From contig JBMFMB010000004.1 of assembly GCA_049970895.1 (NCBI GenBank), forward strand, positions 1 through 64,000: a DNA stretch of 64,000 bases, read 5' to 3'. The DNA is from Candidatus Bathyarchaeia archaeon. GTDB lineage: Archaea > Thermoproteota > Bathyarchaeia > Bathyarchaeales > Bathycorpusculaceae. Each line of letters opens with the position of its first letter. Positions within the stretch are counted from its first letter, which is position 1. A program made the translations under genes and the position numbers. Below, piece by piece: positions 1 through 64,000 of this stretch. The notes beneath the pieces are model-generated. The model was not told the DNA's origin. It searched no databases and saw only the letters and a program-made list of their open reading frames with translations.

Positions 1-221
1 CTAGCATTCACTTTGTCAGTCTTAACCCTAGCCTCAGCAATAAGCCTGGTCTTGGAAGGTTGGAAAGAACAGCCCTACTCCATGCTCTCAATTTTCATCA
101 TGAAATCCTCAACGCCTTTCCTAGAGTTTCTGAAGCTGAACTTGCCCACTAGTTCTCTTTCATCATTCACTATGGCGGCCCTGCAAACCCTTTTATGCAC
201 GTCCACACCAACATACACCAT
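1..221 (-). pseudogene. IS110-family (DEDD) transposase, N-terminal remnant
   Basis: MVYVGVDVHK start with SD GGAGGTGA. TAG at 75-77, after which the same frame continues ..PSKTRLIAEARVKTDKVNA (KTDxxDA motif with D>N). The ExTG segment appears deleted. Runs off the window edge. Confidence 0.85.
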
Positions 222-420
222 GGCTTTCACCTCCTTTGAATGGTGGCTTGCAGGCGGCAAGCTCCTATAGGGCCTCAACACGGGCCAGTCAGGCAGCCGC
301 TTAACAAAGGCCCAGTCTAGCCTTAAGGGTCTCAAACGGACCAAGCGCGCACCGGGCCTAAGCCACCACCAACACCCACAACACAAACCCAAAAAGCGTT
401 TTCCATACCGTCTAGCGTGT
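222..420 (-). ncRNA. IS110 non-coding end, candidate bridge-RNA region
   Basis: GC-rich non-coding segment 5' of the transposase, bracketed by the inverted repeat TGGTGGCTT (241-249) / AAGCCACCA (360-368). Confidence 0.45.
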
Positions 421-474
421 TGCTAAATTCAGACAAAAATAGATTTTAATCTGTTTTCGCCTTTTTCTGTTATT

Positions 475-843
475 ATGTATTTGGATGGTTTTGATCGGAG
501 AATTATTGATGTTTTAAGGGTTGAAGGTGAGCCTATGACGCTTGCAGAGTTGGTTGGTGCCACTGGGTTTGCCCGTTCGACGGTGATTATCCATTTGGAG
601 AGGCTTTGTTCTGAAAGTATTGTTTTGAGGGAGAAAAAGCCTAGCGAAAGGCGTGGTAGGCCCAAATTCTTATATCGCCTTGCTGAAACACAAGCTTCTA
701 AAGTTATACCTCAACCCAGCATTGTCGCTATAGAATTTTTCAAGCTAAAAAGAATCTGCAAATACGAGAAAGGCGGATACTGCAAACTCGCCAAAAACAC
801 ATGCACAAACCAAAACTGCAGGTTGATCATAAAGCCAAAATAA
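475..843 (+). CDS. winged-HTH transcription regulator with C-terminal Cys4 cluster
   Basis: MTLAELVGATGFARSTVIIHLERL HTH, GRPKFLY wing, C-x7-C-x6-C-x4-C tail. Confidence 0.8.
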   Translation: MYLDGFDRRIIDVLRVEGEPMTLAELVGATGFARSTVIIHLERLCSESIVLREKKPSERRGRPKFLYRLAETQASKVIPQPSIVAIEFFKLKRICKYEKGGYCKLAKNTCTNQNCRLIIKPK

Positions 844-901
844 AAATCATTTTTGTCCATTTTAGTCTGAATTTCGCAACGTCCTAGCGCCAAAACAAGC
901 C

Positions 902-1105
902 ATGCCGCCAACTTACCACAAAGAAAGGCTGATAGACATAATAAGCGTCATAACAATAGGAGTATTTACCTTCAGCGCTATCTTTCTAACACAAGACCCA
1001 ACACAAATAAATGTTCACAGCGTAAACGCAACAGCCGTCCGCACAGTAACCTCTTGGACAATAATTTGTGCACTAATCACGATGATCTACAGAATATTTA
1101 CATGA
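902..1105 (+). CDS. small two-TM membrane protein
   Basis: 67 aa ORF with two hydrophobic segments. Confidence 0.45.
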   Translation: MPPTYHKERLIDIISVITIGVFTFSAIFLTQDPTQINVHSVNATAVRTVTSWTIICALITMIYRIFT

Positions 1106-1134
1106 CGTCCAGTGCCTGTCTAATCAACGGCAAG

Positions 1135-1210
1135 TGGTAGCCCGGGGGAGATTCGAACTCCCGTCAGGGGCTCCAGAGGCCCCCATGCTTGACCGCTACA
1201 CCACCGGGCT
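1135..1210 (-). tRNA. tRNA-Gln(CTG), CCA encoded
   Basis: AGCCCGG acceptor, GGGGC-CT-CTG-GA-GCCCC anticodon arm, GTTCGAATC T-loop, ends ACCA. Confidence 0.97.
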
Positions 1211-1269
1211 CCGCTTCACCGTCCAGCCCTTTTCATCAAGCATTAAGCATACCTACCAAAATAATAACT

Positions 1270-1827
1270 TTAACGTTTATACTTTAGGACAAATACGCCT
1301 GTTGTGGCTTGACATCCTGAACAAATGTAGAAAAGCATTTCGAAGCTAACCTTTGTGGCTATGACTGTGGCTAGTAGGGCTGCAACCGCCTCGGTAATAT
1401 CGTATATGGATTCGAAGATTCCAAGAACTGTTCCGCTACGCCTTTTTTCGCCCAGGTCCACTATTAGGGCTAGTAGGGATGGACGCTGAAGCGCATAGGA
1501 AACGCCAAACAAAAACTCGGTTATGTATAAGCCCGTAATGTTTGGCACATAAACGTAGCTTAGGGAGCATAAAGCACCCATTAAAACTCCGGCTGAGAAT
1601 ACGCGTTCCTTTCCATAAGAGTCTGAAAGCTTTCCAGCAACAACCTTGAATGTGGCGGCGACACCGCAGAAAAGCGCATATAGGAGGCCAACATCCATTA
1701 TTGTGGCTGAGAAGCGATTAACAACAAATATTGGGTATATGGGGCCTAGCAAGCCGACTCCTAAAGAGTATAGAGTACTTAAGGCTAGGGCGAGCATCAG
1801 CGAACGTGAAGACTTCAGCCTCAGCAT
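1270..1827 (-). CDS. MFS transporter, single 6-TM half
   Basis: Motif A GKLSDSYGKE. The ATG at 1827 follows SD GGAGG. About 185 aa. Confidence 0.8.
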   Translation of the reverse strand: MLRLKSSRSLMLALALSTLYSLGVGLLGPIYPIFVVNRFSATIMDVGLLYALFCGVAATFKVVAGKLSDSYGKERVFSAGVLMGALCSLSYVYVPNITGLYITEFLFGVSYALQRPSLLALIVDLGEKRRSGTVLGIFESIYDITEAVAALLATVIATKVSFEMLFYICSGCQATTGVFVLKYKR

Positions 1828-2035
1828 ACATGCTTCCTCCTGCTGAAGCCACCACGTCCACGCATATACCGCACATTTTAGGCATGGACGCAAGCATTTC
1901 GGAGTTGGCTTGCCTCCAAACTTAGAAGGGTGAAAATTTTCCGATTAGAAGGAAAAAATAAACTTTTTGGCAGAAGCTCCAAATCCAAGAATGTTCAAAA
2001 ATTCTGGTTAAACTGAAGATGTAAAAGCGGAAAAA

Positions 2036-2500
2036 CTATTTTGTGACTAGAACGGGGCATGGAGCATTTCTTATGACACCGTCGCTCACGCTCCCCAAGA
2101 TTAGCTCTTTTATTTTGCTTAAACCCCTTGCACCCATAACGATTAGGTCAAACTTTCCCTCCTCAGCAGTCTTAACAATCTCGTGGACAACGTGGCCCTC
2201 CCTAAGCACGGTTTCAACCTCAACACCCTCAGCCTTCACTTTCTCCGCGCCATGGGCCAGTATTCTGGCTCCAACCTCCCTAACGGTTTCAGCCAACCTC
2301 GAATATTCTGTAGGCGCCATTATTGGTATTCCAGGCGTTAATGTTGAGGGTTCTGGAACAATTACTGGTCTGACGCTTACCGAGTAAATGTGGATTAGGG
2401 TGATTTTTCCATCAAACTTTTTGGCTATTTGTATGGCTATGTCCAGTGCCCTTAAAGAGTGCTCTGAACCATCTAGGGGGACGAGAATTTTGCTAAACAA
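2036..2500 (-). CDS. universal stress protein (UspA)
   Basis: KILVPLDGSEHS ... LIVMGARG ... LGSVS ... APCPVLV. Confidence 0.95.
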   Translation of the reverse strand: MFSKILVPLDGSEHSLRALDIAIQIAKKFDGKITLIHIYSVSVRPVIVPEPSTLTPGIPIMAPTEYSRLAETVREVGARILAHGAEKVKAEGVEVETVLREGHVVHEIVKTAEEGKFDLIVMGARGLSKIKELILGSVSDGVIRNAPCPVLVTK

Positions 2501-2570
2501 GATTATCTCCGATCTTCTTAACAGACTTTTCTCTTAAAAATGTTATCTAAAAATGGGTTGGTGGTTGCGT

Positions 2571-2798
2571 TTAAAGAAGCGAAAAGTCTGTGGCTTTTAT
2601 CTTCCCCTTCGCGTCAATAACCACTTCGAATTTTTCAGCCCATGGATGCCCTTCCAAGTCTATGGGGCATGTGCCCTTAACAACCCAGCAACCGTCCCAC
2701 TGCTCGATCGAGGATACGTCTACCCTTTCAGTATTCTTCCTCTTTTTCAAGAATTCTATGGCGATTTGTTGGGCGTCCCTTTCCATGAGCACCTTCAT
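2571..2798 (-). CDS. small hypothetical protein (PepSY-like pattern)
   Basis: AQQIAIEFL ... WVVKG ... FEVVIDAKGKI pattern. Confidence 0.6.
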   Translation of the reverse strand: MKVLMERDAQQIAIEFLKKRKNTERVDVSSIEQWDGCWVVKGTCPIDLEGHPWAEKFEVVIDAKGKIKATDFSLL

Positions 2799-2961
2799 TT
2801 TGGTGCATCCTCCCTTAGCCTTCTTCAATAGTCGGAATAGTATTAAAAGTTATGAAGGCGTGATCATTAGCAAAACTAAACTTAGGCAAAAGCGGCGATA
2901 GGTTCAAATTTTATGAAATCTGTTTAACCAATTGAAAGTTTCCCTTGGAAAAGTCTGGTTT

Positions 2962-4044
2962 ATGACTGAGAAAAAGCGCATAATCCTCCACGTTGACATG
3001 GACCACTTCTTCACAGCCATAGAAGAGCGGGAGCACCCAGAATACCGTGGAAAACCAGTCATTGTTGGGGCAGACCCAAAGGAGGGGAAAGGCCGTGGTG
3101 TTGTAAGCACATGCAACTATGAAGCCCGCAAATATGGCGTAAGGTCTGGGATGCCCATATCAAGGGCTTGGAAGCTCTGCCCAAACGCCATATACCTACC
3201 GGTGAACTATGAGCTTTACGAAAAGGTTTCAGAGAGAATTATGGCTATTCTGCGGAAATACGCAGACAAATTTGAAAGCTGGGGAATAGACGAAGCCTTC
3301 CTAGACGTAACCTCGAGGGTTAAGGACTATGCAGAGGCAGAAGCCCTAGCCCGCCAAATAAAAAGGGAAATCCTAGAAAAGGAGGGGTTAACATGTTCCA
3401 TTGGCATAGGGCCCAACAAGCTTGTAGCCAAAATAGCCAGTGACTACCAGAAGCCAGACGGCCTAACAGTAGTCACAGAAGAGGAGGCTGAAAGGTTTCT
3501 TGCCCCGCTTCCAGTTCGCAAGCTTCTATGGGTTGGGCGTAAAACAGAGCAGAAACTCAAAGCCATGGGAATAAAAACCATTGGGGACTTAGCCCGCTAC
3601 GACCCAACAGTGCTGGCAGAACACTTTGGGGTTGTTGGCACCCAGCTTTACTTGATGGCTCACGGGATAGACAAAAGCGAGGTGGAGGAGCAACGCCAAA
3701 TAAAGTCCATAAGCCGAGACATAACTTTCGATGAGGACACATCAGACTTCAGCCTCGTCCTAAACACTTTGGAAAAACTCGCAGAAGAAGTTCATAACGA
3801 CCTCATGAGGCAGCAGTTATATTTTAAGACGGTTACTGTCAGGGTTCGCTACGAAAACTTCGAAACCCACACCCACAGCAGAACACTGCCCTTCATGACA
3901 AACCGCCTACAAGACCTAAAGAAAACAGCAAAAGAACTCATACAAGACTACCTAAAACCAGAAAGAAAAATACGGCTTATAGGCGTAAGAGTCTCAAACT
4001 TCATATCAGCCGAAAAACAGAAAACCCTCGACGCTGCCGGTTGA
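2962..4044 (+). CDS. dinB: Y-family DNA polymerase IV
   Basis: HVDMDHFF, STCNYEAR, GIDEAFLD, KPDG, RLIGVR motifs. Confidence 0.97.
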   Translation: MTEKKRIILHVDMDHFFTAIEEREHPEYRGKPVIVGADPKEGKGRGVVSTCNYEARKYGVRSGMPISRAWKLCPNAIYLPVNYELYEKVSERIMAILRKYADKFESWGIDEAFLDVTSRVKDYAEAEALARQIKREILEKEGLTCSIGIGPNKLVAKIASDYQKPDGLTVVTEEEAERFLAPLPVRKLLWVGRKTEQKLKAMGIKTIGDLARYDPTVLAEHFGVVGTQLYLMAHGIDKSEVEEQRQIKSISRDITFDEDTSDFSLVLNTLEKLAEEVHNDLMRQQLYFKTVTVRVRYENFETHTHSRTLPFMTNRLQDLKKTAKELIQDYLKPERKIRLIGVRVSNFISAEKQKTLDAAG

Positions 4045-4186
4045 CGTTTTGGACTTTTCTCCACATGTTTCATGTTTTAAATTGCAAACTCTTATATGGA
4101 GCTTCACAGCCATAGTGTGGTGCAAAACTGCTTTTCATTGGCGGCTTTTGCACAGAAAATAAAGTTAGAAGGAGTGAGTAGGCGAA

Positions 4187-4327
4187 ATGTCTGGTAAAGA
4201 GATGCATAAGGCAGTCTGTTCTGATTGCGGTCGGGAATGCGAGGTTCCCTTCATCCCAGACCCAAGCAGACCAGTTTACTGTCGTGAGTGCTGGATGAAG
4301 AGAAGAAATCAGAGGCGAAGGTACTAG
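4187..4327 (+). CDS. CxxC-x17-CxxC domain small protein (not in ORF track)
   Basis: MSGKEMHKAVCSDCGRECEVPFIPDPSRPVYCRECWMKRRNQRRRY*; SD GGAG upstream. Confidence 0.92.
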   Translation: MSGKEMHKAVCSDCGRECEVPFIPDPSRPVYCRECWMKRRNQRRRY

Positions 4328-4422
4328 TTTACGTTTAACCCTTTTATCTTAGCTCCTTATTTTCCCCTTTTAGTTTTATGTGTGATGCTTAAATAATAGA
4401 GAGGACAAGCATTTCAAAGGTT

Positions 4423-4918
4423 GTGGTTATTGCGGTTGAAAACAAGACTTTGATAGCTTACGTCACTAGAGGAGGTGCCACAGAAGAGGTTGCCATAAAA
4501 TTGCAGAGGGTTTTAAGGCAAAAATATGGTTTTGACGTTGACATCATTAACCTTAGGAAGAGTCCATCGCCAGATATTTCTCCGTATAGGAACGTGATTG
4601 TTGGGAGCGGTGTTAGTTCAGCGAGTTTACAAAGAGGCAGTAAATTTTCTTAAAAGGAACGATTTCGGAGGGAAAAATGTTGCCCTTTTCATTTTATGCT
4701 TGGAGGCTGGAAATCCGAAAAGCTACAAAGGCGCCGTGAAAAAGTACATTCAAAGGTTGTTGGAGAAGTTTCCCCACGTGAAACCCGTTGCAACAGAAGC
4801 CTTTGGCGGAAGAATGAAAATTTTGGGCTTTACAATAGCTGATGCATGCGATTTTGGAAAGGTTGAGGCATGGGCGGAAAGCCTGGGAGAAAAGCTTCAG
4901 GGCGTAAAGAAGCCTTAA
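4423..4918 (+). pseudogene. flavodoxin-domain (HemG-like) protein, frameshifted
   Basis: LIAYVTRGGAT...VIVGSGV in one frame continues as VQRVYKEA...AFGG...VEAWA in another. The shift is near 4612-4617. Confidence 0.8.
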
Positions 4919-5460
4919 GGTGGCAGTTTGAACTCCCATCGGCACCACAAATCCTTTGGATGAGAGTCCGGCGGGCAGACGAGGCAGTTAACCTCAACGT
5001 TCGGGTTTAATGTCTTTGCAAAGTTCTTCAAGTAGCCAAACCTAACAAGCTTGCATGGAAACTCGCCCAAACCCTTGCTTAGCCTAGCCTCCTGTGTTCT
5101 GCAACGGTTTATACTCAAAACGGCTCTTTCTGCGGAAACCTCAACCGTTTTGAAGGGCTGGTCTAAAGCCCAACTTGTCAAACGCAAAAGCCCCATAATA
5201 GTCGGGATATCAGGATTTTCGCCCACGCCAAACATTCTTTTTAGGCTTTTTGCTTCAATTGCCGCCATAGCCTCCCAAACACCAGTATCAATCTCCGTCG
5301 CCGCCCTAGTTCCAAATTTCTTTTCTATTCCGAGGAAGTATAAGCCGTCAACCCGCCACAAATTTCTAATCTGCAAAAAGAAATAGTCCAAGAGTTTTTC
5401 CACGGGCATTTTAGCCAACAAATCGCGGTCTTCAAGGCTTCCTGGAGGATACTCGCCCAT
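4915..5460 (-). CDS. DUF6125 / V4R-like small-ligand-binding protein
   Basis: W..DGLYF, CRTQEAR, PCK, CLVCPPD, WCRWEF pattern. Confidence 0.8.
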   Translation of the reverse strand: MGEYPPGSLEDRDLLAKMPVEKLLDYFFLQIRNLWRVDGLYFLGIEKKFGTRAATEIDTGVWEAMAAIEAKSLKRMFGVGENPDIPTIMGLLRLTSWALDQPFKTVEVSAERAVLSINRCRTQEARLSKGLGEFPCKLVRFGYLKNFAKTLNPNVEVNCLVCPPDSHPKDLWCRWEFKLPP

Positions 5461-5579
5461 GCTTTTCACCATTTTTCGCTGTTTCTTTAGGCTTAAGAAT
5501 AAATAATCTTTTAAGGTTAACCCGGAAAAGTAAGAGGCAAAACCGAAGCAACCAAACAAGCTGGTGAAAAGTCTTGGAC

Positions 5580-6374
5580 ATGCAGTTGTTAAGGGCGATT
5601 ATTCTGGGCATCATCCAAGGTTTGACGGAGTGGCTTCCAATTTCAAGCACTGGGCATTTGAGGCTTGCTGAGAGGTTTTTGGGCTTGACGGTTCCATTGC
5701 TTTTTGACGTTATCCTTCACATCGGAACATTAGCCGTTGTAATCGCCTTTTTCAGAAGCGACATACTGATAATCCTATCAGCCCTAAAACGCTTAGATTT
5801 CAAGTCTGAATATGGAAAGTTTATCCCGCTCATAATTGTTGGAACCATACCAACTACTATTATCGGATTTGCCTTTCAAATGTTTTTGAAGAATATTTTC
5901 CAGGAAATTTCTGTTATTGCAGCGGCTTTTATTTTGTGTGGTGTGGTGCTTTTTCTCGCCGGAATTGGAAGGGAAAAAGCGGATGACATTGGCTTTTCGC
6001 AAGCATTTTTGATTGGCGTCGCCCAAGGCGTGGCAGTTGTTCCAGGGCTTTCAAGAAGTGGCTTAACAATTACTGTGGCGCTTTTGCTTGGAGTTAAGAG
6101 GGAAAAGGCTTTTAAATTCTCCTTTTTGTTGTCGATCCCAGCCATTATAGGTGCTTTGGCGCTAACTCTCTACGAGCAGCTTGGTGCTTTGGCGGCTTCA
6201 AGCTTTGGCTTTGCCGAAACAGCCGTCGGCGTAGTTGTGGCTATGGTTGTTGGTTACCCTGCCCTAAAACTTCTATGGAAAACCGTTGCTGGGAGAAAAT
6301 TTCATCTTTTCGCGTTTTATTGTTGGGTGTTGGGCATATTCCTAATGGCTGCTTTAGGTTTGCATGTCCTCTAG
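5580..6374 (+). CDS. uppP: undecaprenyl-diphosphate phosphatase
   Basis: QGLTEWLPISSTGH and PGLSRSG motifs. Confidence 0.95.
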   Translation: MQLLRAIILGIIQGLTEWLPISSTGHLRLAERFLGLTVPLLFDVILHIGTLAVVIAFFRSDILIILSALKRLDFKSEYGKFIPLIIVGTIPTTIIGFAFQMFLKNIFQEISVIAAAFILCGVVLFLAGIGREKADDIGFSQAFLIGVAQGVAVVPGLSRSGLTITVALLLGVKREKAFKFSFLLSIPAIIGALALTLYEQLGALAASSFGFAETAVGVVVAMVVGYPALKLLWKTVAGRKFHLFAFYCWVLGIFLMAALGLHVL

Positions 6375-7787
6375 CCACTTCGGCTTGCCGGACAAGAACT
6401 TTGTTAGAAACTTTGCAAACTCGCTGTCTTTCTTATAGATTTCAGCTATTTCCTCGTTAACCAAAATTTTGAATCCGTTCTGCTGGAGCACTTGTGCGAT
6501 TTCTTTGGCTATTCCAGCCTTTCTTCCACCGTCCTTCAGCCTCTCGTACAAGAGGGCTGCTGCGTCTGTGTGCTTTCGCCTAATCTGGACAACCCATCTG
6601 CCGTCTTCAATGTAGGGACCAGCCACAGTTCCAGCATTGCCAGCATACTTTGCCAGAAAGTTTTTACATTCATGTTCCTTCTCCATTGGTGGTCCCAAAT
6701 GCCTTTTTACTGGTGGTAGGTAGCGGCTTTCAAGTTCGAATATGAAGGCGTTTAGGTCTTTCTCGTTGCTCCATGCTGTGCACCGCAGTAAGCCAAAATC
6801 GTTTAGCAAAAGAAGCTTTGCTAGTGAACGCTGGGATTTGTAGAGTTGCCCCCACAAAACATCTGGAACGGCTTTAACTTCTCCAAAAACCACGAAAATT
6901 GTTGCTGAACCGCGGGTGCTTATTTTTGCTTTAAGCTCCTTTGTTGTTAGAGGTTTTGTTTCTGGAGGGTAGAAGAATTTTAGGCTTGGCTTTTCAAGGA
7001 AGGCTCTGGCTGCCGCCACAAAATTGTAAAGTCTTTGGGGCTGCACTGCTGAAGCCACGTTTCTTCCCTTGTCAACTGGGTCAACTATCACTAGGGGTTC
7101 GCCGAATAATAGTGGAAGCTCGTCTTCTCGTCCCCTATAATGATTTTCTATGTCTACAATTATGCGCCTTTTGTGCTGGGCGAAAGCCTTCAGAGTATTT
7201 GCAAAATTTCCATAATAGATTATTAGTAGTTCGCATAGGTATCCGCTGAAGCCCCCAACCTTGATTTCAGCCCCATATACACCTACGCCCTTCATGAACC
7301 TTTTCAGCAGGCGAACTTCGCCTCGCATTTGGCTAGTTAGACGCTTTTTCACATAGTCTGTGTGATATGGGGTTCGGTCTGTTGCGCTCAACCACTCTCC
7401 GGGCTTAACGTCGTAGCATGGAACTATGTTAACCCTAACATCGTCAAAGAAAGCCTCCAAGTAGGGATGTTCGGCAAACCTTTCCACTTGCCGCATGCCT
7501 TCCGTTGCCTTTCTAGCTATCTTTAGCGCTACATCACTCAAAGATGTGCGGGCTATGCTAGTCGGCAAACGCATGAAAACATCTATTTCGGGCTCTTCGC
7601 TCAGCCAAGTGTCCTTAGCAATAGAACCCTCCAAACGCACTGTTGCCTTGACGCCGAAATCCGCCGCTGCAGAAGCCACTTTGGCTTCTAGTTCCTTTGC
7701 CAAAGCCTCTATTTTCTTGCGTTTCTCATTGGTGGGTGTAACTCTTTCAAGAACCGCTTTGCAGACCTTTTCCAGTTCTGCAGACAT
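6354..7787 (-). CDS. cca: archaeal CCA-adding enzyme
   Basis: GSIAKDTWL..EIDVF, AEHPY, DRTPYH, GGFSGYLCE. Confidence 0.97.
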   Translation of the reverse strand: MSAELEKVCKAVLERVTPTNEKRKKIEALAKELEAKVASAAADFGVKATVRLEGSIAKDTWLSEEPEIDVFMRLPTSIARTSLSDVALKIARKATEGMRQVERFAEHPYLEAFFDDVRVNIVPCYDVKPGEWLSATDRTPYHTDYVKKRLTSQMRGEVRLLKRFMKGVGVYGAEIKVGGFSGYLCELLIIYYGNFANTLKAFAQHKRRIIVDIENHYRGREDELPLLFGEPLVIVDPVDKGRNVASAVQPQRLYNFVAAARAFLEKPSLKFFYPPETKPLTTKELKAKISTRGSATIFVVFGEVKAVPDVLWGQLYKSQRSLAKLLLLNDFGLLRCTAWSNEKDLNAFIFELESRYLPPVKRHLGPPMEKEHECKNFLAKYAGNAGTVAGPYIEDGRWVVQIRRKHTDAAALLYERLKDGGRKAGIAKEIAQVLQQNGFKILVNEEIAEIYKKDSEFAKFLTKFLSGKPKWLEDMQT

Positions 7788-7802
7788 AAAAAGCCCCTTT
7801 TA

Positions 7803-8378
7803 CTATTGGCTATTTTTGGGGCAGTATTCCCTAATCGTGGAGTATATGGGGCCTTTTGGCGTTAGGTCGCTTCTCTTAAGCCTCAAACACTCAGCCCTCA
7901 CAACTCCAAACTCGTAGTTTGCATTTTCCACCAAAAACTTTACAAGGGTAGCCTTATTCTGCCAACTTTTAACACGGGCAATTGTCATGTGGGGGCTAAA
8001 ACCCTTAGGGTCTGGAGCAAAACCCAAACTGCGCAGGTAAGGCTCAAGCTGGCTGAAAATGCTCCGCAACTGGTTAGCGCCCTCCCTTATTCCGGCCCAA
8101 ACAACCCTTGGATAACGCATGTCTGGAAAGGCGCCAATCCCTTGAATCTTAATGTCGAAGGGCACGAACTGAACCTTCTGCATGCCTTCAAATATGCGGT
8201 CAACCATGCTTAGGGTTATGTTACCTAAAAAGCGCACTGTTATGTGGATATTCTTTGGCTCAACAAACTTCAAATCAGCTCCAGTCTCGGTCAGCTTTCT
8301 CTGCATCTCTGTTATTTTTTCCAGGACACTTGTGCTTTCAATGTCAAAGGCTATAAAACTCCTTATGGCTTCCGGCAT
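7803..8378 (-). CDS. thpR: RNA 2',3'-cyclic phosphodiesterase (2H family)
   Basis: Two HxT motifs (HITVRF, PHMTIAR). Confidence 0.95.
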   Translation of the reverse strand: MPEAIRSFIAFDIESTSVLEKITEMQRKLTETGADLKFVEPKNIHITVRFLGNITLSMVDRIFEGMQKVQFVPFDIKIQGIGAFPDMRYPRVVWAGIREGANQLRSIFSQLEPYLRSLGFAPDPKGFSPHMTIARVKSWQNKATLVKFLVENANYEFGVVRAECLRLKRSDLTPKGPIYSTIREYCPKNSQ

Positions 8379-8562
8379 GCGTCCAACTCCTTCGCATAAA
8401 TGATAGGCTACTCCCATCATAAATGTTTTAACATTTATAAGATCCTCCCACGTGTTTTGCGGAAGAGGCGCAAACAATCTGGTTACAGTTAACATTTTTA
8501 TTTTTGTTCTGCATATGCCTGTATATGCCTATCATAGCACATACGCGTATGAAAATGCGAGC

Positions 8563-8639
8563 GCCTCGGTAGCTCAGCCTGGTAGAGCAACGGCCTTGTA
8601 AGCCGTAGGTCGCGGGATCGAAGCCCGCCCGAGGCTCCA
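8563..8639 (+). tRNA. tRNA-Thr(TGT), CCA encoded
   Basis: GCCTCGG/CCGAGGC acceptor, ACGGC-CT-TGT-AA-GCCGT anticodon arm. Confidence 0.96.
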
Positions 8640-8701
8640 CTTTAAGGCACAAATAAGCCTTAATAATCGTGCTTCTCCTTCCTACAAGTGGTAAAAAGCA
8701 A

Positions 8702-9862
8702 ATGAGTGAAGTTGAAAACCTAATCAGCCAAATAGCTTCAAGGCTTAAAGTTTCAAGAGGAGAAGTTCTCAAAAAGCTTGAGGAAAAGAGGCAGAAAACT
8801 GGCAGCCTAATCTCCGACGAAGTTCTTTTGCGAATGATAGCTACAGAGCTTGGCGTCGAAATTGCTGCTAATAAAGTCGGTGAACCAACTCTTCTGATAG
8901 GCAACCTCGTTCCAGGATTAAGCGACGTAACTGTTGCTGGGCGTGTCATCGCTGTTTTTCCACCAAAAAGTCCGGAAAATGGTGAGAAAAGCGTAAAGGC
9001 GAGAAATGCAAGCCTAATCATAGCCGACAAAAGTGGCACGATACATGTTGCCCTATGGAATGACAAAACGGCTTATGCTGAACAAGAAAAGGTGAGGGTT
9101 GGGCAAATCGTAAGGTTTCGCCACGGCTACACGAGGGAAGGTCACCTCGGAAACGTTGAACTTCACATAGGCGAAAAAGGCGGGGTTGAACTGGAACCCA
9201 AAGATGTCGAGGCAAAAAATTTTCCAAGAATCAAAGAACTCACAACGAAGGTTGGGGCGCTTACAAATGCCTCCAAAAACAAGCGGATAAACATAATTGG
9301 AAAAGTGGAGAAAATCTTGAAAATATCAACCTTTACAAGGCAGGATTCCTCTGCTGGAAAAGTTATGCGCTTCATTTTGGCTGATGAAACTGGTGAAATA
9401 CCAGTAGTAGTATGGAACGACAAGGTTTACGAGGCTGAAAAGCTCGCCAAAGAAGGCGCCACGCTCTATGTGGCAAACGCTAAAGTCAAAAAAGCCCTAG
9501 AAGGCTTTGAAATTCATGTTGATTCTAGGGCATACATAAACACTTTCACAGAGGAGCCAGAATTCCTCAAAATAGCCCAACTAAAAGAGGGCTTAAAGGG
9601 AGTGTGCGTCAAAGGCGAGGTTGTAACCAAACCCCTAATGAGAGAAGTAAAAACTTCAAAGGAAACGGTAAAGCTGGCAGTTTTTGAAATTAAAGATGAA
9701 ACTGGAAAAATATGGGTTTCAGCTTGGAGAAAAAATGCGGAAAACGCTGCAAACCTAAAAATAGGCGAAAAAATAATCATAAAAAACGCCAATGTTAAGA
9801 AGGGATTTGGAGACCAGCTTGAAATATCCACCCAAAAGGCAACAATCTTAGAAATAATTTAG
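8702..9862 (+). CDS. rpa: replication protein A (three OB folds)
   Basis: Repeated D(K/E)(S/T)G.I.V..W OB motifs after a helical N-terminus. Confidence 0.88.
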   Translation: MSEVENLISQIASRLKVSRGEVLKKLEEKRQKTGSLISDEVLLRMIATELGVEIAANKVGEPTLLIGNLVPGLSDVTVAGRVIAVFPPKSPENGEKSVKARNASLIIADKSGTIHVALWNDKTAYAEQEKVRVGQIVRFRHGYTREGHLGNVELHIGEKGGVELEPKDVEAKNFPRIKELTTKVGALTNASKNKRINIIGKVEKILKISTFTRQDSSAGKVMRFILADETGEIPVVVWNDKVYEAEKLAKEGATLYVANAKVKKALEGFEIHVDSRAYINTFTEEPEFLKIAQLKEGLKGVCVKGEVVTKPLMREVKTSKETVKLAVFEIKDETGKIWVSAWRKNAENAANLKIGEKIIIKNANVKKGFGDQLEISTQKATILEII

Positions 9863-9878
9863 CAATTCTTGTAACAAG

Positions 9879-9986
9879 TGCCGGGGGCGGGATTTGAGCC
9901 CGCGACCTCTGGACAAAGGGCGCCTATGCCCCGTTTGCTCTCCAGATTATGAGTCTGGCGCCCATTCCAGGCTAGGCTACCCCGGC
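9879..9986 (-). tRNA. elongator tRNA-Met(CAT) with 33-nt intron at position 45/46
   Basis: GCCGGGG acceptor, CCAGA-CT-CAT-AA-TCTGG arm. Removing 9907-9939 restores the AGGTC variable loop. Confidence 0.9.
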
Positions 9987-10168
9987 AGATTTTCCCGGAT
10001 TAAGTATGATTTCACAGCTTGCTTATTTACGTTTTCTGAATAACAGTAAGCCTTCTTTTTTGAGGCGCAATGTAGAAGAAGTCGGCGACATCGCATCACT
10101 GTCGTGCGCAGTAGCATCCAATACCGAAGAGATGAGTTGACAATGGAGAACAACGCCTTCAGGTGACA

Positions 10169-10225
10169 CCACTGAACTGTTCAGTGGGAATATTTAAATA
10201 TGTGGGAAAATTAATATTTAGTGGG
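10169..10225 (+). promoter_or_regulatory. promoter/operator of the TA operon
   Basis: Inverted repeat CCACTGAA-N3-TTCAGTGG, TATA TTTAAATA, and three GTGGG direct repeats spaced 18-19 bp. Confidence 0.5.
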
Positions 10226-10233
10226 TTAGTTTT

Positions 10234-10479
10234 ATGGAAACCGTTAAAGTAGATGAGAAAGGCAGAGTGGCAATTCCTAAACGTCTTAGGGAGAAGGCTA
10301 ATGTGAAAGAGGGAGGCTACGTTAGGATAAGGGCTGATGAGAAAGGCATCATTATTGAGCCCCTTGAACCCATTGCTGACAAATATTTCGGAGTCTTTAT
10401 GATAGCTAAATGGCCGGAAAACCTAGACGAATTTGTGGTTGAGGTTATGAGGAAATGGTGGACCCGGAAGGCTACGTAG
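10234..10479 (+). CDS. vapB: AbrB/MazE-type antitoxin
   Basis: VDEKGRVAIPKRLRE; overlaps the PIN gene. Confidence 0.92.
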   Translation: METVKVDEKGRVAIPKRLREKANVKEGGYVRIRADEKGIIIEPLEPIADKYFGVFMIAKWPENLDEFVVEVMRKWWTRKAT

Positions 10480-10880
10480 ATATAAACGTGTTCGTGTACT
10501 GGCTTGGCGGCCACCCCACTTATGGCAAAACAGCCTACCAGTGGATAAAGAAAATTGAGGAGGCGTCGAAAGGAAAATACGTAACATCGAGCCTAACGCT
10601 ATACCAGATAGCAGTAATAATGGCTGGCTTAACAGGAGGAAACTTGAAAGATGAGGAACTGATTGATAAAGTTGTGGATTCAATAACAAGCCTTCCAAGT
10701 CTAATAATAGCACCACTAACTTTGGAAGACATATCGAAAGCCGTCAGCTTAATGGAAGAATATGACCTCGACTATGAGGACGCCTTACACTTAGCCGTTG
10801 CAATAAGGAACAGAGCCAAAGAAATCATATCCAACGACCAAGACTTCGACAAAACACAATTAAAAAGAAAATTCCTTTAA
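10455..10880 (+). CDS. vapC: PIN-domain toxin
   Basis: YVDINVF ... DALHLA ... SNDQDFD. Confidence 0.92.
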   Translation: MVDPEGYVDINVFVYWLGGHPTYGKTAYQWIKKIEEASKGKYVTSSLTLYQIAVIMAGLTGGNLKDEELIDKVVDSITSLPSLIIAPLTLEDISKAVSLMEEYDLDYEDALHLAVAIRNRAKEIISNDQDFDKTQLKRKFL

Positions 10881-10914
10881 CAGCATCTCCTAACCATTAG
10901 TCTAGTGCCTCTTG

Positions 10915-11604
10915 TTATCTCTTTCGCTCCAACTTCTCAACTTTATCCCGTTTTCCCAAATAAACCAAATCAGTCATATTCACGAAAAGTCCAGTCTCAA
11001 CAACTCCAGGAACCATTTTCAGCCTTTTCTCCAGTTCCTCAGGATTTTTTATCAAGCCGAAGTCAACGTCTATTATGAAGTTTCCATTGTCAGTTACTAC
11101 TGGCCCAACTTTCCCAACGCTTTCCCTTATTTTTGGTTTGCCGCCCATCTCGCTTAGCTTACGCATCACAAAAGAAGTGGCAAAGGGAATAACTTCTATT
11201 GGCACTTTTTGGCCGTTCTCTCCCAAAATTTTTGCTTTTTTCCTCTCGTCCGCTATAATTATTAGGGTTTTGGATGCCGCGGCAACAATTTTCTCGCGGG
11301 TTAGGGCTCCTCCCACGCCCTTGATAAGGTTTAAGTTCTCATCTATTTGATCTGCGCCGTCGATTGTTAAATCCAGCATGGGGTTTTCCTCCAACGTTGT
11401 TGTTGGAATGCCATTCTTCACAGCCAGCATAAAAGCCTGATAAGATGTTGGCACAACCTTAACACATAATTTTTCAGCCTTTATCCTTCTTCCAATTTCT
11501 TCGGCGGCATAGGCCACCGTGCTTCCGCTTCCAAGTCCTATCACAAAACCGTTTTTGACGTGTTTGAAGGCTTCTAAAGCTGCGTTTCTTTTTGCCTTTT
11601 CCAT
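10915..11604 (-). CDS. rpiA: ribose-5-phosphate isomerase A
   Basis: GLGSGST, IDGAD, KGVGGALTREK, TDNGN. Confidence 0.97.
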   Translation of the reverse strand: MEKAKRNAALEAFKHVKNGFVIGLGSGSTVAYAAEEIGRRIKAEKLCVKVVPTSYQAFMLAVKNGIPTTTLEENPMLDLTIDGADQIDENLNLIKGVGGALTREKIVAAASKTLIIIADERKKAKILGENGQKVPIEVIPFATSFVMRKLSEMGGKPKIRESVGKVGPVVTDNGNFIIDVDFGLIKNPEELEKRLKMVPGVVETGLFVNMTDLVYLGKRDKVEKLERKR

Positions 11605-11614
11605 GTTTTCCTCT

Positions 11615-12325
11615 TTAGGTTTCAATTTCCATCTGCCCCAATCTCTCTAAAACCTTTTCCACTTCGGCGCGGATTTCCTCTATACGCTTTTCAGCATCGG
11701 TCCTCGGAGAAGGCTTGGCGGATGGTTTCCTCTTCCTCTTCGCCTTTTCTCCAGCTTCTTCCACCTCTGGCTTTTCTTCAACCTCCACGGGTTTGGTTGG
11801 TTTGGGCGCAGGTATTGTTATTTCTTTTAATGGTTTTGCTTCAACCTTTGAGCGGAGCTCCTCAATTTTCGAGCTTATCTCGTCAAAGCGCTCGCTAAAG
11901 AGCTTTATTAGGTCCTCCTGCATGGCTTCAAGCTCATGCAAGGCCACAAGGGACTCATCTTTTGCGATTGCCTCCTTAACAATCATCATCCTCTCCTTAT
12001 ATGTTTGGGCGAGCCTGTCCCGCTCCTCCTCTGTTATTTTGCCATCAGCATGAGCCTCGTAAAGCTTCCTTATGGCATCGCTTAAAATCTCCCTCTCCAA
12101 ATCCAGTATTCTAAGTTCCTCCTTGGCGCGGGCAGCCTCCTCCGAGGAAACAGTCTTAACAATTTTGAAGGGCAAAACTTCCTTAGGCTTTGTTTCCGTT
12201 TTTTCCGAAACTTTTTCCTCCCTCCTCCCCTTTCGCCTCATGGCATAAAAGACAATTAGGCATGCAATGATCACCCCCACTACCGCTATTATTAGGGCGT
12301 AGGTTTGGGGCTCATCAAGGGGCAA
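11615..12325 (-). CDS. membrane-anchored coiled-coil protein
   Basis: N-terminal TM, long charged helices, Pro-rich linker, terminal helix. Confidence 0.8.
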   Translation of the reverse strand: MPLDEPQTYALIIAVVGVIIACLIVFYAMRRKGRREEKVSEKTETKPKEVLPFKIVKTVSSEEAARAKEELRILDLEREILSDAIRKLYEAHADGKITEEERDRLAQTYKERMMIVKEAIAKDESLVALHELEAMQEDLIKLFSERFDEISSKIEELRSKVEAKPLKEITIPAPKPTKPVEVEEKPEVEEAGEKAKRKRKPSAKPSPRTDAEKRIEEIRAEVEKVLERLGQMEIET

Positions 12326-12450
12326 AAAGCTTCTCCCTCTTACTCTCCATTAAATTCCTTTTGAGAATATATAAATTATCCAGAATTTATGAAGTTATGT
12401 GAAGTTTTATAACTTTGTAAATCTAAAAATAGAAAGGCGTTGTAGCAGCC

Positions 12451-13872
12451 ATGAACAGGGAGAAGGTTTTCAAGTATATTGAGGAGCATTTTGATGAGCA
12501 CCTTGGACGCCTACAAGAGCTCGTTAGGCAACCTTCCATATCAGCTGAAAACCTCGGAATACGCGAATGCGCAACTCTTGTTAGGGATTATCTGAGGCGT
12601 TTAGGCTGCAAGGATGCTCAGCTCGTGGAGACTTCTGGCAACCCTGTGGTATACGGCTACTATAATGCTGGTGCAGATAAAACTGTCATAATCTACATGA
12701 TGTATGATACACAGCCAGTGGATGAGCCAGGCTGGATTGTTCCGCCACTGGAAGGTCGTGTTGTTGAAATGCCGCCTTTTGGAAAGTGCCTAGTCGCCAG
12801 AGGAGCCATAAACACTAAGGGGGAGCTGGCCGCCTTCTTAAATGCCTGCGAATCTATAATAGCTGTTGGCGAGGAAATTCCGCTTAACCTGATTTTTGTG
12901 GCTGAGGGCGAGGAGGAGCTTGGAAGCCGCCATCTACCGGAGTTCATAAACAAATACTTGGATGTTTTGAAGGAGGCAGATGCTGTCTTCTTTCCAACAG
13001 CCGACCAAGACGAAAAGGGCAAAGTTCAAATGGCATTAGGCGTCAAGGGAATAGTTTACTTCGAACTTGAATTGGACGGGAAAAGCTGGGGTTATGGACC
13101 AACAGAGTTCGACATCCACGGCAGCAACAAGGCTTGGGTTGACAGTCCCGCATTGCGTATGATACAAGCACTAAGCACCCTCACCTCAAAGGATGGAAAC
13201 AAAGTGTTAGTTGAGGGTTTCTATGACAATGTTGCTCCACCAAGCCCGGAAGACATGGAACTGATAGAGAAGCTGGAAAAAACCTTTGACGAGGAAACCA
13301 TTAAGAGGGAGATGAAGGTTGAACGTTTCATCGACGATGTCCACGGGAAAGAGGCATTATTAAAATATCTTTACTCGCCAACACTAAACATTAACGGCAT
13401 ATGGAGCGGCTACACGGGTCCTGGCACAAAAACAGTTTTGCCCCACAAAATAACAGTGAAGATTGATGTTCGCCTCGTGCCCAACATGACCGTTGAAGAG
13501 GTCATACCAAAAATTAGGAGGCATCTGGATAAACATGGCTTTAAGGAAATAAAAATAGTCCAGCTTGAAGAGGGTTACGGATGGGCAAAAACGAGCGTCA
13601 GCGAGCCAGCGGCCCAAGCCGTTATAAAGGCTTACCGCGAGTTTGGCTATGAACCAGAAATATGGCCCTACATGGCTGGAAGCGCCCCCTTCTGCATGTT
13701 TAACAGAGAACCACTAAACCTCCCATTCGTAGAGGGAGGCATAGGCCATGGCGGAGGAGCCCACGCACCAAACGAGTACATAGTCGTAGGGGAGGGAGGA
13801 CCAACAGGAGGCCTAATAACCCTAGAAAAGTCTTATGTGGCTATACTGGACAACCTCTCAAAAATGCTGTAA
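12451..13872 (+). CDS. M20/M25/M40 metallopeptidase
   Basis: YDTQP, ARGA..KG, EGEEELGS, HAPNE. Confidence 0.93.
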   Translation: MNREKVFKYIEEHFDEHLGRLQELVRQPSISAENLGIRECATLVRDYLRRLGCKDAQLVETSGNPVVYGYYNAGADKTVIIYMMYDTQPVDEPGWIVPPLEGRVVEMPPFGKCLVARGAINTKGELAAFLNACESIIAVGEEIPLNLIFVAEGEEELGSRHLPEFINKYLDVLKEADAVFFPTADQDEKGKVQMALGVKGIVYFELELDGKSWGYGPTEFDIHGSNKAWVDSPALRMIQALSTLTSKDGNKVLVEGFYDNVAPPSPEDMELIEKLEKTFDEETIKREMKVERFIDDVHGKEALLKYLYSPTLNINGIWSGYTGPGTKTVLPHKITVKIDVRLVPNMTVEEVIPKIRRHLDKHGFKEIKIVQLEEGYGWAKTSVSEPAAQAVIKAYREFGYEPEIWPYMAGSAPFCMFNREPLNLPFVEGGIGHGGGAHAPNEYIVVGEGGPTGGLITLEKSYVAILDNLSKML

Positions 13873-13943
13873 AAGCCAAGAAAACTTAATAAATCAACGT
13901 TTCGCTTCTATTCTCTTGGCATATTTCAAGGCATTTGCTGTAT

Positions 13944-14021
13944 GCCCTGGTAGTATAGTCCGGTCTAGTATAGGCGGCTGTCGCCCGCCCGACCCGGGTT
14001 CAAATCCCGGCCAGGGCGCCA
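13944..14021 (+). tRNA. tRNA-Asp(GTC), CCA encoded
   Basis: GCCCTGG/CCAGGGC acceptor, GGCGG-CT-GTC-GC-CCGCC arm, GGTTCAAATC T-loop. Confidence 0.97.
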
Positions 14022-14098
14022 ACTTCCAAATTTTGAGAAATTTCGCTGTGGAAAAAGCATATGAGCAAGGGGATGTTTTAACAGTTTTCTGGGGCGAC

Positions 14099-15460
14099 TT
14101 GAGCTTTTCAAAGAAGCGAAGGGACAGCTTTTCTCCAAATGTTTGGTTACTTGACATTTTGAAGGATTCTGGTGTGGCTGCGGATATAGGCTATGATGAA
14201 GGCCAAATTTTTGTTAAGGCTTCCCGTAGTGGTTTATGTGTTGCTTGTAAGGGTTCACGTTTTCTATGTGGCAAAACCCGTTGCCCCATAATTGTTAGGG
14301 CCAACTACTTTTTGAAAAGCGTCCTATTAATGCAGAGTGAAGACATTGCTGGTGCTTCTCCGCCAAGCGTTTTTGTTGGGAGAATTGGCTACCCATATGT
14401 TTATGCTGGTCCCCTTGTTCCGCCAGTTCAGGAGGATACAAGCCTTTACGACTTGCCAGAATTCTGGTTTGGAAAATCCATAGACGAGATTGTTGGTTTT
14501 CGTTCCATGCTTATTCGTGGCAAACACCGTGTGCATGTGCAGAAGTTCCATGAAGCTGGAAAAATCATTGAGAAAACTCGGGAGCTCGCCTTGGCTGTTA
14601 AACCCGTCGATGTTGAGCTTCTCTTGAAGAAGAAGCCTAGAGGCTTTATAGTTTTGGACGATGAAGTTCAGCCCTTTGGTCCTTCAGCACCTATATGCGA
14701 TTTAAGGGTTGGGGACGCCCGCTGGGACCATCAAATTGAGAAGGCATACTACGATACGGATTTGAAGGCTGCCGAAGCAGTTTTAGAGCTTTATGGCAAG
14801 GGTGTTTTGGTGACGAAAATTCAGAGGGCTTTCAGCGTTGGCGCCTTTGGCTTGGAAAAGAATAGGCGTCTTGTGCCAACCCGTTGGAGCATAACAGCCG
14901 TTGACAGCATAATCTCTAAGGAGCTTATGGAAAAGGTGAAGACTTTCCCTGAAATAGGCGAGTACCGTGTCTACGAGTCTCGCTATTTGGACAATATTTT
15001 CGAAGTTTTAATGCTTCCCGGCAAGTGGAGTTATGAGGCGATAGAGGCTTGGCATCCAGGCACTGTTTGGAACCCTCATGGAAGAAGCGTAGTAATGTAC
15101 TCCGACTGGGAGGGCTATGAGGGGCGAACAACATACGCCGAAATTGGCGGATGCTATTATGCCGCCCGCCTAGCGGTCTGCGAACAACTTGTCAAGGAAC
15201 AACGCCAAGCAAGGGTAATAGTGCTTCGCGAGATTCACCCTGGCTACATAATGCCAGTGGGCGTGTGGCAAGTTCGTGAAAACGTTAGGAACGCCGTGTG
15301 TCAAAAACCGTATATCTTCAAGACCTTGGATGAAGCCTTACAGTTTATTGCAAGCCGCTTCCAAATACCAATTCGCCAGTGGATTATGCGAAGCGAACTT
15401 TTGAAGGATGCGCTTTTCCAGAAGAGAATTACAGATTTCTTGGAAAAGATTAAGGGCTGA
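14099..15460 (+). CDS. nreA: Nre family DNA repair protein
   Basis: CxxCKG...CP, SPPSVFVGR.GYP, LVPTRWSITAVD, C-terminal PIP QKRITDF. The start is approximate (TTG after the tRNA). Confidence 0.92.
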   Translation: MSFSKKRRDSFSPNVWLLDILKDSGVAADIGYDEGQIFVKASRSGLCVACKGSRFLCGKTRCPIIVRANYFLKSVLLMQSEDIAGASPPSVFVGRIGYPYVYAGPLVPPVQEDTSLYDLPEFWFGKSIDEIVGFRSMLIRGKHRVHVQKFHEAGKIIEKTRELALAVKPVDVELLLKKKPRGFIVLDDEVQPFGPSAPICDLRVGDARWDHQIEKAYYDTDLKAAEAVLELYGKGVLVTKIQRAFSVGAFGLEKNRRLVPTRWSITAVDSIISKELMEKVKTFPEIGEYRVYESRYLDNIFEVLMLPGKWSYEAIEAWHPGTVWNPHGRSVVMYSDWEGYEGRTTYAEIGGCYYAARLAVCEQLVKEQRQARVIVLREIHPGYIMPVGVWQVRENVRNAVCQKPYIFKTLDEALQFIASRFQIPIRQWIMRSELLKDALFQKRITDFLEKIKG

Positions 15461-15470
15461 TGTTAAAGCC

Positions 15471-16073
15471 ATGTTAAGGATAAGGAAGTTTTTGGCAGCA
15501 TTATATCATGCGTTTTTCAATTTTGTCCTAAACTCGTTTAAGAGTATAAACAGGAAAATTTGGTCGAAGTTTCCGGTTTGGCGAATGAGGGAGGAAACAA
15601 AGGAGCATGTCCACTCATCAATAAAAGTCTTCAAATGGATAATCTTGCCCGCAAGCCTCCTCTACGTATTTTTGGAGCTCTACCTTTTTGGCGAAAATGC
15701 CTTAGACACAATGCTTTGGGGATTGGCGGTTTTCTTTTATAGCAACTTCCTACCAGACCTGCCATCCATATACAGAAGAAAAGCCAAAAACAATGCGAAA
15801 GACCTGCCATGGTATAAGCGCTACGCCATACTTTTATTTGCGCCACTGCTTGTTTGGATTCTATTTTCAGGTGTACGCCTAAACTGGAGAACCACAGAAA
15901 CATACCACAACTTCAAATCCCTAACAGTTTACTGTGTCTTCCTCTTCATTGTCGGCTTTTTCGCTTTCGTGCAATTTCCAATAGCGCTTGGGAACCTTTG
16001 TGAAATTTTCGTCTTTCCACTTTATGGCTTAGCCGGATATTTGACACATCTTAAAGTGGATAGAATCTGGTAG
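15471..16073 (+). CDS. membrane metal-dependent hydrolase-like protein (YdjM-like)
   Basis: H..S, LPDL, YH and terminal HLKVD motifs among TM helices. Confidence 0.6.
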   Translation: MLRIRKFLAALYHAFFNFVLNSFKSINRKIWSKFPVWRMREETKEHVHSSIKVFKWIILPASLLYVFLELYLFGENALDTMLWGLAVFFYSNFLPDLPSIYRRKAKNNAKDLPWYKRYAILLFAPLLVWILFSGVRLNWRTTETYHNFKSLTVYCVFLFIVGFFAFVQFPIALGNLCEIFVFPLYGLAGYLTHLKVDRIW

Positions 16074-16182
16074 AATGCCATTTTATTTTTCCATTGGCAA
16101 AACTGCGCATCACGTAGATGAAAACCGTGTTTAAATAAAATCTTTAAACCTTAAAATGCAACATTAAGAAGAGTGCACTAAA

Positions 16183-17427
16183 ATGCTTGACCCCGTAACG
16201 CTTGCGTTGGCTTTGGCTGGTTCAATAATTGTGATAGGTTTTTTAGGAAACTACTTCCTTGAGCGGACTGGTTTTCCAGACATGGTTTTCCTAATAGTTT
16301 TAGGCATTCTGATGGGACCCATAGCCAAATGGGTGGATACTGGATTTATAATGCCTCTGGCTCCGTACTTTGCTGCCCTAGCCTTAGTCTTCATATTATT
16401 TGACGGTGGAATGGCTATGAACATTTACCGCGTTTTCAGAGATAGCCCAAGAGCCACAGTGCTGGCCCTTGTGGGTTTCGGTTTAAGTGTTGCGGCCATA
16501 ACACTTTTTGTGTTTTTTCTGCTTATGCCAGACAAACCCATAACATACTCGATGTTGTTGGGAACAATTTTGGGTGGAAGCAGCAGCATCGTCGTGATTT
16601 CGCTTGCCTCGAGGATGGGGGTTAGCGAAAAATGCTCAACAATACTAGGCCTAGAAGCCGCGCTGACAGACATTTTATGCATAGTTTTCACCCTAACAAT
16701 ATTAGAAATAACTCTAGGCGGCACCGTTGAGCCGTTGGCTATTGGACAGAAGATTGCAAGTAAATTCGCAATAGGGATAGTGCTTGGCATAATCTTTGGG
16801 CTTTTATGGTTAAGCACATTAAAAAGAATCGCAAAAGCGCCATACGCCTACATCCTCACACTCGCCGTTGTGCTTCTTGCCTATGCAGTTTCAGAAACCT
16901 TGGGCGGTAGCGGAGCCCTATGCTGCCTACTCTTCGGCATGGTGCTGGGAAACGAAAAAGAGATTTACAGAATGCTCGGAATGGAAAGACCAACTGAAAC
17001 TGTTATTGATGCTGGGCTGAAAAGGTTTGAATCTGAGGTTGCCTTTCTTCTAAGAACCTTCTTCTTTGTTTACATAGGCTTGATATCAACAATAGGCGAC
17101 ATAAGAATAGCCCTCCTCGGAGTAACCCTCTCCCTACTACTGCTGCTAGTTAGATTTGTGGCTGTGCGAATAGCAATAGTCCGCTGCAGCGAACTTGTCA
17201 AAGAACACCTAACGATGAATGTAATTCTCACAAGGGGTTTGGCAGCTGCCGTGCTAGCGACATTGCCCCTACAATATACGGATATAAAGAAGTATCCAGA
17301 GGTAGGTCCTATTTTCCAGACTATATCGCATATATACATCGACATCTCAGTCATAGTAATTTTAGCTACTGCGGTAATAGTCACCGTAGCTATCCCGATT
17401 TTGAAGCGAAGGACAAAAAAGAGCTGA
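16183..17427 (+). CDS. cation:proton antiporter (CPA1/NhaP-like)
   Basis: ILFDGG, LEAALTD, TRGLAAAVLA; about 12 TM. Confidence 0.92.
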   Translation: MLDPVTLALALAGSIIVIGFLGNYFLERTGFPDMVFLIVLGILMGPIAKWVDTGFIMPLAPYFAALALVFILFDGGMAMNIYRVFRDSPRATVLALVGFGLSVAAITLFVFFLLMPDKPITYSMLLGTILGGSSSIVVISLASRMGVSEKCSTILGLEAALTDILCIVFTLTILEITLGGTVEPLAIGQKIASKFAIGIVLGIIFGLLWLSTLKRIAKAPYAYILTLAVVLLAYAVSETLGGSGALCCLLFGMVLGNEKEIYRMLGMERPTETVIDAGLKRFESEVAFLLRTFFFVYIGLISTIGDIRIALLGVTLSLLLLLVRFVAVRIAIVRCSELVKEHLTMNVILTRGLAAAVLATLPLQYTDIKKYPEVGPIFQTISHIYIDISVIVILATAVIVTVAIPILKRRTKKS

Positions 17428-17602
17428 AGGAAACAATCTCAAAGCCTATTCCACGTTTGTTCCCTAAATTGCCAATGATTACAGGTTCGATGTCGCAATG
17501 GTGTCTGCTGGTAAGAAGAAAAAGAAAAGGGGATAATGAAGAAAAAGAAGTGAAAAACAAGCGATTCAGCCTAAAATCTCCATTTTCCGCCTTTCAAGGC
17601 TT

Positions 17603-19315
17603 ATGAATGAGGTTTCGCGGTGTCAAGGCAAGACATTTAAATTAATTGGTAATACCCTTAATAATGGTGAAGAATTGTCGCAGAAAATTTTGAAAATTTT
17701 AAAGTTAATGCTTCCCTTCTCTGTTCCAGCTGAAAACCGTCCAGAACCATTTTCGGAAGAAATGGAGAAAGCCGTCCTCTTCTGTTTTGCCGAAACGGGA
17801 AGGGAGAAAGGCGGTGGTCTAATATTAAAAAGGGCGGAGGAAAAAACGGTTTTCCTAACAAAGTTTTATTATCCATTTTGGCTTGTACCATGGCAGCAGC
17901 TCAATCTAATCTTTGACGGACTTAAACAAATAGCCTACACAGCAACTTATAAGGCGATACCTGATGCTAAGGAGTTTCTTGAAAATGCAGGGAGGAGTAT
18001 AAGGTCGCTGAAGACTTACACGACTTTCCTCTCAGACAACGTAAACCTTTTTCAAACACTAAGCGGTGAAAAGACCATTTCAATTGAAGGGCTGATCAGC
18101 GACCCTGCCATCCTAAACGAATTCAGCAATTACCTTTCAGAAGCCAAGAAAATGGAGGCTACGCCATCTGAAAGCGTTGCTCTAAGCCCGTTAATCGATG
18201 AAATGGCGGTTTTGTCAGACATTGAAGAGCTTGAAGAGTCGAGGGCCAGCTTTGAGGAGGATGTCCACTTCCTCCAAGAGGGCATAAAACTCCTCAGCAA
18301 GGCTACAAGGGGCTTTACCAGAGAAATTCGCGGAAAAATAAGGGCTGTTAGGAAGGAGTTTGAGGAGGTTATAAGAAAAGAGGAGGAAACCGTGGCGCAG
18401 AAAATTAACCGGATAAGTGAGGATTATGACGAGCAAAGAGTTAGACTCATAAAAAGCTTCGAGAAGCAGCGCTTGCCACTGCAGAAGGAAAAGGTTAAGC
18501 TGGAGAAGATGAAGGAGCAGACGCTTAGAAAAATTGAGAAGTACGATTTGGAGGCAAGGGCATGCGCCGCAAAAAATGATAAGGTGGGAGAAAAAGAATG
18601 GAAGGAGAAAGCCAACGAAGCCAGAAAGGATTTTTCTGAAATTGAAAGAAGACTTGAGGAGATAAATGAGAAAATTGAGGAAGTTGAAAGAAGCGAGTCA
18701 GCCGAAACCTTCAAGCTTAGGATGGAGTGGGAGGCGAAGATCAAAGAGACGAGAAAAAGCCTACTTGAACTGGAATCTTCTAGAGATGCAAAAATCCAGA
18801 TTTACAGGCAGGAAATGGAGAGGCTGGAGGGCTTAACAGCAAACATAATTCAGCAAATAAACAATATCATAAAGCTAAGGGAGTTGAATTTAGCCAACAT
18901 AACAAAATTGGGGATTCAGCAGCGGCACAAACATTTAAGCGTCGTCTATGTTCCATTTCACATGGCTTGTTATGAGGCTGAGATGAAGAAACGTTATGCT
19001 GTTTTTCCGCCGTCAGTAGCAAACAGTATGGGATTTGCTGTAAAGCTGAAAGGCATCCTTGGAAGAGCCAAAATTAAACAGCTTTTAACTCCTAGGTTCA
19101 AGGCTTTAACGGCGCTTCTGGAGAAGCTCCCAGCCTTGATGGAGAAAGATGCAGCCTTTGCGCGGGAAATCCATGAGTTTGGAGAGAAAGCCAACATGCT
19201 TGGTGAAAGTTCTAAACGGAAACCATTGGAGGAAGGCTTGAAGAAGCTGAAGGATGAGGGGTGGCTTTCAGAGAAGGAATTTGAGGCCTTCAGTCAAAGG
19301 CTGAAATCGCCTTAA
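17603..19315 (+). CDS. hypothetical protein with long central coiled coil
   Basis: 570 aa ORF; YYPFW and YVPF flank a K/E-rich coil. Start uncertain. Confidence 0.8.
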   Translation: MNEVSRCQGKTFKLIGNTLNNGEELSQKILKILKLMLPFSVPAENRPEPFSEEMEKAVLFCFAETGREKGGGLILKRAEEKTVFLTKFYYPFWLVPWQQLNLIFDGLKQIAYTATYKAIPDAKEFLENAGRSIRSLKTYTTFLSDNVNLFQTLSGEKTISIEGLISDPAILNEFSNYLSEAKKMEATPSESVALSPLIDEMAVLSDIEELEESRASFEEDVHFLQEGIKLLSKATRGFTREIRGKIRAVRKEFEEVIRKEEETVAQKINRISEDYDEQRVRLIKSFEKQRLPLQKEKVKLEKMKEQTLRKIEKYDLEARACAAKNDKVGEKEWKEKANEARKDFSEIERRLEEINEKIEEVERSESAETFKLRMEWEAKIKETRKSLLELESSRDAKIQIYRQEMERLEGLTANIIQQINNIIKLRELNLANITKLGIQQRHKHLSVVYVPFHMACYEAEMKKRYAVFPPSVANSMGFAVKLKGILGRAKIKQLLTPRFKALTALLEKLPALMEKDAAFAREIHEFGEKANMLGESSKRKPLEEGLKKLKDEGWLSEKEFEAFSQRLKSP

Positions 19316-19319
19316 ACAA

Positions 19320-19853
19320 CTATTTCCTTTCCAGCTCCTTAAACTTGTTCATGGCGTATTCGACGATTTTCATGGCTTCCTTTGCGTTTTTCCACTCCTT
19401 AAACCGGACCCACTTGTGGGGTTCAAGACGCTTGTAGGTTTCGAAAAACTCTTGAATTTCCCTAAGCTTGTGAGGGTGGACGTCGTTGATATCTCTATAA
19501 CCGTCGAATCTTGCGTCGTCGACGAGCACAGACAAGATTTTTGGGTCTTCGCCTTTCTCATCCTCGATTATCAGCGCGCCTATAACCCTAACCTTGACTA
19601 GGCATCCAACCTCTAGGGGCTCGTAGCTTAATGCCATAATGTCCAATGGGTCTTCGTCGTCGAACCATGTCTGGGGAACAAAGCCATACTCAACTGGAAA
19701 AACCACTGAGGACGGTATTATGCGGTCTAAAACAAAGGTTTCCCATTTAATGTTGTATTCGTACTTGTCCCTTGAGCCACTTATAACCTCAATAATCATG
19801 TTTAAAATTTCTGGAGGCTTTTCACCACACGGAATGTCTCGCCAAAGATTCAT
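19320..19853 (-). CDS. ppa: inorganic pyrophosphatase (family I)
   Basis: KYEY, LDR, YGF.P.T, DEDPLD. Confidence 0.97.
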   Translation of the reverse strand: MNLWRDIPCGEKPPEILNMIIEVISGSRDKYEYNIKWETFVLDRIIPSSVVFPVEYGFVPQTWFDDEDPLDIMALSYEPLEVGCLVKVRVIGALIIEDEKGEDPKILSVLVDDARFDGYRDINDVHPHKLREIQEFFETYKRLEPHKWVRFKEWKNAKEAMKIVEYAMNKFKELERK

Positions 19854-19901
19854 GGTTAAACGCCTAGAGCCAAACTGTTCAGCCGACTATTTAGGTTTTC
19901 G

Positions 19902-20813
19902 TCACTCCTCTCTTATTGGGCGCCTCTTAACCTCGAAACCTTCCACACCATATTTCGCATAAAGCTCTTTCCTCAAGGCTTCAAGCATCTCAATTTTTCT
20001 GCCAGAAAACTCTGCGGCCGTCATAACCTTAACGCCGCGTTTTTGGGCTTCCTCATAGACTGGCTTTATCCGCATTTTATAGTTTAAGTCTCGCAGGAAA
20101 TGGTGGTCTAAAACAATTGTGTTGACACTTGTTTCCTCTACGGCTTTGATAAGGTTTATGTTGGATATTTCAAGGCTTTTGAAGGAGTAGCGGTAACCCA
20201 ACATATACGTCATTGGACCATCAACGAAGAGTATGTCGGGCTTCTCGTTTAATATGAAGGCTATCTGGTCATCAAGTGATGGTCCCTCAACGTCTGATGT
20301 GTGGAGGAACTTTTCTCCTCCGCTTTTTATGCATGTTTCTATTACATATCCAAGTCTGGGGTTTGTTCCGTGGCAGACAGCCTTGGAAAATGTTATGGTG
20401 GTTTCGCCAAACGCGAAGCTTTTTCCATCGGCAACCTCTAGCCTTTTCGGCAAGCCTTTCATGGCAGCTAAGAGGTAGGCGGCTCTGTCCCTTTGGCTTC
20501 TGTTTATGTTCTCTGTTGGATGCTTTATGAAAACCGTTTTTCCGCGGTAGAGCTCTGGATAGTCCGGGTCATGATGGTCGTAATGATAATGCGTCACGAC
20601 AAGCACATCGGACTCTTCCGCATACTCCTTAATAATGTTCCATGTTTCGTCTAGCCGCTGCCACTCTAAGGGGTGAGGCTCTAAGCCATAGCGTAGGGGC
20701 GCCAGTGAAACGCCGGGGTCTATTAGGATTTTCTGGTCGTCTGTTTCCACGAAAGTAGCCATCGAACGAACTCCAAAACTGTCAAAGCCTAGTGGCAATA
20801 TTCGCCTAATCAT
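19902..20813 (-). CDS. MBL-fold hydrolase (UPF0282)
   Basis: GVRSMAT, THYHYDH, DHHFLRD. Confidence 0.9.
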   Translation of the reverse strand: MIRRILPLGFDSFGVRSMATFVETDDQKILIDPGVSLAPLRYGLEPHPLEWQRLDETWNIIKEYAEESDVLVVTHYHYDHHDPDYPELYRGKTVFIKHPTENINRSQRDRAAYLLAAMKGLPKRLEVADGKSFAFGETTITFSKAVCHGTNPRLGYVIETCIKSGGEKFLHTSDVEGPSLDDQIAFILNEKPDILFVDGPMTYMLGYRYSFKSLEISNINLIKAVEETSVNTIVLDHHFLRDLNYKMRIKPVYEEAQKRGVKVMTAAEFSGRKIEMLEALRKELYAKYGVEGFEVKRRPIREE

Positions 20814-21615
20814 CGGATTGTTCCTCCTTGAAGAAGGCTTCAAGCCTTTTTGTTTCAGCCCTTTTCAGGATTTCCGCACATTTTTTAGGGTCTAAAGCCT
20901 TAAACTCCAAACCAAGGGTTTCAAGGAGCCTTTGCACGTCTTTGGCTATGTTTGGCGCCACTAGGATGCCGCGAACTTCGCGGTTTGTTCTGCTTTTAAC
21001 AGCTTCTATATATTTTGCTAATTGCAAAACAGCCTCCCTCCCAGCAGTTTTGCGTTTAATCTCAACCACAACAAAGCGTCCATCCTTGTCCTCGCCGTAA
21101 ACATCCACGAATCCTGGTTCCACCTTCTTTTCGTAACTTATAGGCTTGAAACCCTCCTCTAAAAGGGATGGCTCTAAAAGTATGGCTTTGTGCATGTCCT
21201 CTTCGCTGGCGTAAAGTGAAAATTCCCCAGAATCTGCAAGTGCCATGGCTGAAATTAGATGAATCTTGTCAAAGAAGACCCTTATGGATTCTGATGGTTT
21301 TCGCCTCAAGGCGTGAATCTCCAATATTCCCTCTTTAACTTGTGTGTGGAATATGCAGCCTGGCGGTTGCCAGTTTATCGGGTCATAGCCCACTGAGCGG
21401 TGCACGAGCATTGAACCGTCCTCTTTTATGATTAGTATGCGTTCGCCTGGTTCAAGCTTTGACTTCGCTCTGCCAGTGTAATGCACCCAGCAATTGCCAA
21501 CAATGATGAGGGTTTTTCTTTGGGATAAAGCCTCCCTAACTACTTCACCAGCCTCACCTATGTTTGGGCTTACAAGAACCGTGGGTCGCCTCGAAGCGGA
21601 CAAGTTTTCAGCCAA
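20806..21615 (-). CDS. nucS: mismatch endonuclease NucS/EndoMS
   Basis: Y.GRA.S, P.NWQPPG, VD...VEIKR, QLAKY. Confidence 0.96.
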   Translation of the reverse strand: MAENLSASRRPTVLVSPNIGEAGEVVREALSQRKTLIIVGNCWVHYTGRAKSKLEPGERILIIKEDGSMLVHRSVGYDPINWQPPGCIFHTQVKEGILEIHALRRKPSESIRVFFDKIHLISAMALADSGEFSLYASEEDMHKAILLEPSLLEEGFKPISYEKKVEPGFVDVYGEDKDGRFVVVEIKRKTAGREAVLQLAKYIEAVKSRTNREVRGILVAPNIAKDVQRLLETLGLEFKALDPKKCAEILKRAETKRLEAFFKEEQSDD

Positions 21616-21662
21616 ACAGTTTTAGAACCTTTTATGCTAGATAAAATTTCTGAAGACCGTTT

Positions 21663-22232
21663 ATGAGTGAGTGGGAGCTTAAACGTGACAACATGCAGCA
21701 TTATGACATAACAGCGAAAAGCTATGACATGCAGTATGCTGAAGAGCAGAGAGTAAAAATTGAAACTTCCTTGAAAAAAGTAGAATTTAATGAAAATGGC
21801 TTGATTTTGGACTGTGGCTGTGGAACTGGACTGCTTTTTGAGTATGTCGCCAAAAAAGCCGACATGGTGGTTGGGCTGGACTTCTCAAGGGGAATTTTGG
21901 CGGAGGCTAAAAGGCGGGCGGAAGCCTTTGGCAGTATAAGTTTAGTTTTGGCTGATGCTGATTATCCGCCCTTTAGGGATTCTGCCTTCAGCCATGTTTT
22001 CGCTGTAACTTTGCTTCAGAACATGCCGAATCCAGAGAAAACTTTGGCGGAAATCTGTAGAGTTGCGAAAGAAAACGCCTACATTATTGTTACTGGTTTA
22101 AAGAAGAAGTTTTCTTTGGACGGTTTTGAGGGTTTATTGCGTAAATCTGGTTTAAACTTAATTGAAATTTTAAACGACAGCGAGCTTTTGAAGTGTTATG
22201 TGGCTATTTGCAAAAAGCCTAGTCATCGTTAA
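21663..22232 (+). CDS. class I SAM-dependent methyltransferase
   Basis: LDCGCGTG, GLDFS motif. Confidence 0.92.
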   Translation: MSEWELKRDNMQHYDITAKSYDMQYAEEQRVKIETSLKKVEFNENGLILDCGCGTGLLFEYVAKKADMVVGLDFSRGILAEAKRRAEAFGSISLVLADADYPPFRDSAFSHVFAVTLLQNMPNPEKTLAEICRVAKENAYIIVTGLKKKFSLDGFEGLLRKSGLNLIEILNDSELLKCYVAICKKPSHR

Positions 22233-22335
22233 ATTTTGCCACCGCATAACCTAAACTATATATGAAAGTGGAAGGTTAGAGCTATACTCTTACATGGTTC
22301 ACATGGTAAAAATTTGGACTTGGTGCGGTTGACTG

Positions 22336-23268
22336 ATGCCCCTTAAAACGTTTAAGAGGGAAACCCAGGATGCATTAACTCTTGAATGGGTTTTGCATGT
22401 AAAGAATTATAGGCTAACGTTAGATAGGCGAATCTGCGTAGGATGTGAAATCTGCACTCTCGCATGCCCAAAGGAAGCTATAAAACTTGAAAAACAGCCA
22501 AAAACTTCAGAGGGCAAAGCGCAGCATGCAAAAGTTGACATAGCCCTTGAAAAGTGCAACTTCTGCGGAATATGCGACATCCTATGCCCATACGGCGCCA
22601 TCAAGGTTACAGTTAACGGAGAACATGTCCTAAACGTTGTTGAGAAGGAAAGCTTTCCACAACTTGTCCGCGACATCCAAGTTGACACAAGCAAATGCCC
22701 AATAGACTGCGTAGAATGTGAGAAGGCTTGCCCCCTAAATCTGATCAAGGTGAGGTGGCTTACCCCAAAAGGAAATGTTGTTGAAGATATAAGCTCCATA
22801 ACAAAGAAAGAGCGAAAAAATTTGAAGGTCGACGTTGAAATAGAGAAGGAATTTTGCCCATGCTGTAGAATATGCGAGTTCAAATGTCCAGAAGGAGTTC
22901 TCCACGTCCGCAAAACCTTCTATGGGAAAATACGCATAAATCAGGAAAAATGCCCCGAAGGCTGTAGAGACTGTCTTGACGTTTGCCCAATAACTGGGGC
23001 GCTTTACTTTTCTGAGGCTGATAAGAAGGTTTACGTGAATGAGGCTTTCTGCGTTTACTGTGGAGCCTGCAAGGTTGCCTGTCCAGTGGCGGAGGCTTTA
23101 GAACTTAAAAGAACTAAGATAATGCATACTCCTGTTCGCTCTGGGGCTTGGAACAAAGCCTTGGAAAGGTTGGCTTCACCCCTTGAAATTACTAAGGAGT
23201 TGAAGGCTAAGGGTTCTCAGAAGGCTTTGGAATCCGTTGAGAAAAGGCTGGGTTGGAAGGTGCCGTAA
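22336..23268 (+). CDS. polyferredoxin (six 4Fe-4S motifs)
   Basis: Repeated CxxCxxCxxxCP-type motifs. Confidence 0.92.
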   Translation: MPLKTFKRETQDALTLEWVLHVKNYRLTLDRRICVGCEICTLACPKEAIKLEKQPKTSEGKAQHAKVDIALEKCNFCGICDILCPYGAIKVTVNGEHVLNVVEKESFPQLVRDIQVDTSKCPIDCVECEKACPLNLIKVRWLTPKGNVVEDISSITKKERKNLKVDVEIEKEFCPCCRICEFKCPEGVLHVRKTFYGKIRINQEKCPEGCRDCLDVCPITGALYFSEADKKVYVNEAFCVYCGACKVACPVAEALELKRTKIMHTPVRSGAWNKALERLASPLEITKELKAKGSQKALESVEKRLGWKVP

Positions 23269-23270
23269 AA

Positions 23271-25727
23271 ATGGTTGAGAAGGAGAAATTGGCTGGAAGT
23301 AAGCCTGAAGGGCTTCGAATAGGCGTTTTCATATGCCACTGCGGTTTGAACATTGCTGGAGTCCTTGACATAAAGGAGCTTGTTGAGTTTGCAAAAACCT
23401 TGCCAGACGTGGTTTATGTTAAGGACAACCGCTACACATGCGCAGACCCGGGACAAGAGGAGATTAGGAAAGCCATAAAGGAGCATAGGCTCAACCGTGT
23501 TGTTGTAGCTGCATGTTCGCCCCGCATGCACGAGGTCACTTTTAGGCGGACGGTTTCTGAGGTTGGCTTAAACCCATACTTGTTTGAGATGGCAAATATC
23601 CGCGAGTTCTCATCATGGTGTCATCCAAGCACTCCTAAAGAGGCAACTGAAAAGGCTAAAGACTTGATAAAGATGGCTGTAGCTAAGGCTAGGCTTTTGA
23701 TGCCTCTCCAAACTATCGAGGTTCCAGTAACCAACAAGGCTTTGGTTATTGGCGGAGGCATAGCAGGAATGAATGCAGCCCTAGACTTGGCTGAGATGGG
23801 TTTCAAGGTTTACCTTTTGGAAAAGGGCGAGAGCATTGGTGGGCACATGGCACAGTTGGACAAGACGTTTCCAACGTTGGACTGTTCCATATGTATTGAA
23901 GGACCTAAAATGGTTGATGTTGGGCGGCATCCAAATATTGAGATAATCTCCTATGCCGACTTGCTGAGTGTTAGCGGTTTTATAGGCAACTTTAAAGTTA
24001 GGATAAGGAAGAACCCCCGCTATGTTATTGCTGAAAACTGCACTGGTTGTGGCGAATGTAAAGATGTTTGCCCAATAGAGTATCCAAACGAGTGGGATAT
24101 GGGGCTTGGCGTTAGAAAAGCTATTTCAGTGCCCTTTGACCAAGCTGTCCCGCTGGTTTATACGATTAACCGTGATTATTGTATAGAATGCTACAAGTGT
24201 GTTGACGCTTGCGGTGCTAGACAAGCCATAAACTTCGACCAGAAGCCAGAGGAGGTTGAGCTTGAGGTTGGCGCAATTATTGTGGCTACTGGCTATGATA
24301 TTTACTTGCCCTATGACAACCAGCTTTATGGTTATGGCAAATACTCAAACGTGATAACATCCCTAGAGTTTGAGAGGCTTATCCTTGCGGCTGGTCCAAC
24401 GGGCGGAAAAGTGGTGCGGGCTTCTGATGGACAGAAACCCCACAGTGTAGCCTTCATCCAATGTGTTGGCTCTAGGGATACTAACAAGTACCCGTACTGT
24501 TCGAATTTCTGCTGCATGTATACTCTTAAGCATGTTGTCCAGCTCAAGGAGAAGTATAAGGAGGACATTGAAGTATACGTTTTCTACATGGACATGCGAA
24601 CTAACTTTAAAGGCTTTGAAGAGTTTTACCAGCGGGCACGCGAACTTGGCGTAAACTTCATCCGCGGAAGGGTGAGCCGCATATTCGAGGACCCGAAAAC
24701 CAAGAACCTCATTATTCACGCCGAAGATGCAAACTTGGGAATGCCCATAGAAGTTAAGGCTGAAATGGTTGTTTTGGCAACGGCAGTCATCCCAAAGAAG
24801 GGCAGTGAGGAAATAGCCAGAATCCTAAACCTAACAAGGGGTGCAGACGGCTTCTTCATGGAGAGCCACCCGAAGCTTAAGCCCTTAGACGCACCCACAG
24901 ACGGCATATTCTTGGCTGGGGCTTGCCAAGGACCAAAGGACATCCCATATAGCGTTTCTCAAGGGTGCGGTGCAGCGGCACGCGCGGCAACAGTGCTCTC
25001 AAAGAAGACTTGGAAGATTGAGCCCATAATCGCCGTTGTAGACCCAGCTAGGTGCAGAAATGTCACGACGAAATGTGGGATTTGTGCTGAACGATGCCCA
25101 TACGGAGCGATAAAAATCGAGGAGAAGAAGCCAGCCCAAGTCATAACAGCCATGTGCCACGGTTGCGGAACATGCGCCGCCGAATGCCCAGCAGACGCCA
25201 TACAACAGATGCACTTCACAGACGCCCAAATACTGGCACAGCTAAGAACCGCCTTAGAAAAAGACCCGGAAGACAAGATTTTGGCTTTCCTGTGCAACTG
25301 GTGCAGCTATGCTGGTGCAGACCTCGCTGGGACAAGCCGCTTTGAGTATCCTCCGACAATACGCCCAATAAGGGTCATGTGCTCCGGAAGGGTTGACAGA
25401 GACTTTGTTCTTGAAGCCTTTAGGCTTGGGGCTGGAATGGTTTTGGTGGCAGCATGCCACCTGCCCTACGACTGCCACTATATTAGCGGAAACTGGAAGA
25501 TGAAAGCCAGAATGGACGCCTTAGCGCCTATGCTCCACAAGCTAGGTTTGAGCCCAGAAAGATTCCGAGTGGAATTCATTTCGGCGGCTGAGGGTGTAAA
25601 ATTTGCAGAGCTTATTCGCGAGATGACCGAGCAGATGAAAGCATTGGGCAAGGAGCGCATAAAGGCGGAAAATGAGAAGCTGCGCCCAATATTGGAGAAT
25701 ATGCTGAAGAGGAAAGAGAAGAAATAG
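23271..25727 (+). CDS. hdrA: HdrA-MvhD fusion flavoprotein
   Basis: CHCG.NI, ACSP, GGGIAG, LDKTFPTLDC, QCVGSR, GACQGPKDI, then MvhD CNWCSYAGAD/MCSGR/DCHY. Confidence 0.96.
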   Translation: MVEKEKLAGSKPEGLRIGVFICHCGLNIAGVLDIKELVEFAKTLPDVVYVKDNRYTCADPGQEEIRKAIKEHRLNRVVVAACSPRMHEVTFRRTVSEVGLNPYLFEMANIREFSSWCHPSTPKEATEKAKDLIKMAVAKARLLMPLQTIEVPVTNKALVIGGGIAGMNAALDLAEMGFKVYLLEKGESIGGHMAQLDKTFPTLDCSICIEGPKMVDVGRHPNIEIISYADLLSVSGFIGNFKVRIRKNPRYVIAENCTGCGECKDVCPIEYPNEWDMGLGVRKAISVPFDQAVPLVYTINRDYCIECYKCVDACGARQAINFDQKPEEVELEVGAIIVATGYDIYLPYDNQLYGYGKYSNVITSLEFERLILAAGPTGGKVVRASDGQKPHSVAFIQCVGSRDTNKYPYCSNFCCMYTLKHVVQLKEKYKEDIEVYVFYMDMRTNFKGFEEFYQRARELGVNFIRGRVSRIFEDPKTKNLIIHAEDANLGMPIEVKAEMVVLATAVIPKKGSEEIARILNLTRGADGFFMESHPKLKPLDAPTDGIFLAGACQGPKDIPYSVSQGCGAAARAATVLSKKTWKIEPIIAVVDPARCRNVTTKCGICAERCPYGAIKIEEKKPAQVITAMCHGCGTCAAECPADAIQQMHFTDAQILAQLRTALEKDPEDKILAFLCNWCSYAGADLAGTSRFEYPPTIRPIRVMCSGRVDRDFVLEAFRLGAGMVLVAACHLPYDCHYISGNWKMKARMDALAPMLHKLGLSPERFRVEFISAAEGVKFAELIREMTEQMKALGKERIKAENEKLRPILENMLKRKEKK

Positions 25728-25763
25728 GCTTCTAAACTTTAATAATGCTGCAAGGGGAACTGT

Positions 25764-26490
25764 TTGCGGGTTAGGCTGTAATCTTCGACCTATTTGACAC
25801 GCTCCTCCTAGTTGAGGGCGGCGAAGCCGTCTACATGCCATGTCTCCAAAAGCTCCACAAATTTTTAACAGAAAATGGCGGTGTTGATGTTCCCTTTGGA
25901 GATTTTAGGAAAGTCTATTTTGAGGTTAGGGACACACTCTACGCGGAGGATGACAAGAATCTTGAGGAGCCCACTTTAATATTCGCGTTTGGAAAACCCT
26001 CCAGAGACTAGGCTACAATTATGGCCTTCCAGACACTATCATAGCCGGAGCCACTGAATGTTTCGCCGAAGGGTTGATGAACTATGTCAGACCAGATGAA
26101 GACGCAAGCGTTTTGCAGTGCTTTACGGCAAGTATAAGCTTGGCATAGTCTCCAACTCGCCATCCCAGAATGCGTCTGGGCCTACTCGAAAAATACAACT
26201 TGAGAAGATTCTTCGATGCTGTTGTTTCCGCCGAGGTTAACAGGCGTAAACCAAGCCCAGAGATATTTCAAAAGGCACTAAAAAGCCTAAATGTTGCGTC
26301 GTTGAGGGCATTTTTGTTGATAACACGCCGAGCATGAATATTAAAGGCGCCAAAAATGTTGGTATGAAAGCCATATCAATCCTTCGAAGAACGTCGGCAA
26401 CAGACATTCGAAGCCGTCCAGTACAACCGTCAAACCAGGCGCCGTGGTAAAAAGCCTAAAAGAGCTGCCGAAGATAATTGGTGATTGCTG
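25764..26490 (+). pseudogene. HAD-family hydrolase remnant
   Basis: AVIFDLFDTL, KLGIVSN, KPSPEIFQKAL and IKGAKNVGMK are spread over several frames. Confidence 0.85.
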
Positions 26491-26693
26491 ACCCGAAAGA
26501 TTTCTGGCGAATTCTCCAGCAAAACCCCCTTTTTCCGTCCCTTAAGGGCGAAAGCAAACCCTTCTACGTTCAGTTAAACATTAACTATTGAAAATATAAT
26601 TAGGGCCTGAATTATGTCTTGATAGGAGCAGTTTTAGGTAGGCTTTTCTGATGATGGGAAAATGTGTTCATAAAAATGGTGGGTTTGTTATGT

Positions 26694-27395
26694 TTATTCT
26701 CCGTATCTTGCTTGTAGTCCGAGGATGTCGCCTAATCCAAGTGTTCTTTTGTATGTTTCTCCATAGCTTGCGTAGCCATACATTGTCAGCCAGTAATCCT
26801 TGTCTTCGTATAGGTCGTCTAAGCCGCTCCAGTGTCCAAACTCATGGGTCATGATGTTTTGGACGTCCATCTTGTTTGCTTCACCTGTCAAACTCCATGT
26901 AAACCACGTGTTCATCCGCGTGTCTGTCTCAATTATGGTGTCGCCTGAATACCATATGTAAGTGACGGCTATAACGTTTGGATTTGAATATAGGCCCCAA
27001 GCAACAACGTTGTATCCGTCTCTAACTCCGGCCGTTTTGCGTGTTGTGCCCTGGAAAACGAAAAGCTCAAAGGTTGTGTTGGCATCCCAAGTTTCCGCAG
27101 CCGTTGTAATGGTTGCTATGACGGCTGATTCTGAAAAGCCATACTTGTTCTTGGGGTTTATCCAATATTTTATGGTGGTGTGCCACCAGAACGGCAGCAG
27201 TTTATAGTCGGGGTTTGTCATCGAATCGTCCTCAGACGGTATAGAATATAGAATAATGCGCCCACGTCCTCGTCTATACCACTCAACAACCATCAAGTGC
27301 ACTTGCTCCCCATAGGCAAAAGCGTAGAGCGATAACGACGAAAATAGAGATAACAGAACCATGCACATTAACATCGCATACAGAATTCTTTCCAT
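26694..27395 (-). CDS. secreted matrixin-like metzincin protease
   Basis: Signal peptide, HEFGHWSGLDD, Met-turn LTMY, terminal DILGLQARYG. Confidence 0.88.
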   Translation of the reverse strand: MERILYAMLMCMVLLSLFSSLSLYAFAYGEQVHLMVVEWYRRGRGRIILYSIPSEDDSMTNPDYKLLPFWWHTTIKYWINPKNKYGFSESAVIATITTAAETWDANTTFELFVFQGTTRKTAGVRDGYNVVAWGLYSNPNVIAVTYIWYSGDTIIETDTRMNTWFTWSLTGEANKMDVQNIMTHEFGHWSGLDDLYEDKDYWLTMYGYASYGETYKRTLGLGDILGLQARYGE

Positions 27396-27554
27396 AATTC
27401 ATCCTCTTACATTAAATAATTGCTATTTGAACTATTAATGTTTTACTAAACTGTTAAAAGGTTAGCGTTGACAATTTCTATTAAGTTCTAGGTTTAACCA
27501 TTTTACGTTTTGCGTGTAGTCTTGGCTAAAGCCAAATTAATTTCGAAGCGAGCA

Positions 27555-27743
27555 TAGAAAGCGCCAAACTTTCGGCAGCCTCTTATCAGCACCTTTCCAT
27601 CTCCACATTCAAGTCTGCGGAAATTTCGTCGGACTTAAACTTCAACAATTTTCAATGCAGCGTCGATTACGGAAAGCGGACTTTGTAGATGCGAAACTCT
27701 GCGAGCCTTTTAATTATTGCTTGTCCTATTCACGGCTCATCAT
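27555..27743 (-). pseudogene. SAM-methyltransferase N-terminal remnant
   Basis: PLSVIDAALKIVEV / ECGDGKVLIR / FGA fragments in shifting frames resemble DLGCGDGRIVI.AA..FG. Confidence 0.55.
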
Positions 27744-27838
27744 TCTAAATATTTAATGGCGAATAAGCATAATGGTTTTTCCATCAGCTTGATTAAGCTT
27801 TTAAACGGAATTTTCTTAATGGGTCTAGGTGATTATTT

Positions 27839-28288
27839 ATGTCTGAGGAGCTCGATGTCGCCTACTTGGAATCCGAGCTAAAGGGAAAGACACTTTTGGT
27901 TTACTGGTATTTGCTTCAACAATCAACACGCACCGTCGGCGTTCGAGAAGTTCAACGTGCATTGGGATTTTCAAGTCCAAGCATTGCGGTGCATCACCTT
28001 GAGAAACTTCAAGAATTGGGGCTTGTGAAGAAGAAGGGCACGGGCGAATATGTGCTTAAGGAAGAAGTTAAGGTTGGAATTTTACGTTTCTTCACACGTA
28101 TGGGCCGCTTTTTAGTTCCGCGTTACCTTTTCTATTCGGTTTTATTTCTTACAATGCTGACCGCCTACATCGCCCTATGCATTGTAAACCAGCTGGCTCC
28201 AAACTTGTACGTTTTGATTTTTGGCTTAGCTGCAAACGTAATTTTATGGTTTGAGACTTATAGGTTGTGGAGGGCAAAACCCCTATGA
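27839..28288 (+). CDS. membrane-tethered winged-HTH regulator
   Basis: GVREVQRALGFSSPS.A.HHLEKL HTH plus two C-terminal TM helices. Confidence 0.88.
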   Translation: MSEELDVAYLESELKGKTLLVYWYLLQQSTRTVGVREVQRALGFSSPSIAVHHLEKLQELGLVKKKGTGEYVLKEEVKVGILRFFTRMGRFLVPRYLFYSVLFLTMLTAYIALCIVNQLAPNLYVLIFGLAANVILWFETYRLWRAKPL

Positions 28289-28375
28289 AAGAGCAGTGGC
28301 GATGTTACAGTGTTCTGTTCTAAAGTGTAGAATTAAAAGGGCAGTTGCGCCTTTAACTTTACAGAGGCAGACAAA

Positions 28376-28648
28376 ATGAAGAAGGTTGTCCTATACTGCG
28401 TGGCTGCAGCAGTTCTTGGGATACTTTTAATGCTTGGACCTTTGATAGCCTTTGCAATTTTTGAAAATGAAAAGAACTTAGCAGCCTTGTACCTCAATTC
28501 TTTCGCAAAGCAGCTGCCAGAAATTGAGAGAACTTACGGTTCTAACGCCTCCTCATATTCGAGCCTTGACATTGGAATCCTCGCAGCATGCTTTACTGGT
28601 GCTTTTACTGTTTACTTGTTTGCCAAGCATAGAACATCATTATTATAG
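28376..28648 (+). CDS. two-TM membrane protein
   Basis: 90 aa with N- and C-terminal hydrophobic helices. Confidence 0.7.
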   Translation: MKKVVLYCVAAAVLGILLMLGPLIAFAIFENEKNLAALYLNSFAKQLPEIERTYGSNASSYSSLDIGILAACFTGAFTVYLFAKHRTSLL

Positions 28649-28750
28649 TCGTTTGGTTAGAGATGCTTGTACTAATTTTGATACAAATGCGTTCTGAAAC
28701 ATAGCATTAAGTCATTGAATAGTGCTTAACATATTGGAAGTGAAATTAGT

Positions 28751-30481
28751 ATGGCGAAAGGAAAAGTTGTCATCTTAACGGTGCTCATGGGTTTAAGCAT
28801 GTTCCTAATGCTATGCGGCGACATCGAATATGACGCGGCTGCACTTGACAAGTTTAAATCTTATGATGAGCTTAAGGATTTCCTGCAGAAGTCTGAAATA
28901 CAGTATCATAACCTTCACCCTTATGATTATGCTCTTCGCATATTGGACAATGCCAAGCTTGCAAGCATGGAAGGTTTTGGTTATTCGAAGACTAATATAC
29001 AAGTTGAAGGAGTGGATGAAGCGGACATCGTCAAGACGGATGGTGAATATCTCTACATAATTTCAGGGAAAAATGTTGTTATTGTGAAGGCTTATCCACC
29101 TAAAGAGGCTGCGGTTTTGTCCAGAGTGAGTGTGAACGGCACATTGAAGCAGCTTTTCATAAATGGAGATAGGCTTGTGATTTTCTACGAAGATGGATGC
29201 CATGTTAACGTGAAGACCTTCATTCAAGTATATGACGTCTCATGCAAAGAATCTCCAACGCTTAAAAGAGAGGTTGCCGTTGATGGGCAATACTTTAATT
29301 CTAGAATGATAGGCGACTACGCCTACGTGCTCATTATGCGAAGAGCTCAAATAGTTAACGGTGAAGTTGAGCTTCCAAAAATCTGCTTTGACGGCGAGTG
29401 GAAAGAAATATCAGCCAGTGAAATTTACTACTCACACATACCCGATTATGCATATTTCTTCACAACTATAGTTGCCGTAAACGTGCACGATGAAGAACAA
29501 GTGCCAACATATGGACCGATGCTCCTAGGCGCAACAACAAGCATTTACGTTTCATTAGACAACATTTACATAGCGATAACCTCAAATGACAAGACGTATT
29601 TGCATAGAATCCAAATACAAGAAAATGAAATAGTCTACGCTGCTGACGGCCAAGTTCCAGGAGTTGTTCTCAACCAGTTCTCTATGGATGAATACAATTG
29701 TTACTTCAGAATCGCCACGTCCTATGCTGGACGGAACAGCCTTTACGTTTTAAACATGGATTTGGAAATGGTCGGCAGTTTGGAAAATATCGCTCCTAAA
29801 GAACAGATTCACTCAGCACGCTTTATGGGGAACATCTGCTATCTTGTAACTTTCAGGAAAGTTGATCCTTTCTTTGTAATAGACTTAACTAACCCATATG
29901 ACCCGAAGGTTCTTGGCATGCTAAAGATAAGCGGCTATTCTGATTATCTCCACCCCTACGATGAAAATCACGTAATAGGCGTCGGCAAAGAAACAATACC
30001 AGCGGAGGAAGGCGAATTCTCATGGTATCAGGGAATTAAAATATCACTTTTCGACGTTAGCAATGCTAGCAACCCGAAAGAAATTGCAAAGTTTATCATA
30101 GGTGAAAGGGGGACAGACTCGCCTGTTTTAAGAGATCACAAGGCGTTCTTGTTTGACAAGGAAAGGGGTCTTCTCGTTATACCAGTGCTTGTTGCAGATG
30201 TAAACGAAAGCACATATCCGGATGGTGTTCCACCATATGTGTGCGGCGAACCAGTTTGGCAAGGCGCATACGTGTTCAAAGTATCTTTGGAGTTTGAAGA
30301 AAAAATTGTGCTGCAAGGAACAATAACGCATATTGAAAACGGAGACGTTATGAACAGCATATACCAAATCACACGTACACTGTACATCGGTAACTTTCTA
30401 TACACAATCTCGGAAGGCAAAGTCAAAATAAATTCACTGTTAAACCTAAGCGAGGTCAAAGAATTGGATATCAAAGCATAA
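28751..30481 (+). CDS. secreted beta-propeller domain protein (Beta_propel)
   Basis: SKTNIQVEGVDEADIVKTDG, NQFSMDEY..YFRIAT, VTFRKVDP, GYSDYLHP. Confidence 0.93.
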   Translation: MAKGKVVILTVLMGLSMFLMLCGDIEYDAAALDKFKSYDELKDFLQKSEIQYHNLHPYDYALRILDNAKLASMEGFGYSKTNIQVEGVDEADIVKTDGEYLYIISGKNVVIVKAYPPKEAAVLSRVSVNGTLKQLFINGDRLVIFYEDGCHVNVKTFIQVYDVSCKESPTLKREVAVDGQYFNSRMIGDYAYVLIMRRAQIVNGEVELPKICFDGEWKEISASEIYYSHIPDYAYFFTTIVAVNVHDEEQVPTYGPMLLGATTSIYVSLDNIYIAITSNDKTYLHRIQIQENEIVYAADGQVPGVVLNQFSMDEYNCYFRIATSYAGRNSLYVLNMDLEMVGSLENIAPKEQIHSARFMGNICYLVTFRKVDPFFVIDLTNPYDPKVLGMLKISGYSDYLHPYDENHVIGVGKETIPAEEGEFSWYQGIKISLFDVSNASNPKEIAKFIIGERGTDSPVLRDHKAFLFDKERGLLVIPVLVADVNESTYPDGVPPYVCGEPVWQGAYVFKVSLEFEEKIVLQGTITHIENGDVMNSIYQITRTLYIGNFLYTISEGKVKINSLLNLSEVKELDIKA

Positions 30482-30494
30482 AGGGAGAAATACC

Positions 30495-30635
30495 GTGACC
30501 TTAAGTGAACTTGTTAGAACTATTGAAAACTTCGCCGAGATAGCTGTGACGATTCTCTTGGCTTACGCTGTTTACAAAATTGCAACGCTAATAGATGTGC
30601 TTATTTGGAAAATAAAAAGGGAAAAAGCGGAGTAG
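30495..30635 (+). CDS. small single-TM protein (not in ORF track)
   Basis: GTG start after GGGAG; MTLSELVRTIENFAEIAVTILLAYAVYKIATLIDVLIWKIKREKAE*. Confidence 0.55.
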   Translation: MTLSELVRTIENFAEIAVTILLAYAVYKIATLIDVLIWKIKREKAE

Positions 30636-30659
30636 AAGATCGCTAATGAAGCAAAAGAG

Positions 30660-31110
30660 GAGTTGTTGCAAGATGCGCTGACATCCTCAAAGAATGCTTC
30701 CAATAAGCGATTTGGCAATATCAATGATTAAGAGGCTTAACCAAGATCATACGGAAGAATGTTCGGTAACACGCAAAAACCTAACCATAGCATTCTTCAA
30801 ATAGAGGTTTGCTTACAAGCTTTAAAATCCAAGACTGTTGCACATAAGCTTCCACACCTTCAGATATTGGAAAGGCACAATGGAATACCATAAAACAAAA
30901 AGGCATACTATAAGTTCTGAGGCTATTGGGATACAGAACATTCAGAACACATTAGTTTACGTAAACATTGAAAACGCGTTATTCCAAAAGCAAACGACGA
31001 ATTCATAATTAAAACAGCAAAAACCATAGAAGAGCATGTAAACTAGTTGAGGTAGGCTTTAAAATACGAACAGAAATGGAAAGCAGTAAAAATTCAGAAA
31101 ACGAAGGTAT
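30660..31110 (+). pseudogene. tyrosine recombinase/integrase C-terminal remnant
   Basis: RLLHISFHTFRYWKGTMEYHKTK (HxxR at 30853-30864), then frameshifted VLRLLG / IQNTLVY with the catalytic Tyr codon at 30958. Internal stop at 30911. Confidence 0.82.
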
Positions 31111-31323
31111 GGTATAAATAATGAAAAGCAAGGCGAGTAGAAACATTTATATCCGCTGAGACAGCTTCACATCTATCTTGGTGAAGTTGAGTTGCCCGCA
31201 TTTATCCGGCGGCGGCCCAACTTAGACCGTAAAGGCGTCTATACGCCTAAAAGGGATGAAAAAGGTTGGCCTCCACTTGCGGGCACAAAAATGTGGACCT
31301 GACGCTAACGTTAGGTCTGAAAT

Positions 31324-31372
31324 GGGCTTTGGCATGTGGATCTCCCCTCCAAATCCAGTCGGCTTTGCGGCC
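31324..31372 (+). repeat. 5' arm of 16S processing stem (pairs with 32916-32966)
   Basis: GGGCTTTGGCATGTGGATC / GATCCACATGCCAAAGCCC and TCCAGTCGGCTTTG / CAAAGCCGACTGGA, with BHB CTCC-AAA / GGAG-AAA. Confidence 0.92.
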
Positions 31373-31411
31373 GTATGCCAATAAGCGTCTCCGGCACTCA
31401 GCCGGAAGCTA

Positions 31412-32905
<1,494 letters not shown>

Positions 32906-32915
32906 AAGTAAGCAT

Positions 32916-32966
32916 GGCCAAAGCCGACTGGAGGAGAAAGCCTAGCGGATCCACATGCCAAAGCCC
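32916..32966 (+). repeat. 3' arm of 16S processing stem
   Basis: Complementary to 31324-31372. Confidence 0.92.
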
Positions 32967-33154
32967 GCTAACACTGTTTCGGTGTTCAATTTTGTCTTAG
33001 GTGTTGAGTTGCAAAATTGAGTAGCCCCTCTAGTTTTTCCTGTCGCCCAGCCAATTTGTGCTGTTGGACTTTTGTAAATTGGATACCCTCTCTAGATTTT
33101 TGCATGGTTTCCATTTTCTCTAGCCCCTCCTCTATACGTTTCGCTTCGTTGACG

Positions 33155-35209
33155 TTAGCTTTCTGCTGTTATTCTGCCCATGCAGTAGGGGATTAGCTCT
33201 CGGATTTGTTCAATTGAGGCTTTCAGTATTTTTTCGCGTTTTTCTTTTGGCGCCTTTTCCGCTAAGGTTTTTAAAACTTGTTTTAGGAGTTGTTTTCCGC
33301 TGTTTTCTCCAGGAACGAGAACCGTGTAGGTTTTTGTTTTGTTTTTGATGGCGTCTACTGGACCGCCTATGAAGACTACTTCGCCACTTTCGTCGAATTG
33401 GACGCCTACAGCTATTTTTAGGGGCGTATTACGCATCCAATTTCGGCTTCCAGTTATGGCGAAGGCTCCTCTGGGCACGTATTCTCCTGAACTTCCAGCC
33501 TTGCTTAGCTGTTCTGGCTTAACCCAGTAAACATCCACTGTGGCGAAACCCTCCCGCCAACCCCTTGAGTGGGCTGCTGCAAATTCTGCAGCCTCGCGTA
33601 GACACTTTTCTGTTGGTTTTTTCCCTTCAGTTTTGACAACGACGAAGGGTGCACCGACCAAGTCTGCATGGAAGACTATGTCTTCTGGGGCTGTGTACTT
33701 TTTTATGAGGACTTCGTTGCTGACCGCGTCTTTGCCAGCCACTATGAGAAAGCCTTCTGAGGATGTGAACCATTTGAATTTCTCGAACCATTTTCTTGGT
33801 TTAACCCTTCTTTTGGCGAGTTCTTCTATGGCTTTGGTTGGCACAACCTCCTTTAGGGCTTCAGCCTCCCTGATTTTTGCTTCTATCTCTGAAAGCTTCC
33901 TCTTAGTTTCTTCTATTGCGGTTTTTGCGCCCTCCAATTTTCGCCTAAAAAGCTTAGCCCTCACATAGAATTTAGCGGCGTTTGTGAACAGGTCTTTTTG
34001 GAGGTCTATGCCGAAATTTAAGCCATCCACACATAAGTTAAGAATAAGTTTTTGCCTATCAAAGGATTCAAAAAACACGTATGGTTTTAAGCCAGCACGC
34101 TTTCCAGAAACCACTTCAGCGATTATTTCGTCCCATTCTTTGCCGGAGCTTTTCTCGGCTAAAAACTTGTTTAGGAGTGTTTGGAGCTCGCTGGAATAGG
34201 CGTAAATAGTGTCGCCTATCTGCTTGCACTTTGCAGCTTTTTGCTCCGCATCTTTTAGAGCTTTCTCTTGTTCAGCTAAAACCCTTTTTAAACGCTCCGC
34301 CTCCCGCGTAAGCTGTTCTAAAGCCTTCTTTTCAGCAGTAGCCTTCTTCAAAACCTCAATTTTTGTGTAAAACTCGTCCAGGGCTTCATTAAAGCTTTCG
34401 AATGGCTGGTGCTTTAACCTCTCATAGCGTTTAAGCCTTAAAGGTGTAACATCCACAAAACTGTCATCATCAACTAGAACTATGCATGGTTCAAGTTTCC
34501 CCTCAAAAACTTGGGAAAGCATTTCATTCAAACATTTGTGGATGGCTTCAGCCTGCGACGGAGTTAAGCCACCGCACTTTGTTGTCTTCTCTATTCCAAG
34601 CCTAAGCAAGACTTCTTCGGCGTAAACTCCGCCAATCCCTAAGTAGCGGGCAAGAGCCCTCACAATTTCAACGTCGCCAAAGCCTTTCAGCCCATCATAA
34701 AGGGCTTGCACACTGATTTTTGTTGGATTCTGCCCACTTGGGGGAGCAAAACGGAAAGTTTCACCCCTCAATATGTTTCTGTCCCGCATTCGCCTAAAAT
34801 GTAATGCTTGCAAAATTTTGTTTTCCACGTCCACTAGGATTATGTTTCCTTCGCCGAAAACCTCCAAAACAAGCCTAAAATTGCCAAGTTTACCGCTGAA
34901 ATCGAAGAGGATAACCCTTTCAAACTCGTATTGCTCAATATTTGTTAGCTGGCTGTTTCTTAGGAATTTTCTCAAAGCCATGCAAAAAGCTGGTGGAACA
35001 AGGGGTTTCTCCAAAGCATAAGATGTCAAGTTCAAGCGTTTTCCAGCCTCTAAAACGAGGTTATAGGCTGTTTCACCACGTCTCAGCTTGAAAAGCAATG
35101 TTTTATCATTCAGCTGATAAATGTTGCCAACTCTCGAGTTTAGAACCATGTCCCTCAGCTCGCGGACAACTGCGGCAACATCGAAGCTGCTGAACTCTTC
35201 TTTACGCAA
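33155..35209 (-). CDS. rqcH: ribosome rescue protein Rqc2/RqcH (NFACT)
   Basis: FSSFDV, FCMALRK, FER, GNIILVD, KWFEKFKWF, GKDA.SNE, FHAD. Confidence 0.95.
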   Translation of the reverse strand: MRKEEFSSFDVAAVVRELRDMVLNSRVGNIYQLNDKTLLFKLRRGETAYNLVLEAGKRLNLTSYALEKPLVPPAFCMALRKFLRNSQLTNIEQYEFERVILFDFSGKLGNFRLVLEVFGEGNIILVDVENKILQALHFRRMRDRNILRGETFRFAPPSGQNPTKISVQALYDGLKGFGDVEIVRALARYLGIGGVYAEEVLLRLGIEKTTKCGGLTPSQAEAIHKCLNEMLSQVFEGKLEPCIVLVDDDSFVDVTPLRLKRYERLKHQPFESFNEALDEFYTKIEVLKKATAEKKALEQLTREAERLKRVLAEQEKALKDAEQKAAKCKQIGDTIYAYSSELQTLLNKFLAEKSSGKEWDEIIAEVVSGKRAGLKPYVFFESFDRQKLILNLCVDGLNFGIDLQKDLFTNAAKFYVRAKLFRRKLEGAKTAIEETKRKLSEIEAKIREAEALKEVVPTKAIEELAKRRVKPRKWFEKFKWFTSSEGFLIVAGKDAVSNEVLIKKYTAPEDIVFHADLVGAPFVVVKTEGKKPTEKCLREAAEFAAAHSRGWREGFATVDVYWVKPEQLSKAGSSGEYVPRGAFAITGSRNWMRNTPLKIAVGVQFDESGEVVFIGGPVDAIKNKTKTYTVLVPGENSGKQLLKQVLKTLAEKAPKEKREKILKASIEQIRELIPYCMGRITAES

Positions 35210-35290
35210 TGTGCGGAGCCACCGCTTTAACATGAGAATATGAAGCTTATGCCTTATAAATTGGAAAGTCACCCCCGAAGCTCTCTTTTA

Positions 35291-36034
35291 CTAAATTACT
35301 GGGCTTGGGGCTTCAATGGGTAACCTTTCAAATGGGCACTCTTGCCCCCCGACAACTTTCAGTTTCGCCATAACCGTGTTATTTTCGATTTCGACGATGT
35401 TGTAGGTGTTCTGGTAGAAGCCTCTAAATCTGTTGGTTGAAACTGTGCCAGCGTGGAGTATCAATAGTTTTCCAAGAGTCCACAACCATGGGCGGTGGCG
35501 GTGCCCACACAAGACTAGGTTAACATCATACTTTGTCAATGTCCATAGGAAGTCTCCGGCATCGGAAACTATGTTGCGTTCCATGCCCGTGTCTGGGACG
35601 GGAATTAAATGGTGGTGGAGAGCCACAATTTTGAAACTATCCCTGCAGTTTTCAAGTTGGCTTTTCATCCATAAGCCTTGGTTATAGCCTATTTCGCCGT
35701 CATCCCTGTCTGGTCTGGAAGAATTCAGCATGATGATGGCTACATTGTCAACCCTTGTTACTGACGATGGGCTTCCAAAAAACTTTGGAAGAAGCAAATA
35801 GCCTGTTGTTCTAGCGTCGTGGTTTCCGCTTCCAACGATCAAGTGTTTGCATTTTATTAACGCCAAATACCTTTTGGCTTCTCTAAACTCCTCTATTAAG
35901 CCTTCCTCCGTCAAGTCTCCAGTTACAACAACAACTTCTGGGTTAAGCTCGTTTATCTCGTCAATAGCCTCTAGAAGCACTTCCTCCTTAAACTTTGGAC
36001 CACAGTGAAGGTCTGATATGTGCACTATCAACAA
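35291..36034 (-). CDS. metallophosphoesterase (calcineurin-like)
   Basis: SDLH, TGDLT, GNHD, HHH, GHRH. Confidence 0.95.
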   Translation of the reverse strand: MLIVHISDLHCGPKFKEEVLLEAIDEINELNPEVVVVTGDLTEEGLIEEFREAKRYLALIKCKHLIVGSGNHDARTTGYLLLPKFFGSPSSVTRVDNVAIIMLNSSRPDRDDGEIGYNQGLWMKSQLENCRDSFKIVALHHHLIPVPDTGMERNIVSDAGDFLWTLTKYDVNLVLCGHRHRPWLWTLGKLLILHAGTVSTNRFRGFYQNTYNIVEIENNTVMAKLKVVGGQECPFERLPIEAPSPVI

Positions 36035-36071
36035 CTCCTAACCAACCTCCCACAACCTCCTCAGCAAGTTT

Positions 36072-36224
36072 GAGATGCCCAGTGTCAACATTTCAGTCAT
36101 ATTCGCCACAACCCTCCGGAAGAAGAGAAACGCAACAAACAGACGGAAAACGCATCCCTCACCGGAGATACCCTATGCTAGTACCATGTTTAATGGAATA
36201 CATGGTCCACATAGGGTTCCGGTG
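36072..36224 (-). promoter_or_regulatory. structured 5' leader of the metallophosphoesterase gene
   Basis: Three-segment hairpin at 36160-36224, plus a helix pairing 36152-36158 with 36072-36078. Confidence 0.45.
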
Positions 36225-36378
36225 CATGGTTTCACGAGCCTTTTATGTAAGGCGATAGTCTCTCTTATAAGATTATCGATTTACCCGTACAACACAACCG
36301 GCTAGGAAGCTCTACACAATTCCTTGAATAGTCAAATTTAAATGTGATGTGCGTGTTAGAACTACAAAAGTGGGTTAA

Positions 36379-36690
36379 ATGAAACCTTTAGAAGTGCTAT
36401 ACTGGCTAAGGTTTGTCCTCGGCATAGTGGCAGCCTTCATCTGCGTCGGATACGAGCAAGCTGTAGGATTGATTGGCACAGATTTAAACCTCACCACTCT
36501 GTTTAATGGTATAGCCTTTGCATTAATTGTTTACATTCTATCTTACTACATGATTAAACCGAAGTTTATTCTTAAGGTGGAGAAGCCTCAAAAAATCTTC
36601 ACAACTGGGATGGGCATATACTTCCTATCATGGCTTGTTTTCTGGGTGCTCTTCTACACCATAGCCCTATGGTTCTTAAGAGCCATTTAG
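36379..36690 (+). CDS. three-TM EMC6/OPTI(RAB5IF)-like membrane protein
   Basis: VLYWLR..G and ..G...F....W..FYT pattern, 103 aa. Confidence 0.65.
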   Translation: MKPLEVLYWLRFVLGIVAAFICVGYEQAVGLIGTDLNLTTLFNGIAFALIVYILSYYMIKPKFILKVEKPQKIFTTGMGIYFLSWLVFWVLFYTIALWFLRAI

Positions 36691-36698
36691 AACGAATT

Positions 36699-37154
36699 TT
36701 AATCTATGAAATCCTCCATTGTTGCTTGATTTTTGTCTTCAAGAAGTTTTCCTGCTTCCATCCTTTCTTGAGAAGCGTTTCTATTTTCAATATTTTCAAT
36801 GGCGTTGACAATGTTGAGTTTGCCTGCCACACGGGTGAAGTCTGCCCATGCTGCGAAGAAGCCCCTATCAAAGTCGCCATGAAGCCTATTCTTCACATGG
36901 TTCAGGAATTCTCTTCTAAAGTTTTGCAGAGCCTCCTTGTCGGATACGTCCAACTTTGAAAAGAAGGCGTAAGAATCGCTGTTGTTGGAGCGTCTCACAA
37001 GAAGCATCCCATATAGGGCTCTGAAATAGCCCCTATTCCATTCTGTTTTTTGCATTTTCTGTTTGAGCCTTTCAAGTTCGCGTTCCGCCTCCGCAAACTG
37101 TTTGTTTAGGATTAGCTGGAAAAACCTTGTGACTAGGGCTTGGGGTATGGGCAT
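36699..37154 (-). CDS. hypothetical helical protein with C-terminal PIP-like box
   Basis: Abuts the radA stop; ends QATMEDFID. Confidence 0.8.
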   Translation of the reverse strand: MPIPQALVTRFFQLILNKQFAEAERELERLKQKMQKTEWNRGYFRALYGMLLVRRSNNSDSYAFFSKLDVSDKEALQNFRREFLNHVKNRLHGDFDRGFFAAWADFTRVAGKLNIVNAIENIENRNASQERMEAGKLLEDKNQATMEDFID

Positions 37155-37155
37155 T

Positions 37156-38169
37156 TCAGCGACCACTGGATTTTGCCTTTTCCTCTTCGGAAATGTCCTC
37201 TATACCATTTTCTGTAATTTTAAAGATTTCCTCCCCCTCTGGCAGATATGGACTTGAAACCAGACGGGCTATGCGTATCGGACCATGGGAAGCCTTTCTA
37301 AGGTATATGCGAGTGTGGCTTGTATGCCCAACAATGTGCCCGCCAACTGGGTGGATGGCGTCTCCAAAGAACATGTCCGGCTTAGCCATAACCTGATTTG
37401 TCACAACAGCCACAGCATTAAAGGCTCTTGCCAACCTTATGAGTTTGTGCATGTGCTTGTTTAGCTTCTGCTGCCTCACAGCCAGCATCTCCCGTCCCAG
37501 ATATTCGCTTCTAAAATGAGCCGTTAAAGAGTCAACAATAATGAGTTTAACATTGTTTTCCTTTATCACTTCGTCCGCGTTTTCCAGAAGGAACATTTGA
37601 TGGTCTGATGTGTAGGCTTCCGCATAAATAATGTTTTTAACAACATTTTGGGGGTCAAGCCCCAAGTGCCTAGCCATCTGCACAATGCGCTCAGTCCTAA
37701 AGGTGTTTTCAGTGTCTATATACAATGCTGCGCCATTAAGCCCACCCCGCTCCGGTGGAAGCTGCACATTCACGCATAGTTGATGGCAGATTTGGCTTTT
37801 CCCACTCCCATATTCGCCATAAAACTCTGTTATTGTTTGGGTTTCCAAGCCGCCGTCTAAAAGCTTGTCTAGGGCTTTGCTTCCAGTGGTTAGCCTCAAA
37901 ACATTCTGCCGCATCCTCAAGAGCTCGTCGGCTCTGATGAAGGCTATGCCAATGGATGAGCGGGCGGCACTTATTATTGCTAAAGCCTTTTTCTCGCTTA
38001 TCCCGGCTGGCTCAAGCTCGCGAACTGTTGCCATAGCAAGAGACTCAACAGTGTGGAAGCCCAGCTCCCTCAACTTCTGGGCTGTTGATGGACCAATGCC
38101 TGGAAGGTCTTCAAGGGTTTCGTAGCGTGGCTTTTCCGCGCCCGTGCCTTCGCCTTCTTCCTCTGACAT
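37156..38169 (-). CDS. radA: DNA repair and recombination protein RadA
   Basis: HhH N-terminus, [23 protein letters not shown]. Confidence 0.98.
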
Positions 38170-38343
38170 AAGTATCCCGTTTGACTGTTATTTGCGGCGG
38201 TATTTAAAGCAAACGAGAGACTATGCCTTCCAACACGTGGAGAGATGAGTTAAAGTGAAGACTTCACGTTTGGAAAGTCTAAAACTTTGGAAACTCTTTT
38301 ATAAAATGCCATAAAAGAGAAGTTTTCGCCAAAAACATAGTGT

Positions 38344-39243
38344 TTGAGGGTGGAATGCTTGGAGATAGCCAAAGTTGTTGAAGATGTGGCTTTTAACCTT
38401 CTGAAGCAGGCGGTCATATACCTTCCAGAAGACGTGAAAAAAGCCTTGAAAAAGGCTTATGCGGAAGAAACAAGCGAAGCCGCTAAAACCCAGTTGAAGG
38501 CTATCCTCGAAAACATAGAGCTTGCAGAGAAATATAAGGCGCCAATATGCCAAGACACGGGCACAATAATTTTCTATGCCCAGGCTGGGGCGGAAGTTAA
38601 AAACCTTGACAAGGTTGAGGAAGCCTTGGCTAAGGCGACAAGGAGGGCTACAAAGGAAATCCCGTTAAGGCCTAATGCTGTTGATCCCTTCACTCAAAAG
38701 AACAGTGGAGACAACACGGGACGGTTTATACCATACATAAACTGGGAAGTAGTCCCCGGCGACAGCCTCGAATTGACGGTTATAACGAAGGGTGGCGGTT
38801 CAGAAAATGCTTGCGTAACTGGGATGCTTGTGCCCGGCGAGGGCATAAACGGACTAAAGAAATTTGTCATAGAATCCGTTATAAAAGCTGGAGGCCAACC
38901 ATGCCCACCGACAATTCTGGGCGTTGCCATGGGTGGAGGGGCAGACATAGCCATGAAACTCGCGAAAAAGGCTCTTTTGAGACCTCTGGATCAGCCTAAC
39001 CCAAACCCAGAAATAGCGAAGCTTGAAAAAGAGCTTTATGAGGCGGCGAACATGACTGGAATTGGTCCGATGGGGCTGGGCGGAAAAACAACGGTTTTGG
39101 GCGTGCACATCGAGTATGCTTTTAGGCATCCTGCCTCTTTCCCGGCGGCTGTTGCCTTCAACTGTTGGGCTGCTCGGAGAGCAACTGCAAGAATTCACGT
39201 AGACGGGACGGTTGAATATTTAACCCATAAGGGTTTGGTGTGA
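38344..39243 (+). CDS. Fe-S fumarate hydratase alpha subunit (FumA/TtdA-like)
   Basis: PICQDTG, KGGGSEN, PCPP, GIGPMGLGG, CWA. Confidence 0.93.
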   Translation: MRVECLEIAKVVEDVAFNLLKQAVIYLPEDVKKALKKAYAEETSEAAKTQLKAILENIELAEKYKAPICQDTGTIIFYAQAGAEVKNLDKVEEALAKATRRATKEIPLRPNAVDPFTQKNSGDNTGRFIPYINWEVVPGDSLELTVITKGGGSENACVTGMLVPGEGINGLKKFVIESVIKAGGQPCPPTILGVAMGGGADIAMKLAKKALLRPLDQPNPNPEIAKLEKELYEAANMTGIGPMGLGGKTTVLGVHIEYAFRHPASFPAAVAFNCWAARRATARIHVDGTVEYLTHKGLV

Positions 39244-39255
39244 GGTGAAAATGGT

Positions 39256-39861
39256 ATGGCTGTATACCACTTTAAAACACCTATTTCAGAAGCGGAAATC
39301 CGCAAACTGAAGGTTAATGACACCATTTACATAACTGGAACCATTGTGACAGCCAGAGACCAAGCCCATAGGCGAGCCCTAGAGTATTTCAAACAAGGCA
39401 AGCCACTGCCAGTGAACCTTGAAGGGTTGGCGGTTTTCCACTGCGGACCAGTGGTGAGCAGAGAGGGCGATAAGTGGGTAGCTGTAGCTGCTGGTCCAAC
39501 AACAAGCACTAGGATGGATATTTTTGAAGATGAGTTTATCAAAAACTTCAAGGTCAGAGTCGTGATTGGAAAGGGTGGAATGGGAAAGAGGACAACGGAC
39601 GCCATGGCGAAATACGGAGCTGTCTACGGAGCCTTCACTGGCGGGGCGGCGATATTGGCGGCTAAAGCCATAAAGAATGTTAGGGGTGTGGAGTGGCTTG
39701 ACCTTGGCACGCCGGAAGCCTTATGGATTTTTGAGGTTGAAGACTTTGGACCATTAACGGTGGCTATAGACTCGCATGGAAACAACCTATTCCTGGAAGT
39801 GGCAAAAACTGTCGAGGAAAACAGGAAAAGGATTTATGAGAAACTGGGCTTACAGCCCTAA
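39256..39861 (+). CDS. Fe-S fumarate hydratase beta subunit
   Basis: TARDQAH, GPTTSTRM, IGKGG. Confidence 0.93.
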   Translation: MAVYHFKTPISEAEIRKLKVNDTIYITGTIVTARDQAHRRALEYFKQGKPLPVNLEGLAVFHCGPVVSREGDKWVAVAAGPTTSTRMDIFEDEFIKNFKVRVVIGKGGMGKRTTDAMAKYGAVYGAFTGGAAILAAKAIKNVRGVEWLDLGTPEALWIFEVEDFGPLTVAIDSHGNNLFLEVAKTVEENRKRIYEKLGLQP

Positions 39862-39884
39862 ACTTTCCACCATTTTTTAATTCT

Positions 39885-40361
39885 CTACAGCTCTCTGCTC
39901 ATTACGTAGGCGTCTTCCCCGTCCGAGTAATAGCCATGAATTGTCCTCGTAACCCTGAAGCCAAGTTTCTTATATAGGCTTATAGCTGGCACGTTTGAAA
40001 CCCTAACTTCTAGGAAGGCTTGTTTTGCATTGTATAGGCGCATCCCCTCCAAGGCTTTTGTCACTAAGGCTTCACCAATGCCCCTTCGCCTATGTTCTGG
40101 CATAACAGCTATGGAGACTATGTGTCCCTTCTTTATTAAGCCGCCGAAGCCGAAGTTTGATAAGCCCAACTCAATGCGGCACATGACATAACCAACAATT
40201 TCGCCATTTCCTTCAGCCACTATGAAGGTTTCTGGAAAACGATTATAAAGGTTCATGAAGAAGTAGTCACCGTAATTTTCCGGTAGGCAGACGCGGTTAA
40301 TATACATGACACGTTCAAGGTCTTTTGGCGTAAACTTCCGCAAGATGTATGTTTGCTGCAA
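39885..40361 (-). CDS. N-terminal acetyltransferase Ard1/RimI
   Basis: CLPENY, RRRGIG, LEVRVSN, YYSDGEDA. Confidence 0.95.
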   Translation of the reverse strand: MQQTYILRKFTPKDLERVMYINRVCLPENYGDYFFMNLYNRFPETFIVAEGNGEIVGYVMCRIELGLSNFGFGGLIKKGHIVSIAVMPEHRRRGIGEALVTKALEGMRLYNAKQAFLEVRVSNVPAISLYKKLGFRVTRTIHGYYSDGEDAYVMSREL

Positions 40362-40461
40362 GCTGCTCCTACTCCCACAGTGTTTTAACGCGATTATGGC
40401 GAAGCCTTTATGGTTAGGTTTGCATCCCCACTTTAAAGTTTTTCCAAAACCTTAGCCCCTT

Positions 40462-41733
40462 TTACTCGCTCGCCTTAACCTCTGGAAGCGTGAAGTTTCC
40501 GTAGGGCATAACCCAAACCTTAGCGTTTTCACCGACAATTTTGAAGGCTTCGTTGAGGGCTTCATTGACTGTGCGGGCTGTCCTAAGCCTAAAAACGTTC
40601 ACCGCGTAGTAGTCTGGCATGGCTGAAACTAGGATTATTTGGGCTTTCTGCAAAGCCTTCATTAAATAGTAGGCTTTATGCCCACCCAAAACAAAGTTGC
40701 GCCTAATCTCCCTCTCCACGGCTTTCAAGTCCTTAAACTTAACCATCCAATCGTAGAAGACCTGGTTTCCATGCCCTTCAGGGCATTCAGCCGCGAGAAT
40801 TATTACGCCGTCCCGCTTAACAACTTGTAAAGCGCTGTCAATGCCCTTATAGGCTTGGAAGAGGTTCACGTCAGCTGGATGCCCACCGGGGCTTACAACG
40901 ACTATGTCGGCTCTTCGATCTACTGGTATGCGGTACATCTCATCCACAAGCTTCACGCCCTCGTGGAAGGCTTGCTCCATGTCGCCCGCCAAAGCCCTCA
41001 CAATTTCGCCTTTACTGTTAAGCACAACGTTTACGATGAAATCCACTTTTGCCATCCTAGCGGCTTCCACCATGTCCTCGTGAATTGGATTTCCATCCAA
41101 AACGCCGGTTCTCGCGTTTGGATACAGAAGCATGGCATGATTAGCCTTAATAGTTTCTTCGCCAGCAACCCCTGGCAACACGCTTTTTCTCCCACCACCA
41201 TAACCAGCATAATAATGGAAGCAAACATCACCCGTCAAAATTTTCAAGTCAGCCTCCGCGAAAACGCGGTTCAAATAAACCTTCGTGCCATACTTAGGCG
41301 TGGTGCCCAAATAAACAAGGTCTTTGGCTTTGCAGTCGTGGCTTACGGCTTTAACACGTTTTAGGACACCTTCTCCTAAAAGCCTAAAAGCCTCCTCATC
41401 CGTAACAGCCCTATGCGTCCCACAACCAAAAATAATTGTGATGTTCTCGTCTTTGACGCCAGCACTATTCAACTCGTCAAGAATTGGAGGCACAATAACA
41501 TGGCTAGGAGCGGGTCTCGTGGCATCATCAACAACAATAGCCACCCTATGCTCCGGCTTAGCAATCTCACTTAGCTTTTTTGAGCCAATAGGCTCCCTTA
41601 AGGCTCTTTCAACCTCCGCCCGTGCATCTGGAACACCAGACTTCTCTTTTGGTTCTATGAAACCCAAAAGGTTTCGGGCTGGAACGCGGAGGCAAACCTC
41701 GGTTTTTCCATAGGGAAGCCAAACGTCAACCAT
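40462..41733 (-). CDS. larA: LarA-family nickel-pincer racemase/epimerase
   Basis: DDATRP, GTHR, HYYAGYGGGRKS, NH. Confidence 0.92.
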   Translation of the reverse strand: MVDVWLPYGKTEVCLRVPARNLLGFIEPKEKSGVPDARAEVERALREPIGSKKLSEIAKPEHRVAIVVDDATRPAPSHVIVPPILDELNSAGVKDENITIIFGCGTHRAVTDEEAFRLLGEGVLKRVKAVSHDCKAKDLVYLGTTPKYGTKVYLNRVFAEADLKILTGDVCFHYYAGYGGGRKSVLPGVAGEETIKANHAMLLYPNARTGVLDGNPIHEDMVEAARMAKVDFIVNVVLNSKGEIVRALAGDMEQAFHEGVKLVDEMYRIPVDRRADIVVVSPGGHPADVNLFQAYKGIDSALQVVKRDGVIILAAECPEGHGNQVFYDWMVKFKDLKAVEREIRRNFVLGGHKAYYLMKALQKAQIILVSAMPDYYAVNVFRLRTARTVNEALNEAFKIVGENAKVWVMPYGNFTLPEVKASE

Positions 41734-41850
41734 TAGCCATCACTTATGGTTATTAAACACGGCAAATACCATTATTAAGTATTTACATGAGACAGCCAAA
41801 CCTTATATTTTGAAGAGTGATTGTTTCGGAAAGCAAGTGGAACGGCAGAT

Positions 41851-42859
41851 ATGGGGCTTCGTAAAATCCTTAGGCGGGAGTTCTCCTTCATAAGCGGCAA
41901 CTACAAAGTCCTAGTGATAAGCTGGATGATAATGGACCTAGCCACAGAAATGCCAGCCCCAAACTTCCAATACTATGTGCAACGCTTGGGAGGAACAGGC
42001 CTAGCCCTAGGCATTATAGGTTGGCCAACTGGATTGGAATGGCCATTGTGGCTTTCCCAGGAGGTTATTTGGCTGACAAGTATGGTAGACGTTGGATCAT
42101 AACAACCATGACCTTTCTAATGGCTTTGTCAAACCTCTTTTTTGCCCAGCCCCAACATGGCACTTTATACTGATAGGGACAATAATTCAAAGCCTATGCC
42201 TAATATACCAGCCAGCCCTCTTCGCAATGGTTCAAGACTCGCTGCCTCCAGAACGAAGGGGAATGGGTTCATCAATAATACAGCTAATCTACGGCGCCTT
42301 CAACACACCGGGACCGGTCATTGCTGGCTTTCTAATGATGAAGTTTGGAGTTTCACTCATAAATGTGGTAAACGCCATTTACGCAAGGGACGTTCTAGGC
42401 GTAGCTGAAAACCAATGGTGGCTGGTCTACATACCATTGCTTTAACAATGATAATTGCCTCGCTGCCCATAGGCAAAATGGTGGACAAGTTTGGGAGAAA
42501 AATCCCCGTTGATCATGGGCTTAATCATTTTTGGCACTGCAACATTAATCTTCATGTGGGGAAACCTGCCAATGCTAATGCTTTCAATGGCCCTATTCGC
42601 CATAGGCCAGCTGCTTATAATGTCATCCTCCATGGCCCTCTCTACAGACCTCGTCAACCCCGAAAACATAGGAAAAGTTGTGGGCTTCAGAAACTTCGTC
42701 AGCTACATTCTTTCAGGCTTGGGCATGCTGCTGGGCAACTACCTATATGTAAGCATCTTCCTTCAGCTTCCCTTTTGCACAGCTTTGGCAATAATCATCC
42801 CAGCACTCTTAATAGCGGTTTTCCTTGTCCAAGAGCCTAAAAATGGGGAGAAAAGTTAG
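41851..42859 (+). pseudogene. MFS transporter with several frameshifts
   Basis: GGYLADKYGRR, PALFAMVQDSLPPERRG and GKMVDKFGRK are split across frames. Confidence 0.85.
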
Positions 42860-44499
42860 GATAAACCTTGGGGCTCACGTATTTTCATGTCGAAGATTTT
42901 GCGGAGCATGGATATGGGCAAGTAGCCATTCGCCGTTATAGTGTCGTGGAAAAACTTCTCGTCAAACTTTTCACCCATCATTTGTTTAACCTCTTCTTTC
43001 AATTTTAGGATTAAATGCTTCCCAAGCAGATAAGACAGCGGATACCCCGGCGTCTGAGTGTAGCGGCTAACCTCTGCCACGGCAGCCTCCCTAGACATGC
43101 CGGCCTCCCCAACAAGCATGTCCACGGCCTCTTCAAAGCTTATCTCACTCCTAGAAAGCTTAACATCAACAATTACGCGAACAGCCCGCCATATTATATC
43201 ATTAATCTGTATAAGACGTGTCTCCAAGTCTTTTATGAAGCCCTTCTCCCACATAAGCTCCTCACAATAGTGAGCCCAACCCTCAACGGTTTCAGAGCCT
43301 TCAGCCAAAAGCCTAATAACACTTCCACGATTCGAAACAGCCCCTTGAAGGAAGTGTCCCGGAAAAGCCTCATGAACAGCAGTATTCCTAATCGAAGGAT
43401 AATTTAGGTGCTTTCCAAGGTTTGAAGGATCCCTAGGCCTAGTCACCACATAAATTCCTATTTGCGGCTTGTCGAATTTCGCGGGCATTATTAGGGCTGC
43501 GAAGGGTATAATTGGCGCCATGAAGGCTGGTGTCTCCTCAACAAGCAGCACATCTTCTGGGTAGACTGTTGCAATACCCTTTTCTTGGACGAAACGCCTC
43601 GCCTCCTCCATCGCTTTTCTAGTGTATTCCAAAGCTTCCTCGAAGGTTTTTGGAGCCTTACTCTCAACCATTTTGAGGACTTCTTCGACGGACTTTCCGG
43701 AGGCTATTTGTTGTGCTATGCGCTCCCTTTCAGCTTTCAACTCGTTAAGATATTTTATGCCAAGCTGAAGGATTTCATCAGAAGTCATTCCGAGTTCGCG
43801 GAGCTGAAGAAGCCTCTCAAACTTTTCCCTTCCAATAGCCCACTCCTCGCGGGTCTTGTTCAGGAGGCTTTGAAGCCACTCCATGTGCAACTTAAATGCT
43901 AGGTAAAAGTTTTCCACAGCCTTTTGAAGTCTCTCGTAGGTTTTTTCTGGAACTTTTCCCTTCACCACCTCAAGTATGAACATGAACAAGCCCATCAAGT
44001 TTTGGGTTTTCTCTATGGCTAGCTGCGTCCACAACCGCACTGGCTGTGATTTCTCGAATCTTGATCGAAACTCTTCAAGGTATCTGGGCATCTGCTCTAT
44101 TCTTGCGGCTATTGCATCAACCCGCTTTTCTAACGGGGCGTAATCCCTTGTAAACATTATGAATATTAGTCCGCCCAAATCCTCTGAAACGTCTGGGTTT
44201 AACTCATGCACGCGTCTCTCATAGAAGTCGAATTTCCAACGTTCATAAGCCTTCTCTAAAACCTCCCAATCTATTTTGTGGTTGTAGCTTAGCTCTGCCG
44301 GGTTAACGGTTTCCCTTAAACGGGCAAGCACCTCCTCGATCATTTTAAGGTTTTCCAAAAGCCTTTCAGTGGAGCCCTTTGGCAGCATGTAATCGTATGG
44401 TTCATGAAGCCCCAAGTATGTAGCGAAGTCGGGGTTCTTCTCCAAGAACTTTTCTAGAAACTCTTTCGTAAACTTTTCAAACATCTCATCCGCGTTCAT
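42856..44499 (-). CDS. DUF885 family metallopeptidase-like protein
   Basis: HEAFPGHFLQ, EGWAHYCE, RAVRVIVD, PGYPLSY..G. Confidence 0.92.
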   Translation of the reverse strand: MNADEMFEKFTKEFLEKFLEKNPDFATYLGLHEPYDYMLPKGSTERLLENLKMIEEVLARLRETVNPAELSYNHKIDWEVLEKAYERWKFDFYERRVHELNPDVSEDLGGLIFIMFTRDYAPLEKRVDAIAARIEQMPRYLEEFRSRFEKSQPVRLWTQLAIEKTQNLMGLFMFILEVVKGKVPEKTYERLQKAVENFYLAFKLHMEWLQSLLNKTREEWAIGREKFERLLQLRELGMTSDEILQLGIKYLNELKAERERIAQQIASGKSVEEVLKMVESKAPKTFEEALEYTRKAMEEARRFVQEKGIATVYPEDVLLVEETPAFMAPIIPFAALIMPAKFDKPQIGIYVVTRPRDPSNLGKHLNYPSIRNTAVHEAFPGHFLQGAVSNRGSVIRLLAEGSETVEGWAHYCEELMWEKGFIKDLETRLIQINDIIWRAVRVIVDVKLSRSEISFEEAVDMLVGEAGMSREAAVAEVSRYTQTPGYPLSYLLGKHLILKLKEEVKQMMGEKFDEKFFHDTITANGYLPISMLRKIFDMKIREPQGLS

Positions 44500-44617
44500 T
44501 TTCCCGTCACTTTTCTGAAATGTTTGCTTGGCGAGGGTTTTAAGCTTTTGGAGAATGAAAGTAGCATAAGTTCTTTAAGACGTGAATGCGATAACTATTA
44601 AAATGCGAGGAACCCGT

Positions 44618-45310
44618 ATGGCAATTGAGAAAACTCCCGGGAAAAATGAGATTCTGTTTGTCTGGTTTAACCGCTACGCTGGAGTGACCATAAAAACTCC
44701 CTCGAAAACCCTTGTAGTAGACCCTGTTGACGTGAAGCCCAAAATCTTCCAAAAGGTTGACGCCATCCTCATAAGCCATGAGCACTATGACCACCTAGAC
44801 CAGTCGCTTGTTTCAGAAGTCCACAAACTGACGGGATGTATGGTAATAGCAGACCCCACTTCGGCTAGAAGACTCCGCAATATGATTCCAGCGGAAAAGC
44901 TTCACGAGGTCCAGCCGGGCGTGGAGGTTAAGGTTGGCGAAGTCTCCGTTAAAGCCGAAAAGTGTAACCATCCTCCAGCAGCCACGCCAGTATCCTTCAT
45001 AATAACAAGCGAAGACGGCGTAAAAGTCTTCCACACGGCGGACAGCCTCCCATTCCCGGAGATGGCAAGCATGGGTGAAAAAGAAAAATTCGACCTAGTC
45101 TTCTGCACTGTGGGCATTGCGCCTGGAACTTCGCCGGAAACAGGTGTTGAAATAGCCAGACTAACAAAGCCTAAGGTGGCTGTTCCATATCATACTGGCT
45201 CTTCAGCCGACTTAAAGAAGTTCGGCGAAATTTTGAAGAGGGAAATGCCAAAAGTCACGTGCCTAATTCCAGAGGTTGGAAGGATCTACCAAGTTTCTAA
45301 AAAGGTGTAG
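44618..45310 (+). CDS. MBL-fold metallo-hydrolase
   Basis: SHEHYDHLD, FHTAD, VPYH. Confidence 0.9.
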   Translation: MAIEKTPGKNEILFVWFNRYAGVTIKTPSKTLVVDPVDVKPKIFQKVDAILISHEHYDHLDQSLVSEVHKLTGCMVIADPTSARRLRNMIPAEKLHEVQPGVEVKVGEVSVKAEKCNHPPAATPVSFIITSEDGVKVFHTADSLPFPEMASMGEKEKFDLVFCTVGIAPGTSPETGVEIARLTKPKVAVPYHTGSSADLKKFGEILKREMPKVTCLIPEVGRIYQVSKKV

Positions 45311-45314
45311 GCGA

Positions 45315-45938
45315 ATGCTGAAAAGCGGCGAAGAAGCCAGGGTTGATGTTTGCAAAATCTTAAGCAAGATTGGAGCCCTCCAGTTTGGGACCTTCAAGCT
45401 CACAAGTGGAAAGATAAGCCCATACTACATAGACTTGCGCATAGTTCCAAGCTTTCCAGACGCCTTCCAGAAAATCTGCAACCTCTACACAAACTTTGTG
45501 AAGGATAAGGTGGGCTTGGAAAACTTTGAGAGGGTTGCCGGAATACCGGTGGCGGGAATACCCTTCGCCTCGCTGGTAGCCTACAACCTTAAAAAGCCAT
45601 TTCTATACATACGCAAGGGCGTCCGCCTCCACGGAAGACAGAGAAGAGTTGAAGGAATCCTCACACCCGGAGATCGCGTTTTACTCGTAGACGACCTAAT
45701 CACAACGGGATTGTCGCTCAGAAGGGCGGCTAAAGCCATAACAGCCGAAGGCGGAATAGTAAACGATGCCGTTGTTCTCCTAGACAGAGAGGAAGGCGGA
45801 GGGGAAAAGCTAAAGAAAAGCGGCATCAGACTTCACGCCATACTCAAAATCAGCGAGGTGGCAGAAATGCTATGTGAGACGGGCGCCATAAACGAGGAAC
45901 AATTAAAGACTATTTTGAGGCAGGTTAAAAAGGGATAG
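45315..45938 (+). CDS. pyrE: orotate phosphoribosyltransferase
   Basis: FKLTSGKISPYYIDLR, LVDDLITTGLS. Confidence 0.96.
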   Translation: MLKSGEEARVDVCKILSKIGALQFGTFKLTSGKISPYYIDLRIVPSFPDAFQKICNLYTNFVKDKVGLENFERVAGIPVAGIPFASLVAYNLKKPFLYIRKGVRLHGRQRRVEGILTPGDRVLLVDDLITTGLSLRRAAKAITAEGGIVNDAVVLLDREEGGGEKLKKSGIRLHAILKISEVAEMLCETGAINEEQLKTILRQVKKG

Positions 45939-45967
45939 AAAGAAGCTTTGGAAGTTTCTAGGCAAAT

Positions 45968-46528
45968 TCACTCGTAGAATATCAGTTCCTTCTCCTCCAA
46001 TATCTCGTGAAGCTTGTGAACAGCGTCGTAGACGTCTTGCTCTCTCTTGGCTCCTGTGCAGACAAGCTTGCCACTTGCAAAAAGTAGTATAACAACCTTA
46101 GGATTATCCATACGGTAGATCAAGCCTGGAAACTGTTCAGGCTCATACATGGTTTTTCCAAGAGTGTAGGCTGCCTTCTCCAAGTCTATCATGCCGCCTA
46201 GGCTTGCAGAAGCCACAATGTTCTGGATTTTTAGCTCAGGCCTGCTTATGATTATTATTCCCCCCCGCTTCAGCTCCTTAATAACCTTCATGACAGCCCT
46301 GCGAGCCTCCTTCTCAGATTTAGCACCAGTGCAAACCATCTTCCCAGAGTTGAAAATCAAAGTGGCTGTCTTCGGCCTCTTAAGCCTAAAAACCAGTCCC
46401 GGAAACTGTTCTGGCCGGTATTCGACTCCTGGATAGCCCTTAACAACAGCGTTTAAGTCCACCTTCTGGTTTAGAGTTGCGGAAGCCACAACATTCTCTA
46501 TGCTTATTATGGCTTTAACTTTAGGCAT
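45968..46528 (-). CDS. tbp: TATA-binding protein
   Basis: Two NxVAS...YxPEQFPGL...SGKxVCTGAK repeats. Confidence 0.99.
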   Translation of the reverse strand: MPKVKAIISIENVVASATLNQKVDLNAVVKGYPGVEYRPEQFPGLVFRLKRPKTATLIFNSGKMVCTGAKSEKEARRAVMKVIKELKRGGIIIISRPELKIQNIVASASLGGMIDLEKAAYTLGKTMYEPEQFPGLIYRMDNPKVVILLFASGKLVCTGAKREQDVYDAVHKLHEILEEKELIFYE

Positions 46529-46665
46529 GAAACACCACTTCTCCATATGAAGTCTTTAAATACCCTTTATAAAGCCTTGGGTTTCGAAAGATTTAAAAAG
46601 CTTCATGAAGTTCAGAAGGTTTTAAATCTGTAAAGTCCATATCCTTTGCAATAAAAGGTGAAGGA

Positions 46666-47634
46666 TTGGGAAAGGAATTTAGAGTAAGCCACACGTTCAT
46701 ACCTCCAGCAATTTTCACAATTTTCCTTACAGCATTCTACGTGACATACAAAATTTTGCCAGGCCCCGAGCTTCTATTTCTATGCATGTTTGTTTACGCC
46801 TCTTACAAGGGGAATGGCAACCGTTTTTTAAGAGCCTTCTCGCCATTCATAATATCATTCCTGTCCTACGAGTCCTTGAATAGGCTTATAGACAGTGTGC
46901 CTAGATTCATACACGTTCAAGAGCCAATAGCCGCCGACATGTGGATTTTTAACGCTGTTCCACCGCTTGTGCTTCAGCAGAATTATAGGATGCCCATTCT
47001 AGACTACATTGGAGCGGCAGTTTACTCCGTTCACTTGATTGCGCCGACAATCTTTGCATTTCTATTATGGAGGCTCCATCCGGAGCATTACCAAAAATAC
47101 AGCTTAGCCTTTATGATATGTACATACAGCGCCCTTCTAACCTTCCTCTTTTATCCAGTTGCACCTCCATGGTATGGAGTTGGAGCCACCAGAATACTTT
47201 TTCAAGTGGACAATAAGCTGGGCGTCCCCATGTACAGGACAATATACGACTATATTGGGGTAAACCAGTTTGCGGCTTTCCCAAGCCTCCATTCAGCTTT
47301 ACCATGGATAATTGCACTTTTCGCCATTAAAGCTTGGAAGAAAAAGGCTTTGCCAATTCTGACCTTCCCATTCATGGTTTGGTTCAGCGCCGTTTATCTT
47401 GGGGAGCACTATGTAATCGACATGGTTGGCGGAGTATTATATGCAACCTTAGCCTTTATCGTGGCATGCAATAAGGATAGGATTAGAGGCTTGTCCATCT
47501 TCAATGTAGACGTGATCACTCCAATCTTAGGAAAGTTGGGGGAGATCAGACTTCCAATTTATCGGGATAGCGAATCAATTTATAAGAAAAGTGAACCGAT
47601 TTACATGGCAACTTTTCGGCGCGTTCTATGCTAG
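46666..47634 (+). CDS. PAP2 / Aur1-like membrane phosphotransferase
   Basis: PVAPPW, AAFPSLH, YLGEHYVID. Confidence 0.88.
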   Translation: MGKEFRVSHTFIPPAIFTIFLTAFYVTYKILPGPELLFLCMFVYASYKGNGNRFLRAFSPFIISFLSYESLNRLIDSVPRFIHVQEPIAADMWIFNAVPPLVLQQNYRMPILDYIGAAVYSVHLIAPTIFAFLLWRLHPEHYQKYSLAFMICTYSALLTFLFYPVAPPWYGVGATRILFQVDNKLGVPMYRTIYDYIGVNQFAAFPSLHSALPWIIALFAIKAWKKKALPILTFPFMVWFSAVYLGEHYVIDMVGGVLYATLAFIVACNKDRIRGLSIFNVDVITPILGKLGEIRLPIYRDSESIYKKSEPIYMATFRRVLC

Positions 47635-47652
47635 GGAAAGTGCATGGTCTAA

Positions 47653-47862
47653 CTAGCCTTTATGGTTCCGCCAAAGGTCTGAAACCCGCCCAACCTTCAC
47701 AAGCTTCCATCTTCCCCAAAAATCCTTCCTATAAAAATGGAATAAGCCGCACTTTGGACACTGCAAGACACGCCTATTCTTCTCATAGTCCATTTCATAC
47801 AATTTTAAATCGGCGCCGCATTCAACACACTTATTCTGTGCTTTCGCGTTTTCCTTAAACAT
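47653..47862 (-). CDS. small zinc-ribbon protein
   Basis: CVECG ... CPKCG. Confidence 0.75.
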   Translation of the reverse strand: MFKENAKAQNKCVECGADLKLYEMDYEKNRRVLQCPKCGLFHFYRKDFWGRWKLVKVGRVSDLWRNHKG

Positions 47863-48807
47863 TCATTCCCCCATTGTTGGCTTCTTCTTTCTGTATGCTT
47901 TTAGAACGCCGTAGAGCTTCCAAGCGTTGAATGCAACCAGTATTATGAGGAAGAGTTGGAACCATGAGAATGTTGGAACCCCTTGGCGTATCCCATCATC
48001 AATCCTATAGTTTATCTGGTAGGTTAAAAAGCCTTGGGATAAGTAAACTTCACTTGCAAATCTTTCATGAAATTGTATGTCGGAGAGCATTCCTCTAATA
48101 GTTGCTTGTTGTGGGGTTGCTCCTGGCTGCCAAATGAGTAGGGAGCCCCACAAGCTAAAGAATATGAGCCCCAATAGGAGTATGTTTATGATGATGTAAA
48201 ATAAGAGGTTTAGGCTGATTTTTGAGAAAAGCTTTTTCTTTTTTGGCTGCCCCTCCTTTTGAGGCTCCTTTCCTTCTTGGGAGCCGAAAGGTAACATTAG
48301 TATTATTAGGATTATTATGAGTGCCAGAAATAGGATGTACATGTTGCTTTCCGAGTGAAGGAATAATGGTAGGTTGCCGATGGCAGGAATTCTTGCTACT
48401 ACCTTACCAATTAAAAGAGACGAATTCCAAGGAGAATACTGATCTTTTCCGTCAAATGCATCCCCAGCCGTTGTAATCATATAGTAATTTCCTACGGGCT
48501 GCACATTAACTGCTCTGTGAACAATAAGGTCGCTTGGTTTTTGCGGGCTTCTAAAAACGAGGATGTCTCCTTTTAGTTTGTCGGCTTTTATTTTTGCTGG
48601 GTCAACTTTTTGAACTATTATAAGGTCTCCTATGTTTAGGGTTGGAAGCATACTTCCCGACGCCACTGCGAGTGCTGGATATTCCGTGCCTAGGGCTGCT
48701 TTTGCGCCATAGTAGAAGCCGAAAACTATTATGAGGATTAGGGCCATGGTTATCGCCGTTTGAAAATATTCGTTTTTCCAAAGCCTTTTCAGTGTTTGTG
48801 TTGTCAA
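47863..48807 (-). CDS. signal peptidase I (Sec11-type) with C-terminal membrane extension
   Basis: SGSMLP, GDL, IVHR, GD; additional TM helices. Confidence 0.9.
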   Translation of the reverse strand: MTTQTLKRLWKNEYFQTAITMALILIIVFGFYYGAKAALGTEYPALAVASGSMLPTLNIGDLIIVQKVDPAKIKADKLKGDILVFRSPQKPSDLIVHRAVNVQPVGNYYMITTAGDAFDGKDQYSPWNSSLLIGKVVARIPAIGNLPLFLHSESNMYILFLALIIILIILMLPFGSQEGKEPQKEGQPKKKKLFSKISLNLLFYIIINILLLGLIFFSLWGSLLIWQPGATPQQATIRGMLSDIQFHERFASEVYLSQGFLTYQINYRIDDGIRQGVPTFSWFQLFLIILVAFNAWKLYGVLKAYRKKKPTMGE

Positions 48808-48933
48808 ATTTTATCCTTCTTTGATGGTTTTGACTGTTCTTGTTGAATAAGCTTTCCATGTTTTAAAACTTAACGCTTAAAATTTTGAAAAATAAAAATG
48901 GGGAGTTTGGAATGTTTTAAAGCGTTTTTCGTT

Positions 48934-49143
48934 TTATATTTCTATGCCTTCGGCGCCTAGTTTGGCCTTGCTTACTATTCCCTTAAACTTTTTTCCACAC
49001 TTTGGACATTCGTACATGCCGAAGATGGTTAAGGTTATCCTCATTTTTTTATCCGGGAAGGGGGCGATAAGCTCCCATGTTTTATATGGGTCTTTAACCT
49101 CTGTTCCGCATTCTGGGCAGATGTTCTGTTTCGTCTTCGGCAT
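48934..49143 (-). CDS. Cren7/CC1-like zinc-ribbon chromatin protein
   Basis: CPECG..P.KTW.L.AP.PD...G.YECPKCGKKF. Confidence 0.7.
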   Translation of the reverse strand: MPKTKQNICPECGTEVKDPYKTWELIAPFPDKKMRITLTIFGMYECPKCGKKFKGIVSKAKLGAEGIEI

Positions 49144-49181
49144 AGTGGGTCGCCAGTAAGCCTCGCTTTCGGAGCGAGTGT

Positions 49182-49352
49182 TTAAACCTTCTTTTTGCTT
49201 AGGACTTCCCGGAAGGGTTTCTTACACTTTGGACAGTCAAATAGCCCTATTTCCAGCTGCATCCTTTTACCGGATTTGTCTGGACGCCCAGCCATTGTCC
49301 ACTTCTTTCTTGGTGTTGCAACCTGGGTTCCGCATTTTGGACATTTACCCAT
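49182..49352 (-). CDS. Cren7/CC1-like zinc-ribbon chromatin protein (not in ORF track)
   Basis: MGKCPKCGTQVATPRKKWTMAGRPDKSGKRMQLEIGLFDCPKCKKPFREVLSKKKV*; SD GGAGG. Confidence 0.8.
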   Translation of the reverse strand: MGKCPKCGTQVATPRKKWTMAGRPDKSGKRMQLEIGLFDCPKCKKPFREVLSKKKV

Positions 49353-49560
49353 TTATTTTCCTCCAAACATCCTCGATAACCATGGTTTTCTAATGATGAT
49401 AGATAAATAATTTTCCATTGGTTTCGAGTATGGGAGCCTCTCTAATCATGAAAGAATGGACTTTTCGCGCTCTAATGTGTGTCTCCATGGTGTTAGATAT
49501 TTAAAAATTATACAGAACAATAAGTGTTTGGAACAAAAATAATGGGGATTGTGGCAGGCT

Positions 49561-50070
49561 CTATGTGGGGAGAGCCACCTTCAGGGCTTCTTGGAAAAGC
49601 TTCTTTGTAGCCGTTATGCGGGCTTTCTGGGCTAGAACGTCAGCCGTAACAAGGTCTAGGGCTTCTTCTGGACACCATTTAACGCATTGGGGTCCGTCAG
49701 GCCTGTCCTTGCATAGGTCACAGACGAAAACCACCTTTTTCTCGGGGTGAAGGGAAATTGCCCCATAATCGCATGCTTCTATGCACCATCCGCAGCCGTT
49801 GCACTTGTCCTCGTCCACGATTATTGTGCCGTTTTCCTCAGACTGGGTTAGAGCGTCTCTTGGGCAGGCTGCCACACAAGGCGGGTCCTCGCAAAGCCTA
49901 CAGGTTATAGAAATGTTCACCAGTGGGTTTAGCCTAACAACCCTAATCCTAGACTTTAGGGGGTTGAAAACTTTTTCCTTGGTCCAAGCGCAAATGTATT
50001 CGCAGACTTGGCAGCCAACACACTTGTCTGGATCAGCTGAAACAAATTTTCTCTCATGAATCTTAACCAT
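49561..50070 (-). CDS. 4Fe-4S dicluster protein (AOR partner)
   Basis: CVGCQVCEYIC, CRLCEDPPCVAACP, CNGCGWCIEAC, CDLC...CP. Confidence 0.93.
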   Translation of the reverse strand: MVKIHERKFVSADPDKCVGCQVCEYICAWTKEKVFNPLKSRIRVVRLNPLVNISITCRLCEDPPCVAACPRDALTQSEENGTIIVDEDKCNGCGWCIEACDYGAISLHPEKKVVFVCDLCKDRPDGPQCVKWCPEEALDLVTADVLAQKARITATKKLFQEALKVALPT

Positions 50071-50083
50071 TCACATGCCTCCT

Positions 50084-51973
50084 CTAGGCTTTTCGGATTT
50101 TAGCCTCCACTATTGGGATTAGGTCGTCCATGCCCAAAGCCTTAAGCTTCTCTGGTGTGGGTATGCCATCCCTAGTCCAGCCCCTCACCTCATAATAGTC
50201 ATCCAGCATCATATCAAGCTCTTCTTGGGTGACATAAGCGCCCTTGGATGGACCTACGTCTGGGATTGGCATGTGCATAACCTTGTAAGGCAGATGGTCG
50301 TCTTTTCTGCCTAAGCCCTCTCGGACGTTTATGACTCTGGCAAGGTTGTTTATCCGCTCGCCTTTTAGGCGCATCTCCTCGGGTGTTGTTTCAAAACCAG
50401 TTACAAGCGTGTAAAGCTTGGCTAAATCCTCAAACTCCTTGTAGTAGGTGCCCCTTGAAAACTTGCAGATAATCAGCGAATCAATAATGGTATAAACGTC
50501 TTCGATGTCTTTAACCGCTTTCGCTCTGCCCTTCTCATACTTTAATCTGTTAAACTTGCCTTTAACGTCGAAGGCGTAGGCTCCATGCCTGTTGTGGTCG
50601 GCGCCACGGAACGAGACAGCGAAGCCCAAAGCTGCCGTCTTAAGAGAGCGCAAGTCGTAGCCGGTAACCTCAACGCCTTTAATGTGTTGGGCGAGCTTCT
50701 CGGCACCCTTTCCAATTTTTTCAGCTGCAAACTTCACACCTTCAGCTAGGATGTCGCCGATGCCCTCGCGTTTGCCCATCTTTTCCAAAAGCTTCACAAG
50801 AGCTTCGTGGTTGCCGAAGCGGGCTTCAATGCCATCCATATCCTTCTGTGTTAAAATGCCGTTTTCATAGCAGTCCATGGCAAAGCCTACAATCACGCCA
50901 GCGCTGATAGAATCCATGCCATAATAGTTGCAAAGCTCACAACCCTTAATAACGGCGTCTAGGCGGTCAATCCCACAGTAAGGTCCCATAGCCCACAAAG
51001 GCTCATATTCAACCCTCGCCATAGCACCCTTAAACGGTCCCTCATTAACGACACAGATGTGTTCGCATCTCATGGCACATGAGCTGCAACCGATGATTTT
51101 CGCCACATACCTCTCGTTCAAATATTCACCGCTAACCTTTTCCGCGGCTTCAAAATGCGCATTATTATAGTTCCGTGTTGGCATGCAGTGTAAAGCATTA
51201 TGCACTAAAACGTTTTCAGGTGTTCCCAAAGTCCTATACTTCTTTGTGGCTGGCCCCTTCATCCTCTCATGGAACTCCTTAACAAATTCTAGGAACTCGT
51301 CTGGCCTCGCCACCGTCACGTCGTGGGTTCCGCGAACAGCAATAGCCTTCAAATTCTTTGAACCCATAACAGCGCCCATGCCGCATCTTCCAGCAGCCCT
51401 AGTTTTCTCGTTAATTATGCATGCTATCCGCACGAGTTTTTCTCCAGCTGGTCCGATGGCGGCAACCCGAATGTAGTAGTCGCCCAACTCCTCCTTAATC
51501 ATATCTTCTGTTTCGGCTGGCGGCTTCCCCCACAAATGGGAGGCATCCAAAATCTGAACTGAATCGTCGTCAATCCAGACGTAGACGGGCTTTTCAGCCT
51601 TGCCATGGAAGATAACCGCGTCGTAACCAGCCCTTTTCAGCTCTGTGCCAAAACTGCCATGAGACTTAGACTCGCCGATGCCATAACTTTGGGGAGACTT
51701 AGCCACAAAAGCGTGGCCGTTTCCACCAGTGGGCCAAACGGTGCCAGAAGTTGGGCCAGTAGCCAAAACCAGCGGGTTTTCTGGGCTGAAGGGGTCAACT
51801 CCAGCCTTTGAATTGTCAAACCACAAGCGCATCCCAAGGCCTATTCCGCCAATGTATTTTTTGGCATAATCCTCGTTCAGCGGCTCCGTGTACGTTTTAC
51901 CAGTTGTTAGGTCTACGTGGAGAATTTTGCCAGCATAGCCATACAACCTAATTTTCCTCCATATCTCAGCCAT
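50084..51973 (-). CDS. aor: tungsten aldehyde:ferredoxin oxidoreductase family
   Basis: GYAGKIL, KSP, IGPAGE, GRCGMGAVMGSKNLK, C..C..RC, EYE, DDYYEVRGW. Confidence 0.95.
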   Translation of the reverse strand: MAEIWRKIRLYGYAGKILHVDLTTGKTYTEPLNEDYAKKYIGGIGLGMRLWFDNSKAGVDPFSPENPLVLATGPTSGTVWPTGGNGHAFVAKSPQSYGIGESKSHGSFGTELKRAGYDAVIFHGKAEKPVYVWIDDDSVQILDASHLWGKPPAETEDMIKEELGDYYIRVAAIGPAGEKLVRIACIINEKTRAAGRCGMGAVMGSKNLKAIAVRGTHDVTVARPDEFLEFVKEFHERMKGPATKKYRTLGTPENVLVHNALHCMPTRNYNNAHFEAAEKVSGEYLNERYVAKIIGCSSCAMRCEHICVVNEGPFKGAMARVEYEPLWAMGPYCGIDRLDAVIKGCELCNYYGMDSISAGVIVGFAMDCYENGILTQKDMDGIEARFGNHEALVKLLEKMGKREGIGDILAEGVKFAAEKIGKGAEKLAQHIKGVEVTGYDLRSLKTAALGFAVSFRGADHNRHGAYAFDVKGKFNRLKYEKGRAKAVKDIEDVYTIIDSLIICKFSRGTYYKEFEDLAKLYTLVTGFETTPEEMRLKGERINNLARVINVREGLGRKDDHLPYKVMHMPIPDVGPSKGAYVTQEELDMMLDDYYEVRGWTRDGIPTPEKLKALGMDDLIPIVEAKIRKA

Positions 51974-52108
51974 TTTTAGCGAGAATTAGATAACTCTATG
52001 TGATTTATATATTAATGTATCTGTTCACAATCGTCAGACATCTCCTTAAAATTTGAGGAAAATTTTGAAAGATGGAAGGGAACGAAGAAAGGAAGGAATT
52101 TAAAGAGC

Positions 52109-53674
52109 TTATAGTGTTTCCTTTAAGATTTCCAATATGTCCCTTACAGATATTTTATCTTCAACCTCAAGGACTTTTGTGGCGTCCTCTAATGTTGTTA
52201 CGCAGAAGGGGCAAGCCACGGCAATAACTTCAACTCCAAGCTCTAAGGCCTCTTTAACGCGGTTTACGCAAGGCCTCTTCTCTGGTTCGGCTTCTTCTGT
52301 CCAAACTCTTCCAGCCCCACCACCGCAGCAGAAGCTGGCTTCCCTTGTGCGCTTCATTTCAATGAGCTCTAGCCCGTTTATTGATTGGAGTATGCGTCTT
52401 GGCTCTTCGTAAATTTGGTTTCGCTTTCCAAGGAAGCATGGGTCGTGGTAGGCAACCCGCTTATTATAGGGCTTTGTGGGTTTGAGTTTGCCGTTTTCTA
52501 GAGTTTCTGCCAAAAACTGCGTGTAGTGCTGAACGTTCAGCCCCAAATCTTTGTAGGGCTTGTCATTTTTGAACGTGTTGTAGCAGTGAGGCGAAACCGT
52601 CACAATTCGGTTTGCGTTAAACTTTTTGAAGACAGCCACATTGTGTTCTGCAAGCATTTCAAACAAGCCTTTCTCGCCCATGCGCAGTATATGGTCTCCG
52701 CAACACCATTCCTCCTCGCCTAAAGTAGCGTAGTCAACGCCGAGCCTATCAAAAATTGTTGCCATTGTTCTGGCTATATCCCTATTCCTAACGTCGTAGG
52801 CTGTTGAGCAGCAAACGAAGAAGAGGACATCAGTCCCCGTCACGTTTGGGTAGGTTTTAACGTTTAAGCCCTCAGCCCAAGCCATCCGTCTACTCTGGTG
52901 GGTTCCCATAGGGTTATGGTATTTCATGACACTTTCAAGAACATCCTTAACGGTTCTTGGGATGGCTCCCATTTCAACTAATAGGCTGCGGTCCTCAACC
53001 ACAGAATCCGAACAGTTCACAAGTTTTGGACAGAAGAACGTACAAGAGTTGCATGAGGTGCAGAGCCAAACGTTATCAGCCATGGGCTTAAGCCTCTCAT
53101 CCAAGCCCTCATCCCTCGAATCGGCTATAAAACGGTAGTTAGCCGTCAAAGCCGAAGGTCCAAGGAACCTTTCGTCTATGGCTGCTGGACAAGCGGAGTA
53201 GCAAATTGAACATTTAGTGCAGAGCGTTAAGTCCCAATATTTTTTGAGGTCTTCTGGAGACTGGATGAACTCTTCGAGCTTTTTGAAGGCTTCAGGAGGC
53301 TTAATCAGCACAGTCCTAATTTTCCTAAGGTTTTGGAAGAAGGGTTGGATGTCAACCACCAAATCCTTTATGACTGGAAGGTTCGAGAGGGGCTCGATGG
53401 TTATTGTATCCGCATTAATGTCAAGAACTTGTGTATAGCATGCCAGCATTGGTTTTCCATTAATGTTCACTGCACAGCTTCCACAAATGCCCATCCGGCA
53501 TGAATGCCTAAAAGTTAGCGTTTCATCAAAATTCTCCTTAATATAATTAAGCACGTCAAGGATTGTTGTTCCGCGGCGTATCGGCACCTTAAATGTGGAA
53601 ATGTAACTCCTTTTGGCGTCTGGGTCGTAGCGGCGAATTCTGAATTCAACTATTTTAACAGCTTCACTATTCAT
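52109..53674 (-). CDS. tfrB: fumarate reductase Fe-S subunit fused to two CCG domains (TfrB-type)
   Basis: SCRMGICGSC, two 4Fe-4S motifs, WCCG and FCCGGG. Confidence 0.85.
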   Translation of the reverse strand: MNSEAVKIVEFRIRRYDPDAKRSYISTFKVPIRRGTTILDVLNYIKENFDETLTFRHSCRMGICGSCAVNINGKPMLACYTQVLDINADTITIEPLSNLPVIKDLVVDIQPFFQNLRKIRTVLIKPPEAFKKLEEFIQSPEDLKKYWDLTLCTKCSICYSACPAAIDERFLGPSALTANYRFIADSRDEGLDERLKPMADNVWLCTSCNSCTFFCPKLVNCSDSVVEDRSLLVEMGAIPRTVKDVLESVMKYHNPMGTHQSRRMAWAEGLNVKTYPNVTGTDVLFFVCCSTAYDVRNRDIARTMATIFDRLGVDYATLGEEEWCCGDHILRMGEKGLFEMLAEHNVAVFKKFNANRIVTVSPHCYNTFKNDKPYKDLGLNVQHYTQFLAETLENGKLKPTKPYNKRVAYHDPCFLGKRNQIYEEPRRILQSINGLELIEMKRTREASFCCGGGAGRVWTEEAEPEKRPCVNRVKEALELGVEVIAVACPFCVTTLEDATKVLEVEDKISVRDILEILKETL

Positions 53675-53688
53675 GTGCCAAGCCTCCC

Positions 53689-55389
53689 CTAATACTTTCT
53701 GACAGTGGGCTGCCACTTCGTAACTGTAACGGGGATGTACTCAAGCCTTGGGCCGTCCACTGTGTGGTATGCTAGTGTGTGCACAAGCCACTTCTCATCG
53801 TCGCGTTTTGGATAGTCAAGCCTTGAATGGGCGCCCCGCGACTCTGTTCTGGCTAATGCGCTGATTATGGTGACTTCAGCCAAGTCTAGCATGAAGTCGA
53901 GCTGTAGGGCTGCCGTAAATCCAGTGTTGAAGGTTTTGCCCTTATCCTCAACCTTTATGTGTTTAAACCTCTCCTTAAGGGTTCGAATCTCCTTTAAGGC
54001 GCTTTTCAATTCTTCGCCTGTTCTGAAAATCCAAACCTTAGTGTTCATAAGCCTCCTCATCTCGTCTCTAAGCCGTGGAACCCTCTCTTCACCCTCTCTT
54101 CCGAGGATACCGTCAAAAACCCGCTTTTCCTCGGCTAACGCCTTCTCCTCTGGAAATTCATGGAAACTGGCGGACATAGCGTATCTTGCTGCTTCCTCCC
54201 CTGCGACAGCCCCGAAAACCAAGCATTCAGCCGTTGAGTTTGTTCCAAGCCTATTGGCGCCGTGAAGGCTCAAGCAGGAGCATTCGCCAGCAGCATATAA
54301 CCCTCTGATGGGCGTTTCAGTTCTAATGTTGGCTTTTATTCCACCCATGGAATAGTGGGCTGCCGGACGAATTGGTATTGGCTCCTTAATCGGGTCAACC
54401 CCAGCAAGTTTTATGGCGACATCCCTTATTAGCGGCAGTCTCTCGTTAATTTTTTCTTCGCCTAAATGCCTAAGGTCCAACGCTATGTATGGTCCATGGG
54501 GACCAGTGAAGGCTCTTCCCTCAAGGATTTCAGTTTGCTCCGCCCTCGAAACCACATCACGAGGGGCTAACTCCATCTTTTCTGGGGCGTAACGCTTCAT
54601 GAAGCGTTCCCCAAGGGCGTTAAGCAAATAGCCGCCTTCACCCCTTGCGCCTTCAGTGATTAAAACGCCTGAAGGCACCAGTCCTGTTGGGTGAAATTGG
54701 ACGAACTCCATGTCTTCTAGGGGTGCGCCAGCCCGATAAGCCATAGCCATGCCATCGCCAGTCGTTGTGTGGGAGAAAGTTGTAAACTCGTATATGCGTT
54801 CATGTCCACCAGTAGCCATAACAACAGCCTTAGCTTTGAAAGCATGCATCTCGCCGGTTTTAAGCTCTATGGCTGTTAATCCCGCTACTGTGCCGTCCTC
54901 AACTATGAGCGATGTGGCAAACCACTCGTCGTAGAACTTCACATTTTCGTAGGTTATGGCTTTACCATAAAGTGTGTGCATCTCATGAAAGCCCGTCATA
55001 TCAGCCGCAAAACAAGCCCTCGGAAAGGTGTGCCCTCCGAAGGGACGCTGGTCTATTTTGCCGTCTGGCGTTCTGCTCCACGGGCAACCCCAATGCTCCA
55101 TTAGGATAATCTCTCTGGGGGCTTGCTCAACAAAGAACTCCACAACATCTTGGTCTGCAAGATAATCAGCACCCTTAACGGTGTCAAAAGCATGCAAATC
55201 AAAGGAATCCTTCTCCCTCATGACGGCGGCTGTTCCGCCCTGTGCACAGACAGAATGCGACCTCAAAGGGTGAAGCTTCGAGATCACCGCTATGTCCAGT
55301 TTGCTATTGTATTCGGCAGCTGCAACGGCAGCCCTTAAGCCAGCCAAGCCAGCGCCAACAATAACTATGTCGTGGGAGTGTTTCTCCAT
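53689..55389 (-). CDS. tfrA: fumarate reductase/succinate dehydrogenase flavoprotein (TfrA-type)
   Basis: [39 protein letters not shown]. Confidence 0.9.
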
Positions 55390-55534
55390 TAACAGTACCG
55401 CCATTTTGAAGAAATAACTTAGTTTCGCCTTCTAACGTTTATATTTTTCCGAAACAGCCACCATGTTAAACTTATTTTAGAGCGAAGCCAATAAATTGTA
55501 TAAGGCTACTGAGCAAATAGTGAAAGGGCGAGAA

Positions 55535-57046
55535 ATGTTCAATAAAGTTCTAATTGCCAACAGGGGAGAAATCGCCTTAAGGGCGATTAGGGCATGTAGG
55601 GAACTTGGCGTTAAAACAGTCGCTGTCTACTCTGAGGCGGATGCCGACTCGCTTCATGTCCAGTATGCTGATGAATGCTATTTTATAGGCGCGGCGGAAC
55701 CAAGCCAAAGCTACCTAAACATAGAAAAAATAATAGAAACAGCTAAAAAATCTGGTTGCGAAGCCATCCACCCGGGATATGGTTTTCTATCCCAAATTCC
55801 AGCCTTTGCAGAGGCATGCGCTGAAAACGGCTTGGAGTTCATTGGTCCCCCAGCCGAAGTGCTAAAAAGAATGGGGAATAAGGTTGAGGCTCGGAAGGCT
55901 GCGGCTGAAGCTGGAGTGCCAGTCATCCCCGGAAGCATAAACCCAACCAAAAGCCCAGAAGAAGCCATAAAAATAGCCGAAAAAGTTGGTTATCCAGTTT
56001 TGGTTAAGGCTGTTTATGGGGGTGGCGGGAAGGGCATGCGCCTAGTCAAAGATGGAGATGAAATGCGCCACATTTTGGAAACCGCCGCCTTGGAGGCGGA
56101 ATCCTCCTTTGGAAGCCGTGAAATCTACATTGAAAAGTTTCTTCCAAGGGCGAGGCATATTGAATTCCAAATACTAGCCGACAAGGGAGGGCGAGTAATC
56201 CACTTGGGCGAAAGGGAATGCTCAATCCAGAGGCGATACCAAAAACTCATTGAGGAGACACCATCGCCCTTCATGACGGCGGAACTGCGGAGGGAAATGG
56301 GCAAAGCAGCCATAAAAATTGCAAAAACCATTAACTATGTTAATGCCGGAACCGTCGAATTCCTCGTCGACCAAAGTGGCAACTATTACTTTTTGGAAAT
56401 GAACACTAGGCTTCAGGTGGAGCACTTAATCACCGAAATGGTGACGGGCATAGACATAGTTAAAGAGCAGATAAGGATTGCCGCTGACGAAAAACTCGCC
56501 TTCAACCAGAGGGACGTGAAAATCCGCGGACATGCCATAAACTGTCGAATAAACGCCGAAGACCCCTATAACAACTTTGCACCATCACCTGGAACCGTGA
56601 CAAATCTGCGGTTGCCAGGCGGTCCAGGCGTTAGGGTTGACACACACCTTTACGCTGGCTATACTATATCGGTTTTCTATGACCCGTTGATTGCAAAGCT
56701 TGCTGTTTGGGGTTTAAACCGCCAAGAAGCCATAAGGAGGATGCGCAACGCCCTAGAAGAATTCGTAATAGAAGGGGTTAAAACCACAATCCCCCTCCAT
56801 AAGCGAATAATGGAGGATGAAGACTTCTTAAGAGGAGACATCCACATAAACTTCGTTGGCGAAAGAATTTGGAAACTTCTTCCAGAAAAAGCCCTAACAG
56901 AGGAGGAGATAGCCGCACTCACCGCTGTGCTGGCAAACCAAACAAGCGAAGCAAAAGTCAGAGCACTAACCATAAAGCGTGAACAAGGGAAAGCTTCTCT
57001 TTGGAAGGCTGCTGGCAGAATTATTGGGCTGAGGCGAATCCTTTGA
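55535..57046 (+). CDS. accC: biotin carboxylase with C-terminal tail
   Basis: ANRGEIA, HPGYGFLS, GGGGKGMR, ERECSIQRR, EMNTRLQVEH. Confidence 0.95.
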   Translation: MFNKVLIANRGEIALRAIRACRELGVKTVAVYSEADADSLHVQYADECYFIGAAEPSQSYLNIEKIIETAKKSGCEAIHPGYGFLSQIPAFAEACAENGLEFIGPPAEVLKRMGNKVEARKAAAEAGVPVIPGSINPTKSPEEAIKIAEKVGYPVLVKAVYGGGGKGMRLVKDGDEMRHILETAALEAESSFGSREIYIEKFLPRARHIEFQILADKGGRVIHLGERECSIQRRYQKLIEETPSPFMTAELRREMGKAAIKIAKTINYVNAGTVEFLVDQSGNYYFLEMNTRLQVEHLITEMVTGIDIVKEQIRIAADEKLAFNQRDVKIRGHAINCRINAEDPYNNFAPSPGTVTNLRLPGGPGVRVDTHLYAGYTISVFYDPLIAKLAVWGLNRQEAIRRMRNALEEFVIEGVKTTIPLHKRIMEDEDFLRGDIHINFVGERIWKLLPEKALTEEEIAALTAVLANQTSEAKVRALTIKREQGKASLWKAAGRIIGLRRIL

Positions 57047-57582
57047 AAGTCTATGAAGTCTTAGTGGACAAGAAGGCACACAACATCAAGGTTTTGAAGA
57101 GGGAAAACGCCTCTTTTATCGTTGATGTTGATGGGAAAACTTTGGAGGTTAAATTTGCCAATTCCGGCGGCGGAAAATTTTCCCTAGAAATAAACGGTGA
57201 GAAGGTTCAAGCAGAGCTTTTTAGGTTGTCTGAAAACAAAATGAGGGTTAAAGTTGGCGCTAAAACCTTTGAGGTTCAATATCCAACGCCCACTTTTAAG
57301 CCGGAAACCTTGAAGGCTGAGGTTCTTCCCGCTATTACTAAAAAGCCAACGGTAAGCCTCGCATTCGGGAAGGATGCTGTTTTGGCTCCAATAGCTGGAA
57401 GGATTGTGGCATTAAAGATCAGCGTTGGACAAAGAGTTTCAAAAGGAGAGTGCGTATGCGTTTTGGAAGCCATGAAAATGGCAAATGAGGTGGCAGCACC
57501 AAAAGACGGGGTTGTCAAGGAAATCCTTGTCTCTGAAGGGGCTGTTGTGAATAAAGGCGATGTTTTGGCAATCATAGCTTAG
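57043..57582 (+). CDS. biotin carboxyl carrier protein 1
   Basis: EAMKM biotinylation motif; the TTG start overlaps the upstream TGA. Confidence 0.93.
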   Translation: MKVYEVLVDKKAHNIKVLKRENASFIVDVDGKTLEVKFANSGGGKFSLEINGEKVQAELFRLSENKMRVKVGAKTFEVQYPTPTFKPETLKAEVLPAITKKPTVSLAFGKDAVLAPIAGRIVALKISVGQRVSKGECVCVLEAMKMANEVAAPKDGVVKEILVSEGAVVNKGDVLAIIA

Positions 57583-57647
57583 AAACTTTTTTATAATAAT
57601 GGCTATTGCTTTTAAACCTCAATCGGGAAAGGAGTTGAAATAATCAC

Positions 57648-58049
57648 ATGTTTATCGGTGTGGACCATGTCGGCGTGGCGGTTAAAAATTTGGATGGGGC
57701 TATTGGAGTTTACCGAGACATTTTGGGCTTCAAGCTTTTAGGAGTTCACGTCCTAACAGAGCGGAAGGTTAAGGTGGCTTTCCTATCCACAGGCGGCGAA
57801 ACCCAAATCGAGCTTTTAGAGCCTCTGGGCAGTGATAGTCCTGTTGCCAAATTCCTTGAAAGTCGTGGTGAGGGCATCCACCACATAGCCGTCAAAGTGG
57901 ACGACATCGAAAATGCTTTGGAAGAGCTTAAGAAGAAGGGCGTAATGCTTATTGACGAAAAGCCGAGGGATGGCGCTGAGGGAAAGAAGATAGCCTTTGT
58001 CCATCCAAAAAGCACCAAGGGCGTCCTACTAGAACTCGTGATGGAGTAA
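57648..58049 (+). CDS. mce: methylmalonyl-CoA epimerase
   Basis: [34 protein letters not shown]. Confidence 0.96.
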
Positions 58050-58169
58050 AGCGAGAAAATCATAATCATCCAGATTGGGGGCTGAAGCCTTCTGCGTCCA
58101 GTAAAAACAGTCCTCCTCATCCAGTGTTTCCACTCTTTCGTAAGCGGTGTTCTCGGCGTTGTAATACCA

Positions 58170-59213
58170 TTGATGATGAAGGAGAGGCGCATAGACATAG
58201 TGCTGATAGGCTTTGTTTTTGCATCTATGCCCATAATAATGCAGCTGGGCAGAATGTTCTTCGCCACCCTCTCAGACTTTTTTGGAAGGAAGCCCTTCTT
58301 CATGGCAAACGGCTTTCTGGGCGCGGTTTCAAGCCTCATATACTATTTCGCCCACACACCAATGGAGTTCCTTTTCGGAAAAGTTGCAGAGGGAACAAAG
58401 GAAGGCGCCATATGGGCTGTTAACAGGGCTTATATCCTAGAAAGGAGCCGTGGAAACTGGAGGCTCCTTGTAAACCTAAGAACAGTTGTTTACGTTGCCT
58501 TTGCCGTGGGCAGCTTCATAGCTGGATTTCTGGCAGCCCTAATCCTATATGAGGGGACAATGATTCTCTGCGCTCTTTTAGGATTTTTGAGTTTCCTCCT
58601 CTCCTTTACGCTGATTGATGAGAGAAAAGGCGAGTTTAATGTCCAGCAAGCCTTACGTTTTCTCGATTTTAGAAGGAAAGGGCGAACCTTCAAAATTTTC
58701 CTCCTTCTCTTCTTCACATTAGGCTTGGCTTTCGGCTTCCGCTCCGGATACGTCATACCCTACTTCCTAAGCACCGTCGGCTTTTCTAAAGAAGATGTTG
58801 GACTGATTTTTGGAGCCATGATTCTTATGGCGGGATTTTCCTCATACATTTTCTCAAGATGCCATGATGTTAAGAGTCTCATCTTAATAAGCGGAATAGC
58901 CTATTCGGTTCCCCTCATTTTTCTAGGCTTCTCTCCCCCGATTTTCACCGTTGCTTTCGTGATTGCTGTGGGCTTCGCTGAGGGAATGAACAGTGTTGGA
59001 CAGGAGGGAATCTTATCAAAAGTATGTGAAAGGGAATCTTATGGAACTGATATTGGCTTGCTCATGATGGGGCTTCACATAGGCGAGTCGGCAAGCCTAG
59101 CCCTAAGCGGAATAATAATCGCCAAATGGGGCTTCGCAATCTCCTTCATACTAGCATCCACCATACACGCGGCTTTCTATATGGGCGCCTTCAAACTATA
59201 TACGGAGAAATAG
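58170..59213 (+). CDS. MFS transporter
   Basis: SDFFGRK motif and multiple TM helices; start uncertain. Confidence 0.85.
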   Translation: MMMKERRIDIVLIGFVFASMPIIMQLGRMFFATLSDFFGRKPFFMANGFLGAVSSLIYYFAHTPMEFLFGKVAEGTKEGAIWAVNRAYILERSRGNWRLLVNLRTVVYVAFAVGSFIAGFLAALILYEGTMILCALLGFLSFLLSFTLIDERKGEFNVQQALRFLDFRRKGRTFKIFLLLFFTLGLAFGFRSGYVIPYFLSTVGFSKEDVGLIFGAMILMAGFSSYIFSRCHDVKSLILISGIAYSVPLIFLGFSPPIFTVAFVIAVGFAEGMNSVGQEGILSKVCERESYGTDIGLLMMGLHIGESASLALSGIIIAKWGFAISFILASTIHAAFYMGAFKLYTEK

Positions 59214-59215
59214 CC

Positions 59216-60037
59216 TTGCCCACAAACATTAAAGTGGAAAAACTCCAAGAAGGACTGAAAACAAGGCTTATCGGAAAATACATTTTCTTCGCCCATGAGG
59301 TCGGTTCAACCAACAACTGGGCTAAGGAGCTGGCGGAACTCGACGCTCCAGAAGGCACAGTCGCCATAGCCGAAACCCAAACCGCTGGGCGTGGAAGACT
59401 CGGAAGAAAATGGATTTCACCAAAGGGCGGTTTATGGTTCTCAATAATTTTTAGGCCAAAACTTAAGCCGCAAGAAACCGTTAAGCTCGTGTTTTTGGCT
59501 TGCCTAGCCGTTGCTGAAACCATACGCGACATGTACGGCTTGAAGACTGAAATCAAGTGGCCAAACGATGTCCTAGTTGATGGTCGAAAGGTTTGCGGCA
59601 TACTCTCCGAAATGAAGACTGTTGGCGAAAAAGTGGATTACGCAATAATTGGTGTAGGCGTTAACGCCAACTTCGACGTGGAGAAAGAGTTTCCAGAAGA
59701 ACTCTGGGAAAAAGCCACATCCGTCCAAAAAGCCTTGGGCAGAAAAATCGCCTTAGAAGAGCTTTTTAAGGCTTTACTTGAGAAAATGGACAACCTCTAC
59801 CAAATCTTCCTAAAAGAAGGCTTCAAGCCAATTCTTGAAAAGTGGAAAGACTTAGCATACTTTCTGGGCTGCGAAGTGGAAGTTTACGGCGATGGCGAAA
59901 AATTTGAAGGCATAGCCTCCAGCGTCGGCGATGACGGAGCACTGATTTTAAAGCTTAAAGACGGCTCGGAAAGGCGTATTTTTGCCGGAGACTTATCCAT
60001 AAAGTTGAGGTGTAAAGTTTCCTTTTCGGTTAAGTAG
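59216..60037 (+). CDS. birA: biotin-protein ligase (no HTH)
   Basis: STN, QTAGRGRLGRKW.SP, KWPND, KVCGIL. Confidence 0.96.
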   Translation: MPTNIKVEKLQEGLKTRLIGKYIFFAHEVGSTNNWAKELAELDAPEGTVAIAETQTAGRGRLGRKWISPKGGLWFSIIFRPKLKPQETVKLVFLACLAVAETIRDMYGLKTEIKWPNDVLVDGRKVCGILSEMKTVGEKVDYAIIGVGVNANFDVEKEFPEELWEKATSVQKALGRKIALEELFKALLEKMDNLYQIFLKEGFKPILEKWKDLAYFLGCEVEVYGDGEKFEGIASSVGDDGALILKLKDGSERRIFAGDLSIKLRCKVSFSVK

Positions 60038-60429
60038 AATCCGCGTTTTTCAGCTGTTCCAGAAGCACTTTTGGGTCTGGATGCCATTGTCCCCATTTTC
60101 TGCATATGTGCTCTGTCCAGCTGTAATTCTCGTAGGTGTAGGGGTCTGGGCGTCCATTTTTCAGTGGGATTTTCGCTTTTAGCCGCTTATAATAGTCTTG
60201 GGCTAGGTAGCCCTCGTCCATAACTCATGGCTTCAGAAACCATTTCGTCTGTTAGTTGCGCTCCCTATCCCGCGACAGTAATATGCTGTAGGCTTGAGAG
60301 GCGAAAGGCGCCTGCCGTCCAACCCCTAATAATTGTGCGTATAACGTTTTCTGGTGGCATGTCAGCCTTATACTTGCGGATGGACTTGTGGCTTAAAAGT
60401 GTCTGAATAACGGGATTTTGCTCCATCAT
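60030..60429 (-). pseudogene. nitroreductase remnant with internal deletion
   Basis: MEQNPVIQTLLSHKSIRKYK N-terminus and MDEGYLAQDYY...YSWTEH C-terminus, with the middle missing. Confidence 0.7.
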
Positions 60430-60556
60430 GGCATGAGTACTCCTTTTCAGTTCTGAAGTAAAGGTTAAGTTGAGATATAATTTTCTGGCTGCGGCTGCAT
60501 ATATCCTAAATACTGATTGCCCCTACATATTCTAGCAAACCGGAAGGTGTTGGTTT

Positions 60557-62125
60557 ATGGTGGAGATTAGAGAGCCAACTGTTGAGGAGAAGATTAGGCG
60601 TTTGCATGAAATGCGGGAGCAAGCCAAACTTGGCGGTGGGCTTAAACGCATTGAAGAGCAACACGCGAAGGGTAAGCTAACAGCTAGAGAACGCATAGAC
60701 CTCCTCTTAGACCCAGGAAGCTTCAACGAGCTTGACCAGTTTGTCGTCCATCAGTGCACTGATTTTGGCATGGCTGAACGCAAATACCTGGGCGACGGCG
60801 TTGTAACAGGCTATGGCACAATAGATGGAAGACTTGTCTACGTTTTCTCGCAAGACTTCACGGTTTTCGGCGGCTCATTAGGCGAAATGTTCGCACGTAA
60901 AGTCTGCAAACTCATGGATTTAGCCATGAAAACTGGCGCGCCGGTCATAGGCTTAAACGATTCTGGCGGGGCGCGAATCCAAGAGGGTGTTGCAAGCCTT
61001 GCTGGTTATGGCGACATATTCTTCCGTAATGTTATGGCTTCTGGCGTTATACCCCAAATATCCGCCATAATGGGACCATGTGCAGGCGGAGCCGTATACT
61101 CGCCAGCCCTAACAGACTTCATAATAATGGTGGACAAGACAAGCTACATGTTCATCACAGGACCAGATGTTGTCAAAACTGTTCTGGGACAAGAAGTAAC
61201 CTTTGAAGAGCTTGGTGGAGCAATGGTTCACAGTCAAACCAGTGGTGTAGCCCATTTCATAGCCAAAGACGAGGAGCAATGCATCCAAATAATTAAGAGG
61301 CTTTTGAGCTATTTACCCAGCAACTATCTTGAAGACCCGCCGTATGTGGAGACCGGGGATGACCCAAACCGAACAGACGAGGAATTAGCACGCATAATGC
61401 CAGACGACCCAGACAAACCCTACGACGTTAAGGAGATAATCCACCGCGTCGTAGACAACGGCGAATTCTTTGAAGTCCAACCTCTATGGGCGCCAAACAT
61501 AGCCATAGGCTTTGCAAGGTTGAATGGGCACACTGTTGGAATAGTAGCCAACCAACCAGCCTACTACGCTGGAGCCTTGGATATAAACTCTTCAACAAAA
61601 GCCGCGAGGTTTGTGCGTTTCTGTGACTGCTTCAACATACCAATAATAACTTTCGTAGACGTGCCAGGCTTCTTGCCGGGCATAGAGCAGGAACACGGTG
61701 GAATAATACGCCACGGTTCAAAACTGCTTTATGCCTACTGTGAAGCTACAGTTCCAAAAATAACCGTTATACTCCGCAAAGCTTATGGTGGAGCCTACGA
61801 CGTCATGGGCTCAAAACATTCAGGAGGAGACATAAACTATGCCTGGCCAACAGCCGAAATCGCCGTCATGGGACCGCAAGGAGCCATAAACATAATTTTT
61901 AGGAAGGAAATTGCCGAAGCACCAGATCCTGAGCAAAAACGCTTGGAGCTTGTCAGCGATTATAGGCGGAAGTTTGCCAACCCCTATGTGGCGGCGCAGA
62001 AGGGCTACATTGACGATGTTATAGAGCCAGCTGAAACACGCCCCAAACTAGTAAGCGCCCTTGAAATGCTCATGACAAAACGCGAGGCTAGACCATCCAA
62101 AAAACACGCGAACATTCCATTATAG
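60557..62125 (+). CDS. acyl-CoA carboxyltransferase (PccB / transcarboxylase 12S-like)
   Basis: [39 protein letters not shown]. Confidence 0.96.
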
Positions 62126-62181
62126 ATAAATAAGTGCTTCTCCAAGTTTCACTTTCTAACGCTCTCTCAAAGTGAAAGGTC

Positions 62182-63726
62182 TTGAACGCGAAGCCCATTA
62201 GAATTACTGATACAACGTTTCGCGACGCCCACCAGTCTTTGATGGCTACTCGAATGCGCACGGAATCGATGCTTCCCATAGCCGAGAAAATGGACCATGT
62301 GGGCTTTTTCTCCATGGAGGTCTGGGGCGGCGCCACCTTTGACGTTTGCATACGCTACTTAGCCGAAGACCCATGGGAGAGAATCCGCCAACTTAAAAGG
62401 CGTATCAAGCGAACGCCACTGCAAATGCTCTTGCGAGGGCAGAACGTTGTTGGCTACCGGAATTATCCGGATGATGTTGTCATAAAATTTGTTGAGAAAG
62501 CCGCTGAAAACGGTATAGACATTTTCCGTGTTTTCGACGCCCTAAACGATGTCCGCAACATGGAAGTAGCCATAAAAACCGTCAAGAAGGTTGGGAGACA
62601 CGCTCAGGGCACGATATGCTACACCATAAGCCCAGTCCACACAATAGAGTACTACGTAGATGTTGCCAAAAAACTGGCTTGGCTTGGATGCGACTCCATA
62701 TGCATTAAGGACATGGCTGGAATGCTGGCGCCACAACCAGCCTACGAACTCATAACAGCCTTAAAAAGGGAGGTGGGCTTGCCGGTGCACCTCCACTGTC
62801 ACTGCACCAGTGGAATGGCTATGATGACATATTTGCGGGCATGCGAAGCTGGAGTAGACATAATAGACGCAGCTTTTTCGCCACTGGCATGGGGCACATC
62901 CCAGCCACCAGTAGAGTCCATAGTTGCAGCCTTAAAGGGGACGCCGTACGATCCCGGGTTTGACATGACGCTTTTGCAGGAAATTGCGGAATACTTCAGG
63001 GAGCTTAGGGAGAAATATTACGATCCATTGGGGCTTATAGACCCCAAAGCCGAGAGGGTTGACCCTTCCATAATGGTTCACCAGATTCCTGGCGGGATGT
63101 TCTCCAACCTTATCGAGCAGTTGAGGGAGCAGAACGCCGTTCATAGACTTAGAGAGGTCCTCGAAGAAGTCCCAAGGGTGCGAAAAGAGCTTGGTTATCC
63201 ACCTCTGGTTACGCCTACAAGCCAACTGGTTGGCATTCAAGCGGTGCTTAACGTCTTGTCTGGGAAACGTTACAGCATAGTGCCAAAAGAGGTTAGGGAC
63301 TATGTTAAAGGGTTTTATGGGCAGCCTCCAGCCCCAATAGATGAGGAGGTTAAGAGGCTTATTATTGGCGACGAGGAGCCCATAACATGCCGCCCAGCAG
63401 ACCTTCTTGAGCCAGCCTTAGACAAAATTCCAGAGGATGTTAAGCCCTACATTGAAAGCGAGGAGGACATGCTCACCTACGTCTTGTTCCCAGCTATTGC
63501 CCCAGAATTCTTCAAAAAACGGAAAGCCAAAAAGGAGGAAGCCAAAACGGGCGTGCCGCCAGAAAGGCTGGCGGAACTGGAGCAGGTGGCAGCAGTGTCA
63601 GCAGCAGTTGCCGCTTACATAACAAGCCTACGTGAGGTGAAAGCCCTAACCCTTCAAAGGGCTAAGCGTGGAATTTCGCCTTGGGTTTTGGCTGGAAGGC
63701 AAAGCCTAGCCGAGCATGGTGGGTGA
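62182..63726 (+). CDS. pyruvate/oxaloacetate carboxyltransferase (5S/OadA/PycB-like, no fused biotin domain)
   Basis: RDAHQSL, WGGATFD, KDMAG, HCH, HQIPGGM, PPLVTPTSQ. Confidence 0.95.
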   Translation: MNAKPIRITDTTFRDAHQSLMATRMRTESMLPIAEKMDHVGFFSMEVWGGATFDVCIRYLAEDPWERIRQLKRRIKRTPLQMLLRGQNVVGYRNYPDDVVIKFVEKAAENGIDIFRVFDALNDVRNMEVAIKTVKKVGRHAQGTICYTISPVHTIEYYVDVAKKLAWLGCDSICIKDMAGMLAPQPAYELITALKREVGLPVHLHCHCTSGMAMMTYLRACEAGVDIIDAAFSPLAWGTSQPPVESIVAALKGTPYDPGFDMTLLQEIAEYFRELREKYYDPLGLIDPKAERVDPSIMVHQIPGGMFSNLIEQLREQNAVHRLREVLEEVPRVRKELGYPPLVTPTSQLVGIQAVLNVLSGKRYSIVPKEVRDYVKGFYGQPPAPIDEEVKRLIIGDEEPITCRPADLLEPALDKIPEDVKPYIESEEDMLTYVLFPAIAPEFFKKRKAKKEEAKTGVPPERLAELEQVAAVSAAVAAYITSLREVKALTLQRAKRGISPWVLAGRQSLAEHGG

Positions 63727-63727
63727 A

Positions 63728-64000
63728 ATGCCAACATACGAGATTTTTGTAAACGGAAAGCCTTTGAAAATCGGAGTTTCAAAAACTGGTGAAAAGGCTT
63801 TTATCGTCAAGCTTGGCGACAGATCCTTTAATGTAGAGGTTCTAAACGGCAAAATTCAGCCTGAAAAAGAACTTCAAATAAGAGTTGACGAAAAAGCATA
63901 CGCTGTGCTTTTTCAAGAGGTTAGCAAAACAAAGCCTTTCACGGTTAAGGTTGAAGAGGCATCCTTCAAAGTGGAGTTGAAAACGCCCACGTTGGCAAGA
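63728..64000 (+). CDS. probable biotin carboxyl carrier protein 2 (truncated by window)
   Basis: MPTYEIFVNGKPLKIGV... resembles the N-terminus of carrier 1; no biotin motif falls inside the window. Confidence 0.7.
   Translation, partial: MPTYEIFVNGKPLKIGVSKTGEKAFIVKLGDRSFNVEVLNGKIQPEKELQIRVDEKAYAVLFQEVSKTKPFTVKVEEASFKVELKTPTLAR

Follow-up and report, generated by a model that had tools for sequence, protein, structure and literature searches.

Two unrelated catalytic subunits share a tail that may dock both on the single CoA-carboxyltransferase of a Bathyarchaeia archaeon

The locus described here encodes a biotin carboxylase (BC) and a 5S/OadA/PycB-type pyruvate carboxyltransferase (5S) that end in one homologous tail, each followed by a biotin carrier of its own, in a genome with one CoA-carboxyltransferase (CT). 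We consider it probable that both proteins are heads of enzymes that use a split BT domain to assemble on this one CT; headed by BC the enzyme would be a propionyl-CoA carboxylase, headed by 5S a methylmalonyl-CoA:pyruvate transcarboxylase.

Results

The genes occupy the positions reported in the initial annotation of the window, the whole 64,000-nucleotide stretch of DNA that was analysed:

55535..57046, plus strand: BC, 503 aa (Pfam Biotin_carb_N/CPSase_L_D2/Biotin_carb_C), the ATP-using head, with the tail at its C-terminus
56882..57019, plus strand: BC tail, with an all-hydrophobic helix, a VxAL strand and an S-x-W-x-x-x-GR segment; predicted BT helix and anchor
57043..57582, plus strand: carrier 1, 179 aa, with a BT-like barrel, a linker and a biotinyl domain (EAMKM; Biotin_lipoyl 1.5e-19)
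57648..58049, plus strand: methylmalonyl-CoA epimerase (TIGR03081, above cut-off)
between epimerase and BirA: MFS gene
59207..60037, plus strand: BirA, biotin-protein ligase (TIGR00121, above cut-off)
60557..62125, plus strand: CT, PccB/12S type, 522 aa
62182..63726, plus strand: 5S, 514 aa (HMGL-like and PYC_OADA), with the tail at its C-terminus
63559..63699, plus strand: 5S tail, homologous to the BC tail
63716/63728 to 64288, plus strand: carrier 2, 190 aa, extending beyond the window edge at 64000 on contig C4
~63734-63982, plus strand: predicted eight-stranded barrel of carrier 2, followed by a linker and a biotinyl domain

The TTG start of carrier 1 overlaps the stop codon of BC. When the contig is read past the window, a convergent methylmalonyl-CoA mutase gene follows directly after carrier 2, where an oadB/mmdB membrane subunit would have pointed to a Na+ pump.

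That the unrelated BC and 5S proteins end in a common tail had been noticed from the sequence, and shuffling and reciprocal profile searches agree. When the two proteins are aligned locally over their full length, the top match is this tail, of about 46 aa (BC residues 450-495, 5S residues 460-506). Its score of 75 was reached by none of 20,000 shuffles restricted to the last 60 aa and by 1 of 2,000 whole-protein shuffles. A profile of 40 5S tails searched against 12,624 ORFs retrieves 24 BC tails (E 6e-13 to 3.6e-5), which outrank every other protein type, and a profile of 19 BC tails recovers 5S tails in return. Over the 8,522 ORFs of the genome itself the tail profile has two matches, the two catalytic heads. 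The tail starts first quoted, 56900 and 63580, lie one to two codons upstream of the letters given with them, an immaterial difference.

Judged from sequence only, helix columns 14-22 of 67 tails hold small or hydrophobic residues in 97-100% of cases, and the S-x-W..R segment is kept in both heads (S in 63/67, R in 62/67); the Trp served as anchor and is hence invariant by construction. The BC C-terminal profile extends onto the BT helix region of propionyl-CoA carboxylase (PCC) alpha, and alignment to two alpha chains ends after the helix; none of the 67 tails matches PCC_BT or BT_MCC. The BC tail matches ACC_epsilon (PF13822) with E 0.0024 and 18.9 bits, below the curated cut-off of 25, and ACC_epsilon matches at E<=1 occur in 11 of the 67 tails (best 4.4e-5). 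A link to MmdD/MmdE passes through intermediate matches. These weak sequence similarities hint at a relationship between the tail and the MmdD/MmdE and AccE-type anchors. The W..GR segment had initially been likened to AccE and to the BT domain of PCC alpha; the comparison with AccE stands and now takes in MmdD and MmdE (epsilon/delta anchors), while a likeness to the PCC-alpha hook is not apparent.

The catalytic motifs of BC are intact. In a quick tree it falls in a clade of Bathyarchaeia BCs (support 99) that includes CT-adjacent BCs from genomes without 5S, the sampled PycA-type BCs falling apart from it. The CT residue corresponding to PccB 422 is Asp, which we take to favour propionyl-CoA. 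5S carries RDAHQ, IKDMAG, HLHCH and VTPTSQ, presumably the catalytic motifs of this type of subunit; it has no fused biotin domain and no Biotin_lipoyl match, and its structure matches are 5KS8, 2NX9 and 1RQB. Its best family score is to PycB (NF006761, 804.8 bits). It passes the equivalog cut-off of NF008985 'oxaloacetate decarboxylase subunit alpha' (738 against 718) and does not reach that of PRK12330, used to gauge orthology to the propionibacterial 5S (574 bits, cut-off 827).

The resemblance first seen between the beta-rich N-termini of the two carriers is upheld by an alignment score of 80, which none of 5,000 shuffles equalled. The two carriers have stayed separate lineages, which makes heads that swap in the literal sense a tentative reading, although G125 and G298 (see below) run both heads on one carrier. 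Fold prediction models the carrier N-terminus as an eight-stranded antiparallel barrel (TM 0.73-0.78 against the PCC-alpha BT domain), and the whole carrier aligns over 183-193 columns with PCC alpha (BT domain PF18140; PDB 3N6R, 6YBP, 7YBU). Carrier 1 matches PCC_BT at 4.9e-4, below cut-off (residues 4-83 to model 34-114). In both modules helix and barrel lie on separate polypeptides, with a stop codon and an overlapping start between them; a weak search found no fused form. A split BT-like domain had been suggested earlier: the fold model bears out its barrel, and alignment and conservation its helix, which would sit inside the barrel across the two chains.

The genome is 97% complete and was compared within a survey of 301 Bathyarchaeia genomes. 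The only PccB/12S gene seen in the window proves to be the only CT in the whole genome. OadB/OAD_beta (PF03977) is absent from this genome, in a search that was positive in 2 of 14 controls, and from 94 further genomes of families f1-f9; elsewhere in the class it is present (33/301 genomes). Neither of the two genomic findings that the initial annotation named as contrary, a membrane subunit gene downstream and a second CT, is thus present. No delta subunit with the tail occurs among the 8,522 ORFs, and the genome has no other PycB. Each head also occurs by itself with one CT. BC is missing from 9 of the 24 same-order genomes with 5S; these nine retain 5S, tail, carrier and CT, and a family search upheld this absence in 9/9 genomes tested. 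Ten of the 301 genomes combine 5S and CT but have neither BC nor a membrane beta subunit, 41 have BC and CT without a full 5S, and two (G125, G298) have both heads with a single carrier. In most surveyed loci 5S lies directly behind or close to CT. Where OAD_beta is present, the neighbouring carriers are short and of the one-hairpin type, and in family f13 the 5S proteins have a beta-rich C-terminal segment instead of the BC/5S tail.

Discussion

The tail helix is likely the core of a BT domain; its eight-stranded barrel is predicted to be supplied by the neighbouring carrier, and helix and barrel together likely dock either head on the sole PccB/12S-type CT. Both heads are likely to plug into one CT because they have the same tail and an adjoining carrier with a predicted docking barrel; one core would then serve a carboxylase that uses ATP and a transcarboxylase that does not. 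On the one hand, BC, carrier 1 and CT would form an ATP-dependent propionyl-CoA carboxylase (EC 6.4.1.3) with the domain order of the PCC alpha chain, a stop codon cutting between helix/anchor and barrel. On the other hand, 5S, carrier 2 and CT would form an ATP-free methylmalonyl-CoA:pyruvate transcarboxylase, the tail-plus-carrier cassette having likely been duplicated onto a pyruvate carboxyltransferase. The transcarboxylase, working alongside epimerase, mutase, succinyl-CoA synthetase, fumarase and soluble fumarate reductase, would link a propionyl-CoA/succinate route to pyruvate/oxaloacetate. Summed, both activities would stand in for pyruvate carboxylase, which is missing from the genome.

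The module resembles PCC alpha in the order BC, helix, loop, eight-stranded barrel, biotinyl domain and in its PccB-type CT, yet a gene boundary follows the loop, the loop resembles W..GR segments more than the PCC hook, and helix and loop are found also on a 5S-type subunit. The Propionibacterium freudenreichii transcarboxylase (EC 2.1.3.1; 12S 1ON3, 5S 1RQB, 1.3S 1DCZ) shares a 12S-type CT, a 5S-type subunit and a biotin carrier clustered with epimerase and mutase, and the nine genomes in which BC is dispensable are in keeping with it; its 5S (1RQB), however, ends in a beta-rich segment, and its operon includes a small coding sequence as a fourth gene (PMC2909200). In Pelotomaculum and Desulfotomaculum, the loci encode one-hairpin carriers and an epsilon-like ORF that is free. 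Unlike all three, the present locus has the anchor fused to 5S, a one-chain barrel, and BC on the same CT. In mycobacterial AccA3-AccD4/5-AccE5, a separate helix lies in a barrel of carrier-linker strands and a C-terminal anchor sits on the CT ring (PMC13612425, PMC13012033, bioRxiv 2026.02.06.704326). The present locus would share the helix-in-barrel and CT anchor with the AccE5 and MmdD/MmdE systems. In those, however, a free epsilon or a membrane delta subunit carries the helix and each of four chains contributes a hairpin, whereas in the present locus the helix ends a catalytic head and all eight strands are predicted to come from a single carrier. In Methylobacillus flagellatus, the two-subunit pyruvate carboxylase (5KS8; PMC5059739) also splits its BT-like domain between chains, and its BC terminates in an Ala-rich helix, but it has neither hook nor CoA-CT, two PycB chains supply the strands, and PycB has its own biotin domain.

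Alternatively, the tail may do no more than capture the carrier, helix in barrel, with head-carrier pairs reaching CT transiently or by other surfaces; the activities would be the same and there would be no common docking site. Structural support is indeed limited to helix and barrel, the W..GR segment has no match found to a solved structure, and no robust within-genome covariation of the tails was detected. We nonetheless regard this reading as unlikely, given that both heads preserve the S-x-W..R segment, which free epsilon subunits and membrane delta subunits adjoining CTs have as well, that the GCC/MCC hook Trp is buried in CT (PMC4673880), and that AccE5 is anchored in the CT ring through its C-terminal part (PMC13612425, PMC13012033).

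BC, 5S and carrier could instead be a three-part pyruvate carboxylase without CT, the latter being a separate PCC beta served by the same BC. The best score of 5S to PycB, its match to 5KS8 and the lack of another PycB speak for it, as does a BC common to pyruvate and acyl-CoA carboxylases suggested for Archaeoglobus (PMC3199775). It is nevertheless quite improbable: the nine same-order genomes without BC keep 5S, tail, carrier and CT, 5S lies near CT in most loci, and BC clusters with CT-adjacent BCs, apart from the PycA-type BCs sampled. Moreover, in the two-subunit enzyme beta gives the strands and BC the helix (PMC5059739), while here BC and 5S both contribute the helix, therefore leaving no complementary parts for such a pairing; and 5S ends in the helix tail, with no strand-donating linker. 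That 5S, carrier 2 and CT are soluble parts, or a remnant, of a Na+-pumping oxaloacetate/methylmalonyl-CoA decarboxylase would fit the NF008985 score, the oxaloacetate decarboxylase names borne by database relatives of 5S, and the similarity of the tail to the MmdD C-terminus. Gene content contradicts it, through the absence of OAD_beta from this genome and the 94 of families f1-f9 and of a tail-bearing delta subunit from this genome, and the one-hairpin carriers and tail-less f13 5S proteins set such systems apart; we give it hardly any credence.

Beyond two heads on one CT, the tail might be a universal plug, a single helix-and-anchor module through which the CT hexamer takes a BC head, a 5S head or a membrane delta anchor, the last in other lineages. 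One machine with different heads would then underlie propionyl-CoA carboxylase, transcarboxylase and Na+-pumping decarboxylase; here BC and 5S would sit on the same hexamer, exchange with energy state, and act jointly as a pyruvate carboxylase on catalytic propionyl-CoA, G125 and G298 being the pure case. We offer this tentatively and think it rather doubtful.

The locus provides a candidate archaeal transcarboxylase, of a kind labelled in databases as oxaloacetate decarboxylase or pyruvate carboxylase, and a second route to building such an enzyme, from a PCC-like scaffold. It also offers a small soluble system for an old question, how heads dock on the CT hexamer, and if the plug is portable it would be a simple handle for new biotin enzymes, for example engineered CO2-fixing carboxylases. 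An archaeal transcarboxylase would in turn suggest that a propionate/succinate route of the Wood-Werkman type operates in some of the Bathyarchaeia.

The tail shared by the two heads

The biotin carboxylase (BC) and the 5S/OadA/PycB-type subunit (5S) end in a common segment of about 46 residues, a predicted helix followed by a putative S-x-W..GR anchor. The best local match between the two proteins lies in these tails, with a score of 75 that was reached by 0 of 20,000 shuffles of the tail and by 1 of 2,000 shuffles of the whole protein. A profile of 40 5S tails retrieves 24 BC tails (E 6e-13 to 3.6e-5), ranked before other kinds of protein among 12,624 ORFs, and the reverse search from BC tails to 5S tails likewise succeeds, which bears out the initial annotation, where a tail common to both proteins had been claimed. 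Across 67 tails aligned on their Trp, whose invariance thus follows from construction, nine consecutive helix columns are small or hydrophobic at 97-100%, and the residues around the Trp include Ser in 63/67 and Arg in 62/67. In the genome of origin (1.34 Mb; completeness 97.3%, contamination 1.9%) the tail occurs in only two proteins, BC and 5S (2 strong matches, 8,522 ORFs), and the carrier profile strongly matches only two ORFs. After thinning of kin, two tails from the same genome show no reliable excess of similarity over tails from different genomes.

A search of 1.84 billion representatives with the tail profile returned 42 matches. Of these, 30 were read together with one protein from another search, and most of the 31 proved to be C-termini of 5S or BC, delta subunits of the membrane type, or small free-standing proteins. 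Those resembling delta carry OAD_gamma and weakly match MmdD; small ORFs between the carboxyltransferase (CT) and the carrier in Desulfotomaculum and Pelotomaculum loci weakly match MmdE; and ACC_epsilon is matched at E<=1 by 11/67 tails. The CT subunit is where MmdD and MmdE bind. Among solved structures the anchor segment has no match. In the mycobacterial enzyme, according to three reports, the epsilon helix lies inside a barrel of carrier-linker hairpins and the C-terminal hairpin of epsilon anchors in the CT ring (PMC13612425, PMC13012033, bioRxiv 10.64898/2026.02.06.704326). Given these matches and the anchoring of mycobacterial epsilon, the tail is most likely an anchor of the epsilon/delta type joined to a catalytic head. 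The 5S of the propionibacterial transcarboxylase has a C-terminus unlike that of the tailed 5S described here.

The locus and its distribution

The window spans positions 1-64,000 of contig C4. In order, the genes of the cluster encode BC, carrier 1, methylmalonyl-CoA epimerase, an MFS transporter, biotin ligase, CT, 5S and carrier 2; this 5S is 89-93% identical to proteins in records named Bathyarchaeia. The initial annotation had pointed to the genes beyond 64000, and these agree with its proposal: no membrane beta subunit follows carrier 2 on contig C4, which continues as follows.

C4 64288: end of carrier 2, beyond the window edge
C4 64294-65973, minus strand, opposite to the cluster: methylmalonyl-CoA mutase large subunit, next after carrier 2

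Spacers on either side of CT vary widely among relatives. The birA-CT gap (60030-60429, minus) holds short ORFs, the first of which weakly matches the start of NfsA nitroreductase (E 0.0016) and is probably a gene remnant. Around 31000-33000, ORFs are few and the translations have the look of ribosomal RNA, which makes the stretch a candidate rRNA region.

Among 301 genomes of the class, 5S is found in 34, BC in 60, CT in 96 and OAD_beta in 33 (32 over cut-off). The combinations are 5S, BC and CT without OadB (13 genomes); 5S and CT with neither BC nor OadB (10); BC and CT with neither 5S nor OadB (41, including G200, whose 5S start is truncated by a contig end); 5S, CT and OadB (8); and 5S and BC with no CT assembled (2). 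OAD_beta is absent from the genome of origin and from 94/94 genomes of families f1-f9. As claimed initially, CT is single here, being the only copy in the genome of origin; each of the 23 genomes of the same order with a CT also gives one match. The nine genomes of this order that lack BC retain a single tail and a single carrier next to 5S; none matches PF02785, and their other lipoyl matches lie within frames of 368-387 aa, plus a 100-aa contig-edge frame in G215. With neither BC nor OadB present, a transcarboxylase is the simplest enzyme that CT, 5S and carrier would make up. Family f13 (L027-L030, L074) has in one cluster CT, an epsilon-like protein of 147-156 aa, a 5S whose end is beta-rich, OAD_beta, a delta subunit and a carrier, a set that mixes components of a transcarboxylase with those of a Na+ pump.

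One core or separate partners

Do both heads use the same CT? In a quick tree a single clade (support 99) unites the Bathyarchaeia BCs, with the CT-adjacent BCs of 5S-less genomes inside and the sampled PycA-type BCs outside. The 5S-adjacent carriers of the order (n=55) cluster together (support 97) amid the BC-adjacent carriers, which fits a single old duplication of a tail-plus-carrier cassette. The two carriers are lineages that parted long ago, so each head may as a rule stay with its own partner, and perhaps with its own hexamer. Both heads occur in 15 genomes, of which 14 have two tails and 12 two carriers; BC is truncated by a contig end in one (G280). G303 has tailed 5S and tailed BC together, yet two CTs. 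In G008 (L198 11669-13481) BC is broken into two reading frames and carrier 1 contains a frameshift, either by ongoing loss of the BC module or by assembly error; CT, 5S and carrier 2 are intact. Tailed 5S also occurs in Chloroflexota and Methanomassiliicoccus records, a distribution for which the tree needs three or more label changes:

L084, L086, L089, L091, L104, L094, L182: CT, tailed 5S and long carrier

Sharing of one barrel is suggested by two bins, G125 (99% complete) and G298 (98%), whose tailed BCs have no adjoining carrier:

L199 5809-7323 (G125): stand-alone tailed BC, shortened linker
L200 7973-9469 (G298): stand-alone tailed BC, shortened linker

Both BCs keep the main catalytic positions, lie distant from the CT-5S-carrier cluster and group apart from the remaining BCs of the order; the one carrier of each genome follows 5S. 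These two genomes give the clearest indication that a single barrel and a single CT can be used by different heads, though kin do not count as independent cases.

Split BT-like domains are already known from a two-subunit pyruvate carboxylase (PMC5059739) and from the mycobacterial enzyme, transcarboxylase from Propionibacterium (PMC2909200), and one BC common to two CTs has been proposed in Archaeoglobus (PMC3199775). The literature searched yielded no description of a 5S bearing a BT helix, or of a single CoA-CT that works with a BC as well as with a 5S head. We consider it likely that one CT indeed serves both heads through the common tail, by docking and activities that are predicted.

Metabolic setting

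At PccB position 422 CT carries Asp, a residue linked to propionyl-CoA. The genome encodes two mutase large subunits, a B12-binding subunit and MeaB, together with class I fumarase, HdrA, succinyl-CoA synthetase, malic enzyme, GTP-PEPCK and an Ldh_2-family dehydrogenase; neither a classical malate dehydrogenase over cut-off nor a second PycB-like gene was found in it.

22336-25727: FwdF-like polyferredoxin and HdrA2
38344-41733: class I fumarase in two subunits, and LarAH6, a nickel-dependent malate racemase (over cut-off)
49561-55404, minus: fumarate reductase flavoprotein and Fe-S/CCG subunit (TfrB-like, below cut-off), then aldehyde:ferredoxin oxidoreductase and ferredoxin
Contig C8 20962-24600 (L196 8963-12583): second mutase large-subunit paralog

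The fumarate reductase pair with its CCG domain lies immediately upstream of BC; the block is divergent from BC, adjoins it in several relatives, and shows no membrane anchor gene next to the two subunits. The C4 and C8 mutase paralogs are 67% identical, and one of them could be an isobutyryl-CoA-type mutase. Grouped with the C8 copy are the B12-binding subunit, MeaB and CobA; three thiolase-like genes precede this group.

By established stoichiometry, the sum of BC and transcarboxylase is ATP-dependent pyruvate carboxylation. The genes do not tell direction: the predicted transcarboxylase could help to form propionate as an electron sink, or it could act in the oxidation of propionyl-CoA.
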